Assembly: GCF_021869535.1 (NCBI RefSeq)
Contig: NW_026262669.1
Span: 9,982,001-10,046,000, forward strand
Length of the DNA: 64,000 bases
Source of the DNA: Mytilus californianus
Lineage: Eukaryota
Direction: 5' to 3'
The translations under genes were made by a program, and so were the position numbers. Below are positions 1 to 64,000 of the stretch, piece after piece; position 1 is the first letter of the stretch; each line of letters opens with the position of its first letter. The notes beneath the pieces were generated by a model, which worked only from the letters and a program-made list of their open reading frames with translations, was not told the DNA's origin and made no database searches.

Positions 1-414
1 AATGAAATTCCTTAAAATTGATCGCGATTTACAGTCGGTTCTCTGTGAAATCAAAAAAGGCTTCACAATCAGTGGTGCATGAATTTAAGAGAAATCATAT
101 GTATTGGTGAGTTAAGAGTATAATATCACAGTGGTGTGTATATCATAGGACTTTACCAATCTGATACATCAGTGGTGTTAGTTTATTGAGGTTCACCATT
201 AACGACCAATAGTTTGTTGGTTTATTGAGGTTCACCATCACATTGTAAACATTGATACATATTTAGGCATTCTAATATGATTCAACATTGTGTGCTCTTG
301 GGAAACGTATTTCCTAACAAGGATATGGTATCATGGCTACATGTTATAATTAAATCCTAAAAACTTTGACAAATTCTGTACAGGATTATTTACAAAAGTA
401 AAGATTTTATTACT

Positions 415-720
415 TAAGGAATGACTGTAATATTTTTTCTGTCTATGAAGAAATAACATCAAAAATGTGGTGCACACTAAATAACCTGCGTAGCGGGTTA
501 TTTTAACGTGTGCACCACTTTTTTTATGTTATTTCGAATAGACAGAAAAAAATATTGCAGTCATTTCTTATAATTTAATTCTAAATTCCATTTTAAACTG
601 GAGTAAACCATGAAAAAACGTTGATAACGTCACGGTCACATGACAAAACTATGTCTATGAGCTGATAAACAAAACAACGTCAGCCAATCAGAAGACGCGT
701 TACATCCAAAATTAAATTAT
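415..720. mobile_element. ~305-bp insertion starting with a ~157-bp palindrome
   Basis: Absent in paralogous cassettes (compare ttattactgagagattaatag at ~6107). 415-571 is an imperfect inverted repeat. Confidence 0.75.
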
Positions 721-2929
721 TGAGGGATAAATAGTCATAAATTTTATGTGTTCTTGATGATAATGTGGATTATCTTACAGTCCCCACAGCAGTAAAACAA
801 TACTTAAGTCTATCATGGACTGTGGACACCAACAAAAAATGTAAATGGCATAATCCTTGGCATTAGGAAAACTAGAAAGGAAAATCACTTTGAATCATGT
901 ATAACAGGTACATTTAGTTCTAATCTATAATCGGCTTTAACGAAAGTTCCGTTCCTGAAAACGAGATATTGTAAAGTTTGAAATAATTTCTGAGATAAAT
1001 TGATCCAAATAGGAATCACATACCTTCACTGAACAGGGTAAGCTTTCAAATATGATCATGGACTTTAGTGTGCAATGCAATTATATTTAGAAAGCTTACA
1101 CTAATATACATTGCCGCCTTCAAAATGTGTTATATGAACATAAAGATTGTTTGATGTATGTTTGTTATGGGTATTTTCTGATTGACAGCCTGTATTTTCA
1201 AATCAATACCAGACGAATGATCAAAACTTATTGTAATATATCTCATCAGGCACATATTCTAATTTTGACAAAAGATTAGAGAAACATGTGCCATGTTCAT
1301 GTCCCTTTTTGTTGGTATTGATAAACAATAAAGAAATATAGAACCATTTTAACTATCGGAAATCAAATCTAGCAATTTCTAGTCTATACATGATGATACT
1401 GGTTTGATAGTCAAACATGTATACACTGTATGACATAAACATGTACAGTAAACTAAAGTTGTTAGAAAGCATAACAAGAAAATTGTTTAAAATTGTGAGG
1501 GTAAATTTTATTTTTCTCCGCAATTGTGTAATGCTTCATACACCTATTGCCTCTTAAAAAGCACATGCATTGCACATTTATTGATATTTAGATTATTTAT
1601 CCATTTCTTAGGATAGTTCTTAAAGGATTGCAATCTCATCATACCTCTTGCCTTTGCATCCATTGTAATCCTACTTTAAAAGAAATATGTGAATATCCAA
1701 ATGGTAGAAATATTTCATATACGAACATTGAAACAGGAAAGTTTATATGCTATGAAAATGAATGATGGTCAAGGTTCATTGAATAAGTTATGCCCCTTCA
1801 TTAGCAATAGTGCTGACGCGGGTCTTAATCACTATCAAAGAATCAATCAATCCTTTAAGAGCTTCAGAATCAAAATATCTAATGAAGACAAGTTATAAGT
1901 AAGGACAGTTTAGAAGATCTCGATCATACAATAGGTAAAAATGTATTGAAAAAAAGGCATAAATATATTAAAATTGTAAATCTTTAATGTTTCTGTCAAT
2001 ATCTCGAGTTTAATAGTGAATGAACATTTAATAAGATGCCAGTAGATCATTGTATATATTTTCCATGTGTTCTGACGCTTAGAAAATTTTCATATCTAAT
2101 TTTAAATGCAATGTACCAAATTAAAATTCCAAGAACAACTTATTAATTTTTCTTTTCAAACTGTTTTATGTTACATCATATGACACTGACTATGAGGAGT
2201 CTATCAGAGAAATGAATCAATTTGAAGTTGAGGTTAATCTACTGGATATAGAAATATAAATCTAGAATCTCTTAAAGGTGCATATACATGTATAGTGCAT
2301 TCTTATTTAGACGGATTCTACACCGTGTAAGCAAAAGTATGTGGAATGATCCGAATTGAAAATCCCTGCACAATACAAATCAGAATAAAATTAAGAGCTA
2401 CGCCATACGCACATGGTACGCCCGTCGCCCTTTTTGCTCATCTCTATGCTTTAAAAATGATACTATACATCAGAAGTGCATTAGTTAAGGCACAAAATAA
2501 GCAAAAAATATTCAAAGGTTATATAACTAATTTTCGAGATATTTGATTTTTTTTAAAATGGCGGGAAAAGGCTGGCACAGACTTTTACCTTATATTTAGC
2601 ATTGACATTATTTGGGTCTCACATCGTAAGAAAAGATATATAGAATCTGCTGAAATTTTTGTAATGACCTTTTATGAGCTATTGAAGTCTTCTATGAAAA
2701 AGAAAAGTTGGTGATATGGGGCAAAATAATTTTACGCTGTATCTTAGGAAAAAAACCAAGGAGTCCAAACATCTGACAAAACTTCATAAATTTCACTTGA
2801 CTACATCCTTAAATGAATTTTATGTTCAACCAATAAGACTGCGAGCGTTGCTCAAATATACTCCCCCTTTTTCAACCCCTCAAAAAACCGTTGCATATAC
2901 AGTGGTACCTATTGACACAAAACAGGAAT

Positions 2930-3552
2930 AATTTGAAAGCTACCTCAAGTTTGTGACCTCAATTTTCGAACAAATGAAATTCTATAACCGTCTGAAGTAT
3001 GAAAAATGCACAGTTTTCAACGATATTTCAAAGAATAAAGTTTCATAACTTCGCAATGTCATATCATAAATTTATAAAAAAATCAAAAGGTAGCTTATTT
3101 CAATAGATATAAACAAGTCACCAACGTTTCATTAAAACTGCATATTTTTTAAAGTTCTTTTTAGTTACTGTCTAAAAACTGTAAAATCCCTCGTTTTATG
3201 AATAAATTCCCAATACTTCAAAAAGTTTTTTCTTTAACTTGAAAACGAACGTATATCAATATATATAAACAATTTACCAAAGTGTTATCAAAATTGCTCA
3301 AATCTTGTTTGGGTAATAGTCAGAATATTGGAAAATCCCCCATCCTTTATCAGTAAAATCCGAGAACTCGGAAACGGAAAATCTTAAATTTGTCAAAATC
3401 GGAAGGGAGCTTACGTCAAGAAATATACATTGTTAACGATTTTTCAAAGTTTCATGAACATTGGTCTATGAGTTATTGTCCGAAGTGTTGACGACGGACG
3501 GACAGACGATCGGACAATGGTATACGATAATACGTTCAATAAAGGGGTATAT
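2930..3552 (+). mobile_element. HINE-like element with a GGAC/GACA tail; related copies at ~9110-9570, ~29830-30235 and ~46040-46195
   Basis: Shared aaaatccccc..aaagtttcatg..ttgacgacggacggacaga..caatggtatac..ataatacgt architecture. It sits at the same cassette position in copies 1, 2 and 4. Confidence 0.55.
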
Positions 3553-5587
3553 ACAACTCATAGATAGCAAACACACAAAAAAAACATGAATGGTTAATGT
3601 CTAGCGAGACATATAAGAAGGGTTTCAATATCCTCCGAGTCTTGCAAGAATAAGATCGAATATGACACATATATGTATTGTAGACAATTTTTACATACAA
3701 TTTATCTGGATCTTATTCAAAATTCTTGAAAATGTCTTTCAGCAAAATACGTATGTATACATTTACAGCTTAACATTTCCTTTATTTCAGATGACTCAAC
3801 AATATGAAAAAAGAAAAACGCATAAAACTGTAATCAATTTGAGATTCCTCAAAGTGACGTGACCAATGAGACATTTCAATATCTTTCATGTTATGTTTTG
3901 TATAACCGGACTTCTGTCATAATCTGTATGTACATGTACCTATATCTAAATAGTAAAAAAAAAATATACTTATGTATTAGTATGGCAGATTTAATTGTTG
4001 ACCTCTACATTGGCTTCAGATGCATTATCCCAACCATGAACTGGAATGAGCTAAAGGCCCGGACATGATTTTAATTTAGACCAAAGTCATAATGTTCCAC
4101 GATATGTATCAATCTGTCTCATAATTAGATTAACACTGGTTTATAAATGAACACATTGGTGTCAGTGCTCTTAACTAAAGTTGCCCTTGGTCAAATGGTC
4201 TGAAATTTCCATCCCCTACCCACAATGGATTACAGGGCTCGTATCATAGATGTTTGTAGGGTGGAATTATATGACAATTGACTGGTAAGCGTTCTACATT
4301 GTATTTATAGCGGACAATTGAGATCGCATACCAGTCGACTGGCATATAGTTCCGCCCCAAAACATCTATGATAAGAGCCCCTTTGCATGAACAAGATATA
4401 TGGTTATAGCACATGTCAGTTCAAAATATATCAGGTTAAGGATTGGGGATCTAAACAAAGTTCGATATAATTGACGAGATGAAGGGCACGGGCATGAACC
4501 CAAGCGAAAGAAATTAATTGCGTACTGAAACAGAATTGTCATGGCAATTAAGAATATATACAGTTTAGAGTTGAGGAAGTGAATAGTTTTCATGATCTTT
4601 TAAGTTTAACAATATTTGATATAAATAGAGCGAGGCATGTCACCGAGGGACAACACTGTGGGGAACTAGGATTGTTCAACAATCACAATAACAAATGCAC
4701 GCAACAATTAAAAGTTGACCTTGAATTGTAAATGTCAAGGTCAGAGGTTATATTCTATGGAACCCAACACCTTATTGTGAGGTGTTGGATCCATATGCCA
4801 AGTATTAAGAGTTCATGTGAAAATATGTTTTGTTGTGACAGGTATAAACTTCAATCATAACTGTCATGTTAAAAAAGATATTTTCAGAAGGACGTCAGAA
4901 AAAAATGGTCCAACTTTATATAATTCTAAAATGTCTTTGATATTATTAACATATAGTTGGCATACGATCTGTTGAATGAATATTATCTGAATTAAGATGT
5001 TAACACAACATGTCATCATCGTGTTCTTATTAACAAGTAACATCAGATGCTTACAAAATTATGTCAGAAACCTAAAGAAGCCATACCAGAGAAACACAGG
5101 CAGAACTTTAAAATCTTGTTCAACAAACATTTTTTGAAAAATGTCTTTTTGTGTTGTTTGCACTCTGTGTTGTAGGGAAATGCCATTTTTTAAAAGTCAT
5201 ATTAGGTTATTATGGTTAGAAAATCGATTTTGATATTTCAGTAAATTTGACTCCTTGTACAGTGAATTACGGTATTATTTTCTACAATAAAAAAAAAAAA
5301 ACTTATTCTAAAAGATGACGATAAGTACATCAAACAATGATAATACCATATGTTGTATCTGTTCATATATAAATTAACTTATGCATAACAAATTGTCTGG
5401 AAATGGTAATTTGTTTTCAACTTTTCGGTATTTAGACATACTAAAAATGATGCTCTTCAATTTAAAGAAGGTTGTGATGCTTTGACGTAAACCTGGTAAG
5501 AATAAACTTCTGTTACACATTTTGATACATATTTAAACATCATAATACGATTACACATTGCGTGCTGTTAGGAAACGTTTATCCTCA

Positions 5588-6030
5588 CAAGGAGATTGTA
5601 GAAGGAGATTTTAGAAGGAGATTGTAGAAAGAGATTGTAGAAGGGGATTGTAGAAGAAGATTGTAGAAGGAAATTGTAGAAGGAGATTGTAGAAGGAGAT
5701 TGTAGAAGGAGATTGTAGAAGGAGATTGTGGAAGGAGATTGTAGAAGGGGATTGAAGTAGAATATTCAAGAAGGAGATTGTAGAAAGAGATTGTAGAAGA
5801 AGATTGTAGAAGGAAATTGTAGAAGGAGATTGTAGAAGGGGATTGAAGTAGGATATTCAAGAAGGAGATTGTAGAAAGAGATTGTAGAAGAAGATTGTAG
5901 AAGGAAATTGTAGAAGGAAATTGTAAAAAGAGATTGTAGAAATAGATTGTAGAATGAGATTGTGGAAGCAAATTGTAGAATTAGATTGTAAAAGGAGATT
6001 GTAGAAGGAGATTGTAGAAGGAAATTGTAG
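5588..6030. repeat. 13-bp minisatellite (GATTGTAGAAGGA)n, ~33 units
   Basis: Directly visible. It generates the spurious ORF 5585-5971. Confidence 0.95.
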
Positions 6031-7509
6031 CATATTTACAGGTGATTATGAAATTTTAGAAACTTTGACAAATTCTGTACAGGATCATTTACCAAAGTGT
6101 AGCATTTATTACTGAGAGATTAATAGTCATACGTGCATGTGTTTTTGATGAGTGGGAATTGTTACAGTCCGCACAACAATAAAACAGTACTTAGGTCTAT
6201 CATGGACTGTGAACTCCAAAAAAAGATGTAAATGTTATAATCCTAGGCATTAGTAGAACGGGAAAGGAAAGGACAATCACAACGAATCAGTAAGAATAGG
6301 TACATATAGTTTTCATTTATAATTGCCTTTTAGAGAGTTTCTGCAAACAGGAAATTTTAATGTAATAAATTATTTCTGAGATAAATTGATCCAAAATTGA
6401 TTACATTTGCATTTTGGCCTCACTTACCAGGTTATTTTTTTTAATGTGATCATAGAAGTTAGTGTGTAATGCAACCATGTTTAGATAGCGAAAAATAATA
6501 TACATTGCCGCCTTCAAAGCGTGTTTTATGAATCCCAACACTGTTTTATGTATGTTTGTTATAGGTAGTTTCTGTTTGACAGCCTGTATTTCAATATTCA
6601 TACCATACAAAGGACCAAAACTTATTGTGACGTTTACAAACATTTCTTTTCCCACAAACTTTTCTATTAAATTTTATATAAAAAATAAGTTGAAAAGGAT
6701 CGGATTTTCATTTGATCACTTGATGGATAAATGTCAAAGTTTTCTGGTTCCAGAAAAGGTATTAGATGTACTTGTACAATATAACTCATCATGTTCATAT
6801 TTTAATTTTGAACACATTTTAGGGGAAACATGTGCCATTTTCATGTTCCTTTTTGTTGGCATTGATAAACAATAACGCACTATATCACCATTTTTACTAT
6901 CGGAAATAAAATCTAGCAATGTCAATGCCATGCATGAAGATAGTGGTTTGAAAGTCCAACATGCTTACGCTGTATGACACAAACATGTACAGTAAGCTAA
7001 ATTTGTTAGAAAGCACAACAAAAGAATTGTTCAAAATTATGAGGGTGAATTTTGTTTGTGTCCCTAATTTTGTAATGCTTTATGTACCTATGGCTTCTTA
7101 GAAAGAACATATATTGTACAATCATTGATATTTAGATTTTCCGTCCATTTATGAAGAGAGATCTTAAATGATGGAAATCTTAGCGTATCTATTACCTTTT
7201 CATCCATATTAATCCTACTTACCTAAGAAATATGTAAATATCAAAAATGTAGAAAAATGTCATATACAAAGATTGAAACAGGAAAAATTTAAAATGCTAT
7301 GAAAATAAATGATGTTCAAGATTCATTCAATGAGTTATACCCCTTCATGACCAATAGAGCTGACGCAGGATTTAATCGCTATCAATCAATTAATCAATCC
7401 CTTCAGAGTCTTCATTCAGGCTTGAGGAACTTGTCGCTACAAGACCAACATATTTAATAAAGACAAGTTATAAGTAGGGACAGTTTAGACTTGAATCATA
7501 CAACAGATG

Positions 7510-7939
7510 CAGCCCTTGGATGGTGTAAACTTCCAAAAAAAACGTGTATGGTGTAATGGTGTATGGCATATGGTGCAATGGTAGAAGGTGTATGGTGCTA
7601 TGGTGTATCGTGTAAGGGGAATGGTGTAATTGTGTAACATGCGATCGGGAATGGTGTGAATGAATGGTGTACGAAACTATGCAAAATATTGATAAGAACT
7701 GATTTTTAATTTTATACATTAATTTACAATATTGTGATGAAATTTCGTTTTTTAAAATCAATAAATAATGTTGTAGTCGCACGCTTTCTTCAAAATTCAA
7801 TTTCTTTGTGGTGTAATGTGTATGGGGCACAGGTGTGACGTGTATGGTGTAATGGCACAGGGTGTATGGTGTAATTGTGTATGGTGAATGGTGTAATGGT
7901 GTATGGTGTTAGTGGGAAGTTTACACCATCCAAGGACTG
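7510..7939. mobile_element. 430-bp TA-target MITE with an internal GGTGTAAT/GGTGTAT microsatellite
   Basis: 25-bp TIRs CAGCCCTTGGATGGTGTAAACTTCC / GGAAGTTTACACCATCCAAGGACTG (1 mismatch). Absent at the paralogous sites ~1935 and ~29630. Confidence 0.85.
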
Positions 7940-8434
7940 TACATGTATTTAAAATAAAAGTACATTAAAATTGTTAATCTATAATGTTTCTGTCATGTTC
8001 CACAAAATCTTGAATTAAATAGTGAATGAACATGTTGTAAGATGATAGATCATGGTATATGTTTTCCGTGTGTTCTGTTTAATTTTAAATGCAATGTTCC
8101 AAATTCAAATTCGAAGAAAAACTTATAACATTTTAATATTCTTTGGTTGATGATACATCAGATGACACTGTGTACGAGGAGGCTATCAGAAAAATATATC
8201 AATTTGAAGTTGAAGTTAATCTACTAAATATGAAAAATTCATTAAGAATCTTCTAAAGGTGCATGTACATGTTTAATATATTTTCATTAAGACAGAGTCT
8301 ACACCGTGTAAGAAAAAGTATGTGGAACGATCCGAATCTAAAATCCCTGCATAATGCAAATCAAAATAAAATAAAGAATTGCGCCATGAGCGCATGATAC
8401 GCCCGTCGCCCTTTTTGCTCATGTTATGCTTTAA

Positions 8435-9010
8435 GGATGTACTCAGGTGGAATTAAAAACATCTTAGATTTAAAATATATACTTAAAATCAGAAGTGCCA
8501 CATGTGGAGCAGGATCTGCCTACCCTTCCGGAGCACCTGAGATCACCCCCAGTTTTTGGTGGGGTTCGTGTTGCTTAGTCTTTAGTTTTCTATGTTGTGT
8601 CATCTGTACTATTATTTGTCTGTTTGTCTTTTTATTTTTGGCCATGACGTTGTCAGTTTGTTTTCGATCTATGAGTTTGACTGTCCCTCTGGTATCTTTC
8701 GTCCCTCTTTTTTAAGCAACAAAAAAAGCTAAAGATATTTCGAGATATTTGATTTTTAAAAAAAGGCGGAAAAAAGCTGACTAGGACTTTTACCTTATAT
8801 TTTGCACTGGCATTATTTGGGTCTCAAATTGTAAAAAAAGAAATCTATGATCTGCTGAAATGTTGGTAATGAACTTTTATGAGCTATTATAGTCTTCTAT
8901 GAAATGAAAAGTGTGTGATATGGGGCAAAAATAATTTACCCTGTGCCTTAGGAATAAAACCCAAGTAGTCCGAAAACCTGACAAAACTTCCTAAATTTTG
9001 CTTGACTACA
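8435..9010. mobile_element. Kolobok-like MITE (same family as 52721) with a nested retro-fragment; orthologous relics at ~2455-2808 and ~18980-19198
   Basis: TTAA|GGATGTACTCAGGTG start. The internal sequence matches 52721-52900 plus 58638-58849. The copy-1 relic ends ctacatcc|TTAA at 2808. Confidence 0.75.
8497..8713 (+). mobile_element. Retroelement 3'-end fragment family (gccacatgtggagcagg...); other copies at 41510-41776 and ~40700-40790
   Basis: The two main copies are highly similar, share a T-rich 3' end and have different 5' truncation points. The family assignment (PLE-like) is inferred. Confidence 0.6.
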
Positions 9011-10501
9011 TTTTATGTCCAACTAATGATACTGTGAGGACTGCTGAAACAGATCCCCCCTTTTCAACCAAAAAAAAAAAAACATGCACACAGAACATAA
9101 CTATTAAGGCTACCTCAAGTTCAACTTAGTTTGTGGCCACGATTTTTTAACGATTTTTTCACGAATGAAATTTTATAACCGTCTAAAGTATGAAAATAAA
9201 GAGTTTTCAACGATTTTTTAAAGAATAAAGTTCGCAATGTCATATCAAAAATGTATGAAAAAAACAAATTATTTCAATAGATATAGTCAACAAAGTTTCA
9301 TGACAACTGCTCAAATCGTTGTTTAGTTATTGTCCGAAAACTTGAAAATCCCCCATTTTATGAATAAATTCCCAATACTCCAAAGAGTAAAATCAGAATC
9401 TGTTTTTCAACTAAAAGGGAACGTATGTCAATATGTATATATAAACAATTCCCCAAAGTGTCATGCAAATTGGAGAACGCGTCCTTGAGTTGTTGTCTGA
9501 AGTGTGGACGACGGACGGACATACGATCTAGCAATGGTATACCATAATTCGTTCTGTAAAGGAGCGTATAAAAATCACAGATAGCACACAAAAAATATGA
9601 AGTAGAATGTGCAAGACATGCAAGAAGGGTTACAATCTTCTCCAATACGAGTCCTGCAAAAAAAAGGCCGAACTTGAAATATATGTGAATTGTAGTTATG
9701 TTTTAAATAATATTCGAATTGATCTTATTCAAAATTCTTGAAAAGGTCTTTCAGCAAAATACTTGTGTATACATTTATAGCTTAAAATTTCTTTTATTAC
9801 AGATCACTATGATGACTGAACAAGATGAATTAAAAAACGCATCAAACTGTAACCAATGTAGGACCCTCAAAATGACCAATTGTGCATTTCAATATCTTTC
9901 AAGTTATGTTTTGTATAACTGTACTTGTGTCATAATTTTCATGTACATGTACGCATGATAATTGTTTATGTTAGTTTTGTAAAATTGAGAATGGAAATGG
10001 GGAATGTGTCAAAGAGACAACAACCCGATTATAGAGCAGACAACAGCCGAAGGCCACCAATGGGTCTTCAATGCAGCGAGAAACTCCCGCACCCGAAGGC
10101 GTCCTTCAGCTGGCCCCTAAACAAATATGTATACTAGTTCAGTGATAATGAACGTCATATGAACGTCATATTAAACTCCAAATTATACACAGGAAACTAA
10201 AATTAAAAATGATACAAGACTAACAAAGGCCAGAGAGACTTGACTTGGGACAGGCGCAAAAATGCGGCGGGGTAAAACATGTTTTTTGAGATCTCAACCC
10301 TCCCCCTATACCTCTAGCCAATGTAGAAAAAAACAAATGCACAACAGTACGTACAGTAAAACTCAGTATAAGTCTGAGTCCAATGTCAGAATAGGAATCA
10401 AAAGAAGATAAACAAAATGACAATAATATATAAATAACAACAGACTACTAAACGTTACTGACATGCCAGCTCCAGACCTCAATTAAACTGATTAAAAGAT
10501 C

Positions 10502-10586
10502 ATGTCTTCATCATATGAATATCAGGCACAATTCCTCCTGTTAGGGGTTTAGTATTATACCGTCATAAAATATATGAGAAGAACAT
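10502..10586 (-). promoter_or_regulatory. Type II SECIS element in the retroelement 3' UTR
   Basis: Minus strand reads ATGA-cggtataatact(12)-AA-acccctaacaggaggaattgtgcct(25)-GA. Helix II is GGUAUAAU/AUUGUGCC (8 bp), the apical mini-stem is CCU-AAC-AGG, and helix I is AUGUUCUUCUCAUAU/AUAUGAUGAAGACAU. Confidence 0.82.
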
Positions 10587-10627
10587 AACCCGTGTCATGC
10601 CAACAACTGGTTTTAGAATAAATGTGT

Positions 10628-12612
10628 TTAATTCCGATGCAAAGACACTATAAGTGAATTTATATTAAAGCCAAAATATGCAATCTTTAATGACCTGACA
10701 ACAGTATCGTAACTATATCCCTTCTTAATAAGTCTGTTTAAAGGTTTTGTTAGCTTTTGAAGTGAATACTGACATTTTTGTGCTTTCTAAAGAATATTAC
10801 CATAAAAGATTGTATGTGAAAAACCCGAACGTATAATATATCTGTATGTTGAGTTATATTTACGAATGATGTCCTTATACCGATGATAAAATTTAGTAAA
10901 TGTTTTGACTAGTTTATGATATCGAAAACCCTGGTGAAATAATTTTTCAGCAATACATACATTTATCTCGCTAAGATCTAATACGTTGTTACATACACGA
11001 GCAAATCGTACAAGTTGAGATATATAAACACCATAAGATGGTGACAAGGGAACGTCACCATCTAAAAATGGATAATTAATGGTAGGAAATGAAAAATTAT
11101 CTCTTGTATCATAAATTTTTGTATTAAGCTTCCCGTTAATGATATAGATATCAAGATCGAGGAAAGGACAGTGGTCATTGTTAGTATTAGCTTTATTTAA
11201 AGTAAGTTCAACAGGATAAATTTCTTTAGTATACATACTGAAGTCGTCATTATTGAGAGCCAGTATATCATCCAAATATATAAAAGTATTGTTAAATTTT
11301 TGTATCAGATGTTGTTACGATGGGTCTTTGCTGATATCAGTCATACATTGTAACTCATAACAATACAAAAACAGGTCCGCAATAAGTGGTGCACAGTTAG
11401 TCCCCATTGGAATTCCGATAACTTGAAGATATACGGAATCTCCAAAGCGAACAACAATGTAATCAAGTAAAAATTCAAGGGCAGATATAGTATCAAAGCA
11501 TGTCCAATTGACATAGCTCTTTTGTTAGTTGCTACTAAAAAATGACCTAAAAGAGTTTGAACATATGTATTCGCATTCCGACTTTTTAAATGCCCATTTA
11601 ATTAGGTGTGTGCATTTTTTCTTAATAAGAATATGAGGCAAAGTGGTATATAGGGTAGACAAATCAAAACTGTGAACAGATTCAAAATCACCAATATATG
11701 CATGCAATTTATCAAGTACTTCCAACGAGTTTTTGACACTCCAAAAGTAGTTAATTCCACTATTTTCAAAGGCCTTATTTGAACAATTTATTATCAGGTT
11801 TTTGATTGTGCCAAGTGTACTAGAAAGTAGAATAGACAATTTAGTAGTGGAACAATAACTTGAAGACGAAATAAATCTATATTTGTAAGGTGATTTGTGT
11901 AGCTTCGGAAGCCAGTACATAGTTGGGACTTTCATTGTAGTTGGTTCTGCTTGTAAATAAGTAGCTAATAGTTTATGTTTGTTACAGATATCGTTTTCTG
12001 AAAATGAAGTCAGTTTGAATGTTGGTGATTTCGTGATTTCCTTTTGCAGAACATCAATGTAAAATTTACGTCAAACTATAATGATATCATTAGCAGCTTT
12101 ATCAGCCGGGACAAAAACAAATTCCTTGGCTAGTTCTTTTAGTTTATGTTTGATACGAGAAATAGGATTTTTATGGTTGTTGTTAAGAGTAAAATGTTCT
12201 TTAAAATGTTGTATACGTATATAAACTATCTGCATTACTGAATTAAAAAAAGAGTCCAAAGATTTTTTGTCAGCTTTTTCCCGTTTTATCCATTTCAAAC
12301 AGTAAGCACGAAGTGAGTCGTGGATGATATTACGACACTCATTCCAATTAATAATTGACGGGGGACGATATTTAGGTTCTTTACTGAGGAATGATTTTAA
12401 CTCTCGGTCGCGAACGATGGTAAGGTCTCCTGTTATAACATGGGAAATGGGGCCATAAGTGTATTCGGAATTACTACAATTACATGATGGAGGTGTATTT
12501 TCACTGATATTTACATCTTTACAGACTTGGCTATAATTAAACACCAATTTTCGGGTAGATTTCTTGTAAATATAACACATAAGAGGGAGTTCAGTATTAT
12601 CAAAATATAATG
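10628..12612 (-). pseudogene. Naiad RT ORF, single frame with a candidate Sec TGA and three nonsense codons
   Basis: Track ORFs 12071-12580, 11525-11935 and 10787-11275 share one frame, and I read the gaps as in frame. Stops are TGA 12071-12073, TAA 11525-11527, TAA 11315-11317 and TAG 10787-10789. The coding-like frame continues to TAA at 10628-10630. Confidence 0.88.
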
Positions 12613-12634
12613 ATATATTTTATCTGACTTAGAA

Positions 12635-13130
12635 GTTAATTCTTTTGATTTTATTGGTTTACCTGATTTAAGTTCCTTTAACCATTAATTTGGAATAGCA
12701 TATTTTTGTTTTGAAATTTCAAATATTAGATTTGATTTTGAAGATACTTTATTAGATATCATATCTTGAGAAATGTTACCATCCTGGTCAATAATATCAT
12801 TCATATGAAAATACACTCTTTTATCCATTATGTAAAAACTAAACCTTTTCCTTGAAACTTTGTCAGTTTGTTTCCCCATAAGATTTGTTTTTTCATCAGT
12901 CTTATCTTTGCTTCGTTTTACTTTTTCTTGTTAACCTTCCAATAGAATATACTTTGCAGTTTTAAACTCTTGAAGGTTTGGTTTGAGATGATATTTTACA
13001 ATTGCTATTTGACCTATCATTGTAAGATTTCTCGTTTTCCAGTTACTTATTATTTTTTCACATTTTTGTATTATTTTTCAGCTTATCTAATTCGTATTCA
13101 AACATATTTCAATAAAATAATTTTTTGTCA
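12635..13130 (-). pseudogene. Second copy of the Tx1-like relic, duplicated with the cassette
   Basis: Aligns with 21775-22500. Peptides NWKTRNLTMIGQIAIVK and MNDIIDQDGNISQDMISNKVSSKSNLIFEISKQKYAIPN. Confidence 0.55.
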
Positions 13131-13961
13131 GAAAACACAGTTGGTTCTTCATGATGTTAATCATCTGATAAAGTTTGATGATACAAGTAAAACGAGACTT
13201 GCATAGACAAATCCAGGGAATATTAGTATACCTTGATTTCTTTAAGGGAGGCAAATCCTTATACAAATATTTTTATCAGAGAACAAAATTGGTCCTTTAT
13301 GATGTTTATTATCTGATAAAGTTTGATGAGACAAGTAAAATGAGACTTGCATAGACCAATGCATAGAACATTTGTAGACCTTGAATGCTTTCGAGGAGAC
13401 AAATCCTAATACGAGTATACTATAACAAGTACTTGGTTTTATTTCAAAACATGTTTTGCATTAAATTTGTTTTAATGATAGTATCTGACTTAAAATATAA
13501 ACACAACTTGTTCTTGTCAACTTCAAACAAATGTTTACAATCAATAAGAATGTAAGTAAACAACGTAAAACATGTAGTATCTGATTCTGTTCCATGTCTT
13601 ATATATTCTACATTAACAGCATTTACACAACCTGTTTGTTGGGGGATTTCTTCGTTAGACGGCGACATAAACACTATCCTAGTAAATACAACTTTATTTT
13701 AGAAATGTATAAACTTGTAGAACTGATCTTATCTGATCTCAAACTTTAACACAACTCGTCAACTTCTTATTAACAGGTAAAATCAAAGTTTAAAATCATA
13801 TTTGTTTTCTCAGAAAACAAAATAAGTTAACCAGTGCAACTTTTTGATAATCTAACACATATTTGTTGTTGATCAAACCTATCTGATTAACAACATGATT
13901 TTGTGGTATTTCAGAATAAAGAGGACTAAATTCGGACTTAGGAAATCAAGTCTATCACTAC

Positions 13962-14060
13962 ATTGTCTCTCGCTTCTTTACCACAGCCGACTGTGAGCAG
14001 GAAACAGACGATATTCAGTTATCCTTCCGAGGTAGTAATGCAACATGGTGTTTTTCCAAT
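13962..14060 (-). pseudogene. Ankyrin pseudo-exon
   Basis: 99 nt reading IGKTPCCITTSEG*LNIVCFLLTVGCGKEARDN. Acceptor is caa rather than cag, there is an in-frame TAA, and the gtagtg donor is retained. Confidence 0.85.
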
Positions 14061-17000
14061 TTGTTATATTAACATATACAAACATCAAAACCATTGTCTT
14101 AAACTGGACAATGTTGTGTTTAAAATATAAATGCAATATATATCATATGCATCAGTGGTCAAAACTGAATATGATGACCAGTTACTCTTTAAATCTGGGT
14201 ATAAATAGACTACACATAAACAACATGTTTTGTTGCGAGATATCATAACTGTCTTTGTATAAAAACATATTTTGAAAGAATTGATTGGGCATTTTACATA
14301 ATTGTATTGTTGTTGTTTGGTTAAACTTGTCTGTTTAACACCAAGATAAACTGTTTATTTAGTATAAGCATTGGCGTTTATAAAAAAAAGAATGTTTCTC
14401 ACAGAAACATGCACACCATTGCATAAGTTTTGTATGAATTTAAATGATCTTCACTATAAGGTTTGCTTGAATTGAAAGCGGTTCAGCATCAATATTGTGT
14501 TAATTTATAGGGGTAAATCATCATAGTGTGTGGATTCTCAAGGGTTCACTACCAATAGTTAGAAATCATGAGGATTCAATCAGTGCTGTGTGAGCTAATG
14601 GCATCATCAATGTAAACATATCAGGATTTATCATTCATATTTTTGAATTTATGATGATTCATCATCGTTGAAGTGGTTATTTGTGTTGCTCTTCCTTGGT
14701 GTTGTGTGAGTTTATCAGAATTCATCATCAGTGATGTGGTAATTTGTATTGCTCTTCCTTGGTGTTGTGTGAGTTTATCAGGATTCATCATCGGTGATTG
14801 GGTAAAAATGTGTATTGCTCTTTCTTGGTGATGGGTGAGTTTATCAGGACCATCAACAGTGAAGTGGTATTTTTTTTGCTCTTCCTTGGTGTTGTGTGAG
14901 TTTATCAGGATTCATCATTAGTCGCGTATAAATGTGTCATGTTTTTAATCAGTGAATGTGACGTTTTCAAGATTGATAATCAATGATGTGTGAATTTATT
15001 TGAATTCCTAATCAGTAATATGTAAATTTAGGAGGATTCATCATTCAGTGGTGTTAACATTTATGACAGTTTAGTATCAGCGAAATGTGAGTTTGTCAGG
15101 ACTCATAATCAGTGATGTGTGATTTTAACAGGGTTTATCTTCATGGATGTTTGGTTTATATGCGTTCATCATTCTCGGTATGGTAATCTATGATGACTCG
15201 TAATCAGTAACGAGTATTCATAATCTGTGATGTGTAAATTAGTAAATTAGTAAGGATTCACCATCTGTGGTGTGTGAAGTAAACAGGGTTCACCATCCGT
15301 AGTGTGAATTCTTTGGGAATTATAATGTGTACACTAATGAGGTTCGCCATCAACGAAGTGTGAAGTTATTAGGATTCATCATCAGCGGTTTTTGAATTAA
15401 TCATGATTCACAATCAGTGAATTGTTATCTTATCTGCATCCATGATCAGTGTTGTTAGAATTTATTCGGATCCTCGTCCGTAGTCAGTGAATTGGTGAGG
15501 ATTCATCATCGACGAAGTGCGAATTTATCCTGTTCCTCGTCAGTAGTCTGTGCATTTTTTAGGATTCATCATCAATGACGTGTGAACATATCAAAATACA
15601 TCATTCATATTTTTGAATTGATGATGATTCATCATCAGCGAAGAAATAACTTGTATTGCTCTTCCTTGGTGGTGAATGAGTTTATCAGGATTCATCATCA
15701 GTGGTGCATAAATCTGTGATGTTTTCAGTGAAATATGACGTTTTCAGGGCTGATAATCAATGATGTGTGGATTTTTTTGAATACTTAATCCGTAATGTGT
15801 AAATTTGGCAGGATTTATCATTCATTGGTGTTTTAATTTATGAAGTCAAGCATCAGTGAAGTGGGAATTTATCTGGATTACTAATCAGTGATGTGTGATC
15901 TTCATGGGTGTTTGGTTTATAGGCGTTCATCATTATCTGTATGGTAATCTATGATGATTCTTAATCAGTTCCGAATTGATACAGTTCAATAATTATTGTT
16001 GTGTAAAGTAACGAGGATTCATAATCTGTGATGTGTAAATTAGAAAGGATTCACCATCTGTGGTGTGTGAATTACAAGACCATCCATAGTGTGAATTAAT
16101 GAAGAATTTTAATCAGTGGTATGTACACTAATGAGGTTAGACATCAATGAAGTGTGAATTTATTAGGATTCACCATCAGTAAAGTGTGAATTTATCAAAA
16201 TTTATTATCCTCGTCAGTAGTCTGTGAATTGGTGAGGATTCATCATCAGCAACATGTGAACTTATCCAGATCCTCGTAAGTAGTCTGTAAATTGGTGAGG
16301 ATTTATCATCAGAGAAGTGTGAAAAGTGAGAATTTATCCGGATCGTCATCAGTGGTATGTGAACTTATGCGGATTCTCGTCAGTAGTCTGTGAATTGGTG
16401 AGGTTTCATAATCAGCTAAGTGTGAATTCATCGTCAGAGAAGTGAGAATGTATGTTGATTGATCATCAGTGAAATTACATGTAAAAACAAGATAAATAAA
16501 TGCAGCGGTTTGTAAATATATGGAAATGTCAGTCTCTGAATACATTTACATAACATTTGCATACCTCTTCAAATCTGGGATTTCGTGTAGTGTATTTGAC
16601 ATAAGATGTGTTAAAATAATATTATTTGCAATAAAATGTTAACACAACATTTCATCATCAATTTCGTAGTAGCAAATAAAATCAGATGCTTACAAAATTA
16701 TGTTTATGTCAGAAAGCTAAATAGGTATCTGATTAAGTACGATGAAATACGTAGAAATAAGATCAAATTTTACATAATTGTTATTCATATCGGTTGTCCT
16801 CTAAACAAGCAAGCAAAATGCTTACAAAATTATGTTTATGTCATAAGCCTAAAGAGGTCATGTCTGGAAAAAACAGGGGAGAATTTGAAAATCTGATTGC
16901 ATTGTTTACACTTTGTTTGAGGAAAGACGACGATGATGATCATAACATCTCAGGTATCTGTGCATATGTAAATTATCGTATGCATTCACTCGTCTGAAAA

Positions 17001-20000
17001 TGGTAGTTTGTTTTCAAATGTATGTAGGCATACTTAACATGATGCTCTTCAATTTAAAGACCGTTAAAGGTTGTCATGTTTTGCTGTTGTCTGCTCTATG
17101 GTCGTGTTGTTGTCTCTTTGACACATTTTCCCCATTTCCATTCTCAATTTTATGGTAAAAATGAACTTATGTTGCACATTTTGATATATATTTAAACATC
17201 CTAATATGATTCAATATTGTGTGCTGTTGGGAAACGTATTTCCTCACAAGGAGATTGTAGAAGGCGTTTGTAGAAGGAGATCGTAGAAAGAGATCGTAGA
17301 AGGCGTCTGCAGAAGGAGATTGTAGAAGGGAATTGTAGAAGGATATTGTAGCATATTTACAGGTGATAATGAAATTCTAGAAACTTTGACAAACTCTGTA
17401 CAGGATCATTTACGAAAGTATAACATTTATTACTGAAGGATTAATAGTCATAAGTTTTGTTGGTGTTAAAGAGGGAAATCTTACAGTCCGCACAATCGGA
17501 AAACAGTACTTGTGTGTATCATGAACTGTGGACACGAAAGCAAGATGTAAATGCTTTATTCCTGGGCATCAGGAAAACTAAAAAGGGTAATCACTTTGAA
17601 TTAGGCAACACATGTATACATAGTCCTAACGTACAATAGGCTGTAATGAGAGTTCCATTTCTGCAAACAAGAAATTCGTTTGGTTTGAAATTGTTTCTGA
17701 GCTAAATTGATGCAAACAGGAATCATACATTTGCATGTTGGCCTCACTGACAAGGTTAATTTTTTTAATATGATCATGAAAATTAGTGTGCAATGCTATG
17801 AAATTATGTAAAGATGTAATATACATTGTCGCCTTTAAAATGTATTTTACGAACATTTAGATTGTTTTGTGTATGTTTGATACGGTTAATTTCTGTTTGA
17901 CAGCCTGTATTTTCATATCCATCCCAAACAAAGGACCAAAAACTTATTGTAATGGTTACAAACATTTATTTTCGCACAAACTCTTCCATTAAATCTAAAT
18001 ATAAAAATAAGCTGAAAAGCATCTGATTTTCATTTGATCACTCGATTGATAAATGTACAGAAAAGGTACAAAATGTACATGTACAATACAACTCATCATT
18101 AAAATTTCGATTTGTTTAGGGTTGTTATTAGAGGAGATGGCAATCTTATTATAATGCTTTCCTTTTCATCCATTTTAATTCTACTTTATAAAAAAATAAA
18201 TGAATATCTAAAAGGTAAACAAAATCGTATAAAATTATTGAAATAGGAAAGATTAAAATGTTATGAAAATGACTGATGCTCAATGTACTTTGAATGAGTT
18301 ATGGCCCTTCATGACCAATTGTGAAGCGGGCCTTAATTTATATCAATCAATCAATTTCTTCAGGGCTCTACATTTATGCTTGTGGTATTTGTCGATACAA
18401 GACAAAAATAAAGACAAGTTATAAGCAAGCACAGGTAAGAAGATCTGGATCATACAATAATGCATGAACTTTCATTGAAACTTCATACGTATATCAAAAT
18501 TGTGAACCTTTAATGTTTCTATCATGAGCTACAAGATCTTGACTGTTATAGTAAATGAACAAGTAATAAGATGCCAATAGATAATGATTTATATTTCCAT
18601 GTGTTTACGCTAAGAAATTTATAAAATTTTAAATGCAATGTTCGAAATGCAAATTACAAGAAAAACTTATAACACTTTTTTTTTTAAATTGGTTGATGAT
18701 GCATCAGATGACACTGACTAAGAGGAGGCTATCAGGTAAATGAATTATTTTGAAGTTAAAGTTAATCTACTGGATAAATATTAAACAAATTGAATCTCTT
18801 AAAGGTGCATTTACTTGTATAGTACTTTCTTAAATAAGGCAGAGTCCACACCGTGTAAGAAAGATAATGTGGAAAGATCCGAATCTAAAATACCTGTAGA
18901 ATGCAAATAAAAACAAAATAAAGAACTGCGCCATGAGCGCATGATACGCCTGTCGCCCTTGTTCTCCACTTTATGTTTTTGGGATGTAGCCAGGTGAAAT
19001 CTTAAAAATCTGGTGGCTGAAATTGATAATATAAATCAGAAGTTCCTTAATGAAGGAACAAAACACGCTTAAATTATTATAGGTTATTGAAATCCTTTTC
19101 GGTGATATCGGGGCAAAACAATTTACCCTGTATCTTGGAAAAACCCATCTCAGACTGCACATTTGAACAAAACTGCATGAATTTCGCCTCACTTCATCCT
19201 TAAAGTGAAATTAATGTTAAATTAATATTACTGTGAGCACTGCTCAAATAGATCCACTTTTTTTCTTTAAACATATGTCCAGCAAATAAAATGACAAACA
19301 ATATATCAACTTTGTGTGCCTCGTAATTTTTTATAGTACTTTTTTGGTTCTAAATTCAAAAGATGAAATACAAAAATATATAAACTTTGTGTGTCACTGA
19401 TAGTACTTCTGGTTGTTCTAAATTCTATAGTTGTAATATTCAAACTGAAACCAAGTATTTGTCATTTTTTGTGTTCCCCAGTTATCAATCTTATGAAATA
19501 GGAGATATGAGATGATTGCCAGTGAGAAAAATATCTTCTACAGTTCTCTTTGTGCCATTTTTATGGTATTCTTATGGGAAATTAGGGACATTGTGACATA
19601 TGGCAACACTCTGCTGTAGTCACACTCTGATTTATCCAAGTGTTGTAGATACAAAGTGTTTCTTGTTCCAAAGGATTAGAATTACCTGCTATCATGACAG
19701 ATAAGAGCAATAAGAACATCATATACAAAATAGTAAACAAAATGTAAATATTTATGTTTTAGTATGACAGTTTTGCACTATACCACCAATGCACTTCAGT
19801 GAGACTTAGGCACAGAAGAAGATTTTGATTTAGACCACATGTTAATGTCATTTAAGTAAGTTATAAAAAAAATAACAAATGTGTCAAGAGTTAAACAAAA
19901 AGTATGCATTAATCACGTCTGGGGAAAAATCAGTATTTAACGTGTGTTTGTCCTTATTGGGCGTAATTCATAACAATACGGAACGAAAGTTATAATGTTT

Positions 20001-21559
20001 CACAATGTGTATCAATCTTTCTAATAATTAGGTAAAAACTGGTTTTTAAATGAACACATTGGTGTCATTGCTCTAAATAAAAGATGCCCTTGATCAAAGG
20101 GTCTGAACTTTCTATTGCCTCCCACAATGGACCACAGGGGGTCGTATCTTTGATGCTTCTATGCCAGTCGACTGGTATGCGTTCCACAGTTTGCTTATAG
20201 CGGACAATGTAGAACGCATACCAGTCTACTGATATATATTCGGTCCCCAAAACACGAACCCCTGTGCATGGACAAGATATATAGTAGAAGGAAGAACATC
20301 TGTATCATTTTAGAGATATTTACTGATTTATTTTATTAGGAGGCGGGGCAAGATCTGAAGGTAAACATTTTAGTTGCATTGAACGGTCATGGCAAGCAAG
20401 AACATACTGTCAATTCAGAAATGTTGGCAATGTTTTCATTATTGAGAATATTTCCTGAAATGGCAATATTTAAACTGGTAATTATGTGGATTGTTCCACA
20501 ATCAAAAAAATAAATGCACTCTGAATTTTCTGAATTTAGAATTGAACTTGAATAGTAAATGTCAAGTTTAGGGGTCACATTCTATAGGATCCAACACATT
20601 ATCTTGAGGTGCTGCATTTTTATATCAAATATTGAAGGTGTGTGTCAGAGGGTGAATAGGCTGTGTTCTAACAACAATAGACATTAAAAAAAAGTAGTTT
20701 TCAATCAAATTCATGTACTATTATTTCATAAAATTGAGAATGGAGATGGGGAAATTGTCGGAGACACAACAACCCGACCAAACAGCAAAAAGCTGAAGGG
20801 CACCAATGGGTATTCAACGTAGCGAGAAAATCCCGCACCCGGAGGCTGGCCAAAAGTTCAGTATGCCAAAGAAGAGCTTTTCTCATAGCTTACAATTTTT
20901 ACGATTTTTTGCATTTTTTTACCTTCTGTTATGCAAAAATCAAAAGGGATACCAACATTTAATGTCTAATTGTTTGTAGATTTATGTGGTACTAGACTTC
21001 CTTATAAGTAGTATAGTCATCAGTGTTGCTCTCTGTCGGTGATACATAATTAAAATCTGATAAAAACTGACCTTTTCCCATACTTTGCAGTGCCAATTTG
21101 CCGTTTGAGCTTTTATATTGAGTTTCATTTAAAACAATGTCAAATTCACAAATAATTGTAATACAATATTATCTATTTCCAGTCAGTATGTTTTACTGAT
21201 CTGATAAAAGATAGCTTTAACCAAATTACGATTTTTTTCGTTGAACACTCCTGCCTGGTGCTCTCTGGCATTGCCTCTTAATAAGTCCTTTTTACCTGAT
21301 TAAGTACGATGAGATACGCAAACATAAAATCCAACTGTATATGATTCTAATACATATCGGTTTAATGATGTAAAATAATGATAGGGTCACCGACAAATGT
21401 TCACCTATTTTGAAAGTACTCATTCAGCATGTTCAGTGATATTTCAGATATACATACATAGTTTGTTTTCGATTTTCAGTTAAAGATCGACGAGCTGATA
21501 TTGTTTACAACATTTTAGCAAAATCTTTGACATAGCCTATTAACTGATCCTTGACCTTA

Positions 21560-22420
21560 AACCTGTTTGGTAAACACTATGATTCTGTGTTGATTCATTA
21601 AGTAGATGATATGTATAACATCACCTTGGGTTCAGGAAAATACAACATGTATCAATTGATTCAGACCCATGTTGTGAACTGTCAAAACTTCTATCAGAAC
21701 TATTATTTGAAACTTTATTGAAATATATGAAATTCCAATATTCATAATATTATCTTATACACACACTCCTATGAAATTCTTTTGATTTTATTGATCTATC
21801 TGATTTAACTTCTTTTAACCAAGCATTTGGTATAGCATATTTTAGTTTTGAAATTTTATTTACTATATTTGATTTTGAAGATACTGTATTAGATATAATA
21901 TCTTGAGAATGTTACCATTCTTGTCAATAATATCATTTATATACAAATTATAATCTCTTATCCATTCTTTAAAAACTAAACCTTTGATTTGAAACTTTAT
22001 CAGTTTGGTTCCCGATACGATTTGTTTTCTTATGTTTATAAGTTCAAAATAAATTCGACATTATTTTAATTGTGTCTTTTGAACCAGGACCTGATCATTT
22101 CTAAAGAAAATTTTGGGTCAAATGTTATATAGGTTTTGTTTGGAGTAAATATTGTATGGATTCATAGTAAAAGGAAATCCGTACCAAATTGTTTAAAGTA
22201 AGATGTCGGAATCACTTCCCAGTTTACACTCTTATATACAATTGTAAATTATAGTTTTGAACTCTTGAATCATGTAATAAGTTTGTTACTGAAGTTAAAT
22301 ATGTAAGGTTTGTTTTAAGAAGCGATTTTACAATTGCTATTATACTTATCATTGAAGAATTCTCTTTTTCCAGTGACTTATTATTGTTTCACTTGTTTGT
22401 ATTATTTGTTTCCGTATTCA
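21560..22420 (-). pseudogene. Degenerate L1/Tx1-like LINE ORF2 relic
   Basis: Broken minus-strand frames include EWIRDYNLYINDIIDKNGN and ISKLKYAIPNAWLKE, resembling the Tx1-type post-RT region by eye. Confidence 0.55.
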
Positions 22421-23687
22421 GCTAATCAAATCTCTTATTCAGGAGAATTCAAGCATATTTCAATAGAATATTTTTTGACGGAAAACAAAGTTGGTTCTTT
22501 ATCATGCTAGTTATCTGAGAACATATGATGAGACAATTAAACTTAGACAAAAATTTAATGTATATAATATTAGTATACCTTGATTAATTTCGAGCATACA
22601 AATCCTAATACAAATATTTTGTAACAAGTATTTTTTTTTTTGTCTTCAAAATATATTTAACAGTGGATCTGTTTAAATAATAATATCTGACTAAGAACAT
22701 TTACAATAAGAATAGAATGAATTCATGGCGATTTTTTGTTAGTGGTGCGAGAGTTTTTAATTATTTCAAAAGTTCATGAATACTGATAAATTCATAAACT
22801 ATTGATGTATCATAAATGAAATTCTTTCAGTGGTCTGTGAAATCCAAAAGGTTTCAAAATCAGTTGTGCGTCAATTAAATAGGCATCATCAGTATCGGAG
22901 TGTTACGAAGACTGATTATCAGTGCTGTGTATATCATAGGACTTTACCAATAGAGGGTCAGTCGATTGCAATGGGTATTTCAGCCTGATGGTGTACGAAT
23001 GTATCAATCAATGATGTTCCGGATCACGATGCCTCAGTATTTGTGTACGAATTAATCATAATTAATGATCAGTGAAGTGGAACTTTATTACAAGTCATCA
23101 TCAGTGCAGTTTGAATTTATGAGGATTGATAATGCAACATATAGTAAGCTAACCGCATGCATCATTAGTTTTGTGTGAATTTAACATGATACATCAGTGG
23201 TGTTATTGAGGTTCACCATCAGCATGAACAATGATGTGTTAGGTTATTGAGGGTCACCATCAACGACCAATAGTTTGATGGTATATTGAGGTTCACCATC
23301 AGCATGACAAATGGTGTGTTAATTTATGAGGATTGATCATCAATGATGTTGAATTGCTGAGGATGCATCACCAATGAGTGTCAATATATGATGATACAAA
23401 ACTTAATGAAATGATCAGTCACACTTGTATTTAATATTCTATGTTAACAACACAAACAACATGTTTTGTTTTCATATATCAAAACTTTATTCAGAAATGG
23501 CGTTTATTAAAAAAAATATTTTTGAAAAATATATAAAATTAGCAATAGATTTGTTTTTCAATGAGACAAATCTAAATAACAGGATTAAAGTTACAAGCAT
23601 GTTTTTTATCGTGTTAAACCTGTAGTACAAACAACATGGTTTTGTGTTGATTAATTTTTAAGAGGAGAAGCAGATAAGTATCATTAC

Positions 23688-23786
23688 CTTTTCTTTTGTC
23701 TCTTTATCACAGCCGACCGTGACTAAATATTGGACGATCTCCAGGTGGCCAGAGTAGGCAGCATGCGACAGTGGTGTAACTCCTTC
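23688..23786 (-). CDS. Ankyrin-repeat protein, 99-nt single-repeat exon
   Basis: atgttgatatag|...|gtaatgat, 33 codons: EGVTPLSHAAYSGHLEIVQYLVTVGCDKETKEK. Paralogous to the 35748-35846 exon. Confidence 0.92.
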
Positions 23787-24262
23787 CTATATCAACATAT
23801 AACAGACATCAACACTTTAGTCATAAACTGAACAATTATGTTAATTACATATCAATAAAATATATATCACATGATTCCAGGGTCAACACTGATAAAAAAA
23901 TAACAGTAACACTGGTGTATATATTCTACGATTAACAACGAATACATAGCATTTGTTGAAGGGTTTCCCTTGTTAAAACTTTAATTGAGAAATGCATAAC
24001 ACGTATTAACATCAAATGGATTCTTTCAGATGAGACAACCTGAAGTAAAATATAACCTCCATTTCATATAATTGAAACCATTATTTCTTTTTTTTAAGCT
24101 ACGTTTTACATTAGATCTGTATTACAAATATTATCTGCCTTGTTCTTGTCAACTTTTTTTGAAACACGAAACATCAAAACAGAATACGTCATTTAATTCA
24201 ATAAGACTGTGAATAAAGACCCACTTTGCATAATCAATATCGAACTAGTTATATATAAGGAA

Positions 24263-24304
24263 ATATCCCTCCCGGGCAGCAATCAATGATGGAGTCCTCC
24301 CAAT
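24263..24304 (-). pseudogene. Truncated ankyrin exon copy
   Basis: Intact acceptor ttaatattacag| then IGRTPSLIAAREGY. Similarity is lost after ~14 codons, a TAG follows at ~24245-24247, and there is no donor at +99. Confidence 0.75.
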
Positions 24305-24422
24305 CTGTAATATTAACATATAACAAACATCAAAACGTATGTGTCTGCAACTGGAGAACGTTGAGTAAAAAATATATAGATGCAATATATATCAAATAAT
24401 ATATCAATAAACTAGTACATAT

Positions 24423-24560
24423 TTGTGTTTAGGGGCAAGCTGAAGCGCGCCTCCGTGTGCGGGATTTTCTCGCTGTGTTGGTGGCTTTTCGTCTGTTTTC
24501 TACTCTTTGGTCGGGTTATTATCTCTTTGACACATTCCCTATTTCCATTCAAAATTTTAT
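24423..24560 (+). mobile_element. Short 3'-terminal copies of the Naiad family; others at 17082-17153 (+), 20729-20848 (-) and 41910-42030 (+)
   Basis: All match the terminal 9980-10120 segment (gttgttgtctctttgacacattccccatttccattctcaatttt) and share its 3' end. Confidence 0.8.
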
Positions 24561-24887
24561 GTTTCAGTGGTCAAACTTAAAAAAAAGTTTTGTGTGAACT
24601 TAAGATATCTTCAAAGTACGGTTTAATTGAAATTAAAGCGGTACAAGTTAAATAATATGATTATTTATTGGGGTTAATCATCATAGTGTTTGAACATAGG
24701 GTATGAGTGCCAATGAGGCAACTCTCCATCCAAGTCACAATTTGTAAAAGTAACCCATTATAGGTCAAAGTACGGTATTCAACACGGAGCCTTGGCTCAC
24801 ACCGAACAGCAAGCTATAAAAGGTCCCAAAAAATGACTAGTGTAAAACTATGCAAACGGGAAAACCAACGGTCTAATCTATATATAA

Positions 24888-25768
24888 AAAATTTGTAAGG
24901 GTTCCGCGGAACCCAGTGTCTCGCCTACTTTTTGCTGTTAATCACAGGCTCAGCAAAAATGTGGAAAAAAATTAATAAAAATATTCCTCTCTATACTATC
25001 TTTTGATTGTAAGTAGCTTCTGTCCAAGTTTGGTAAAAATCCAGGATAGTTTATGAATCTAATAAATGTTTTAAAAACTTAAACTGCAGACTGTATGTAA
25101 TGTTAACTGGAAGAAAAACTAAGTCCATTTATAAGTAAAATACGGAAAAAATGGAACAAAATTTCCTTCTAGATACTAGCTTTTAATCATAAACAAGCTT
25201 CTGTCTAAGTTTGGTACAAATCCAGGATAGTTTAAGAAAGTTGTTAAAATTTTAAAAACTTTAACCACAGAGTGAATGTAATGTTAACTGGTAGAAAAAC
25301 TAAGTCCATTTATAAGTAAAATACGGAAAAAATGGATTTTTTTTTTTTACAAAATATACTTCTGGATACTAGCTTTTAAATCATAAACAAGCTTCTATAC
25401 AAGTTTGGTACAAATCCAGGATAGTTTAAGAAAGTTGTTAAAATTTTAAAAACTTTAACCACAGAGTGAATGTAATGTTTCCTGGCAGAAAAACTAAGTC
25501 CATTTATAAGTAAAATACGGAAAAAATGGATTTTTTTTTTTACAAAATTTACTTTTGAATATTATCTTATGATCATAAACAAGCTTCTGTCCAAGTTTGG
25601 TAGAAATCCAGGATAGTTTAAGAAAGTTATTAAAATTTCAAAAACTTTAACCACAGAGTGAATATTTGTGGACGCCGCCGACGACGACACGACGACAACG
25701 ACGACGACGCCGACGGAATGTAGGATCGCTATGTCTCGCTTTTTCGACAAAAGTCTAAGGCTCGACAA
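24888..25768 (+). mobile_element. HINE/DINE-1-like (Helentron-derived) non-autonomous element
   Basis: ~3.5 tandem core repeats of 181-195 bp (aagcttctgtccaagtttgg), a (GAC)n microsatellite at ~25671-25715, and a short 3' hairpin. Inserted in an A/T run inside another repeat. Confidence 0.7.
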
Positions 25769-28700
25769 AAACGAAAAACGAAAAACACTTATGAATCACA
25801 TCAACAAATGACAACCACTGAACATCAGGTTCCTGACTTAAGACAGTTGCAAACAAATGCAGCGGGTTTAAACGTTTTAATAGGTACCAACTTTCACAAT
25901 TACCTGAAACAATAGTGTAACATCACAACAAAGAAAGACACACTATAACATATCAATTGAATGGGCTTAACTCAATCAAAAGACATATTAACACACTCTA
26001 GTGAACATACACTGAACAAATAAATTTGATCTATGACACAATGTAAATACAAAATCGATAAAATAAGGTGTGAGATGTTTAAAAATTTCAGAAAGACAAC
26101 CATAACCTTGAACAAAATGCCGCCAGATTGAATAATGTACACAGGTAAATCAATATACGTTGACAATACCAAACACTTATCAAAGCTGGTATATATTTAA
26201 AAGAGAGAGACGCCAGATATAACACTAAATAAGTAAACATTAAATAACACAAAAGAAATAAAATTGTATCAACAGTTCAAATTGACACCACGAACGTGTG
26301 ATATAAGAGTACTCGCAGTTACTGAACGCTAGTTAAAAGCCAAAAATAATAAATAATAATACCAAAACCATTATATCTGCATTTGTAATCAGTGTTGCGT
26401 GAATTTGTCTGAATCATTGTCATTAATTTGTGAATTGGTGATAATTCATTATTAGAGAAGTGTGAATTTATCATCAGAAAAGTGAAAGGTCATGTTGATT
26501 CATCATCATTGCAGTGTGAAAGAATAACTATTCATATCAGTGAAAGTTGAATATATGAGGATTCATCATCACTGATGTGTAAGTTCATCAAGATTTGCCA
26601 TTTTCGAACTGTGAATTAACGAATTTGCATAATAAGCGATGTCGGATTGTAGTTAGTCTTGCGTGAGTTTATAAGGATTCATCAGTAGTTTATGGGGGAT
26701 TGATCAGGATTCACAATTAGTAATGAAATTCCTTAAAATTGATCGGGATTCACAGTCGGTTGTCTGTGAAATCAAAAAGGCTTCACAATTAGTGGTGCGT
26801 GAATTTAAGAGAAATCATAAGTATTGGTGAGTTAAGAGTATAATATCACAGTGGTGTGTATATCATAGGACTTTACCAATCTGATACATCAGTGACGTTA
26901 GTTTATTGAGGTCACCATCAACAACCAATAGTTTGTTGGTTTATTGAGGTTCACCATCACCATGACCAATGGTGTGTCATGTTATTGAGGTTCACCATCA
27001 CCATGACCAATGGTGTGTTAGTTTATTGAGGTATACCATGAACGACCAATATTTTGTTGGTTAATTGAGGATCACCACCACCATGACCAATGGTATGTTA
27101 GTTTATTGAGGTTCACCATCACTATCACCAAAGGTGTGTTAATTTATGAGGATTTATCATCAATAATGTTGAATTGCTGAGGATGTTTCACCAGTAAGTG
27201 TCTATATATGAGGATTTATTATAAGTCAAGTATGAATTAACGAGGATTGTTCATCAGTGAAGTGCGAATGTTAATTTCAAATTCAGTTGTGTGTGAATTT
27301 ATTATACGTTACCAGAAGAGTATAGTAAATGTTATTAGACTTTACCCAGAGTTGTGTGTGAATGTATGTGGAATTCATTAGCAGTGAGGTGTGATGTTAT
27401 GGGGATGCATACAGTGGAATGTACATGTAAAGAGATTTATTATCAGTTGTTAGTATATTTATGAGGATTCATCTACAGTGAATTTTGATTGAACTTTACA
27501 TAATTCTAAAATGACTTTAATATTATTAACATATTATTGACATACGATATCTTGTATTAATATTATCTTCATTAAATTGTTAATGGAACATGTCATCATC
27601 AAATGTTCATTAGCAAGTAGAATCAGATGCTTACAAAATAATGTTGATGTTAGAAACTTTAAGAGGTATTTCCAGAGAAAACCAGGCACAACTTGAAAAT
27701 CTTGTTCAAACAACATTTTTTGGAAAAATGTCTTGTTGCCTTGTTTGCTCTCTGTGGTGTAGGGAGATGTCATTGTTAGCAGTCACCTTGTGTAATTATG
27801 GTTAGACAATAGATTTTGATGTTTCAGTAAACTTGACTGCTTATATAGTGAATTACGGTATAATTTTCTCAACAAAAGCAGTCTACAATAAAAAAGAAAT
27901 TTACATATTCTAAAAGATGACGATGAGTGCATCAGGAAATGATAGTAGCATATCTGGTACATGTTCATATATACATTCACTTATGCATTAAATTGTCTGG
28001 AAATGGTAACTTATTTTGAACTTTTTGGTATTTAGACATACTAAAAATGATGCTCTTCAATTTGAAGACCGGTAAAGGCTGTAATGTTTTGATGTAAACA
28101 TGGTCAAAATGAACTGTTGTTGCTCATTTTGATACATATTTAAACATCCTGATATGATTAAACAATGTGTGCTGTTGGTAAATGATTTTTTTCCACAAGA
28201 AGATTATAGAAAGATATTGTAGCAGGCCTACAGATGATAATGAAATCGTAGAAACTTTGACAAAAGTATAGCATTTATTACTGAGTAATTAATAGTCATA
28301 CGTTCATGATTTTTTATGATAAAGTGGGAAATCTTACAGTCTGCACAACCTTAAAATAGTACTTGGGTTTATCATGGACTGTTGACATCAAAGAAAGATG
28401 TGAATACCATAATCCTGGACATTAAGAAAACTAGAAAAGAGAATCACTTTGAATCAATTACAACAGGAACATATGGTTCTAATTTATAATCGGCCGTAAA
28501 TGAGAGATCCGTTCCTGCAAACAAGAAGTTCTAAAGTTTAAAATTATTTCTGAGATAAATTTATCCAAAAAGAAATCATACATTTGCATTTTGGTCTCAC
28601 TGAACACGTTACGGTTTCAAATATAATCATGAAATTTGGTTTGCAATGCAATTATGTTTAGGTAGCTAAAATTAATATACATTGCCGCCTTCGAAATGTG

Positions 28701-31700
28701 TTTTATGAACATCAAGACTGTTTTATGTATGTTTGTTACAGTAGTTTCTGTATTTCTATGTCCATACCAGACAAAGGACCAACACTTATTGTAAGGGTTA
28801 CAAACATTTCTTGTCAAACAAACTTTTCCATTAATTTTTATATAAAAATGAGTTGAACAGCATCTGGTTTTTATTTCATCACTTGATGGATAAATGTCTG
28901 GTTCCAGAAAGGTACAAATTGTACATGTACAATATAACTCATCATGATCATATTAAAATTTTGAAAAAAAAATAAGGAAACATGTGCCATTTTCATGTCC
29001 CTGTGTATTGCCATTGAACACATTATACATAATACACATGTAGTACTGGTGTAACTATTGGAAATCGAATCTAGCAATGTCTAGGCTTTGCATGAAGATA
29101 CTGATGTGATAGTTAAACATGTTACACTGTATGACACAAACATTGTTAGAAAGCGCAAGAAGAGAATTAATTAAAATTATGAGCGTCAATTTTATTTTTG
29201 TCCGCAATTGTGTAATTCTTCATGTACATATTGCTTCTTAGAAAGCACATAAAATGTACATTTATTGATATTTAGATGATCCATCCATTTCAGAGGGAAA
29301 GTCTTAAAGGATGCCAATCTTATCATACACCTTTTTCCTTTTTACCCATTTTAATTCTACTTTAAACATGTTAAAAGAAATAAGTATGTGAAAAATATCA
29401 TGTAAAAATATTGAAACAGGAAAGATTAAAATGCTATGAAAATGAATGATGCTCAAGTTTCATTGAATGAGTTAAGCCACTTCATGACCAATAGTGCTGA
29501 CACGGGTCTTACTCATGATCAATCAATCAATCCATTCAGGCTTGCGGAAATTGTCGCTACAAGACCAAAATATCTCATAAAGACAAGTTATAAGTAAGGA
29601 CAGTTTAGGAGATCTGGATCATACAATAGATAAATGTTAAAAAAAAATGCATAAGTACATTAGAATTGTAAATCTGTAATGTTTCTGTCATGTTCCACAA
29701 GATCGTGAGTTTAACAGTGAATGAACATGTAGTTAGATGATAGATCGTGATATATATTGTCCATGTGTTCTTCGGCTAAGAAAATTTCGATATCTAATTT
29801 TAAATGCAAAGTTCCAAATTCAAATCCTCTTAGTTATTGTTCGATAAATGGAAAATCCCCCTTTCTATGAATACATTCCCTATTCTCCAAAATGTTAAAT
29901 CAGAACTTTTTAATTAAAAAGGAACGTATGTCAATATATATATACATAAACAATTTACCAAAGTTTCATGAAAATTGCTCAAAGCATTTTTAGTTTATAG
30001 TCAGAAAACTGGAAAATCCCCCATTTTGTTATTAATGCAATGGCATAACTTAGAAACGGAAAATCTTAAATTGATCAAAAGCAAAAAGAAGCCTACGTCA
30101 ATAAATATATACCATTCACTAAAGTTTCATGCAAATTGGAGAAAGCGTCTTTATTGTTACTGTCCGAATTGTTGACGACAGACGGACAGACAGTCGGACA
30201 ATGGTATACCATAATACGTTCTGTAAATGGGAGTATACAAATCACAGATATCACACACACACAAAAACAAAACAGAATGAGAATGTGTATGCCAGACAAG
30301 CAAGAAGGGTTTCAATATCCTCCGATATGAGTCCTGCACAAATAAGATCGAACTTGGAATACATGTGTATTGTAGTCATGTATTATATTAAATTTAAATT
30401 GATCTGATTCAAAATTCCTGAAATGGTCTTTCAGCAAAATAATTGGGTGTAATACATGTATAGCTTCAAATTACTTTTATTTCAGTTGACTGAAAAGGAT
30501 GAAAAAAAACGCATGAAACTGTAACCAATTTAAGACCCTCAAAGTGACCAATGGAAAATTTTAATATTTGTCAAGTAATGTTGTGTATAACTGGACTTGT
30601 GTCATAATTTGTATGTACATGTATCTATGATAATATTTCATTTTAATTTTGTACATGTTTGTCCCTTACAGTAATACGTTTATTGAGGGCGAAAAAAAAA
30701 CAGGAATGATCAAAATATCATTTGCCGGTAAGTATTTGTTTCATTAGAAACTTTATTGTTGATGCAATTAAAATGCCAAAGTTTGAAGCAGGTTTTATAT
30801 TTTATAAAATATAAAAGTTTGTATAAATTGTGTTGAAATTTAAAAAATCAAATTGTTAAAGGGTATGGGAAAATGGAACAATTTATATTTAAAATCTAAT
30901 AAAAGAAAAGACAAATTGACAAAATTTTATAAATATGTCCATAAAAAAAACAAGCTATATATCAATGTGATGTGTCCTTGGTATTTTTAATAGTACTTTA
31001 TTTTTTTTTTCCAAATTCTATTGATCAAATAAATAAGTAGTCTTTATGTTCAGACTGAAACCAAATATTTGTTACATTTTATGTTGCCAAGTTATCCATC
31101 AGTTATGAAATAAGGAGCTGTGAAATGATTGCCAGTGAGACAGCCATCTGCCCGACAACAGTAACTTTTTAGAGTGTATCCGGGTCATTGTGACAAATGA
31201 CAACAATCTGCTGTAGTCACACTCTGATTTGTATATGATCAAAGTGTTGAAGATACACAGAGCTTCTGGTTCAAAAGGTTTAGAAAAACTTGTTATAATG
31301 GCAGAGATTAAAATTAAAAAAAAAGATGTGACTGCAATGAGAATATTCTCCAAAAACAAAGACGTTAACAACGTTGTGTCACCGTACGGCCTTCAAGAAT
31401 GTTAAATACCCATATTGCATATAATGGTGTTGTGAAGGAGAGTAATGGCTAGATAATTTTTAGAATGTGTCGCCATCAAGTAAATCATTGTTTGCCCTCT
31501 GCATAGGATTGGGATCTAACATCCCACCCATACACTTGAATGAGATAAAGGACCAGGAAATGATTTTTATTTAGACCACATGTGAAGTTCATCAAAATCA
31601 ACTATAAAAAAAGTAACAAATCTGTAAAGAATTAAACACAAAGTATGCATTATACATGTTTTTTTCGGAAAATCTGTGATTCAACAATGTATCCTTATTA

Positions 31701-34700
31701 GGCCTTATTCATAACAATGCAGTAGAAAGTTATAATGTTCCACGATGTGTATCAATCTGTCTAATAATTAGGTAGACACTGGTTTATAAATGAACACATT
31801 GGTGTCAGTGCTCTTCACTAAAGTTGCCCTTGGTTAAAGGGTCTGAAATTTCAATCTCCCTTCCCAGAATGGACCACAAGGGTTAATATCGTTGATGTTG
31901 TTAGAATGAAAATATATACCAGTCGACTGGTATGCGTATAAAATTGTGTTTATAGCGGACAATGTATAACGCATATCATTCGACTTGCATATAGTTCCAT
32001 CCCAAAAACATCAATGACACGAACCCATGTGAATGCACAAGATATATGGTCATGACACATGTCAGTTCAAAATATACCATGTTAAATGGTGGGTATCTAA
32101 ACAAATGTCCATATAATTAAGGAGATGAGGGGTAGGGGTTTGACACCAAGCGAACAAAATTAATTGCAGACTGAAACAGAATAGTCATTGCAAATAAGAA
32201 TGTATACAGTTTAAAATTGAGGATGAGAATAGTTTTCAAGATCTTTTATGTTTAACAGTTAATGATATATCTGGAGCGAGGGATGTCACTGAGGGACAAC
32301 ACTACGATGAACTAGAAAGGTTTTATCAAGGCAAATCAGACTATGGATGGTTTAGGAAGGAGATTTGTACCATTTCATTTAGAGATATTCACTTTTTTAT
32401 TTCATTAGGGGTCGGGACATGATCTGAAGGTACACATTTGTGTTTGCATTGGAATGATCTTGTCTTGTCATGGCTAGCAAGAACAGTATATTTGTCTGCA
32501 GCATTTCCTGAAATGGCAAAAATTAAACTTGTATATTTGTGGATTGTTCAACAATCACAATGATTAATGGATGCAATAATTTCTGAAATCAATGTTGACC
32601 TTGAATGATCAAGGTCAAAATTTTTCTTCTATGGAACCCAACACATTAGCTTGAGGTTCTACATCCATAAGCCAAATATTAAAAGTTGATGTCAAAAGAT
32701 GAACAAGCTGCCTTCCAGATACAAACCTGTAAGACTAATGACCAACTGGCCCATTAAATGAGAATCTTTGTCCATTGTCTAACATGATTGAGTACTATCA
32801 TGGTAAAGATATGCGCAACCAACAGAAACACACTGTTTTGTGAGCAAGATACACAGTCTTGGGTGCTACGGCAACCAAATAATTATAGTGGAGAAGTGAC
32901 AACATTTTTCTTTATTAGGATATATACAATAAAAATTCAAAATAAATGGTGTTATGCAATTTAATTTATATACTATCATTGCAGTTTGCCTAAGCAAAGT
33001 TTTTCTCATATCCTACAATTTTCACGATTTTTTGCATTATTTAACCTTCTTTTTTTGCAAAATTGTTTGAACACTAACATAGATCTACACTGATATCTAG
33101 GTAGTATACTTCAGAAATTATTGCATGCATTTATTATTGAATTTTTTGAAGAATGGACATAAATTCGAGACTTATTATTGCAATTTCTGGAAAATATACA
33201 TACAGATATATGTATCAGATATCCGAATGCGAGTTCTTAATATTGCAATACTCACCCAAGTCGCATTATTTGCCATCATAAAAACCTCGCAATAATTTCT
33301 GAATGTACAGTAGTCATAAGTGATGTTTTCTTCCAGTGATAGACAATTTAAAACTGATACAAACTGGCTTTGTTGCCATATATTTCATTAGAAATTCGCC
33401 GTTATTATTATATATATTATATATTCCAAATCAGTATTTTCTTGGGAAAAATTTGTTGATTATATGATGAATCACTGAAGCATCCCCTCTTATGGCAGTC
33501 AGTGCCCCCAACCCCCCCTTATAAAATGTTCCGGATCCGCCACTGACGATGAGATACGTAAAAATAAGATCCAACTTTATATAATTCCAATACATATCGC
33601 ATGTGTATATTTTCCTTTAAACCTGTTTGATAAACAATTTAATGCTGTATTGATTCAGAATCAGAAAACCGTTACTTAATGAATATGATAAAGTGTGAAT
33701 TTATCTTCAGTCGTGTTAGAATTCATCAGGTGTCATCATCAGCGATGTATGAACTAAAAGGGGTTCACCTTCAGAGATGAGTGAATATGTGAGGCTTCAA
33801 AATGAATATTGTATGAACTTATGAGGAATCGTCATCCTTGGAGTGTAAATAAATGGGATTTTATGATGCACTGTTATCATCAGTGATTTGTGAATTTGTG
33901 AAAAATCATCATTAATGAATTTGAATTGATTAGAATTCAGAATCAGTGAATTGTAAATTTATGATGATTCATCATTTATCAACAATGAATCTAAGAGTAT
34001 TAGTCATAGGTGAATAACATTAAATAAAAATTTTAGTGAAGTGTGCGGGTTTAATCATTCATCGTAGGGATGTTGGTAATCTATATCAATTGTAAATGAA
34101 TTATGAGGGATTCACCATCAAAGGTGTGTGAACTTATGAAGATTCGTAATCCGTATTATATGAATGTGTGTGGATTCATGATCAGTGGAGGGTATATCAA
34201 TCCTGTTTTGTCATTTTTGAAGTGCAAATGTATTAGAAACCTTTAACAGCGAAATGTAAAGTTATGACGATACACCATCAGTGAAGTGTAAATTGATGAT
34301 GCGTAGTGGATGATCAGTGGCATTTGTATGCATATGTCATCGTCTTTAGTTGTGAGTGAAATAATAAACATTCATCATAGGTGGGGTGTGGTCTTCAACA
34401 TAAGTGTAATATGAGATAAGAACTCAATGTTGTGAAAACTGATCTAAGATACCATTCTTATAATGTACTACGCCACACACACACACACGCGTTATCCATA
34501 GTCTGTGACACTTTTATTTCAGAAAAGGTTTGTTATTCTGTTTTATTATCTGAAAACACAACCAGTGACGTGTTGGGTTAGGTTTTCTATGAATTTAGTT
34601 TTCAAATAAGTGTCTATTTGTCTTTCTTTTTTTTTTATTGTTATTTGGGTGATAGTTGTACAATTTATATCCAGTGGTGTGTAAACCAATGATGATGAAT

Positions 34701-34949
34701 CATCACTTAAATGAAAATTGATGAAGATATATCAGAATCTATCATTGGTGGTCTGCGAATTTATGAGGATTCATTATCATCACTAAATGGTGAATTAGTG
34801 ATAATTCATACTTTGTGAGGGGTATAGTAATGAGGTTTCTTCATCAGTAAAGTGTAACGTTATGAGGACTCATCTTTCATGGCGATTTAAAGTCTTACAA
34901 ATATTTGCTTTTGTCCATTAAACAACATTACTTTATGTTATTTCAGTAT

Positions 34950-35690
34950 GAAGTGTATTAGGATCAAACTGAGCAGATACTATCAGATTATTACATGGCA
35001 TTTTTCATATCAGATGTATCATCAGCCCGAGGTTCAATATCAGTCCAAGAACCGATGCTCGAGGGCTGATATTAACCGAGGGCTGATAATACATCTGATA
35101 TGAAAAATGACATGTTATGATCTTTTTATCAGATGCTTCAACAATGGAAAAAAATCAACAGTTAAACATATTGATCCTTTTCAGTAGTTCTCAAGTAGAA
35201 GTTCAAAATCTGAGAATTTTACGGACGTCGGACACCAAATGTAATACATCCGATATGAAATCTTTCTATCATATGCCTTAACAGAGGAGAAAAACAACAG
35301 TATAATACATTTTTATATTGACGATAACAAAAATCAACAAAACATAATAGATACTGTTTGGAAAGTCAACATATATAAAGTAACTTTCTAAATTATGCTG
35401 GAAACTTTGAAAAATGCATTTATTGTCTCACTCAACTGTTGCATATTACATGATATAAAAAGTAAAATAACTTTCCTGTTTCCTAATAATTGTTTTGTAC
35501 AATTGAAATGTTGTTCACTGAAAACGTACCATTGAGGTGTATTTTCCGGCATTTGCCGAGTAACGCCGGAATGCCATGCGATAACGTTACGGAAAGGCAT
35601 GTGATAATCGTCGGAAGCATGTGATAAATTTGTCATATCAGCCCGCTAAACACCATTTCTGAAAATATGAAATTCACGTAAATGTTATTA
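34950..35690. mobile_element. Non-autonomous element with a long terminal hairpin
   Basis: 34992-35028 pairs with 35080-35116 (3 mismatches), with a nested inner inverted repeat. It lies between the satellite and the ANK exon. Boundaries are approximate. Confidence 0.5.
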
Positions 35691-35747
35691 TCATACTGTA
35701 AAAATATAAGTTATTTAGTTTAAGTATATGATAATATCTATTATTAC

Positions 35748-35846
35748 CTTATTTCTTGTTTCTCTATCACAGTCTACTGAAACAAGGAATGTGACGATCT
35801 CCAGGTGTCCAAAGTAGGCAGCATTTGATAATGGTGTATCTCTATC
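35748..35846 (-). CDS. Ankyrin-repeat protein, 99-nt single-repeat exon
   Basis: ttgatatttcag|...|gtaataat, exactly 33 codons: DRDTPLSNAAYFGHLEIVTFLVSVDCDRETRNK (canonical TPLxxAAxxGHLEIV). Confidence 0.92.
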
Positions 35847-36329
35847 CTGAAATATCAACATAAAACCGACATCAAAACTTGGAACATTAACTGGACAACG
35901 GTGTGTAATAAGCATGAATACATTAATCATCAGATCAATCATTGGTCAAAGATGTCCAGTCACACATTTATCTGTATTCTACACACACCACAAATAAGCA
36001 ACATGGACATCAAAACTCTCATTATAAATAACATTTTTTTAAAGAAATGTATAGCATGTCCATATTAATGAATTTATAACGATAACGATAAGACAAGTAA
36101 CCTGAGAACCCACTATACTATATATTATTATATCAACTTGTTTATATTTTATCTAACTTGTCTTATTAAGATCATGCTTACATGCTTATTTAGTAAAATA
36201 ATCAATGTTTAAAAAAAATAAGTTTCAAAGATGTATACAAGCATTGCATATTTTTGCGTGAATTTGAGTGAGCTTTACTATCAGTTTTTCTCCATTTCAA
36301 AGGGGGTCAGATTTACAAGTATCATAATT

Positions 36330-39300
36330 CGAATAAATGAGGATTCATCATCAGAAAAGTGTAAATCTATGAGGATTCATCATCAGAAAAGTGTAAATCT
36401 ATGAGGGTTCACCATCAGAAAAGTGTAAATCTATGAGGATTCATCATCAAAAAAGTGTAAATCTATGAGGATTCATCATCAGAAAAGTGTAAATATATGA
36501 GGATTCATCATCAAAAAAGTGTAAATATATGAGGATTTATCATCAGTGGTGTATGAATTTATAAGGATGCAATATCAGTGAAGTGTAATTGTTTTTTATT
36601 TGAATTAAGTGGTGTTTGAATTCAAAGGGGATCACCATCAATAGCGTATGATGTTTTGAGGATTCATAATAAATACTGGGAATGTTTCATCAGTGAAGTG
36701 TAATTAAATGAGGATCCATCATCAATAGTGTGTGAATTTATGAGGATGAATTATTGTGAAGTGTGGATTTATTACGATTCATCTTCAATGATGTTGAAAT
36801 TGAAAAGGTGTTTTTTAATAAATGGTGCGCGAATGTATCATGTATCAACATCAGGGGTGTTTATATCTATCAGGATCCATTATCAGAGGTGTATGAATGT
36901 TTAAGGATTCATTATCAGAGTTGTTTGATTTTTTAAGGATTGATCATAACTTGCGTGTGTATTGATCAGGGTAAATCACCAGTAAAGTGATATTGTATCA
37001 GGGTTTATCTTCAGTAAAGTGTGAATGAATGAGGATCAATCATCAGTGAAGTGGATATTTTAAGATTTTAAAGTAGTGGTGTTTGGAGTGATGGGGACTA
37101 AATAATCATCAATGGTGTGTGAATTTGTCAGGATTCATCTTTAGTGGTGTTTGGAGTGATGAGGACTAAATGATCATCAATGGTGTGTAAATTTGTCAGG
37201 ATTCATCTTTAGTGGTGTTTGGAGTGATGAGGACTAAATGATCATCAATGGTGTGTGATTTTGTCAGGATTCATCTTTAGTGGTGTTTGAAGTGATGAGG
37301 ACTAAATGATCATCAATGGTGTGTGAATTTGTCAGGAATTCATCTTTAGTGATGTTGGAGTGATGAGGACTAAATAATCATCAATGGTGTGTGAATTTGT
37401 CAGGATTCATCTTTAGTGGTGTTTGGAGTGCTGAGGACTACATAATCATCAATGGTGTGTGAATTTGTCAGGATTCATCTTTAGTGGTGTTTTGAGTGAT
37501 GAGGACTACATAATCATCAATGGTGTGTGAATGTGTCAGGATTCATCTTTAGTGGTGTTTGGAGTGATGAGGACTAAATAATCATCAATGGTGTGTGAAT
37601 TTGTCAGGATTCATCTTTAGTGGTGTTTGGAGTGATGAGGACTAAATAATCACCAATGGTGTGTGAATTTGTCAGGATTCATCTTTAGTGGTGTTTGGAG
37701 TGATGAGGACTAAATAATCATCAATGGTGTGTGGATTTGTCAGGATTCATCTTTAGTGGTGTTTGGAGTGATGAGGACTAAATGATCATCAATGGTGTGT
37801 GAATTTGTCAGGATTCATCTGTATTGGTGTTTGGAGTGATGAGGACTAAATGATCATCAATGGTGTGTGAATTTGTCAGGATTCATCTTTACTGGTGTTT
37901 GGAGTGATGAGGACTAAATACTCATCAATGGTGTGTGAATTTGTCAGGATTCATCTTTACTGGTGTTTGGAGTGATGAGGACTAAATAATCTTCAATGAT
38001 GTGTGAATTTGTCAGGATTCATCTTTAGTGGTGTTTGGAGTGATGAGGACTAAATAATCATTAATGATGTGTGTATTTGTCAGGATTCATCTTTAGTGGT
38101 GTTTGGAGTGATGAGGACTAAATAATCATCAATGGTGTGTGAATTTGTCAGGATTCATCTTTAGTGGTGTTTGGAGTGATGAGGACTAAATAATCATCAA
38201 TGGTGTGTAAATTTGCCAGGATTCATCTTTAGTGGTGTTTGGAGTGATGAGGACTAAATAATCATCAATGGTGTGTGAATTTGGCAGGATTCATCTTTAG
38301 TGGTGTTTGGAGTGATGAGGACTAAATAATCATCAATGGTGTGTGAATTTGTCAGGATTCATCTTTAGTGGTGTTTGGAGTGATGAGGACTAAATAATCA
38401 TCAATGGTGTGTGAATTTGTCAGGATTCATCTTTAGTGGTGTTTGGAGTGATGAGGACTAAATAATCTTCAATGGTGTGTGAATTTGTCAGGATTCGTCT
38501 TTAGTGGTGTTTGGAGTGATGAGGACTAAATAATCATCAATGGTGTGTGAATTTGTCAGGATTCATTTTTAGTGGTGTTTGGAGTGATGAGGACTAAATG
38601 ATCATCAATGGTGTGTGAATTTGTCAGGATTCATCTTTAGTGGTGTTTGGAGTGATGAGGACTAAATAATCATCAATGGTGTGTGAATTTGTCAGGATTC
38701 ATCTTTAGTAGTGTTTGGAGTGATGAGGAGTAAATAATCATCAATGGTGTGTGAATTTGTCAGGATTCATCTTTAGTGGTGTTTGGAGTGATGAGGACTA
38801 AATACTCATCAATGATGTGTGAATTTGTCAGAATTCATCTTTAGTGGTGTTTGGAGTGATGAGGACTAAATAATCATCAATGGTGTGTGAATTTGTCAGA
38901 ATTCATCTTTAGTGGTGTTTGGAGTGATGAGGACTATATAATCATCAATGGTGTCTGAATTTGTCAGGATTCATCTTTAGTGGTGTTTGGAGTGATGAGG
39001 ACTAAATAATCATCAATGGTGTGTGAATTTGTCAGGATTCATCTTTAGTGGTGTTTGGAGTGATGAGGACTAAATAATCATCAATGGTGTGTGAATTTGT
39101 CAGGATTCATCTTTAGTGGTGTTTGGAGTGATGAGGACTAAATAATCATCAATGGTGTATGAATTTGTCAGGATTCATTTTTAGTGGTGTTTGGAGTGAT
39201 GAGGACTAAATAATCATCAATGGTGTGTGAATTTGTCAGGATTCATCTTTAGTGGTGTTTGGAGTGATGAGGACTAAATAATCTTCAATGGTGTGTGAAT

Positions 39301-40480
39301 TTGTCAGGATTCATGTTTAGTGGTGTTTGGAGTGATGAGGACTAAATAATCATCAATGGTGTGTGAATTTGTCAGGATTCATCTGTAGTGGTGTTTGAAT
39401 TGATGAAGTTGGATGGAATTCATGAACAGTCTTCATCACAGAGTCCAACATCAGGGAGTCCAACATCAGGGATGTATGAATTTATGATGATTCATATTCA
39501 GTATTTTATGAATGGATGAATATTTATCATCAGTGGAGTGTAAATTGATGAGTTTTGTTTTCATAGTGAAGAGTAAATGTATGAGTTATCATCATGACTG
39601 GTGTTTAAATCGAAAAACAAAATCATCTCTAGTAGTGTGTGAATTTATAAGGATCAGTCATCAGGGATGTGTGTTATAGTCAGGATGCATCATCAGGAAT
39701 TGTTAGTTAATTAGATTTCATTAACAGTTATGGGTTAATGTTATAAGGGTTCATCAGTAAAGTGAAAATTCATCATAATGCATCATCATTGGTTTGATAA
39801 TTTATAGGGCTTCACCATCAGAATTATTTAAATTTAGATGGTGATGTTTGAATGTATGGCGATTCAACTTCAGGGAAGTGTGATGTTATGATGTTCATCA
39901 TCAGCGGTTTGGGAATTGATAGGGCTTCACAATCAGAGGTCTTTGATTTGAAATGGTGATGTGTGAATGTACATGTATGACAACTCACCTTCAGGAAAGT
40001 GTGTTTTTATAAAGTTCATCATCAGTGGTGTGTGAATTTATAGGGCTTCGCCATTAGATGTCTTTGATTTGTAATGGTAATGTTTCAATATATGACGTTT
40101 CACGTTCAGGGAAGTGTAGTGTTATGAGGTTCATCATCAGTGGTTTGGGAATTGATAGGGCTTCACCACCAGAGGTCTTTGATTTTAAATGGTGATGTAT
40201 GAATGTTTTGACGATTCATCTGCAGGGAAGTATGATGGTCTGAGGTTCATCTTCAGTGGTGTTGTTTGTTTATTTATAAGGCTTCACCGTCAGAGGTCTA
40301 CGTTTTTAAATGAAAATGAATGTATGACGATTCATCTCCAGGGAAGTGTGATTTACTGAGGTTCATCTTCAGTGGTTTGTGAATTGATGAACATTCATCA
40401 TCAGTGATGTGTGCATGTAAAGGCCTTTACAATTAGCTAAATGTTAATTGATGAACATTCATCATACGAAGTAGGTAGGG
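36330..40480. repeat. ~32-bp-derived minisatellite domain; degenerate tracts also at 1-240, 14500-16460, 22760-23400, 26380-27480 and 33680-34900
   Basis: Recurrent ATGAGGATTCATCATCAGTGGTGTGTGAATTT-like units, with a near-perfect 32-mer run at 36338-36545. Confidence 0.85.
37073..39395. repeat. Homogeneous 68-bp tandem repeat, ~34 copies
   Basis: Unit TTAGTGGTGTTTGGAGTGATGAGGACTAAATAATCATCAATGGTGTGTGAATTTGTCAGGATTCATCT; 37141, 38161 and 39181 are each 1020 nt (15 x 68) apart. Confidence 0.97.
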
Positions 40481-40974
40481 CTTCAATATCAGTGAAAATC
40501 ATAGGCCTTGTGAAAACTGATCAAAGATAACGGTCTTAGAATTTACCATGCCAGATACACACTGTATCTAGAATATGTGAAATTGTCATTTAAAATGTTT
40601 AAGAAAATGTTTGTTATTGGGATTTTTTTTTCTTCAGAAAACACCCATTTTTTTCTTAGTGCTTTTATATCTTTATTTCAAAGAATTGTTTAGTGACTTT
40701 GTAAGTCTTTTCTTTGTTTTTGCCATGGCGGTGTCAGTTTCTATCGACTACTGAGTTTCGAATACTTCCTTTATATATTCCTTCTTTTTTAAGAGTTCAC
40801 TTTTTTCCAGAGATAGATTACTTATTGACAAGATCAATTTTTTTTTCTATTTATAACCATAGATAATAAATTTAAACCTATTTTGTGGATGGAATGACTA
40901 GCATTTTGTGGTGAGTTCTAATTTCATATGTCTTATAATATCTGTATTTATATGGTGTCTGTGTCCTCACTTAC

Positions 40975-41061
40975 TTCATCTCTACATTCCAAATCAGCTC
41001 CCTTTTCAAAGGATAGTTTCAAATCTGTTAAACTTCCTTCACGGGCAGCTTTAATAAGTTT
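40975..41061 (-). CDS. Ankyrin-repeat protein, coding exon (first, degenerate ANK repeat)
   Basis: 87-nt phase 0-0 exon with acceptor ttttcttacag| and donor |gtaagtgagg. Translates KLIKAAREGSLTDLKLSFEKGADLECRDE, which has ANK helix motifs (AAxxG, GAD). Confidence 0.85.
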
Positions 41062-41191
41062 CTGTAAGAAAAGCATAATGTTGATTACAAAATTGAACGG
41101 TTTTTGATCAAATCTACAGTGTACAGGAGTGCACAGTTTATGGATATGTTTACATGTTTTACAGAACAAAACAATTATAATGTATACTCAC

Positions 41192-41233
41192 ATAAGGTAT
41201 CACTAATATTATTAACATATTTGTATAATGAAC
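41192..41233 (-). CDS. Possible upstream exon of the ankyrin gene
   Basis: gctgcag|GTT...TAT|gtgagt, 42 nt, open in phase 0 (VHYTNMLIILVIPY; ATG at 41218). A 130-nt intron would join it in frame to 41061. No homology support. Confidence 0.3.
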
Positions 41234-43377
41234 CTGCAGCAAGCGCATAATTTTAAAAATATCGCCGATTTTATTCAATTTTGATATCTTACACTGTATA
41301 TATGAAATACGAAGCTATAATATATTCTATAATGAATGGTAAGTATTTGAATTTTAATTAATATTTAAAACGTAGCTGCTAAGTTCTGAAAAAAAGGCGT
41401 CCATATTATGATAGTTTCTTTTTCGTGTGACATTGATTAAACATGAGATAGTAAAGCCTTGATAATAACAATACACTCCTGCAGGTTTTTTTTTTCTTTC
41501 TTAAACTACCGAATGAGACGTATTACCGGGTTTGTACTAACATGAGCAACACGGAGGATGCCACATGTGGAGCAGGATCTTCCTACCATTCCGGAGCACC
41601 AGATATCACCCCCAGTTTCTGGTGGGGTTCGTGTTGCTGTCTTTACTTTTCTATTTTGTGTTTTGTGTACTATTGTTTGTCTGTTTGTCTTTTTCTCTTT
41701 AATTAGCAATGACGTTGTCAGTTTATTTTCGACTTATGAGTTTGAATGTCCCTTTTGTATCTTTCGCCTCTCTTTTTCGGGATTAAGAATGATAATAACT
41801 AATAAATTTAATTTTACCAAATAAAAGAATTGAAGGGTGTTCTTCATTTATTTGAAATAAAAAAAAAAAACAAGTGACGAATTTCATTTTTAGAAAGAAT
41901 TACAACAAAGAAGCCCGCCTCCGGGTGCGGTATTTTCTTGCAGTGTTGAAGAATAATTTGTTGCCTTGGATTGTTTCTACTCTTTGGTCGGATTGTTGTC
42001 TCTTTGACACATTCCCGTTTTCATTCTCAATCTTGAGCATTCATCTCTTTATTGAATTTGTCTCTTTGTGAGTATTTGTATTTTCATGCATTCCGCTAAT
42101 GATATGATATAGTAAGGACGTAATTATATCATTGCTTTTCTTCCTGTCTCCACCTGAGAACACCCCAAACATGTATCTTTCTGTGTGATAGTAAACAAAA
42201 TTAAGGCAAATGACAACTGGAAAATTTAAAAGAATCTTACCTCATTCCAACTAGCCATTATGTCCTGCAAATAGAACCCAAATTACTCTTTTCTGTTGGT
42301 TTTCCAACTTTATATATATTATTGCTCTAATAGTTGTGAACAATGTCTCTTAGCGCTACATCATTGACCTTAAGGGGGTACACAACACCTAAGAAAGATA
42401 ACTCTTACTCATGGTCTGTTTCATTGTAACGTTTTAAAATCACATGCAATATGCAAGTACTTAAAAGATCCTGATCAGACTGTTTACCTTGTTGCTCAGA
42501 GCAGATGTACACCTATTGTTATTCATTTAATCTCTAATCCATTTATAGTTACACATTTTCCATCAATAAATCTTCAAAGAGACAAAATAGGAAAATTTCA
42601 AAGTAAAATACATTTACAAAAGAAAACAAAGTGGCAAATGAAGGGAAACAGAAAGGACCGTAACTGTTTTCGTTTTTGGACCCAGGCCTTACATATAATA
42701 TAACAAAGTATAAAGCATAAAAAGTTAAATGCCTGACAATAAGATTAGAACCAAGTAAATAAATATGCTTCTTTTCGAACCAAATTGATTAAAATCGTAA
42801 CAGAATTGACTGCACGATACTTTTTTTTGAAAACAGCAGTTTTAAATGAAATACACTTCATAGTTTGTAAAATTGTAGGTTACGAATAATTTATACATGA
42901 CATGTGTATTTGTGTGTTGAAAAAACGCTGGCATGTTTTTTTTATTAAATTGAAAATTTTAGGACATGTATGATTTATATTCATATAAAAAGTCAGAAGA
43001 TATCAAGGGGATAACAAACCAGTAGTGCACCATTTACAAGTTAAGGAACAAAGACAACAACAAGATAACAAAAAACATCAGATTCAGTCCACGAAACATT
43101 ACAATATATCATTCAACTCTCTGTTTTCGACCTCTATCCTGGCAGGTGTAGAAAATAAACAGGTGTCTTCTTTTCCGTCCGCAATTTTTGGGGAAAGTAA
43201 ATTCTAAATTAAGAACCATGGTTGAAACTGAAACTACACATGTATGATAAAAATAGAACATGTGAGTTTTGCTTTATCAAATTCTTATTTCGAAGGGATA
43301 GCAAAATTTGTTTTTTTTTTGTTGTGCTTTTGGGTATCTTTCCGAATTTGCGAATGCAATTTTGTATATTTTAAAAA

Positions 43378-44012
43378 AAGATGTGGTATGATTGCCAATG
43401 AGACAACTCTCCACAAGACACCAAATGACGCAGCAGCTAACAGCTATAGGCCACCGTACGGCCTTCAACAATGAGCAAAGCCCATACCCCATAGTTAGCT
43501 ATAAAAGGCCCCAAAATCTTAAATGGAAAACAATTCAAATGAGAAAACTAACGGCCCAGTTTATGAACAAAAAATAAACGAACGAAAAACAAACATGAAC
43601 ACGGCAACAAACGACAACCACTGAATTAAAGGTTCCTGACTTGGGACAGGCACATACATACAGAATGTGGCGGGGTTAAACATGTTAGCAGGGTCCCAAC
43701 CCTTTCCCTAACCTAGGACAGTGGTGTAACAGTATAAAATAAGAACGAACTATAAAAATCAGTTGAAAAAGGCCTAGTTCATCAGACTGATACAAATGGA
43801 AATACGTATAATAAAAACATAGAGTGGACATGGCCGGGTACTTGTACATCCAAACAACAAAAAGACACTAAGTACGGATCTGAGCGTACTCACAGTTACT
43901 GACAGCTAGCTCAAAGCCAATAACAACTAATAAAAAAAATCAGGCATCTAAGACTCCATAATCAATCAGTGCACATCCAACATCCAATGGATTTAGTGTA
44001 AAGACGTCATAA
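43378..44012 (-). mobile_element. Interspersed repeat fragment (gattgccaatgagacaactctcc family); related element at ~24700-26360
   Basis: Shared blocks gccaatgag.caactctcca, agctataaaagg.ccc, caaccactgaa..aggttcctgactt and gagtactc.cagttactga. Probably a PLE 3' portion (inference). Confidence 0.55.
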
Positions 44013-44799
44013 ACAAAGTTTTCTTCTCAAGTCTCAGTTCAAGATTATCACTGAATAGAGTATAAGAGGCCAAACAATAATGTGACACTTGTAACTGCAG
44101 TTTGATATTTCATGGAATGAGAGGTGGAATGAGTTGAAAACTCTCGCATTTTGATAGCATTTTAAGACTGATCTGCTTTAAACTAAAAACAAGTTGTATC
44201 TTATTTTTCATAACCTCACCAGAAATATTATTAAATTATATGTTTAACGAACTTAATGCTTATGCATAAGGATCTTGCACGTTCGGTTCTTATTTATCAC
44301 CTAGTTCGGATTTTCAGGAGCCGTGGTTCTTTGCACCAATGGATTCGTCGTTCATTTTTGAATCGTTTATCTTTTCTTTTTAAATCTGTACACCAACAAA
44401 ACTGAAAATCGTGTTCATGTAAAATATCTGGCGATCTTAAGAATTTGCCTATGCATCCTATGTATTTTTGGCGTCTGATGCTGTTATTTTCAACAATTCG
44501 TATCTCCTATTTTTATTTTATTATTTCATGTACTTTTACACGCAGAATCCATATGTGAAATTAAAAAAAACATTATGTAGAGTAGTTAAGTATGTACACT
44601 TCGCCTCAATAGAAACTATACCTTTTTTTTTATTTTTTATGTAACTACATGTCCTTTATGTATTCCGTGTGCGTGGCATTTGTTGATTATCATAATGTGT
44701 GTCTTTATTGGTGTCGATTAGAGCTTGTGTAATATGTATTTGTTAACTAAATATTGACTCTCAATAAAACTTTGAATTCAATTGAATATCAGGCCTAGG

Positions 44800-45135
44800 T
44801 CAAAAGACAAAAGTCATAGCCTTTTCGAGTGTTTCTTACCAAAAATACAGTTATCGTTCTCGAGGTCAAAGTTCAAAGTCACATGAAGGTCAAAACTGTA
44901 AGGGGCACACCACCTCATGATGATACATCCACATGCCAAAGATGTAAGGTATATGTCAAAAGACAAAAGAAGTTATTGCCTGGATGTGTTTCTTGCAAAC
45001 AAATACATTAAGATGACCTTGAAGTCAAATTTGAAGGTCACATGAAGGTCATCAAGATACAAGACACTTGACCTTATGACTATACATCCACATGCCAAAT
45101 ATCTAAGGCCTAGATCAAAAGACAAAAAAAAGTTA
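44800..45135. repeat. Degenerate GACCTTGA/GGTCA-motif tandem core repeat (bivalve HINE-core-like)
   Basis: Two diverged units sharing aaggtcacatgaaggtca and tacatccacatgccaaa..tcaaaagacaaaa. Confidence 0.5.
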
Positions 45136-47233
45136 TGGCAAATAAGTACTATCAGAATGGGACTTGCTCTAATTTATTGAAGGTGGGGGTATATTTTAAC
45201 CTTGAATTGAAAACAATCTGATGGTTAAATTGTTGTAAATTGTTGCGAGAATAACAGAATGATATAGTACTACAAATGGTTAGTTTTCAAAAAAAATATT
45301 TTTTTTAGTTAACATTTTTATCTTAAAATATTTGACTAATTATAGTCATTTTTGATTGCTTCATCTTAGACCCCCATTTTTATTTCAGACTAAAATTTAA
45401 GTTTAGAAACAAAAACTTACAAATAAAGGGTATCAATCAACTCAAAATTGCCTGGTTCATCACTATTAACTATGCTTTTGTCAATTTAGACTTAAGTTAA
45501 AAAAAATAACATGTATACCCCTTTACCAATATTTCTGGAACTTCAAAAATAGACCGAAATTACCATGTGAACCAAGCCATATTTGGGTGGCCATATCTTT
45601 TTTACCAACGGTTCAAATCTTTAAAAAGTTTAACATGATGTCCAGCTAGGCTTTACTTATCAATGAGATGAAAAAAAGAAAAATTCACCGACAGGTTTTT
45701 TTGGGGGTATAGTGTTGGGTACCCCCTTAATGATCCTCCCTCTGTTGTTAATTGCTAATGAAAAAGGGGGGTTTAATCAGCATAATGATCAATTACTAAT
45801 GTTCTGATTTATTTAACAAAGTATTTCTGGAACACATGTATACACATATTTGGTGACACTTAAACAATCAAGGAAAAAAATACGGATTTGTGTCCGCCCT
45901 CTGTTTTGATTTTTATTCGAGTTTCAAAACCGAAAATAGAATTAATCGTACAAGAATGGTTGATAACAATTTTTTATTTCTCGTAAAAATGTAAGTAATT
46001 ATTGCATTTATTATGAATGTCTTTACAATGATATCTAATTATTCAAAGAGTTCAGACACGACAGAAATGTGCAAATTTGTAAGCATAATATAATCGACCA
46101 TTTTTGGTTAAGCAAATGTGATTAATCGTAGGAAGTGTTGACAGACGGACAATGATATACCTACGTCCTGTCGTCGTCAGGTGTACAAAGAGGGGCATTT
46201 ACAGCTCACTATATGATATAGATTTGCTCATTGTTGAAGTCAAAATTTGTCAAAAACATACGACAGAGATACATTTGTTTATTAGTTACCGCTATCTTGA
46301 GTTGTCATATACAGACAAGGACACTCTGGGCCACAGGAATGAAAGCAAACTGTGGGTAATGATGTTAAAAAAAGACAATACAAGATCCTCTTGGTATACA
46401 TCTACATGTCCCAAGTTTTTTAGCAGCTGATATAAAATGTATGATTTGTATTTGTTATAAATATGTAAATGTTAAAATTCAAACATGGAAATTTCAAAAT
46501 GGATATATGAATGTTTTATTATATTTCGTCTTCTTGTTTGTGTCAAGTAATCGTTATTCGTTATTATTTTCGTTGGTTGGATTCCCTTTTTTTTCTGTTT
46601 TGTTGTTGTATAAAATCAGGTACATTCATGGCTTTTCATGATGGAGGAATTATTGAAACTGGCAAAGACTGTGCATTAAGTATGTGATAACTAATCATCT
46701 GTATTTGGGTATTAATATTTCTTGAAAGTAAAACGTGTTTGATTAAAATAGCCTCTTTGTTCAAAAACAATGTTATTTCTTTTTGAGGCCCCCTTCGAGC
46801 ATTCAATTGTTTCAATTTTAGGAGTTTGACTACAGTTTGGTTCAGGTATTGGTTTAAGTAGATTTAAAGCAACCAAGCCCCTTTCTTTTTCCGAATTTTT
46901 AATTTTTATGATTATTGTATGCGATTTATTTCAATTGAATGAGACATTTCATGGTTATTGATATTACATTTGTGTATTTATTACATTACTTTATAGTCCA
47001 AGGATGTAAAGCCAGACATTACAACTATTAAGATCTATGGTCGTTTATACAATTGTCTGAGCTCCTCCTATTCTTTCTTTTTTTTTTTCTTCATATAAAG
47101 AGCAATCAATGGCGGGATTTGTTAGTGCAATAAATAAGAAAAAAAAACATTCAGTTAATGAGCTCCTTTAACAACAAAAATTTACAACACACTACCATCA
47201 AAAGAAAAACACTTCATTCCTGTTTCAAATATA

Positions 47234-48980
47234 CAGATGGGTGCAGTCCTAACCTGTACAGCAAGTTAACTTGATAACCAGTCATTTGGACTGGTCAAAG
47301 TTAACCTGTGACCGGATTTAGGACTGCTCTGACCAGTCCTAGGACCATAATCTAGTTCACTTGAAAAGCGGACTTGGTCCTAGGACTGTTTTTATGTCTG
47401 CCAAAACGTTAACTTGGAAACAGGTCCGCTATTGATATAAGTTAATTTCGAACCAGTCCTGTCATAAGTTAACATAAGTTAACTTCGAAACCAGTCCTGC
47501 CCTAAAATTAACATGAGTTAACTACGAAACCAGTCCTGCCACAAAGTTAACATAAGTTAACTTTTGCTTTGACAAATCCGATCGGAACCAGACCTGTTCC
47601 CAAGTTAACTTTTGACTGGTCTGCTCAACACTTAGTTAACTTGTAACCAGGACCGCTCTACATCGATTTTTTAAAAATATTTTTTAATATCTTTGTTTCG
47701 TAGTATAAATATCGAAAATAAAGTAAAATTAGTACTTCCGTTATTTTATAAACAGGATTAACTATAAATATTTGAAAATAAAGTACACATAAAACGTTGC
47801 TTGTAACACAAATTTATCTGTGATCTGCCAATCTATAGATTAAAAAACGATCTTGGTTGCAATGATAACGGGCACTGAATATATATATTCCAATACCTAT
47901 CAAATTCAACCATATTAGCACTTTATTATGTATATATATGAAAGGACGTATATTAGATGTTAGTTATACGTCCTTGTTAGTTATATGTCCTTGTTAGTTA
48001 AACGTCCTTGATCTATGTAGCCACAATCAGCAATATTTTAATTTCAGGATTGAATTTATTATACAAATTGAAAGCATCATTTACACACATGACTACAAAT
48101 GTTTGTTCGCATACATTTAGGGTGCCAGCATGTCCTCCTTTTATTCAAAATATTGATACGTAACAAAATTTCAGTAGTTTTGATACCTCATGCTGACTTG
48201 TACAACAGAATTGTTTGACCTCATCGACCAAAACAGACCATATGTGCACTTTAATTTGTAAATCTTTATACCCACATATTAAATCAGCCACATTTTTTAT
48301 GTCAGGATTCAATGTGTAATACAATGGACAGCAATATTGCAATAAAATAACAACAAATTTTTATTCGCATAAATTAAGGTTGCCATTATGTCCTCCTTTT
48401 ATTCAAAATATTGATACGTAGTAAAATTTCAGTAGTTTTGAAACCTCATGCTGACTTGTACAACAAAATTATTTGACCGCATCGACCAAAACTGACCATA
48501 TGTGCACTTTAATTTGTAAATCTATATACCGGCATAGTAAATCAGCCATATGTTTTATGTCAGGACTCAATGTATAATACAATGGACAGCAATATTGCAA
48601 TACAATAACAACAAATTTTTGTTCGCATAAATTCAGGGTGCCACCATGTCCACCTTTTATTCAAAATATTGATACATAACAAAATTTCAATAGTTTTGAT
48701 ACTTCATGCTGACTTGTACAACAAAATTATTTGACCGCATCGACCAAAACTGACCATTTGTGCACTTTAATTTGTAAATCTATATACCGGCATAGTAAAT
48801 TAGCCATATTTTTTATGTCCGGATTCAATGTATAATACAATGGACAGCAATATTGCAATACAATAACAACAAGTTTTTGTTCGCATAAATTTAGGGTGCC
48901 AGCATGTCCTCCTTTTATTTAAAATATTGATATGTAACAAAATTTCAGTAGTTTTGATACCTCATGCTGACTTGTACAAT
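47234..48980. mobile_element. Truncated sister TIR element with a reverse-orientation ~258-bp satellite (~3.8 monomers, 48010-48980)
   Basis: TA|CAGATGGGTGCAGTCCTAACC end with a GTTAAC-rich subterminal region, closely matching 60429 onward. No second TIR seen. Confidence 0.85.
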
Positions 48981-49924
48981 AATTCTAGCCTTCGATTCGA
49001 AAATGTGGATTCTTTTACAAGTATAACTCATGACTTGTAAAGAACTATGGCTGAGTCTAATGGTAATGAAAATATATTGATAAATTATGCTATACAACTC
49101 TTAACAGAAAGAAATGTTTGTGTTGTTTTAAGTCAAGAAAATACTAAGACAGAAAACGTTCAGGTGGTCACATCTCCAAAGTAATGTACCCTTTAAAACA
49201 CATTAATGTATTCTTCAAAAAAACAAAATATTTGCCTGTAATACATTGACAATGGCTGACATGGTAATTTAGGTGTTAACTAAGTGAGATATGGTTGCAT
49301 ACAAATATCTAAAAATGCAGATATAGTACAAACATGACTTGCTATGTAAAATTCAAATTCATGGGATGTGAACTGGTTCCCATTTCAAACAGAGAAAACA
49401 TGGTTTATCTATTGGTTTAAATTAGATTTAAATTTTATTTAAATAGTTTCGAGTACTCTTAGATCGGTACTTTGTGATTTTGTCTATTTGTTTAATTTCA
49501 TGAATTGATGCTATACCACCGTCATAGATTTAAGGGAAGTTTTAACGCACAAGTTTAACCTCGCCACATCCTAATTAAGATTGACCCTTCTCGGGAGCTC
49601 TTTGATTAAGTGGTTGTCGTCCGTTGATGTCGGTCATATTTGATTTTTGTTTATCATTTATACATAAATCAGGATGTTTGTTTTCCCATTTGAAATATTT
49701 GATATTTTGTTATGCCGGTATTATTGTTAATCTATGTTGTGAAGACTGTAACGTGACGTATAGTTGTTAACATCCTCATTCTGTTTGTGTATTGTGGTCT
49801 GTTGTCTTATTGCAAATCGTGCAACATCCCCTTATCTTAGTGTGTAATTAAGGTACGTATACTAAACTAAAAGAAATAAATAGAGAAACAAATTATGAAG
49901 AAAATGTTTAAATGTTGATATGGA

Positions 49925-50530
49925 ATTGATATCGTCGACAAATATAAACAGACGAACCAGGAGAAACTAAATTGTCTATATAGATAATTGTAGCAGATAA
50001 ACATTTGGTACATGTGTCGATATCGACTCGATGTCGTCGATATCGTCGATATCGACATGTCAAAACAGACGAAACAGGACAAACTAAATTGTCTATTCAT
50101 ATAACTGTAGGAGATAAACATTTGGAACATAATTTTTCGATGTCGACACGATGTCGTCAATAATGTCGATATCGACATCTAGAATAAACGATCTGGGAGA
50201 AACTAAAATTGTTTATATACATAACTGTGAAACAGATAGACAGTTCGAACATAATGTGTCGATATCGACTCGATATCGTCGATATCGTCTATATCGACAT
50301 CTTAAAACAGACGAACCAGGAGAAACCAAATTGTCTATATAGATTATCGTAGTAGATAGTCATTTGAAACATAGTGTGTCCATATCGACTTGATGTCGTC
50401 GATATCGACATCTTTATTAGACGAACCAGGAGAAACTATAAATTGTCTATATAGAAAAATGTAGCAGATAAACATTTGGATCATTATTTGTCGATATCTA
50501 CTCGATATCGTTAATGTCGTCGATATCGAG
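49925..50530. repeat. ~118-bp tandem repeat (~5 units) with CpG-rich GTCGATATCGAC palindromes
   Basis: acagacgaaccaggagaaac anchors near 49949, 50066, 50186, 50307 and 50419. Confidence 0.85.
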
Positions 50531-51156
50531 ACTACATTGTGTCTTGGACATATTTTTAATCGATTGGATGTGTGTCTTCATTGGAATACATCATTACTAT
50601 TTGTAAAAGTACACTGATTTTATTCAGTAATTTTCTTAATTCCTTATGAAAATGTTAAAGGTTTTGTCAAATTACTACTCTGATCACGAAAAAAATAGAT
50701 CATACTATCTACAGTGCAAGTTTAATTTTACTCAAAACAAACACTCTACTTCACTACAAATCACAGAACAGCACACTGTATTGGATTTAGTAAATGAATC
50801 TGTTATACAAATATATGATAGTCTGTAGAGCTGAACAGGCGAAGATTACCATTTACGTTTTGATATTTTATTCTTTACACATTCATAGCAAGTTGTTTGG
50901 GGGTGGAGGTGAACAAATTTAATGTTAACAAACTTAAGTGTCGAACTTTTAAATAAGCTGTATGCCAGGATACTAGAACACAGTCGTTTCATTTTTCATT
51001 CATTTTCTAAATTTGCTAATTTTTCAACAATATTTTTTTTACAGTTTACACTATTATTACTTACACACACAAAAAAAGCTTCTGAGAAAATCAGATATTT
51101 CTAAAATGCATCCACAAATACTGTTACTGCATTTAATCTGAAAAAAAAACATTTAA

Positions 51157-51704
51157 GGTAGATCATAGGTATATATGTCTTGAGATAGAATTTTCTTATA
51201 CTTTGCCAACATGAAGATTTTACTATGCTTTTTTCAAAAATATAATAAAAAGTATGGGTCACCGTGCTATTTTTCAAGCTATGAGTCGTTGAACATTGCC
51301 TAAATGTGGTTACATTGTTCATGAAAAAACACATGTGTGTGCATAAAAAAAAAATCTACGAGATAGAATTTTGATATAAATTGTTATAAGATAGGTTTTA
51401 TAATATGTTTTAAGAAAATAAAAAGAAAAAATGGTGTCACCGAACTTGTTTTCTTGCTACAAGTAAAAATAAAAAATGTCTTCCTTATAAGTCCAGTATA
51501 TATGTTTTACTTAAAGAGTTATCTCCCCTTAAATGGCTTATTTGAAATAATATATTCTAAAAACACAAAATTTGAGTTATAAAATAAATCACTAAGTTTT
51601 CTTTATATATATAAACAGTCTAACCAATCAATTGCAAATCTGTCTTCAAATTTGCAGATTTGGGCAAAATACAATCCAAGATGGCGGTATACCATGAATC
51701 TACC
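51157..51704. mobile_element. Kolobok-like MITE
   Basis: TTAA|GGTAGATCATAGGTATA ... TATACCATGAATCTACC|TTAC; imperfect TIRs. Confidence 0.65.
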
Positions 51705-52901
51705 TTACACAAATATATATTTTATACTAAATGAATAACCGGCTGTACAGTTTATTTATTTTGAAATATGTCCAAAATATCTGCGGCCTGTTCGCGTCTA
51801 AGTTTGTTGTGATAGTAACCAAATTCATTGCAATAGTGTTTTCAAGTCTCAAAAGACATTGACAGAGCCTACACTTGCTATGATATTGTAATATAAAAAT
51901 GATGATTGATGGAAAAACAAGTACAAGAGCATGATGTCATTTGGAAAACCGTATTAAAGAGATTTAAGTGAAATCTGCATTGGATTTGATTTTCTATGCT
52001 CGTTTTGTAATATTACAAATCCTCACGTTTTTAAATGTTTATATCTATTGGCTTCCTCTTAAATTGACCTTATTACGAAATTTAACATTAAAACTGGATG
52101 TTTCAACGTCAATGTACCATGACAGAGGGGAATGGCCAAATAATATCTAAAGAAGATGTGATTATCACGATATGTGTTTGTGATGTTTGTCATATCGAGA
52201 AATGTCAATTCAACAAGTTCAACACTTACTTCAATCAATGAAGGAAAGCTCCAAATGACAGTGTGACACCATGGTACATAATGGTACGAGGACTTTACGT
52301 TTTATATAAGTACTTATTCACTGAATCATCCGGTGTATCCAATATATTTTTTTCATAAATATATACAGTATATTATCACATCACTTACCTTAATCAATGC
52401 ATGAAATATTCCAATGACAGTGTGGCACAATGGTACAGGGATATTCGACGACTTTTTCAATTGTATCTATAGGGCCAAATTATTTTCACCTGAAACAAGC
52501 TTTTTAATTGAATACAAATCGTCGAACAGAACTCTGTTCCTCTTATATGATTTCTAACTCATAATATTATGTTTGTAAGCATAATTATCGATATTTTACC
52601 TTGCAAAAGTTTTAATATGAAGAGCATATTTAATTTTTTTTTCAAATAGAATGCATGTTCCTTGAATCCTATTTCTTTTTTATTTTGCAATCTGCTGTTC
52701 AAATCTCAAATTGTATTTAAGGATGTACTTAGGTGAAATTAAAAAAAAATATATAGAAATTAAAATTGATACTTTAAGTCGGAAGAGCATTAGTTAAGCA
52801 ACAAACTAAGCTAAAAATATTGATAAGTTATGGACCTCCTTTTCGGGATATTTAAAAAAAAATTAAATGGCGGGAAAAGGCTGACTCGGACTTTTACCTT
52901 A

Positions 52902-55900
52902 CAGTTGGGTGCAGACCAAGCATTACATAAAGTAAACGCAGGTTAACGCCGCGTGCACATATTTCGTTAGTGAACTTCAATTTTCGCGTTTACTAGTACA
53001 CGCGCGTTTACTATAATTAAGTTAACGCGGTCAAAATGGAAATTTCTAATGTCTACCCGAGTAAACGGGCGTTTACTATGTGTCCGTTTAGTCAGTAGTA
53101 AACGGGCGTTTACTTCAGATTTCACAAGTTTATTTTTTACGTGCACTTAAAAGTAAACGGGCGTTTACTACAGATTTCACAAGTGTATTTCTACGTGCAC
53201 TTGAAAGTAAACGCGCGTTTACTTTTCGCGTTAACTGATTGTGTAAATTAAGAAATAAACTTCGTGTTCATTTGCACATTAATTTTTAATTAAAACGAAT
53301 TGTATCTTAATATTTTATGTACAAGTGTTTCAAACCAGAACAATTCAAAAACACTTTTAATTCGAAATATTAACTTTTATTAATTACAAAAAATCAGTTC
53401 CAACAATTTTCCCCGAGTTGCAGATTTTCTATATTTTCTATTCAAAAGTTACATGTACAAATATCGAGGCAAATAGAAAGGTTATCCAACACATCGGATA
53501 AATATTTGTATATGATGGGATATAAACATCATGGTATACGTTGCTTCGTTCCCCATTTTTAACAGTCTCTTCCTAAATATAACTCAATGCATTTAATACA
53601 TGGATTTTTAATCGTGATTCACCTTGTTTGCCTTGGATTTACAAGATTTAAGATTCTGTTTTGCCAAATGTTCGATCGAGACAGACTTATCCATAACGAT
53701 TATAAATGATATCTGGGACGTCCGAAAAATATACTCGTTCTGAACATGAAAAAAAATATTTGCCCCTGGACGTTAGGCTACAAACGAAATCTATTAACTG
53801 CCATAATGTATTAACAGTACACTTTTCCAAGAAGAGAACTTCGTATACTTTGGATACATGTTAACTCGTACTTTTCAGTATAAACTACTTTAATCAGTCA
53901 TGTCAGTGTTGGATGATGCCGTTAAATATTATAGTTTTGTTTTAAATACAAACCATCCCGAACTACTGACTTAAGTGACAGTTCATTATGCAACTATAAA
54001 GATTTCCATAAAAAATGCAAATATGGTCAGTTTTGGTTGATGCGGACAAATAATTCTGTTATATGAGTCAGTCTAAGGTATAAACACACTAAATTTGTTT
54101 ATTATTCAATATTTTGAATAAAAAGAGTACATGCTGGCACTATAACTTGATGCGAACAAAATTGTGTAGTCATTGTTTTCTAATATTACTGTCATTCGTT
54201 TTATACAGATCCTCCTGACCTAAAAATATAACTAGTTTACTATGCAGCTTTATAGATTAGCATGATATAGTGCAAATATAATCAGTTTGGGTTGATGCGT
54301 ACCAATTATTTTCTTATACGAGTCAGTCTGAAGTATGAAAACTACTGATAATTCCTTATGATTCAAAATTTTGAATAAAAACAGGACATTTTGGCACTCT
54401 CAATTGATGCGAACAAAATTTTGTAGTCATTGTGGTCCAATATTGCTATCATTTGTTTTATACAATCCATCCTTACATAAAAATATAACTGATTTACTAT
54501 GCGATTATAAGATTTACATAAAAAAGAGCAAATTAGGTCAGTTTTGGTTGATGCAGACAAATAATTTTGTTATACGAGTTAGTCTGAGGTATAAAACCTA
54601 CTGATATTTGTTCACGATTAGATATTTTGAATAAAAAGAGGACATGCTGGCACTATAAATTGATGCGAACCAAATTTTTTAGTCATTGTGTTCCAATATT
54701 TCTGTAATTTGTATTATGCAGTCCCTTCTGACCTAAACATATAACTGAATTACTGTGCAGCTCTATAGATTAACTTGATAAAGTGCAAATATGGTCAGTT
54801 TTGGTTGATGCAGACAAATAATTTTGTTATAAGAGTCAGTCTGAGGTATAAAAACTACTGATATTTGTTTACGATTAGATATTTTGAATAAAAAGAGGAC
54901 ATGCTAGCACTATAAATTGATGCGAACCAAATTTTTTAGTTAATGTTTTCCAATATTGCTGTCATATGTATCATACAATCCATACTGATATAAATATATT
55001 ACTGATTTAGTATGCGACTATAAGATTTACATAAAAAAGAGCAAATTAGGTCAGTTTTGGGTGATGCGGAAAAATAATTTTGTTATACGAGTCAGTCTGA
55101 GGTATGAAAACTACTGATATTAGTTAACGATTCAATATTTTGAATAAAAACAGGACATTTTGGCTTTCTCAATTGATGCGAACAAAATTTTGTAGTCATC
55201 ATGATCCAATATTGCTATCATTTGTTTTATACAATCCATCCTTACATACAAATTGTATTCATTGTGGTCCAATATTGCTATCATTTGTTTTGTACAATCC
55301 ATCCTTGCATACAAATTGTATTCATTGTGGTCCAATATTGCTATCATTTGTTTTATACAATCCATCCTTGCATAAAAATATTACTGATTTACTATGCAAC
55401 TTAAGATTTATAGAAAAAATGAGCAAATTAGGTCAGTTTTGGTTGATGCAGACAAGTAATTTTGTTATACAAGTCAGTCTGAGGTATGAAAACTACTGAT
55501 ATTTATTTACGATTCAATATTTTGAATAAAAACAGGACATTTTGGCACTCAATTGATGCGAACAAAATTTTGTAGTCATTGTGGTCCAATATTGCTATCA
55601 TTTGTTTTATACAATCCATCCTTACATAAAAATATAACTGATTTACTATGCGATTATAAGATTTACATAAAAAAGAGCAAATTAGGTCAGTTTTGGTTGA
55701 TGCAGACAAATAATTTTGTTATACGAGTCAGTCTGAGGTATAAAAACTACTGATATTTGTTCACGATTAGATATTTTGAATAAAAAGAGGACATGCTGGC
55801 ACTATAAATTGATGCGAACCAAATTTTTTAGTCATTGTGGTCCAATATTTCTGTAATTTTTATTATACAGTCCCTCCTGACCTAAAAATATAACTGAATT

Positions 55901-58635
55901 ACTGTGCAGCTATATAGATGGACTTGATAAAGTGCAAATATGGTCAGTTTTGTTTGATGCAGACAAATAATTTTGTTATAAGTGTCAGTCTGAGCCCACT
56001 CTGAGGTATAAAAACTACTGATATTTGTTCACGATTAGATATTTTGAATAAAAAGAGGACATGCTGGCACTATAAATTGATGCGAACCAAATGTTTTAGT
56101 CATTGTGGTCCAATATTTCTGTAATTTGTATTAAACAGTCCCTCCTGACCTAAAAATATAACTGAATGACTGTGCAGCTATATAGATGGACTTGATAAAG
56201 TGCAAATATGGTCAGTTTTGGTAGATGCAGACAAATAATTTTGTTATACAAGTCAGTCTGAGGTATAAAAACTACTGATACTTGTTTACGATTAGATATT
56301 TTGAATAAAAAGAAGACATGCTGGCACTATAAATTGATGCGAACCAATTTTTTTAGTCATTGTGGTCCAATATTTCTGTGAATTGTATTATACAGTCCCT
56401 CCTGACCTAAAAATATAACTGAATTACTGTGCAGCTATATAGATGGACTTGATAAAGTGCAAATATGGTCAGTTTTGGTTGATGCAGACACATAATTGTG
56501 TTATAAGAGTCAGTCTGAGGTATGAAAACTACTGATATTTGTTTACGATTCAATATTTTGAACAAAAACAGGACATTTTGGCACTCTCAATTGATGCGGA
56601 CAAAATTTTGTAGTCATTGTGGTCCAATATTGCTATCATTTGTTTTATACAATCCATCCTTACATAAAAATATAACTGATTTACTATGCGATTATAAGAT
56701 TTACATAAAAAAGAGCAAATTAGGTCAGTTTTGGATGATGCAGACAAATAATTTTGTTATACGAGTCAGTCTGAGGTATGAAAACTACTGATATTTGTTT
56801 ACGATTAGATATTTTGAATAAAAAGAGGAGATGCTGGCACTATAAATTGATGCGAACCACATTTTTTAGTTAATGTTTTCTAATATTGCTGTCATTTGTT
56901 TAATTCAATCCATACTGATATAAAAATATTACTGATTTAGTATGCGACTATAAGATTTACATAAAAAAGAGCAAATTAGGTCACTTTTGGTTGATGCAGA
57001 AATATAATGTTGTTATACGAGTCAGTCTGAGGTATGAAAACTACTGATATTTCTTTGCAATTCAATATTTTGAATAAAAACAGGACATTTTGGCACTCTC
57101 AATTGATGCGGACAAAATTTTGTAGTCATTGTGGTCCAATATTGCTATCATTTGTTTTATACAATCCATCCTTACATAAATATATAACTGATTTACTATG
57201 CGATTAAAAGATTTACATAAAAAAGAGCAAATTAGGTCAGTTTTGGTTGATGCAGACAAATAATTTTGTTATACGAGTCAATCTGAAGTATAAAAACTAC
57301 TGATATTTGTTCACGATTAGATATTTTGAATAAAAAAAGAGGACATGCTGGCACTATAAATTGATGCGAATTAAATGTTTTAGTCATTGTGGTCCAATAT
57401 TTCTGTAATTTGTATTATACAGTCCCTCCTGACCTAAAAATATAACTGAATTACTGTGCAGCTATATAGATCGACTTGATAAAGTGCAAATATGGTCAGT
57501 TTTGGTAGATGCAGACAAATAATTTTGTTATACAAGTCAGTCTGAGGTATAAAAACTACTGATGTTTGTTAACGATTAGATATTTTGAATAAAAAGAGGA
57601 CATGCTGGCACTATAAATTGATGCGAACCAAATTTTTTAGTTATTGTTTTCCAATATTGCTGTCATTTGTATTATACAATCCATACTGATATAAAAATAT
57701 TACTGATTTAGTATGCGACTATAAGATTTACTTGATGAAGTGCAGATATGATCATTTTTGGTTGATGCGGAAAAATAATTTTGTTATACGAGTCAGTCTG
57801 AGGTATGAAAACTACTGATATTTGTTTACGATTCAATATTTTGAATAAAAAGAGGACATGCTGGCACTATAAATTGATGCGAATTAAATGTTTTAGTCAT
57901 CGTGGTCCAATATTGCTGTCATTTGTATTATACAGTCCCTCCTGACCTAAAAATATAACTGAATTACTGAGCGGCTATATATATTTACTTGATGAAGTGC
58001 AGATATGATTATTTTTGGTTAATGAGGTCAATTAATTTTGTTAAACGAGTCAGCCTGAGTCGGACAGTGTGAGATGTGAAAAATGCTGGATTTTGGTGAT
58101 GATTTAATTATTTTAATAAAAGAAGGACATGCTTGAACTGTTTGTTTGTGCAGAAAAAAGAAATTTACTATGATCAATTTTCAATTAATTTAAGAGGTGT
58201 TATTAAATTATTAATTAACTGTTAATGTCTATCGAAAATGAACAGTTGGTCATTTAATTTTGATGTACTTTATCATTTGATATTTAAGGTCTGTGTATCC
58301 AGGATACGATGACAATTTGCGTTAACGCGCGTTTACTACAAACAGTAAACGTGCGTTTACTTTTGACGAAATTAGAAGACGGGCCTTTTTCACGTTAACG
58401 CGGAAGTAAACGCGAAAGTAAACGCCCGTTTACTCTTTACAAAATTAGAAGACGCGCCGATTTTGCGTTAACGCAAAGGTAAACGCGAAAGTAAACGCCC
58501 GTTTACTTTTTATGTCTACTGAAATTTCTGAGTTAACGCACAGTTAACGCGGCGTTTACTTGAAGTGCACGCGAGTAAACGCCACGTTAACTTATTCCGC
58601 CCGTTTACATGTAATGCTTGGTCTGCACCCAACTG
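52902..58635. mobile_element. 5.7-kb non-autonomous TA-TSD TIR element carrying a satellite array
   Basis: Perfect 27-bp TIRs CAGTTGGGTGCAGACCAAGCATTACAT, TA at 52900-52901 and 58636-58637, subterminal GTAAAC/GTTAAC palindrome clusters, no transposase ORF. Confidence 0.92.
53990..58110. repeat. ~256-bp tandem satellite, ~16 monomers
   Basis: The anchor gaataaaaa recurs at 54116, 54373, 54629, 54886, 55142, 55524, 55778, 56046, 56303, 56560, 56816, 57072, 57328, 57587 and 57843. Confidence 0.95.
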
Positions 58636-59702
58636 TATATTTGCATTGGTTTTATTTGGGTCTCAAATCGAAAGAAAAGAAATCTAGAATCTGCTTAAAG
58701 TTTGGTTATTGACCTTTTATGAGCTATTGAAGTCTTATATGAAAAGAAAAATGGGTGTCATGGGGCAAACATTTGACCCTGTATCGTAGGAAAAAATCAA
58801 AGGAGTTTGAACACTTACACAAATTCCTAAACATAACCTAAGTACATCATTAAATACTTTCAGTTGATGACATTTTAACATCCTAGTCTCTCGTGTGTGT
58901 TTTCGATTTTTGTTGTTTTAAATTCTTGATAGTCTGTACAGTTAATCAGGCAACGAATACTATTTATGTATAAAAATTAAACAAATATATTTGCTATTTT
59001 CATTTGTTAGCACTGTGTTAATAAATCTGCTGGCTAACTGCTCGTCTTGGAGGGTATCTGCAGCCCAGTACTCTGTGTTTGCTAAGGACATTATTCTATA
59101 ATTCCATACTCTTTTTAATGTCCGAAATTGTTCAGAAACCTAGCTTTCAATGAACTTGATTTTTAAAAGTTAATTTTGTCATGATGCAAATTCCTCATGT
59201 TTGTATATGCTTATATATATTGCTTTCCTCTAAATCTGACATAATAATACGTTTTAACATTTAAACTATGTAACTGTTTCAAAGTCAATGTACTATAGGG
59301 GAATGACCAAAAACTATCTATAGACAGGAGATGTGCTCAAACTGATATTTTATTTGTTTATTTATTTTTTTTTATGAGAAGAGGGTGAAATGTCGTTACA
59401 CGATATTTCAATATAACACTTACCTAAAACAATGAGGGGATGGACAACATGGATGTAAACAAACTTTAGTGTCATACTTTTGGGAAAAAAATATATGTCA
59501 GGACGCTTGAACAGAGTCGTTTTATTTTCATTTAAGTTTTGAATCTGCTAACTGTTCAACGTTACATTTTGATACGTAATACACTAGTAATACATACACT
59601 AATGAAGAAGCCACCATTACGTTCAGATCTCTCTCGAAAAAATAGCTGTTACTTCATTTGATCTGAAAAAAAATTACATTCAAATATATATATATATATA
59701 TT

Positions 59703-60428
59703 TATGTTGTTTGTGCAATATTTAAACCCCTCTAACAAGAAATTTGTTTTGCATGCACACGTATAAAAATTGCGGTTTTTATCCAACGCAATCATAGGTT
59801 TGAACGTTGTTTTCAATTAAGACTTGTTTATATTTTTTCGTTTGAGCTTGTATTATATTTGCCTTCGGGTTAATGATCCGTTCATCCTATTTTGACTACT
59901 CAAAATTCAAGAGTCTATCCTAAATTGAGGTAAATTGTATGGCTTTCCAAATACCGTTTCGATTCCTAACATCACTGAAGAGACATTAATTGTCGAAATC
60001 CGGATATGGTGTACAAAAACCTTTGCACCTTTTGTTTGCGGTATACCATCTTTTCCGCAAGTTTATTGTTTTCTGTTTAGTATTAAATTTATAATTAAGA
60101 TCCATTTATTACATCGGTGATCCGTTTATTTGGCAATCGCCAATGGCAGTCAGCAGGGTTTAAGAACATTTGTTGTTCGACCTGTTAGTCAAATGCGTTT
60201 TGTTAAGATATACTTTTTCACATTTTTGGTCATTTGGAAAATGTTTGTTTGTGCTGTATTTAGACCCCTCTAACAAGAAATTTCTTTTGCATGCACACGT
60301 ATAAAAATTGCGGTTTTTATCCAACGCAATCATAGGTTGAACGTTGTTTTCAATTTAGACTCGTTTATATTTTTTCGTTTGGGCTTGTATTATATTTGCC
60401 TTCGGGTTTATATGATCCGTTCATCCTA
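59703..60428 (+). mobile_element. 538-bp direct-repeat unit carrying the hammerhead (retrozyme / PLE pseudo-LTR-like), ~1.35 copies
   Basis: 59703-59889 is repeated at ~60243-60428 (cccctctaacaagaaat at 59727 and 60265). It abuts an (AT)n tract at ~59684-59700. The second copy is cut at TA 60427-60428 by a TIR element. Confidence 0.75.
59969..60012 (+). ncRNA. Type I minimal hammerhead ribozyme
   Basis: Stem I ACAUCA/UGGUGU, core CUGAAGA (59975-59981), stem II GACA-uuaau-UGUC, GAAA (59995-59998), short stem III AU-ccgg-AU, cleavage triplet AUA with scission after 60006. Confidence 0.85.
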
Positions 60429-63400
60429 CAGATGGGTGCAGTCCTAACCTGTACAGCAAGTTAACTTGATAACCAGTCATTTGGACTGGTCAAAGTCAAC
60501 CTGTGACAGGATTTAGGAATGCTCTGACCAGTCCTAGGACCACAATCTAGTTAACTTAAAAAGTGGACTTGGTCCTATGACTGTTTTTATATCTGCCGAA
60601 AACGTTAACTAGAAAACAGGTCCGCTATAGATATAAGTTAACTTCGAAACCAGTTTTGTCATAAGTTAACACAAGTTAACTTTGATTTTGACAACTCTGA
60701 TCGAACCAGACCTGATATCAAGTTAACTTTTGGCCTGGTCTGCTCAACACAAAGTTAACTACATCGATTTTTTTTTAATATCTTTTAATGTCTTTGTTTC
60801 TTGGTATAAACATAAAAAAATAAAGTCAGTTTAATAGTTCCGTGATATAAACATGATTAAATACATGTAGCTCCATGTTGAAGTGATCTATTTGTAAATA
60901 AAGTACACATAAAACTTTGCTTGTTTATATACAAATATATCCGTGATCTGCCTTTCTATATATTAAAAAAACGATAATGGTTACAATGCTAACGAGCTGA
61001 ATATATATTCCAATAGTCATATCGAATTCTTAAATCGTATTAACCATATTTGCACTTTATAATGTAAATCTATATAGCCGTAAAGTAAATCAGAAATATT
61101 TTTATGTCGGGATAGAATATATAATACAAATGACAGCAATATTGGAACACAATCACTACAAAATTTTACCCGCATAAATTAAGAGTGCCAGCATGTCCTC
61201 CTTTTGTTCAATATATTGATACGTAACAAAATTTCAGTATTTTTGATTCCCCAGGCTGACTCGTATAGCAAAATTATTTGACCGTATCAACAAAAACTTA
61301 CCATAGTTGCACTTTATCATGTAAATCTATATAGTCGCATAATAATTCAGTAATATTTTATGTCAGTATGTATTGTATAATACAAATGACAGCAATATTG
61401 GAACATAATGTGAACACAAAATTTTGTCCGTATCAATCTAGATTGCCAGCATGTCCTCTTTTTAATCAAAATATTGTCTCGCAACAAAATGTCAGTAGTT
61501 TTGATACCTCAGACTGACTCCTATACCAAATTATCTGACCATAACAACCAAAAACTGATCATATTTGCACTTTATTTTGTAAATCTATATAGCCGCATAG
61601 TAAATCAGCAACTATTTTTATATCAGGATTAAATGTATAATAGAAATGACAGCAATATTGGAACACAACAACTACAAATTTTGTCCGCATAAATTTAGAG
61701 TGCCAGGTGGGCATGTTCTCCTTTTTGTTCAATATATTGATACGTAACAAATTTTCAGTAGTTTTGATACCTCAGGCTGACTCATCTAACAAAATTATTT
61801 GACCGTATCAACCAAAACTGACCATATTTGCACTTTATTTTGTAAATCTATATAGCAGCATAGTAAATCAGCAACTATTTTATGCCAGGATTTAATATAT
61901 AATACAAATGAGAACAATATTGGAACACAACAACTACAAATTTTTGTTCGCATAAATTTAGTGTGCCAGCATGTCCTCCTTTTGTTCAATATATTGATAC
62001 GTAGCAAAATTTCAGTAGTTGTGATACCCCAGGCTGACTCCTATAACAAAATTATTTGACCGTATCAACCAAAACTGACCATATTTGCACTTTATTTTGT
62101 AAATCTATATAGCCACATAGTAAATCAGCAACTATTTTTATGTCAGGATTTAATGTATAATACAAATGACAGCAATATTGGAACACAACAACTACCTTTT
62201 GTTCAATATTTTGATACGTAACAAAATTTCAGTAGTTTTGATACCCCAGGCTGACTCCTATAACAAAATTATTTGACCGTATCAACCAAAACTGACCATA
62301 TTTCCACTTGATTTTGTAAATCTATATAGCCACATAGTAAATCAGCAACTATTTTTATGTCAGGATTTAATGTATAATACAAATGACAGCAATATTGGAA
62401 CACAACAACTACAAAATTTAGTCCGCATAAATTTAGAGTGCCAGCATGTCCTCCTTTTGTTCAATATACATGATATATTGATACGTAACTAAATTTCAGT
62501 AGTTTTGATACCTCAGGCTGACAAAATTATTTGACCGCATTAACCAAAACTGACCATATTTGCACTTTATTTTGTAAATCTATATAGCCGCATAGTAAAT
62601 CAGCAACTATTTTTTTGTCAGGATTTAATGTATATTACAAATTATAGCAATATTGGAACACAACAACCATGACAACTACAAATTTTTGTCTGCATAAATT
62701 TAGAGTGCCAGCATGTCCTCCTTTTGGTCAATATACATGATATATTGATACGTAACTAAATTTCAGTAGTTTTGATACCCCAGGCTGACTTGTATAGCAA
62801 AATTATTAGACTGCATCAACCAAAACTGACCATATTTGCACTTTATTATGTAAATATTTATAGCCGCATAATAATTCAGTAATATTTTTATGTCAGGATT
62901 TAATGTATAATACAAATGACAGTAATATTGGAACACAATGAATACATACATTTGTCCGCATAAATTTAGAGTGCCAGCATGTCCTCCTGTTGCTCAATAT
63001 CTTGATATGTAACAAAATTTCAGTACTTTTGATACCTCATGCTGACTGGTATAGCAAAATGTTATGACCGTATCAACTAAAACTGACCATATTTGCACTT
63101 TAGTAAGTAAATCTATATTGCTGCATTATATTTAATCAGAAGTTTTTTTTATGTCAGGATGTATTGTATTATAATACAAATGACAGCAATATTGGAAAAC
63201 AATGGATGCAATATCTTTTCCGCATCAATTTAGATTGTCAGCATTTCATCTCTGTATTAATAATATTAGACCATCACTAAAGTGAGTAGTTCAGGATGGT
63301 GTGTATAACAAAACTATTTGACTGCATCATCCAACACTGACATGTCTGATTTCATTTTTACTTTATAATGAAAAGTATATGACGTTTTCTTCTGGGAATA

Positions 63401-64000
63401 GTATACTGTTGGTACATTATGTCGGTTGATTGAATTAGTTTGTAGCTAAACCTCAAGTGGCAACTATTTCATTCATGTGCACAACGAGTATATTGTTTTG
63501 GAAGTCCCATATCATCATTTTTAATCCGTAAAGACAAATCTGACGAAATTGACGAGATTGTTCATAATTATTCAACACCTTATGTATCCGGACACTGTAC
63601 AATTTTCGTTAGAATATTTTATCGAAAACAGAATCGTAAATCCAAGGCAAACAAGGTGAATTACGATGAAATATCCATGTAATGCATGAAGTTTAATTTA
63701 GGAAGAGACTGTAAAAAAAGGTGAACGAAGCAACGTCGACAATGATGTTGATATCCCATGACATAAAAATATTGTTCCGTTGCGTTGGATAACCTTTCTA
63801 TCCGCCTTCTGATTAAATAAAAACTTGCCTTTCTTTAATGATAGTTGTATGTGATCACAAGCGTGTAATTTTATAGCCATTGTTTAATGTATATAAGAAT
63901 ACATGAAATGAAAAAAAGATTTTTTTTTAATGTGTATAATATCGATGTATTAAAAGCTCAAGTCTGATATCATAAGTCATAAACACGGTAATCTGTCATA
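60429..64000. mobile_element. Sister TIR element with a reverse-orientation satellite (~61050-63260), running off the window
   Basis: Same end as 47234. Inserted at the TA of gttcatccTA (empty site visible at 59888). 63265-63830 is homologous to the reverse complement of 53430-53990. Confidence 0.85.

What the first reader, a model, noticed from the sequence alone, without database searches (positions are those of the whole stretch)
47234..64000. Two sister families of TIR transposons ferry the same ~256-bp satellite
Seen: three elements within 17 kb. One is complete (52902-58635, CAGTTGGGTGCAG end, GTAAAC/GTTAAC subterminals); two have a CAGATGGGTGCAG end with GTTAAC subterminals. All carry the same satellite in the same orientation relative to the equivalent end. 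The complete element and the 60429 element also share unique internal DNA (53430-53990 matches the reverse complement of 63265-63830). Inference: the satellite spreads by cut-and-paste transposition, and the repeated hexamers are transposase binding sites that diverged between families.
Basis: partly seen in the sequence, partly recalled or inferred. Interest (0 to 1): 0.7.

Follow-up and report, generated by a model that had tools for sequence, protein, structure and literature searches.

The report
Satellite-carrying DNA transposons in a mussel
Two related families of non-coding jumping genes in a mussel genome each carry their own version of a ~256-letter tandem repeat and have scattered it to many sites; this is a clear new example of a known way that satellite DNA spreads.

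Summary
B (52902-58635) is a complete element with perfect 27-bp inverted ends and a TA duplication. The predicted far end of the 60429 element lies 256 bp past the window, with 2 mismatches and followed by TA. Uninterrupted paralogous copies of both target sites hold a single TA. The 47234 element has lost its far end.

Genome-wide there are about 1,650 such ends of just two tip types, here called T and A. Sixteen independent complete copies (0.9-9.6 kb) are all TA-flanked. Monomers are family-specific: 80% identity between families, 86% within. The junction between array and flanking DNA is shared, so the array is an inherited part of the element.

A third, older lineage carries a ~285-bp distant version of the repeat. 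Both kinds of end also occur in two other species.

Not settled: no transposase partner was found, so the binding-site idea is untested. About half of the sampled arrays have a recognisable end nearby, and this is a lower bound.

This is the pattern published for the Xenopus miDNA4 Tc1/mariner MITE, so it is a new member of a known kind. First readers of this scan noted similar TA-flanked satellite carriers elsewhere in this genome.

The parts
47234..48976 (+). Element A. This is an A-family copy that keeps only its left half. It consists of TA + TIR (47234-47272), a GTTAAC-rich subterminal region (to ~47660, with a 39-bp mini-array at 47437-47563), unique DNA, then 3.7 satellite monomers (48024-48976, minus orientation). 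There is no right end.
52900..52901 (.). TA target-site duplication, left of B
52902..58635 (+). Element B, a complete T-family copy of 5,734 bp. Layout: TIR 52902-52928; left subterminal region to ~53240 with four copies of the 18-bp palindrome AGTAAACGNNCGTTTACT; unique DNA 53241-54011; satellite array 54012-58059 (about 16 monomers); unique DNA 58060-58296; right subterminal region 58297-58635 with three palindromes; TIR 58609-58635.
58636..58637 (.). TA target-site duplication, right of B
   Evidence: empty-site contigs
60427..60428 (.). TA target-site duplication, left of C
60429..64000 (+). Element C, an A-family copy of 3,828 bp that runs 256 bp past the window (to L001:256). Layout: TIR 60429-60467; subterminal region rich in AAGTTAACTT to ~60770; unique DNA; satellite array 61043-63341 (minus orientation); unique DNA 63245-64000 homologous to B 53473-53978. 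The right subterminal region and a TIR with 2 mismatches lie in L001:1-256.
2591..2592 (.). Paralogous empty site for B. An uninterrupted copy of the host repeat holds a single TA here. A second such site is at 8796-8797.
59888..59889 (.). Paralogous empty site for C. It is the same position in the neighbouring unit of the 538-bp tandem repeat and holds a single TA. Another is at L001:796-797.

Best explanation
The region holds three copies of non-autonomous class II (TIR) DNA transposons that insert at TA and duplicate it. That combination is the signature of the Tc1/mariner/pogo group.

There are two related families:
- T has the tip CAGTTGGGTGCAGACC and clusters of the 18-bp palindrome AGTAAACGNNCGTTTACT plus GTTAACGC.
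- A has the tip CAGATGGGTGCAGTCC and clusters of the 10-bp palindrome AAGTTAACTT.

Both families share an internal module made of about 750 bp of unique DNA joined to a ~256-bp tandem repeat. This module was already in their common ancestor, or was passed between them once. It has since diverged in step with the ends. A third lineage has T-like ends and a ~285-bp version of the repeat.

Inferred mechanism: a transposase encoded elsewhere (not found) binds the 27-39-bp TIRs and probably the subterminal palindromes. It moves the whole unit, array included, to a new TA. Between and after moves the array changes length, from 0 to more than 20 monomers. It does so by unequal exchange or replication slippage, which builds higher-order repeats of 2, 4 or 5 monomers.

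Copies that lose an end (A; L019; L020) are stranded. They can then be amplified by segmental duplication into larger blocks, such as a ~42-kb cluster between T tips on another contig.

Shown here: the TIRs, the TA duplication, the empty sites, the copy numbers, the family-specific monomers and the shared array-flank junction. Inferred: the transposase type, the binding sites and excision.
For: - Ends and target sites: perfect 27-bp TIR in B and TA on both sides. The predicted distal TIR + TA of C was found. Single-TA paralogous empty sites exist for B (2591-2592, 8796-8797) and for C (59888-59889, L001:796-797). Contigs of another species join B's two flanks directly (loose ends at 58636).
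- Copy number: 680 exact TA+16-nt ends with 0 control hits. There are 1,707 ends at up to 2 mismatches against 57 control hits. Only two tip types exist; all other variants are single-base changes.
- Independent insertions: 17 of 17 complete copies are TA-flanked. Their flanks are unrelated except for L017/L018.
- Family structure: T copies share the order left end, unique DNA, array, unique DNA, right end. Their arrays span 0-5.8 kb.
- Monomers: 173 of 173 have their nearest neighbour in their own family. Mean identity is 86% T-T, 86% A-A and 80% T-A. For 35% of T monomers the closest relative is in a different copy.
- Junction: the boundary between unique DNA and array is conserved in 8 of 10 T copies. 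It is homologous in C, where B 53892-53978 matches C 63351-63274 right at the array edge.
- Third lineage: the ~285-bp repeat in L021/L022 is a distant homologue of the satellite, with nhmmer E-values down to 8e-9.
- Other species: both kinds of end occur in two other species, and alignments start exactly at the TA|CAG boundary.
- Non-coding: no ORF of 60 aa or more in the shared unique DNA and no Rfam hit.
Against: - No autonomous partner was found. None of the 30 best DDE_3 loci has these tips or motif clusters. No DDE_3, DDE_1 or mariner-type hit lies near a listed tip on the contigs where tips could be listed. The superfamily assignment therefore rests on the TA duplication and the tip alone.
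- Long subterminal arrays of short palindromes are not typical of Tc1/mariner.
- Only 10-13 of 24 hand-checked array loci have a recognisable tip at a fitting place.
- Array order could not be shown to be inherited monomer by monomer. Shifted registers align almost as well, 90% against 92-94%.
- Some spread is by duplication, not transposition.
Confidence: 0.85

Rival explanations
1. The T and A families are not simply diverged sisters. One family acquired the module of unique DNA plus satellite from the other by recombination or template switching, giving a chimeric origin. This would explain why the core is alignable at 80-85% while the ~340-bp subterminal regions are not alignable at all.
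For: Only one of the two array-flank junctions is shared between T and A. The uniqL side is shared. The other side ends at monomer position ~66 in T and ~213 in C. The subterminal regions share only the tip and short motifs. Rare hybrid tips exist, 4 of the first 100 listed.
Against: The tips themselves are clearly homologous (20/27), and the first GTTAAC sits at a similar distance from the tip. Divergence of the core (80-85%) is similar to that of the monomers (80%), as expected for co-divergence. Subterminal mini-arrays turn over fast anyway, with periods of 39, 55 and 73 bp.
Confidence: 0.3
2. Each copy landed with one monomer or none and grew its own array afterwards. On this view transposition spreads a seed, not the satellite array.
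For: Most monomers (90 of 149 T monomers) are closest to a monomer of their own array. Arrays have private higher-order repeats, for example 97% identity at lag 2 in L003. Satellite-free copies exist (L006, L007, L014).
Against: The satellite-free copies are internal-deletion derivatives that also lack adjacent unique DNA. 52 of 149 T monomers are closest to a monomer in another, independently inserted copy. The partial monomers at both array edges are the same in independent copies. All young T copies carry 8-21 monomers.
Confidence: 0.1
3. The arrays spread mainly by segmental duplication or ectopic recombination, and the TIRs are incidental.
For: L017 and L018 have 100% identical flanks 360 kb apart. 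L019 and L020 are tandem duplications, with periods of 6.8 and 7.5 kb, of one-ended copies. About half of the sampled arrays have no tip nearby.
Against: Sixteen independent copies have unrelated flanks and a precise TA duplication. Empty paralogous sites exist. There are about 1,650 ends against 57 in the control.
Confidence: 0.05
4. These are members of the bivalve pearl/DTC84/Helentron type of tandem-repeat carriers.
For: The host group is the same, and so is the general layout of tandem repeats between two flanking modules (PMC3879986, PMC7492417).
Against: Here the element has 27-39-bp terminal inverted repeats and a proven TA duplication. It has no microsatellite module and carries up to more than 20 monomers. 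pearl/DTC84 have a putative AA duplication, a tetranucleotide microsatellite and up to about five core repeats.
Confidence: 0.02

Closest known systems
miDNA4, a Tc1/mariner-type MITE of Xenopus tropicalis that carries a satellite (Scalvenzi and Pollet 2014, as summarised in PMC9659126 and PMC12628747)
   Same: It is a non-autonomous TIR element of the TA-target group. Its internal satellite is present from a single monomer up to arrays of variable length. The proposed path to TIR-less arrays by decay of the ends matches the stranded copy A and the tip-less arrays seen here.
   Different: The host and the sequence are different. Here there are two (or three) sister families, each with its own satellite variant. 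Arrays reach several kb, elements reach about 10 kb or more, and the subterminal regions are long and rich in palindromes. Sequence relatedness was not tested.
pearl / CvA / DTC84 / MgE tandem-repeat 'MITEs' of bivalves, and Helentron-borne satellite-like repeats of Crassostrea gigas (PMC3879986, PMC7492417)
   Same: They occur in bivalves, are non-coding, and have tandem repeats between two flanking modules. They link dispersed elements to satellites.
   Different: Those elements have a putative AA duplication, short (10-20 bp) terminal or subterminal inverted repeats, a microsatellite module and up to about five repeats. In oyster they are Helentron-derived. The elements here have true TIRs, a TA duplication and long arrays.
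Tetris and other foldback-type satellite sources in Drosophila (PMC4079207)
   Same: A DNA transposon supplies the building blocks of a satellite, and array size varies among copies.
   Different: In Tetris the satellite derives from the long TIRs themselves. Here the TIRs are short and the array is an internal module. The left and right subterminal regions are not inverted copies of each other.

Membership tests
Tc1/mariner/pogo (ITm) group, non-autonomous derivative | TA target-site duplication | tested here: met
   17 of 17 complete copies are TA-flanked. Single-TA paralogous empty sites exist for B and C.
Tc1/mariner/pogo (ITm) group, non-autonomous derivative | Terminal inverted repeats, commonly starting CAG/CAGT in Tc1 and pogo (own knowledge) | tested here: met
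   The TIR is 27 bp and perfect in B. It is 39 bp at 90% in C. The tip is CAG[T/A]TGGG.
Tc1/mariner/pogo (ITm) group, non-autonomous derivative | An autonomous relative with the same ends that encodes a DD(E/D) transposase | tested here: inconclusive
   The top 30 DDE_3 loci lack the tips and motifs. DDE_1, DDE_3 and mariner-type hits are not near listed tips on C1, C2 or C13. Only part of the genome could be cross-checked, and no more DNA could be fetched.
MITE in the strict sense | Small size (usually under ~600-800 bp), non-coding, TIR plus TSD, high copy number | tested here: not met
   The non-coding, TIR/TSD and copy-number criteria (~1,650 ends) are met. The size criterion is not: complete copies are 0.9-9.6 kb, and tip pairs lie up to 17 kb apart.
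Satellite-bearing Tc1/mariner MITE of the miDNA4 kind | An internal satellite, variable from none or one to many monomers, inside TA-flanked TIR elements | tested here: met
   Arrays range from 0 to 21 full monomers among copies of one family.
pearl / DTC84 type | AA duplication, tetranucleotide microsatellite module, up to about five core repeats | tested here: not met
   The duplication here is TA. TRF found no microsatellite module and arrays of up to 10.6 copies in a single row.
Foldback elements | Long inverted terminal regions built of subrepeats | tested here: not met
   Only 27 bp of the two ends of B are inverted copies of each other. The rest shares motifs only.

The most novel reading that the evidence does not exclude
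A long-lived lineage of TA-inserting transposons in Mytilus has a satellite array as an obligatory internal module. The array has co-diverged with at least three sets of ends (T, A and a T-like lineage with a ~285-bp unit). These elements are the main or only home of this satellite, about 3 Mb in total. The two tip types and their different palindromic subterminal motifs mark a split in transposase specificity, or a TA-inserting transposase that is not of the ordinary Tc1/mariner kind.
Probability: 0.2. Interest if true: 0.55.

Novelty: new member of a known kind. Interest (0 to 1): 0.35.

Why it matters
This is a clean case, rich in copies, of how satellite DNA disperses and diversifies inside mobile elements. 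It offers exact ends, proven target duplications, family-specific monomer variants, and copies at every stage: complete, internally deleted, one-ended, and grown to tens of kb.

In a bivalve, most published tandem-repeat carriers are Helitron-like, so this adds a true TIR/TA carrier. If the matching transposase were found, the two tip and palindrome sets would form a natural pair for studying how transposase-end specificity diverges. It does not change the current picture of satellite origin.

Tried and rejected
1. Autonomous partner. No transposase-like ORF (none over ~145 aa) was found in the satellite-free or odd-sized copies or inserts: L003, L004, L005, L011, L012, L019-L022. Tip variants were searched genome-wide, and only single-base variants exist, with no third tip. 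Pfam DDE_3, DDE_1 and Transposase_1 were searched in the genome. No locus had these tips or motif clusters, and none lay near the listed tips. The nearby Tc1+BEN element (L055/L057) shows no related ends.

Coordinate lists were cross-checked by hand instead.

3. Monomer-by-monomer inheritance of array order is inconclusive. Shifted registers align nearly as well. The best colinear pair, L017/L018, is a segmental duplicate.

4. The right end of A was sought by BLAST with the right end of C and with all loci. Nothing was found.

5. Literature search by sequence words gave no hit. Searches for a Mytilus satellitome or a 260-bp Mytilus satellite gave nothing relevant.

6. Rfam on 47000-64000 gave no hit at gathering score.

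7. A 3-bp (TWA) duplication was rejected, because the flanks do not repeat beyond TA. A Helitron/pearl-type reading was also rejected.
Full report
**Source.** The window is G000:C89:9982001-10046000 of a 1.65-Gb assembly with 175 contigs, the largest of 142.4 Mb. These figures fit the published Mytilus californianus reference (PMC9710001: 176 scaffolds, 1.65 Gb, largest 142.4 Mb). I treat this as likely, not proven.

**Observation.**
- The 13-nt tip CAGWTGGGTGCAG occurs four times in the window, against 0.03 expected. All four sit at the stated places and each is preceded by TA.
- B (52902-58635) has a perfect 27-bp TIR.
- A and C share their left ends: 92.9% over 254 bp, then 75% over a further ~420 bp.
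- B 53473-53978 matches the reverse complement of C 63274-63801 in three blocks of 80-85%.
- The ~256-bp repeat forms three arrays in the window plus the following 20 kb, and no others.
- The array is inverted in B relative to A and C. So is the shared unique DNA.

I fetched the DNA past the window. C ends at L001:256, that is 64256, with ...GGACCACACCCATCTG followed by TA. This has two mismatches to the predicted 13-mer, and the 39-bp TIR is 90% complementary to 60429-60467. C is therefore 3,828 bp long. A has no right end. Nothing after 48976 matches C's right part or any fetched locus.

**Proof of insertion.**
- B sits inside another dispersed repeat. Its left flank aligns to window 2451-2592 and its right flank to 2591-2814, and likewise to 8761-8797 and 8796-8995. 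The overlap is the dinucleotide TA in each case.
- C sits in a 538-bp tandem repeat. The neighbouring units (window 59878-59889 and L001:786-797) read ...catcc TA ttttgac... with a single TA.
- Contigs of another species join B's two flanks directly at 58636.
- So both elements are true insertions that duplicated TA.

**Genome-wide counts.**
- TA plus 16 nt of tip occurs 680 times exactly, with 0 control hits.
- It occurs 1,707 times at up to 2 mismatches, with 57 control hits.
- The inner 12-mer occurs 853 times, with 47 control hits.
- Only two tip types exist. T is ...CAGTTGGGTGCAGACC and A is ...CAGATGGGTGCAGTCC. They stand about 2:1 among the first 100 listed, with 4 hybrids. Every other variant is a single-base change.
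- I fetched 20 loci. Of 17 complete copies, all have TA on both sides. Their flanks are unrelated except for L017/L018, whose flanks are 100% identical, so that pair is a segmental or assembly duplicate.
- Complete copies measure 0.9-9.6 kb. Plus/minus tip pairs in the lists lie up to 17 kb apart. One ~42-kb cluster at C1:19.219-19.262 Mb lies between T tips.

**Family anatomy.**
- T copies share this order: left end (~340 bp), unique DNA (~750 bp), array, unique DNA (~240 bp), right end (~335 bp). The young ones are 95-98% identical to B outside the array.
- The array spans 0-5.8 kb.
- The satellite-free copies L007, L014 (T) and L006 (A) are internal-deletion derivatives that also lack adjacent unique DNA.
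- No ORF of note lies in any copy, and there is no Rfam hit.

**Relation of T and A.**
- The tips align at 20 of 27 positions. A GTTAAC follows 30-45 bp from the tip in both. The rest of the subterminal regions cannot be aligned.
- The subterminal regions are mini-arrays (periods 55 and 73 bp in B, 39 bp in A) of short palindromes.
- T carries the 18-bp palindrome AGTAAACGNNCGTTTACT, four times on the left and three on the right, plus GTTAACGC. A carries the 10-bp palindrome AAGTTAACTT. Enrichment is 60-100 times over the rest of the window.
- Motif clusters occur nowhere else in the window.
- Across 18 left and 12 right T ends, motif columns are a little better conserved than spacer columns: 93.7% against 89.1% on the left, and 87.4% against 82.9% on the right. 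The circular-shift test gives p of about 0.02-0.04.
- This is weak support for a function. It is no proof of transposase binding.

**The satellite.**
- I extracted 173 full monomers from 12 T and 4 A copies. Every one has its nearest neighbour in its own family. Mean identity is 86% within T, 86% within A and 80% between them.
- The unique DNA next to the array differs by a similar amount between families, at 80-85%.
- The boundary between unique DNA and array is conserved in 8 of 10 T copies. It includes a degenerate partial monomer. It is homologous in C, where B 53892-53978 matches C 63351-63274 at the array edge.
- The array was therefore part of the element before the families split, or it moved between them together with the unique DNA.
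- The other boundary differs: monomer position ~66 in T against ~213 in C. This leaves room for a chimeric origin.
- A third lineage (L021 6058-8599; L022 203-4958) has T-like ends and a ~285-bp tandem repeat. That repeat is a distant homologue of the satellite, in the same relative orientation, with nhmmer E-values down to 8e-9.

**Array dynamics.**
- 52 of 149 T monomers are closest to a monomer in a different copy, and 90 are closest to one in their own array.
- Arrays have private higher-order repeats: lag 2 in L003 and L004, lag 4 in L015 and L009, and lag 5 in L020.
- Arrays are thus both carried along and remodelled in place.
- A direct test of inherited monomer order failed, because shifted registers align nearly as well.

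**How much of the satellite is element-borne?**
- A 16-mer found in 56% of sampled T monomers occurs 4,878 times in the genome. One found in 67% of A monomers occurs 2,482 times.
- That suggests roughly 10,000-12,000 monomers, or about 3 Mb (0.2% of the assembly). With about 1,650 ends and about 12 monomers per array-bearing copy, elements could hold a large part of these. This is a rough estimate.
- I cross-checked the place lists by hand. They cover all of C1 for the A word, C1 up to 19.3 Mb for the T word, and C2 up to 15.4 Mb.
- Of 24 array loci, 13 have a tip in the right orientation nearby. Four of these have both tips. Three of the 13 have the tip 1.8-3.4 kb away and are less sure. Eleven have none.
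- Tips with a mutation in the searched word are missed, so this is a lower bound.
A sizeable minority of arrays are nevertheless tip-less.

**Other species.** Contigs of two other organisms (coded B and C) cover both the T end (58300-58635) and the A end (60429-60800) at 88% likeness or more. Several alignments start exactly at 60426/60427. The single-copy DNA between the elements is covered only in runs of the window's own species. Both families therefore predate this species or have moved between species. The satellite itself was not tested in those runs.

**Autonomous partner.** None was found.
- The 30 best DDE_3 loci have no tip at up to 3 mismatches and no motif clusters.
- No DDE_3 or DDE_1 place on C1, C2 or C13 lies near a listed tip. 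Mariner-type hits are few, and none is on those contigs.
- On those three contigs (297 Mb), every tip pair 10 kb or less apart in the exact-tip list was fetched and holds no ORF. Three further short pairs that appeared only in the later 12-mer list could not be fetched.
- The superfamily call therefore rests on the TA duplication and the CAG tip.

**Comparison with known systems.**
- The closest published case is miDNA4 of Xenopus tropicalis. It is a Tc1/mariner MITE whose internal satellite ranges from one monomer to arrays, and decay of its ends is proposed to leave classical arrays (PMC9659126, PMC12628747).
- The bivalve pearl/DTC84 elements differ. They have a putative AA duplication, a microsatellite module and up to about five repeats.
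- This finding is a new member of a known kind. What it adds is two or three sister families with co-diverged satellite variants, and unusually long, palindrome-rich subterminal regions.
- First readers of this scan noted other TA-flanked satellite carriers elsewhere in this genome. I did not check whether they belong to the same families.

Noticed in passing
The array continues on the far side of C. Rfam gave no hit at gathering score on 47000-64000.
   Followed up: partly
window 52713-52901 + 58636-58857; copies at 2451-2814, 8430-8995, 19020-19143: B is nested in another short dispersed repeat with 22-bp inverted ends (52713-52734 / 58836-58857). This is probably a small MITE. It is very abundant in all four runs laid (depth peak at 58636-58803).
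   Followed up: partly
L017 and L018 (G000:C13:67240643-67244912 and 67600959-67605486): Two T copies 360 kb apart have 100% identical 200-bp flanks and differ by one monomer. They are a segmental duplication or an assembly duplicate.
   Followed up: partly
L019 (G000:C1:19219139-19229138) and L020 (G000:C2:38960658-38970657): One-ended copies (left tip plus array, no right tip) are repeated in tandem with their flank, with periods of 6,762 and 7,455 bp. In C1 the satellite words run on to 19.260 Mb, and a T right tip lies at 19261683. That makes a ~42-kb block between T tips.
   Followed up: partly
L021:6058-8599 and L022:203-4958: These are T-like elements with a ~285-bp tandem repeat distantly related to the 256-bp satellite. 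L021b is flanked by TTTCTA on both sides instead of a plain TA, and it has a near-duplicate left end 5.9 kb upstream.
   Followed up: partly
window 49946-50529: A 120-bp tandem repeat of 4.9 copies contains runs of the palindromic GTCGATATC motif. It lies just downstream of the truncated element A.
   Followed up: no
window 36001-40000: Strong GC skew (0.39-0.47) is sustained over 4 kb, next to a 116-bp tandem repeat at 40014-40388.
   Followed up: no
tips genome-wide: The two tip types differ at positions 4 and 14 in a swapped way: CAGT...CAGA against CAGA...CAGT. Hybrids are rare, 4 in the first 100.
   Followed up: partly
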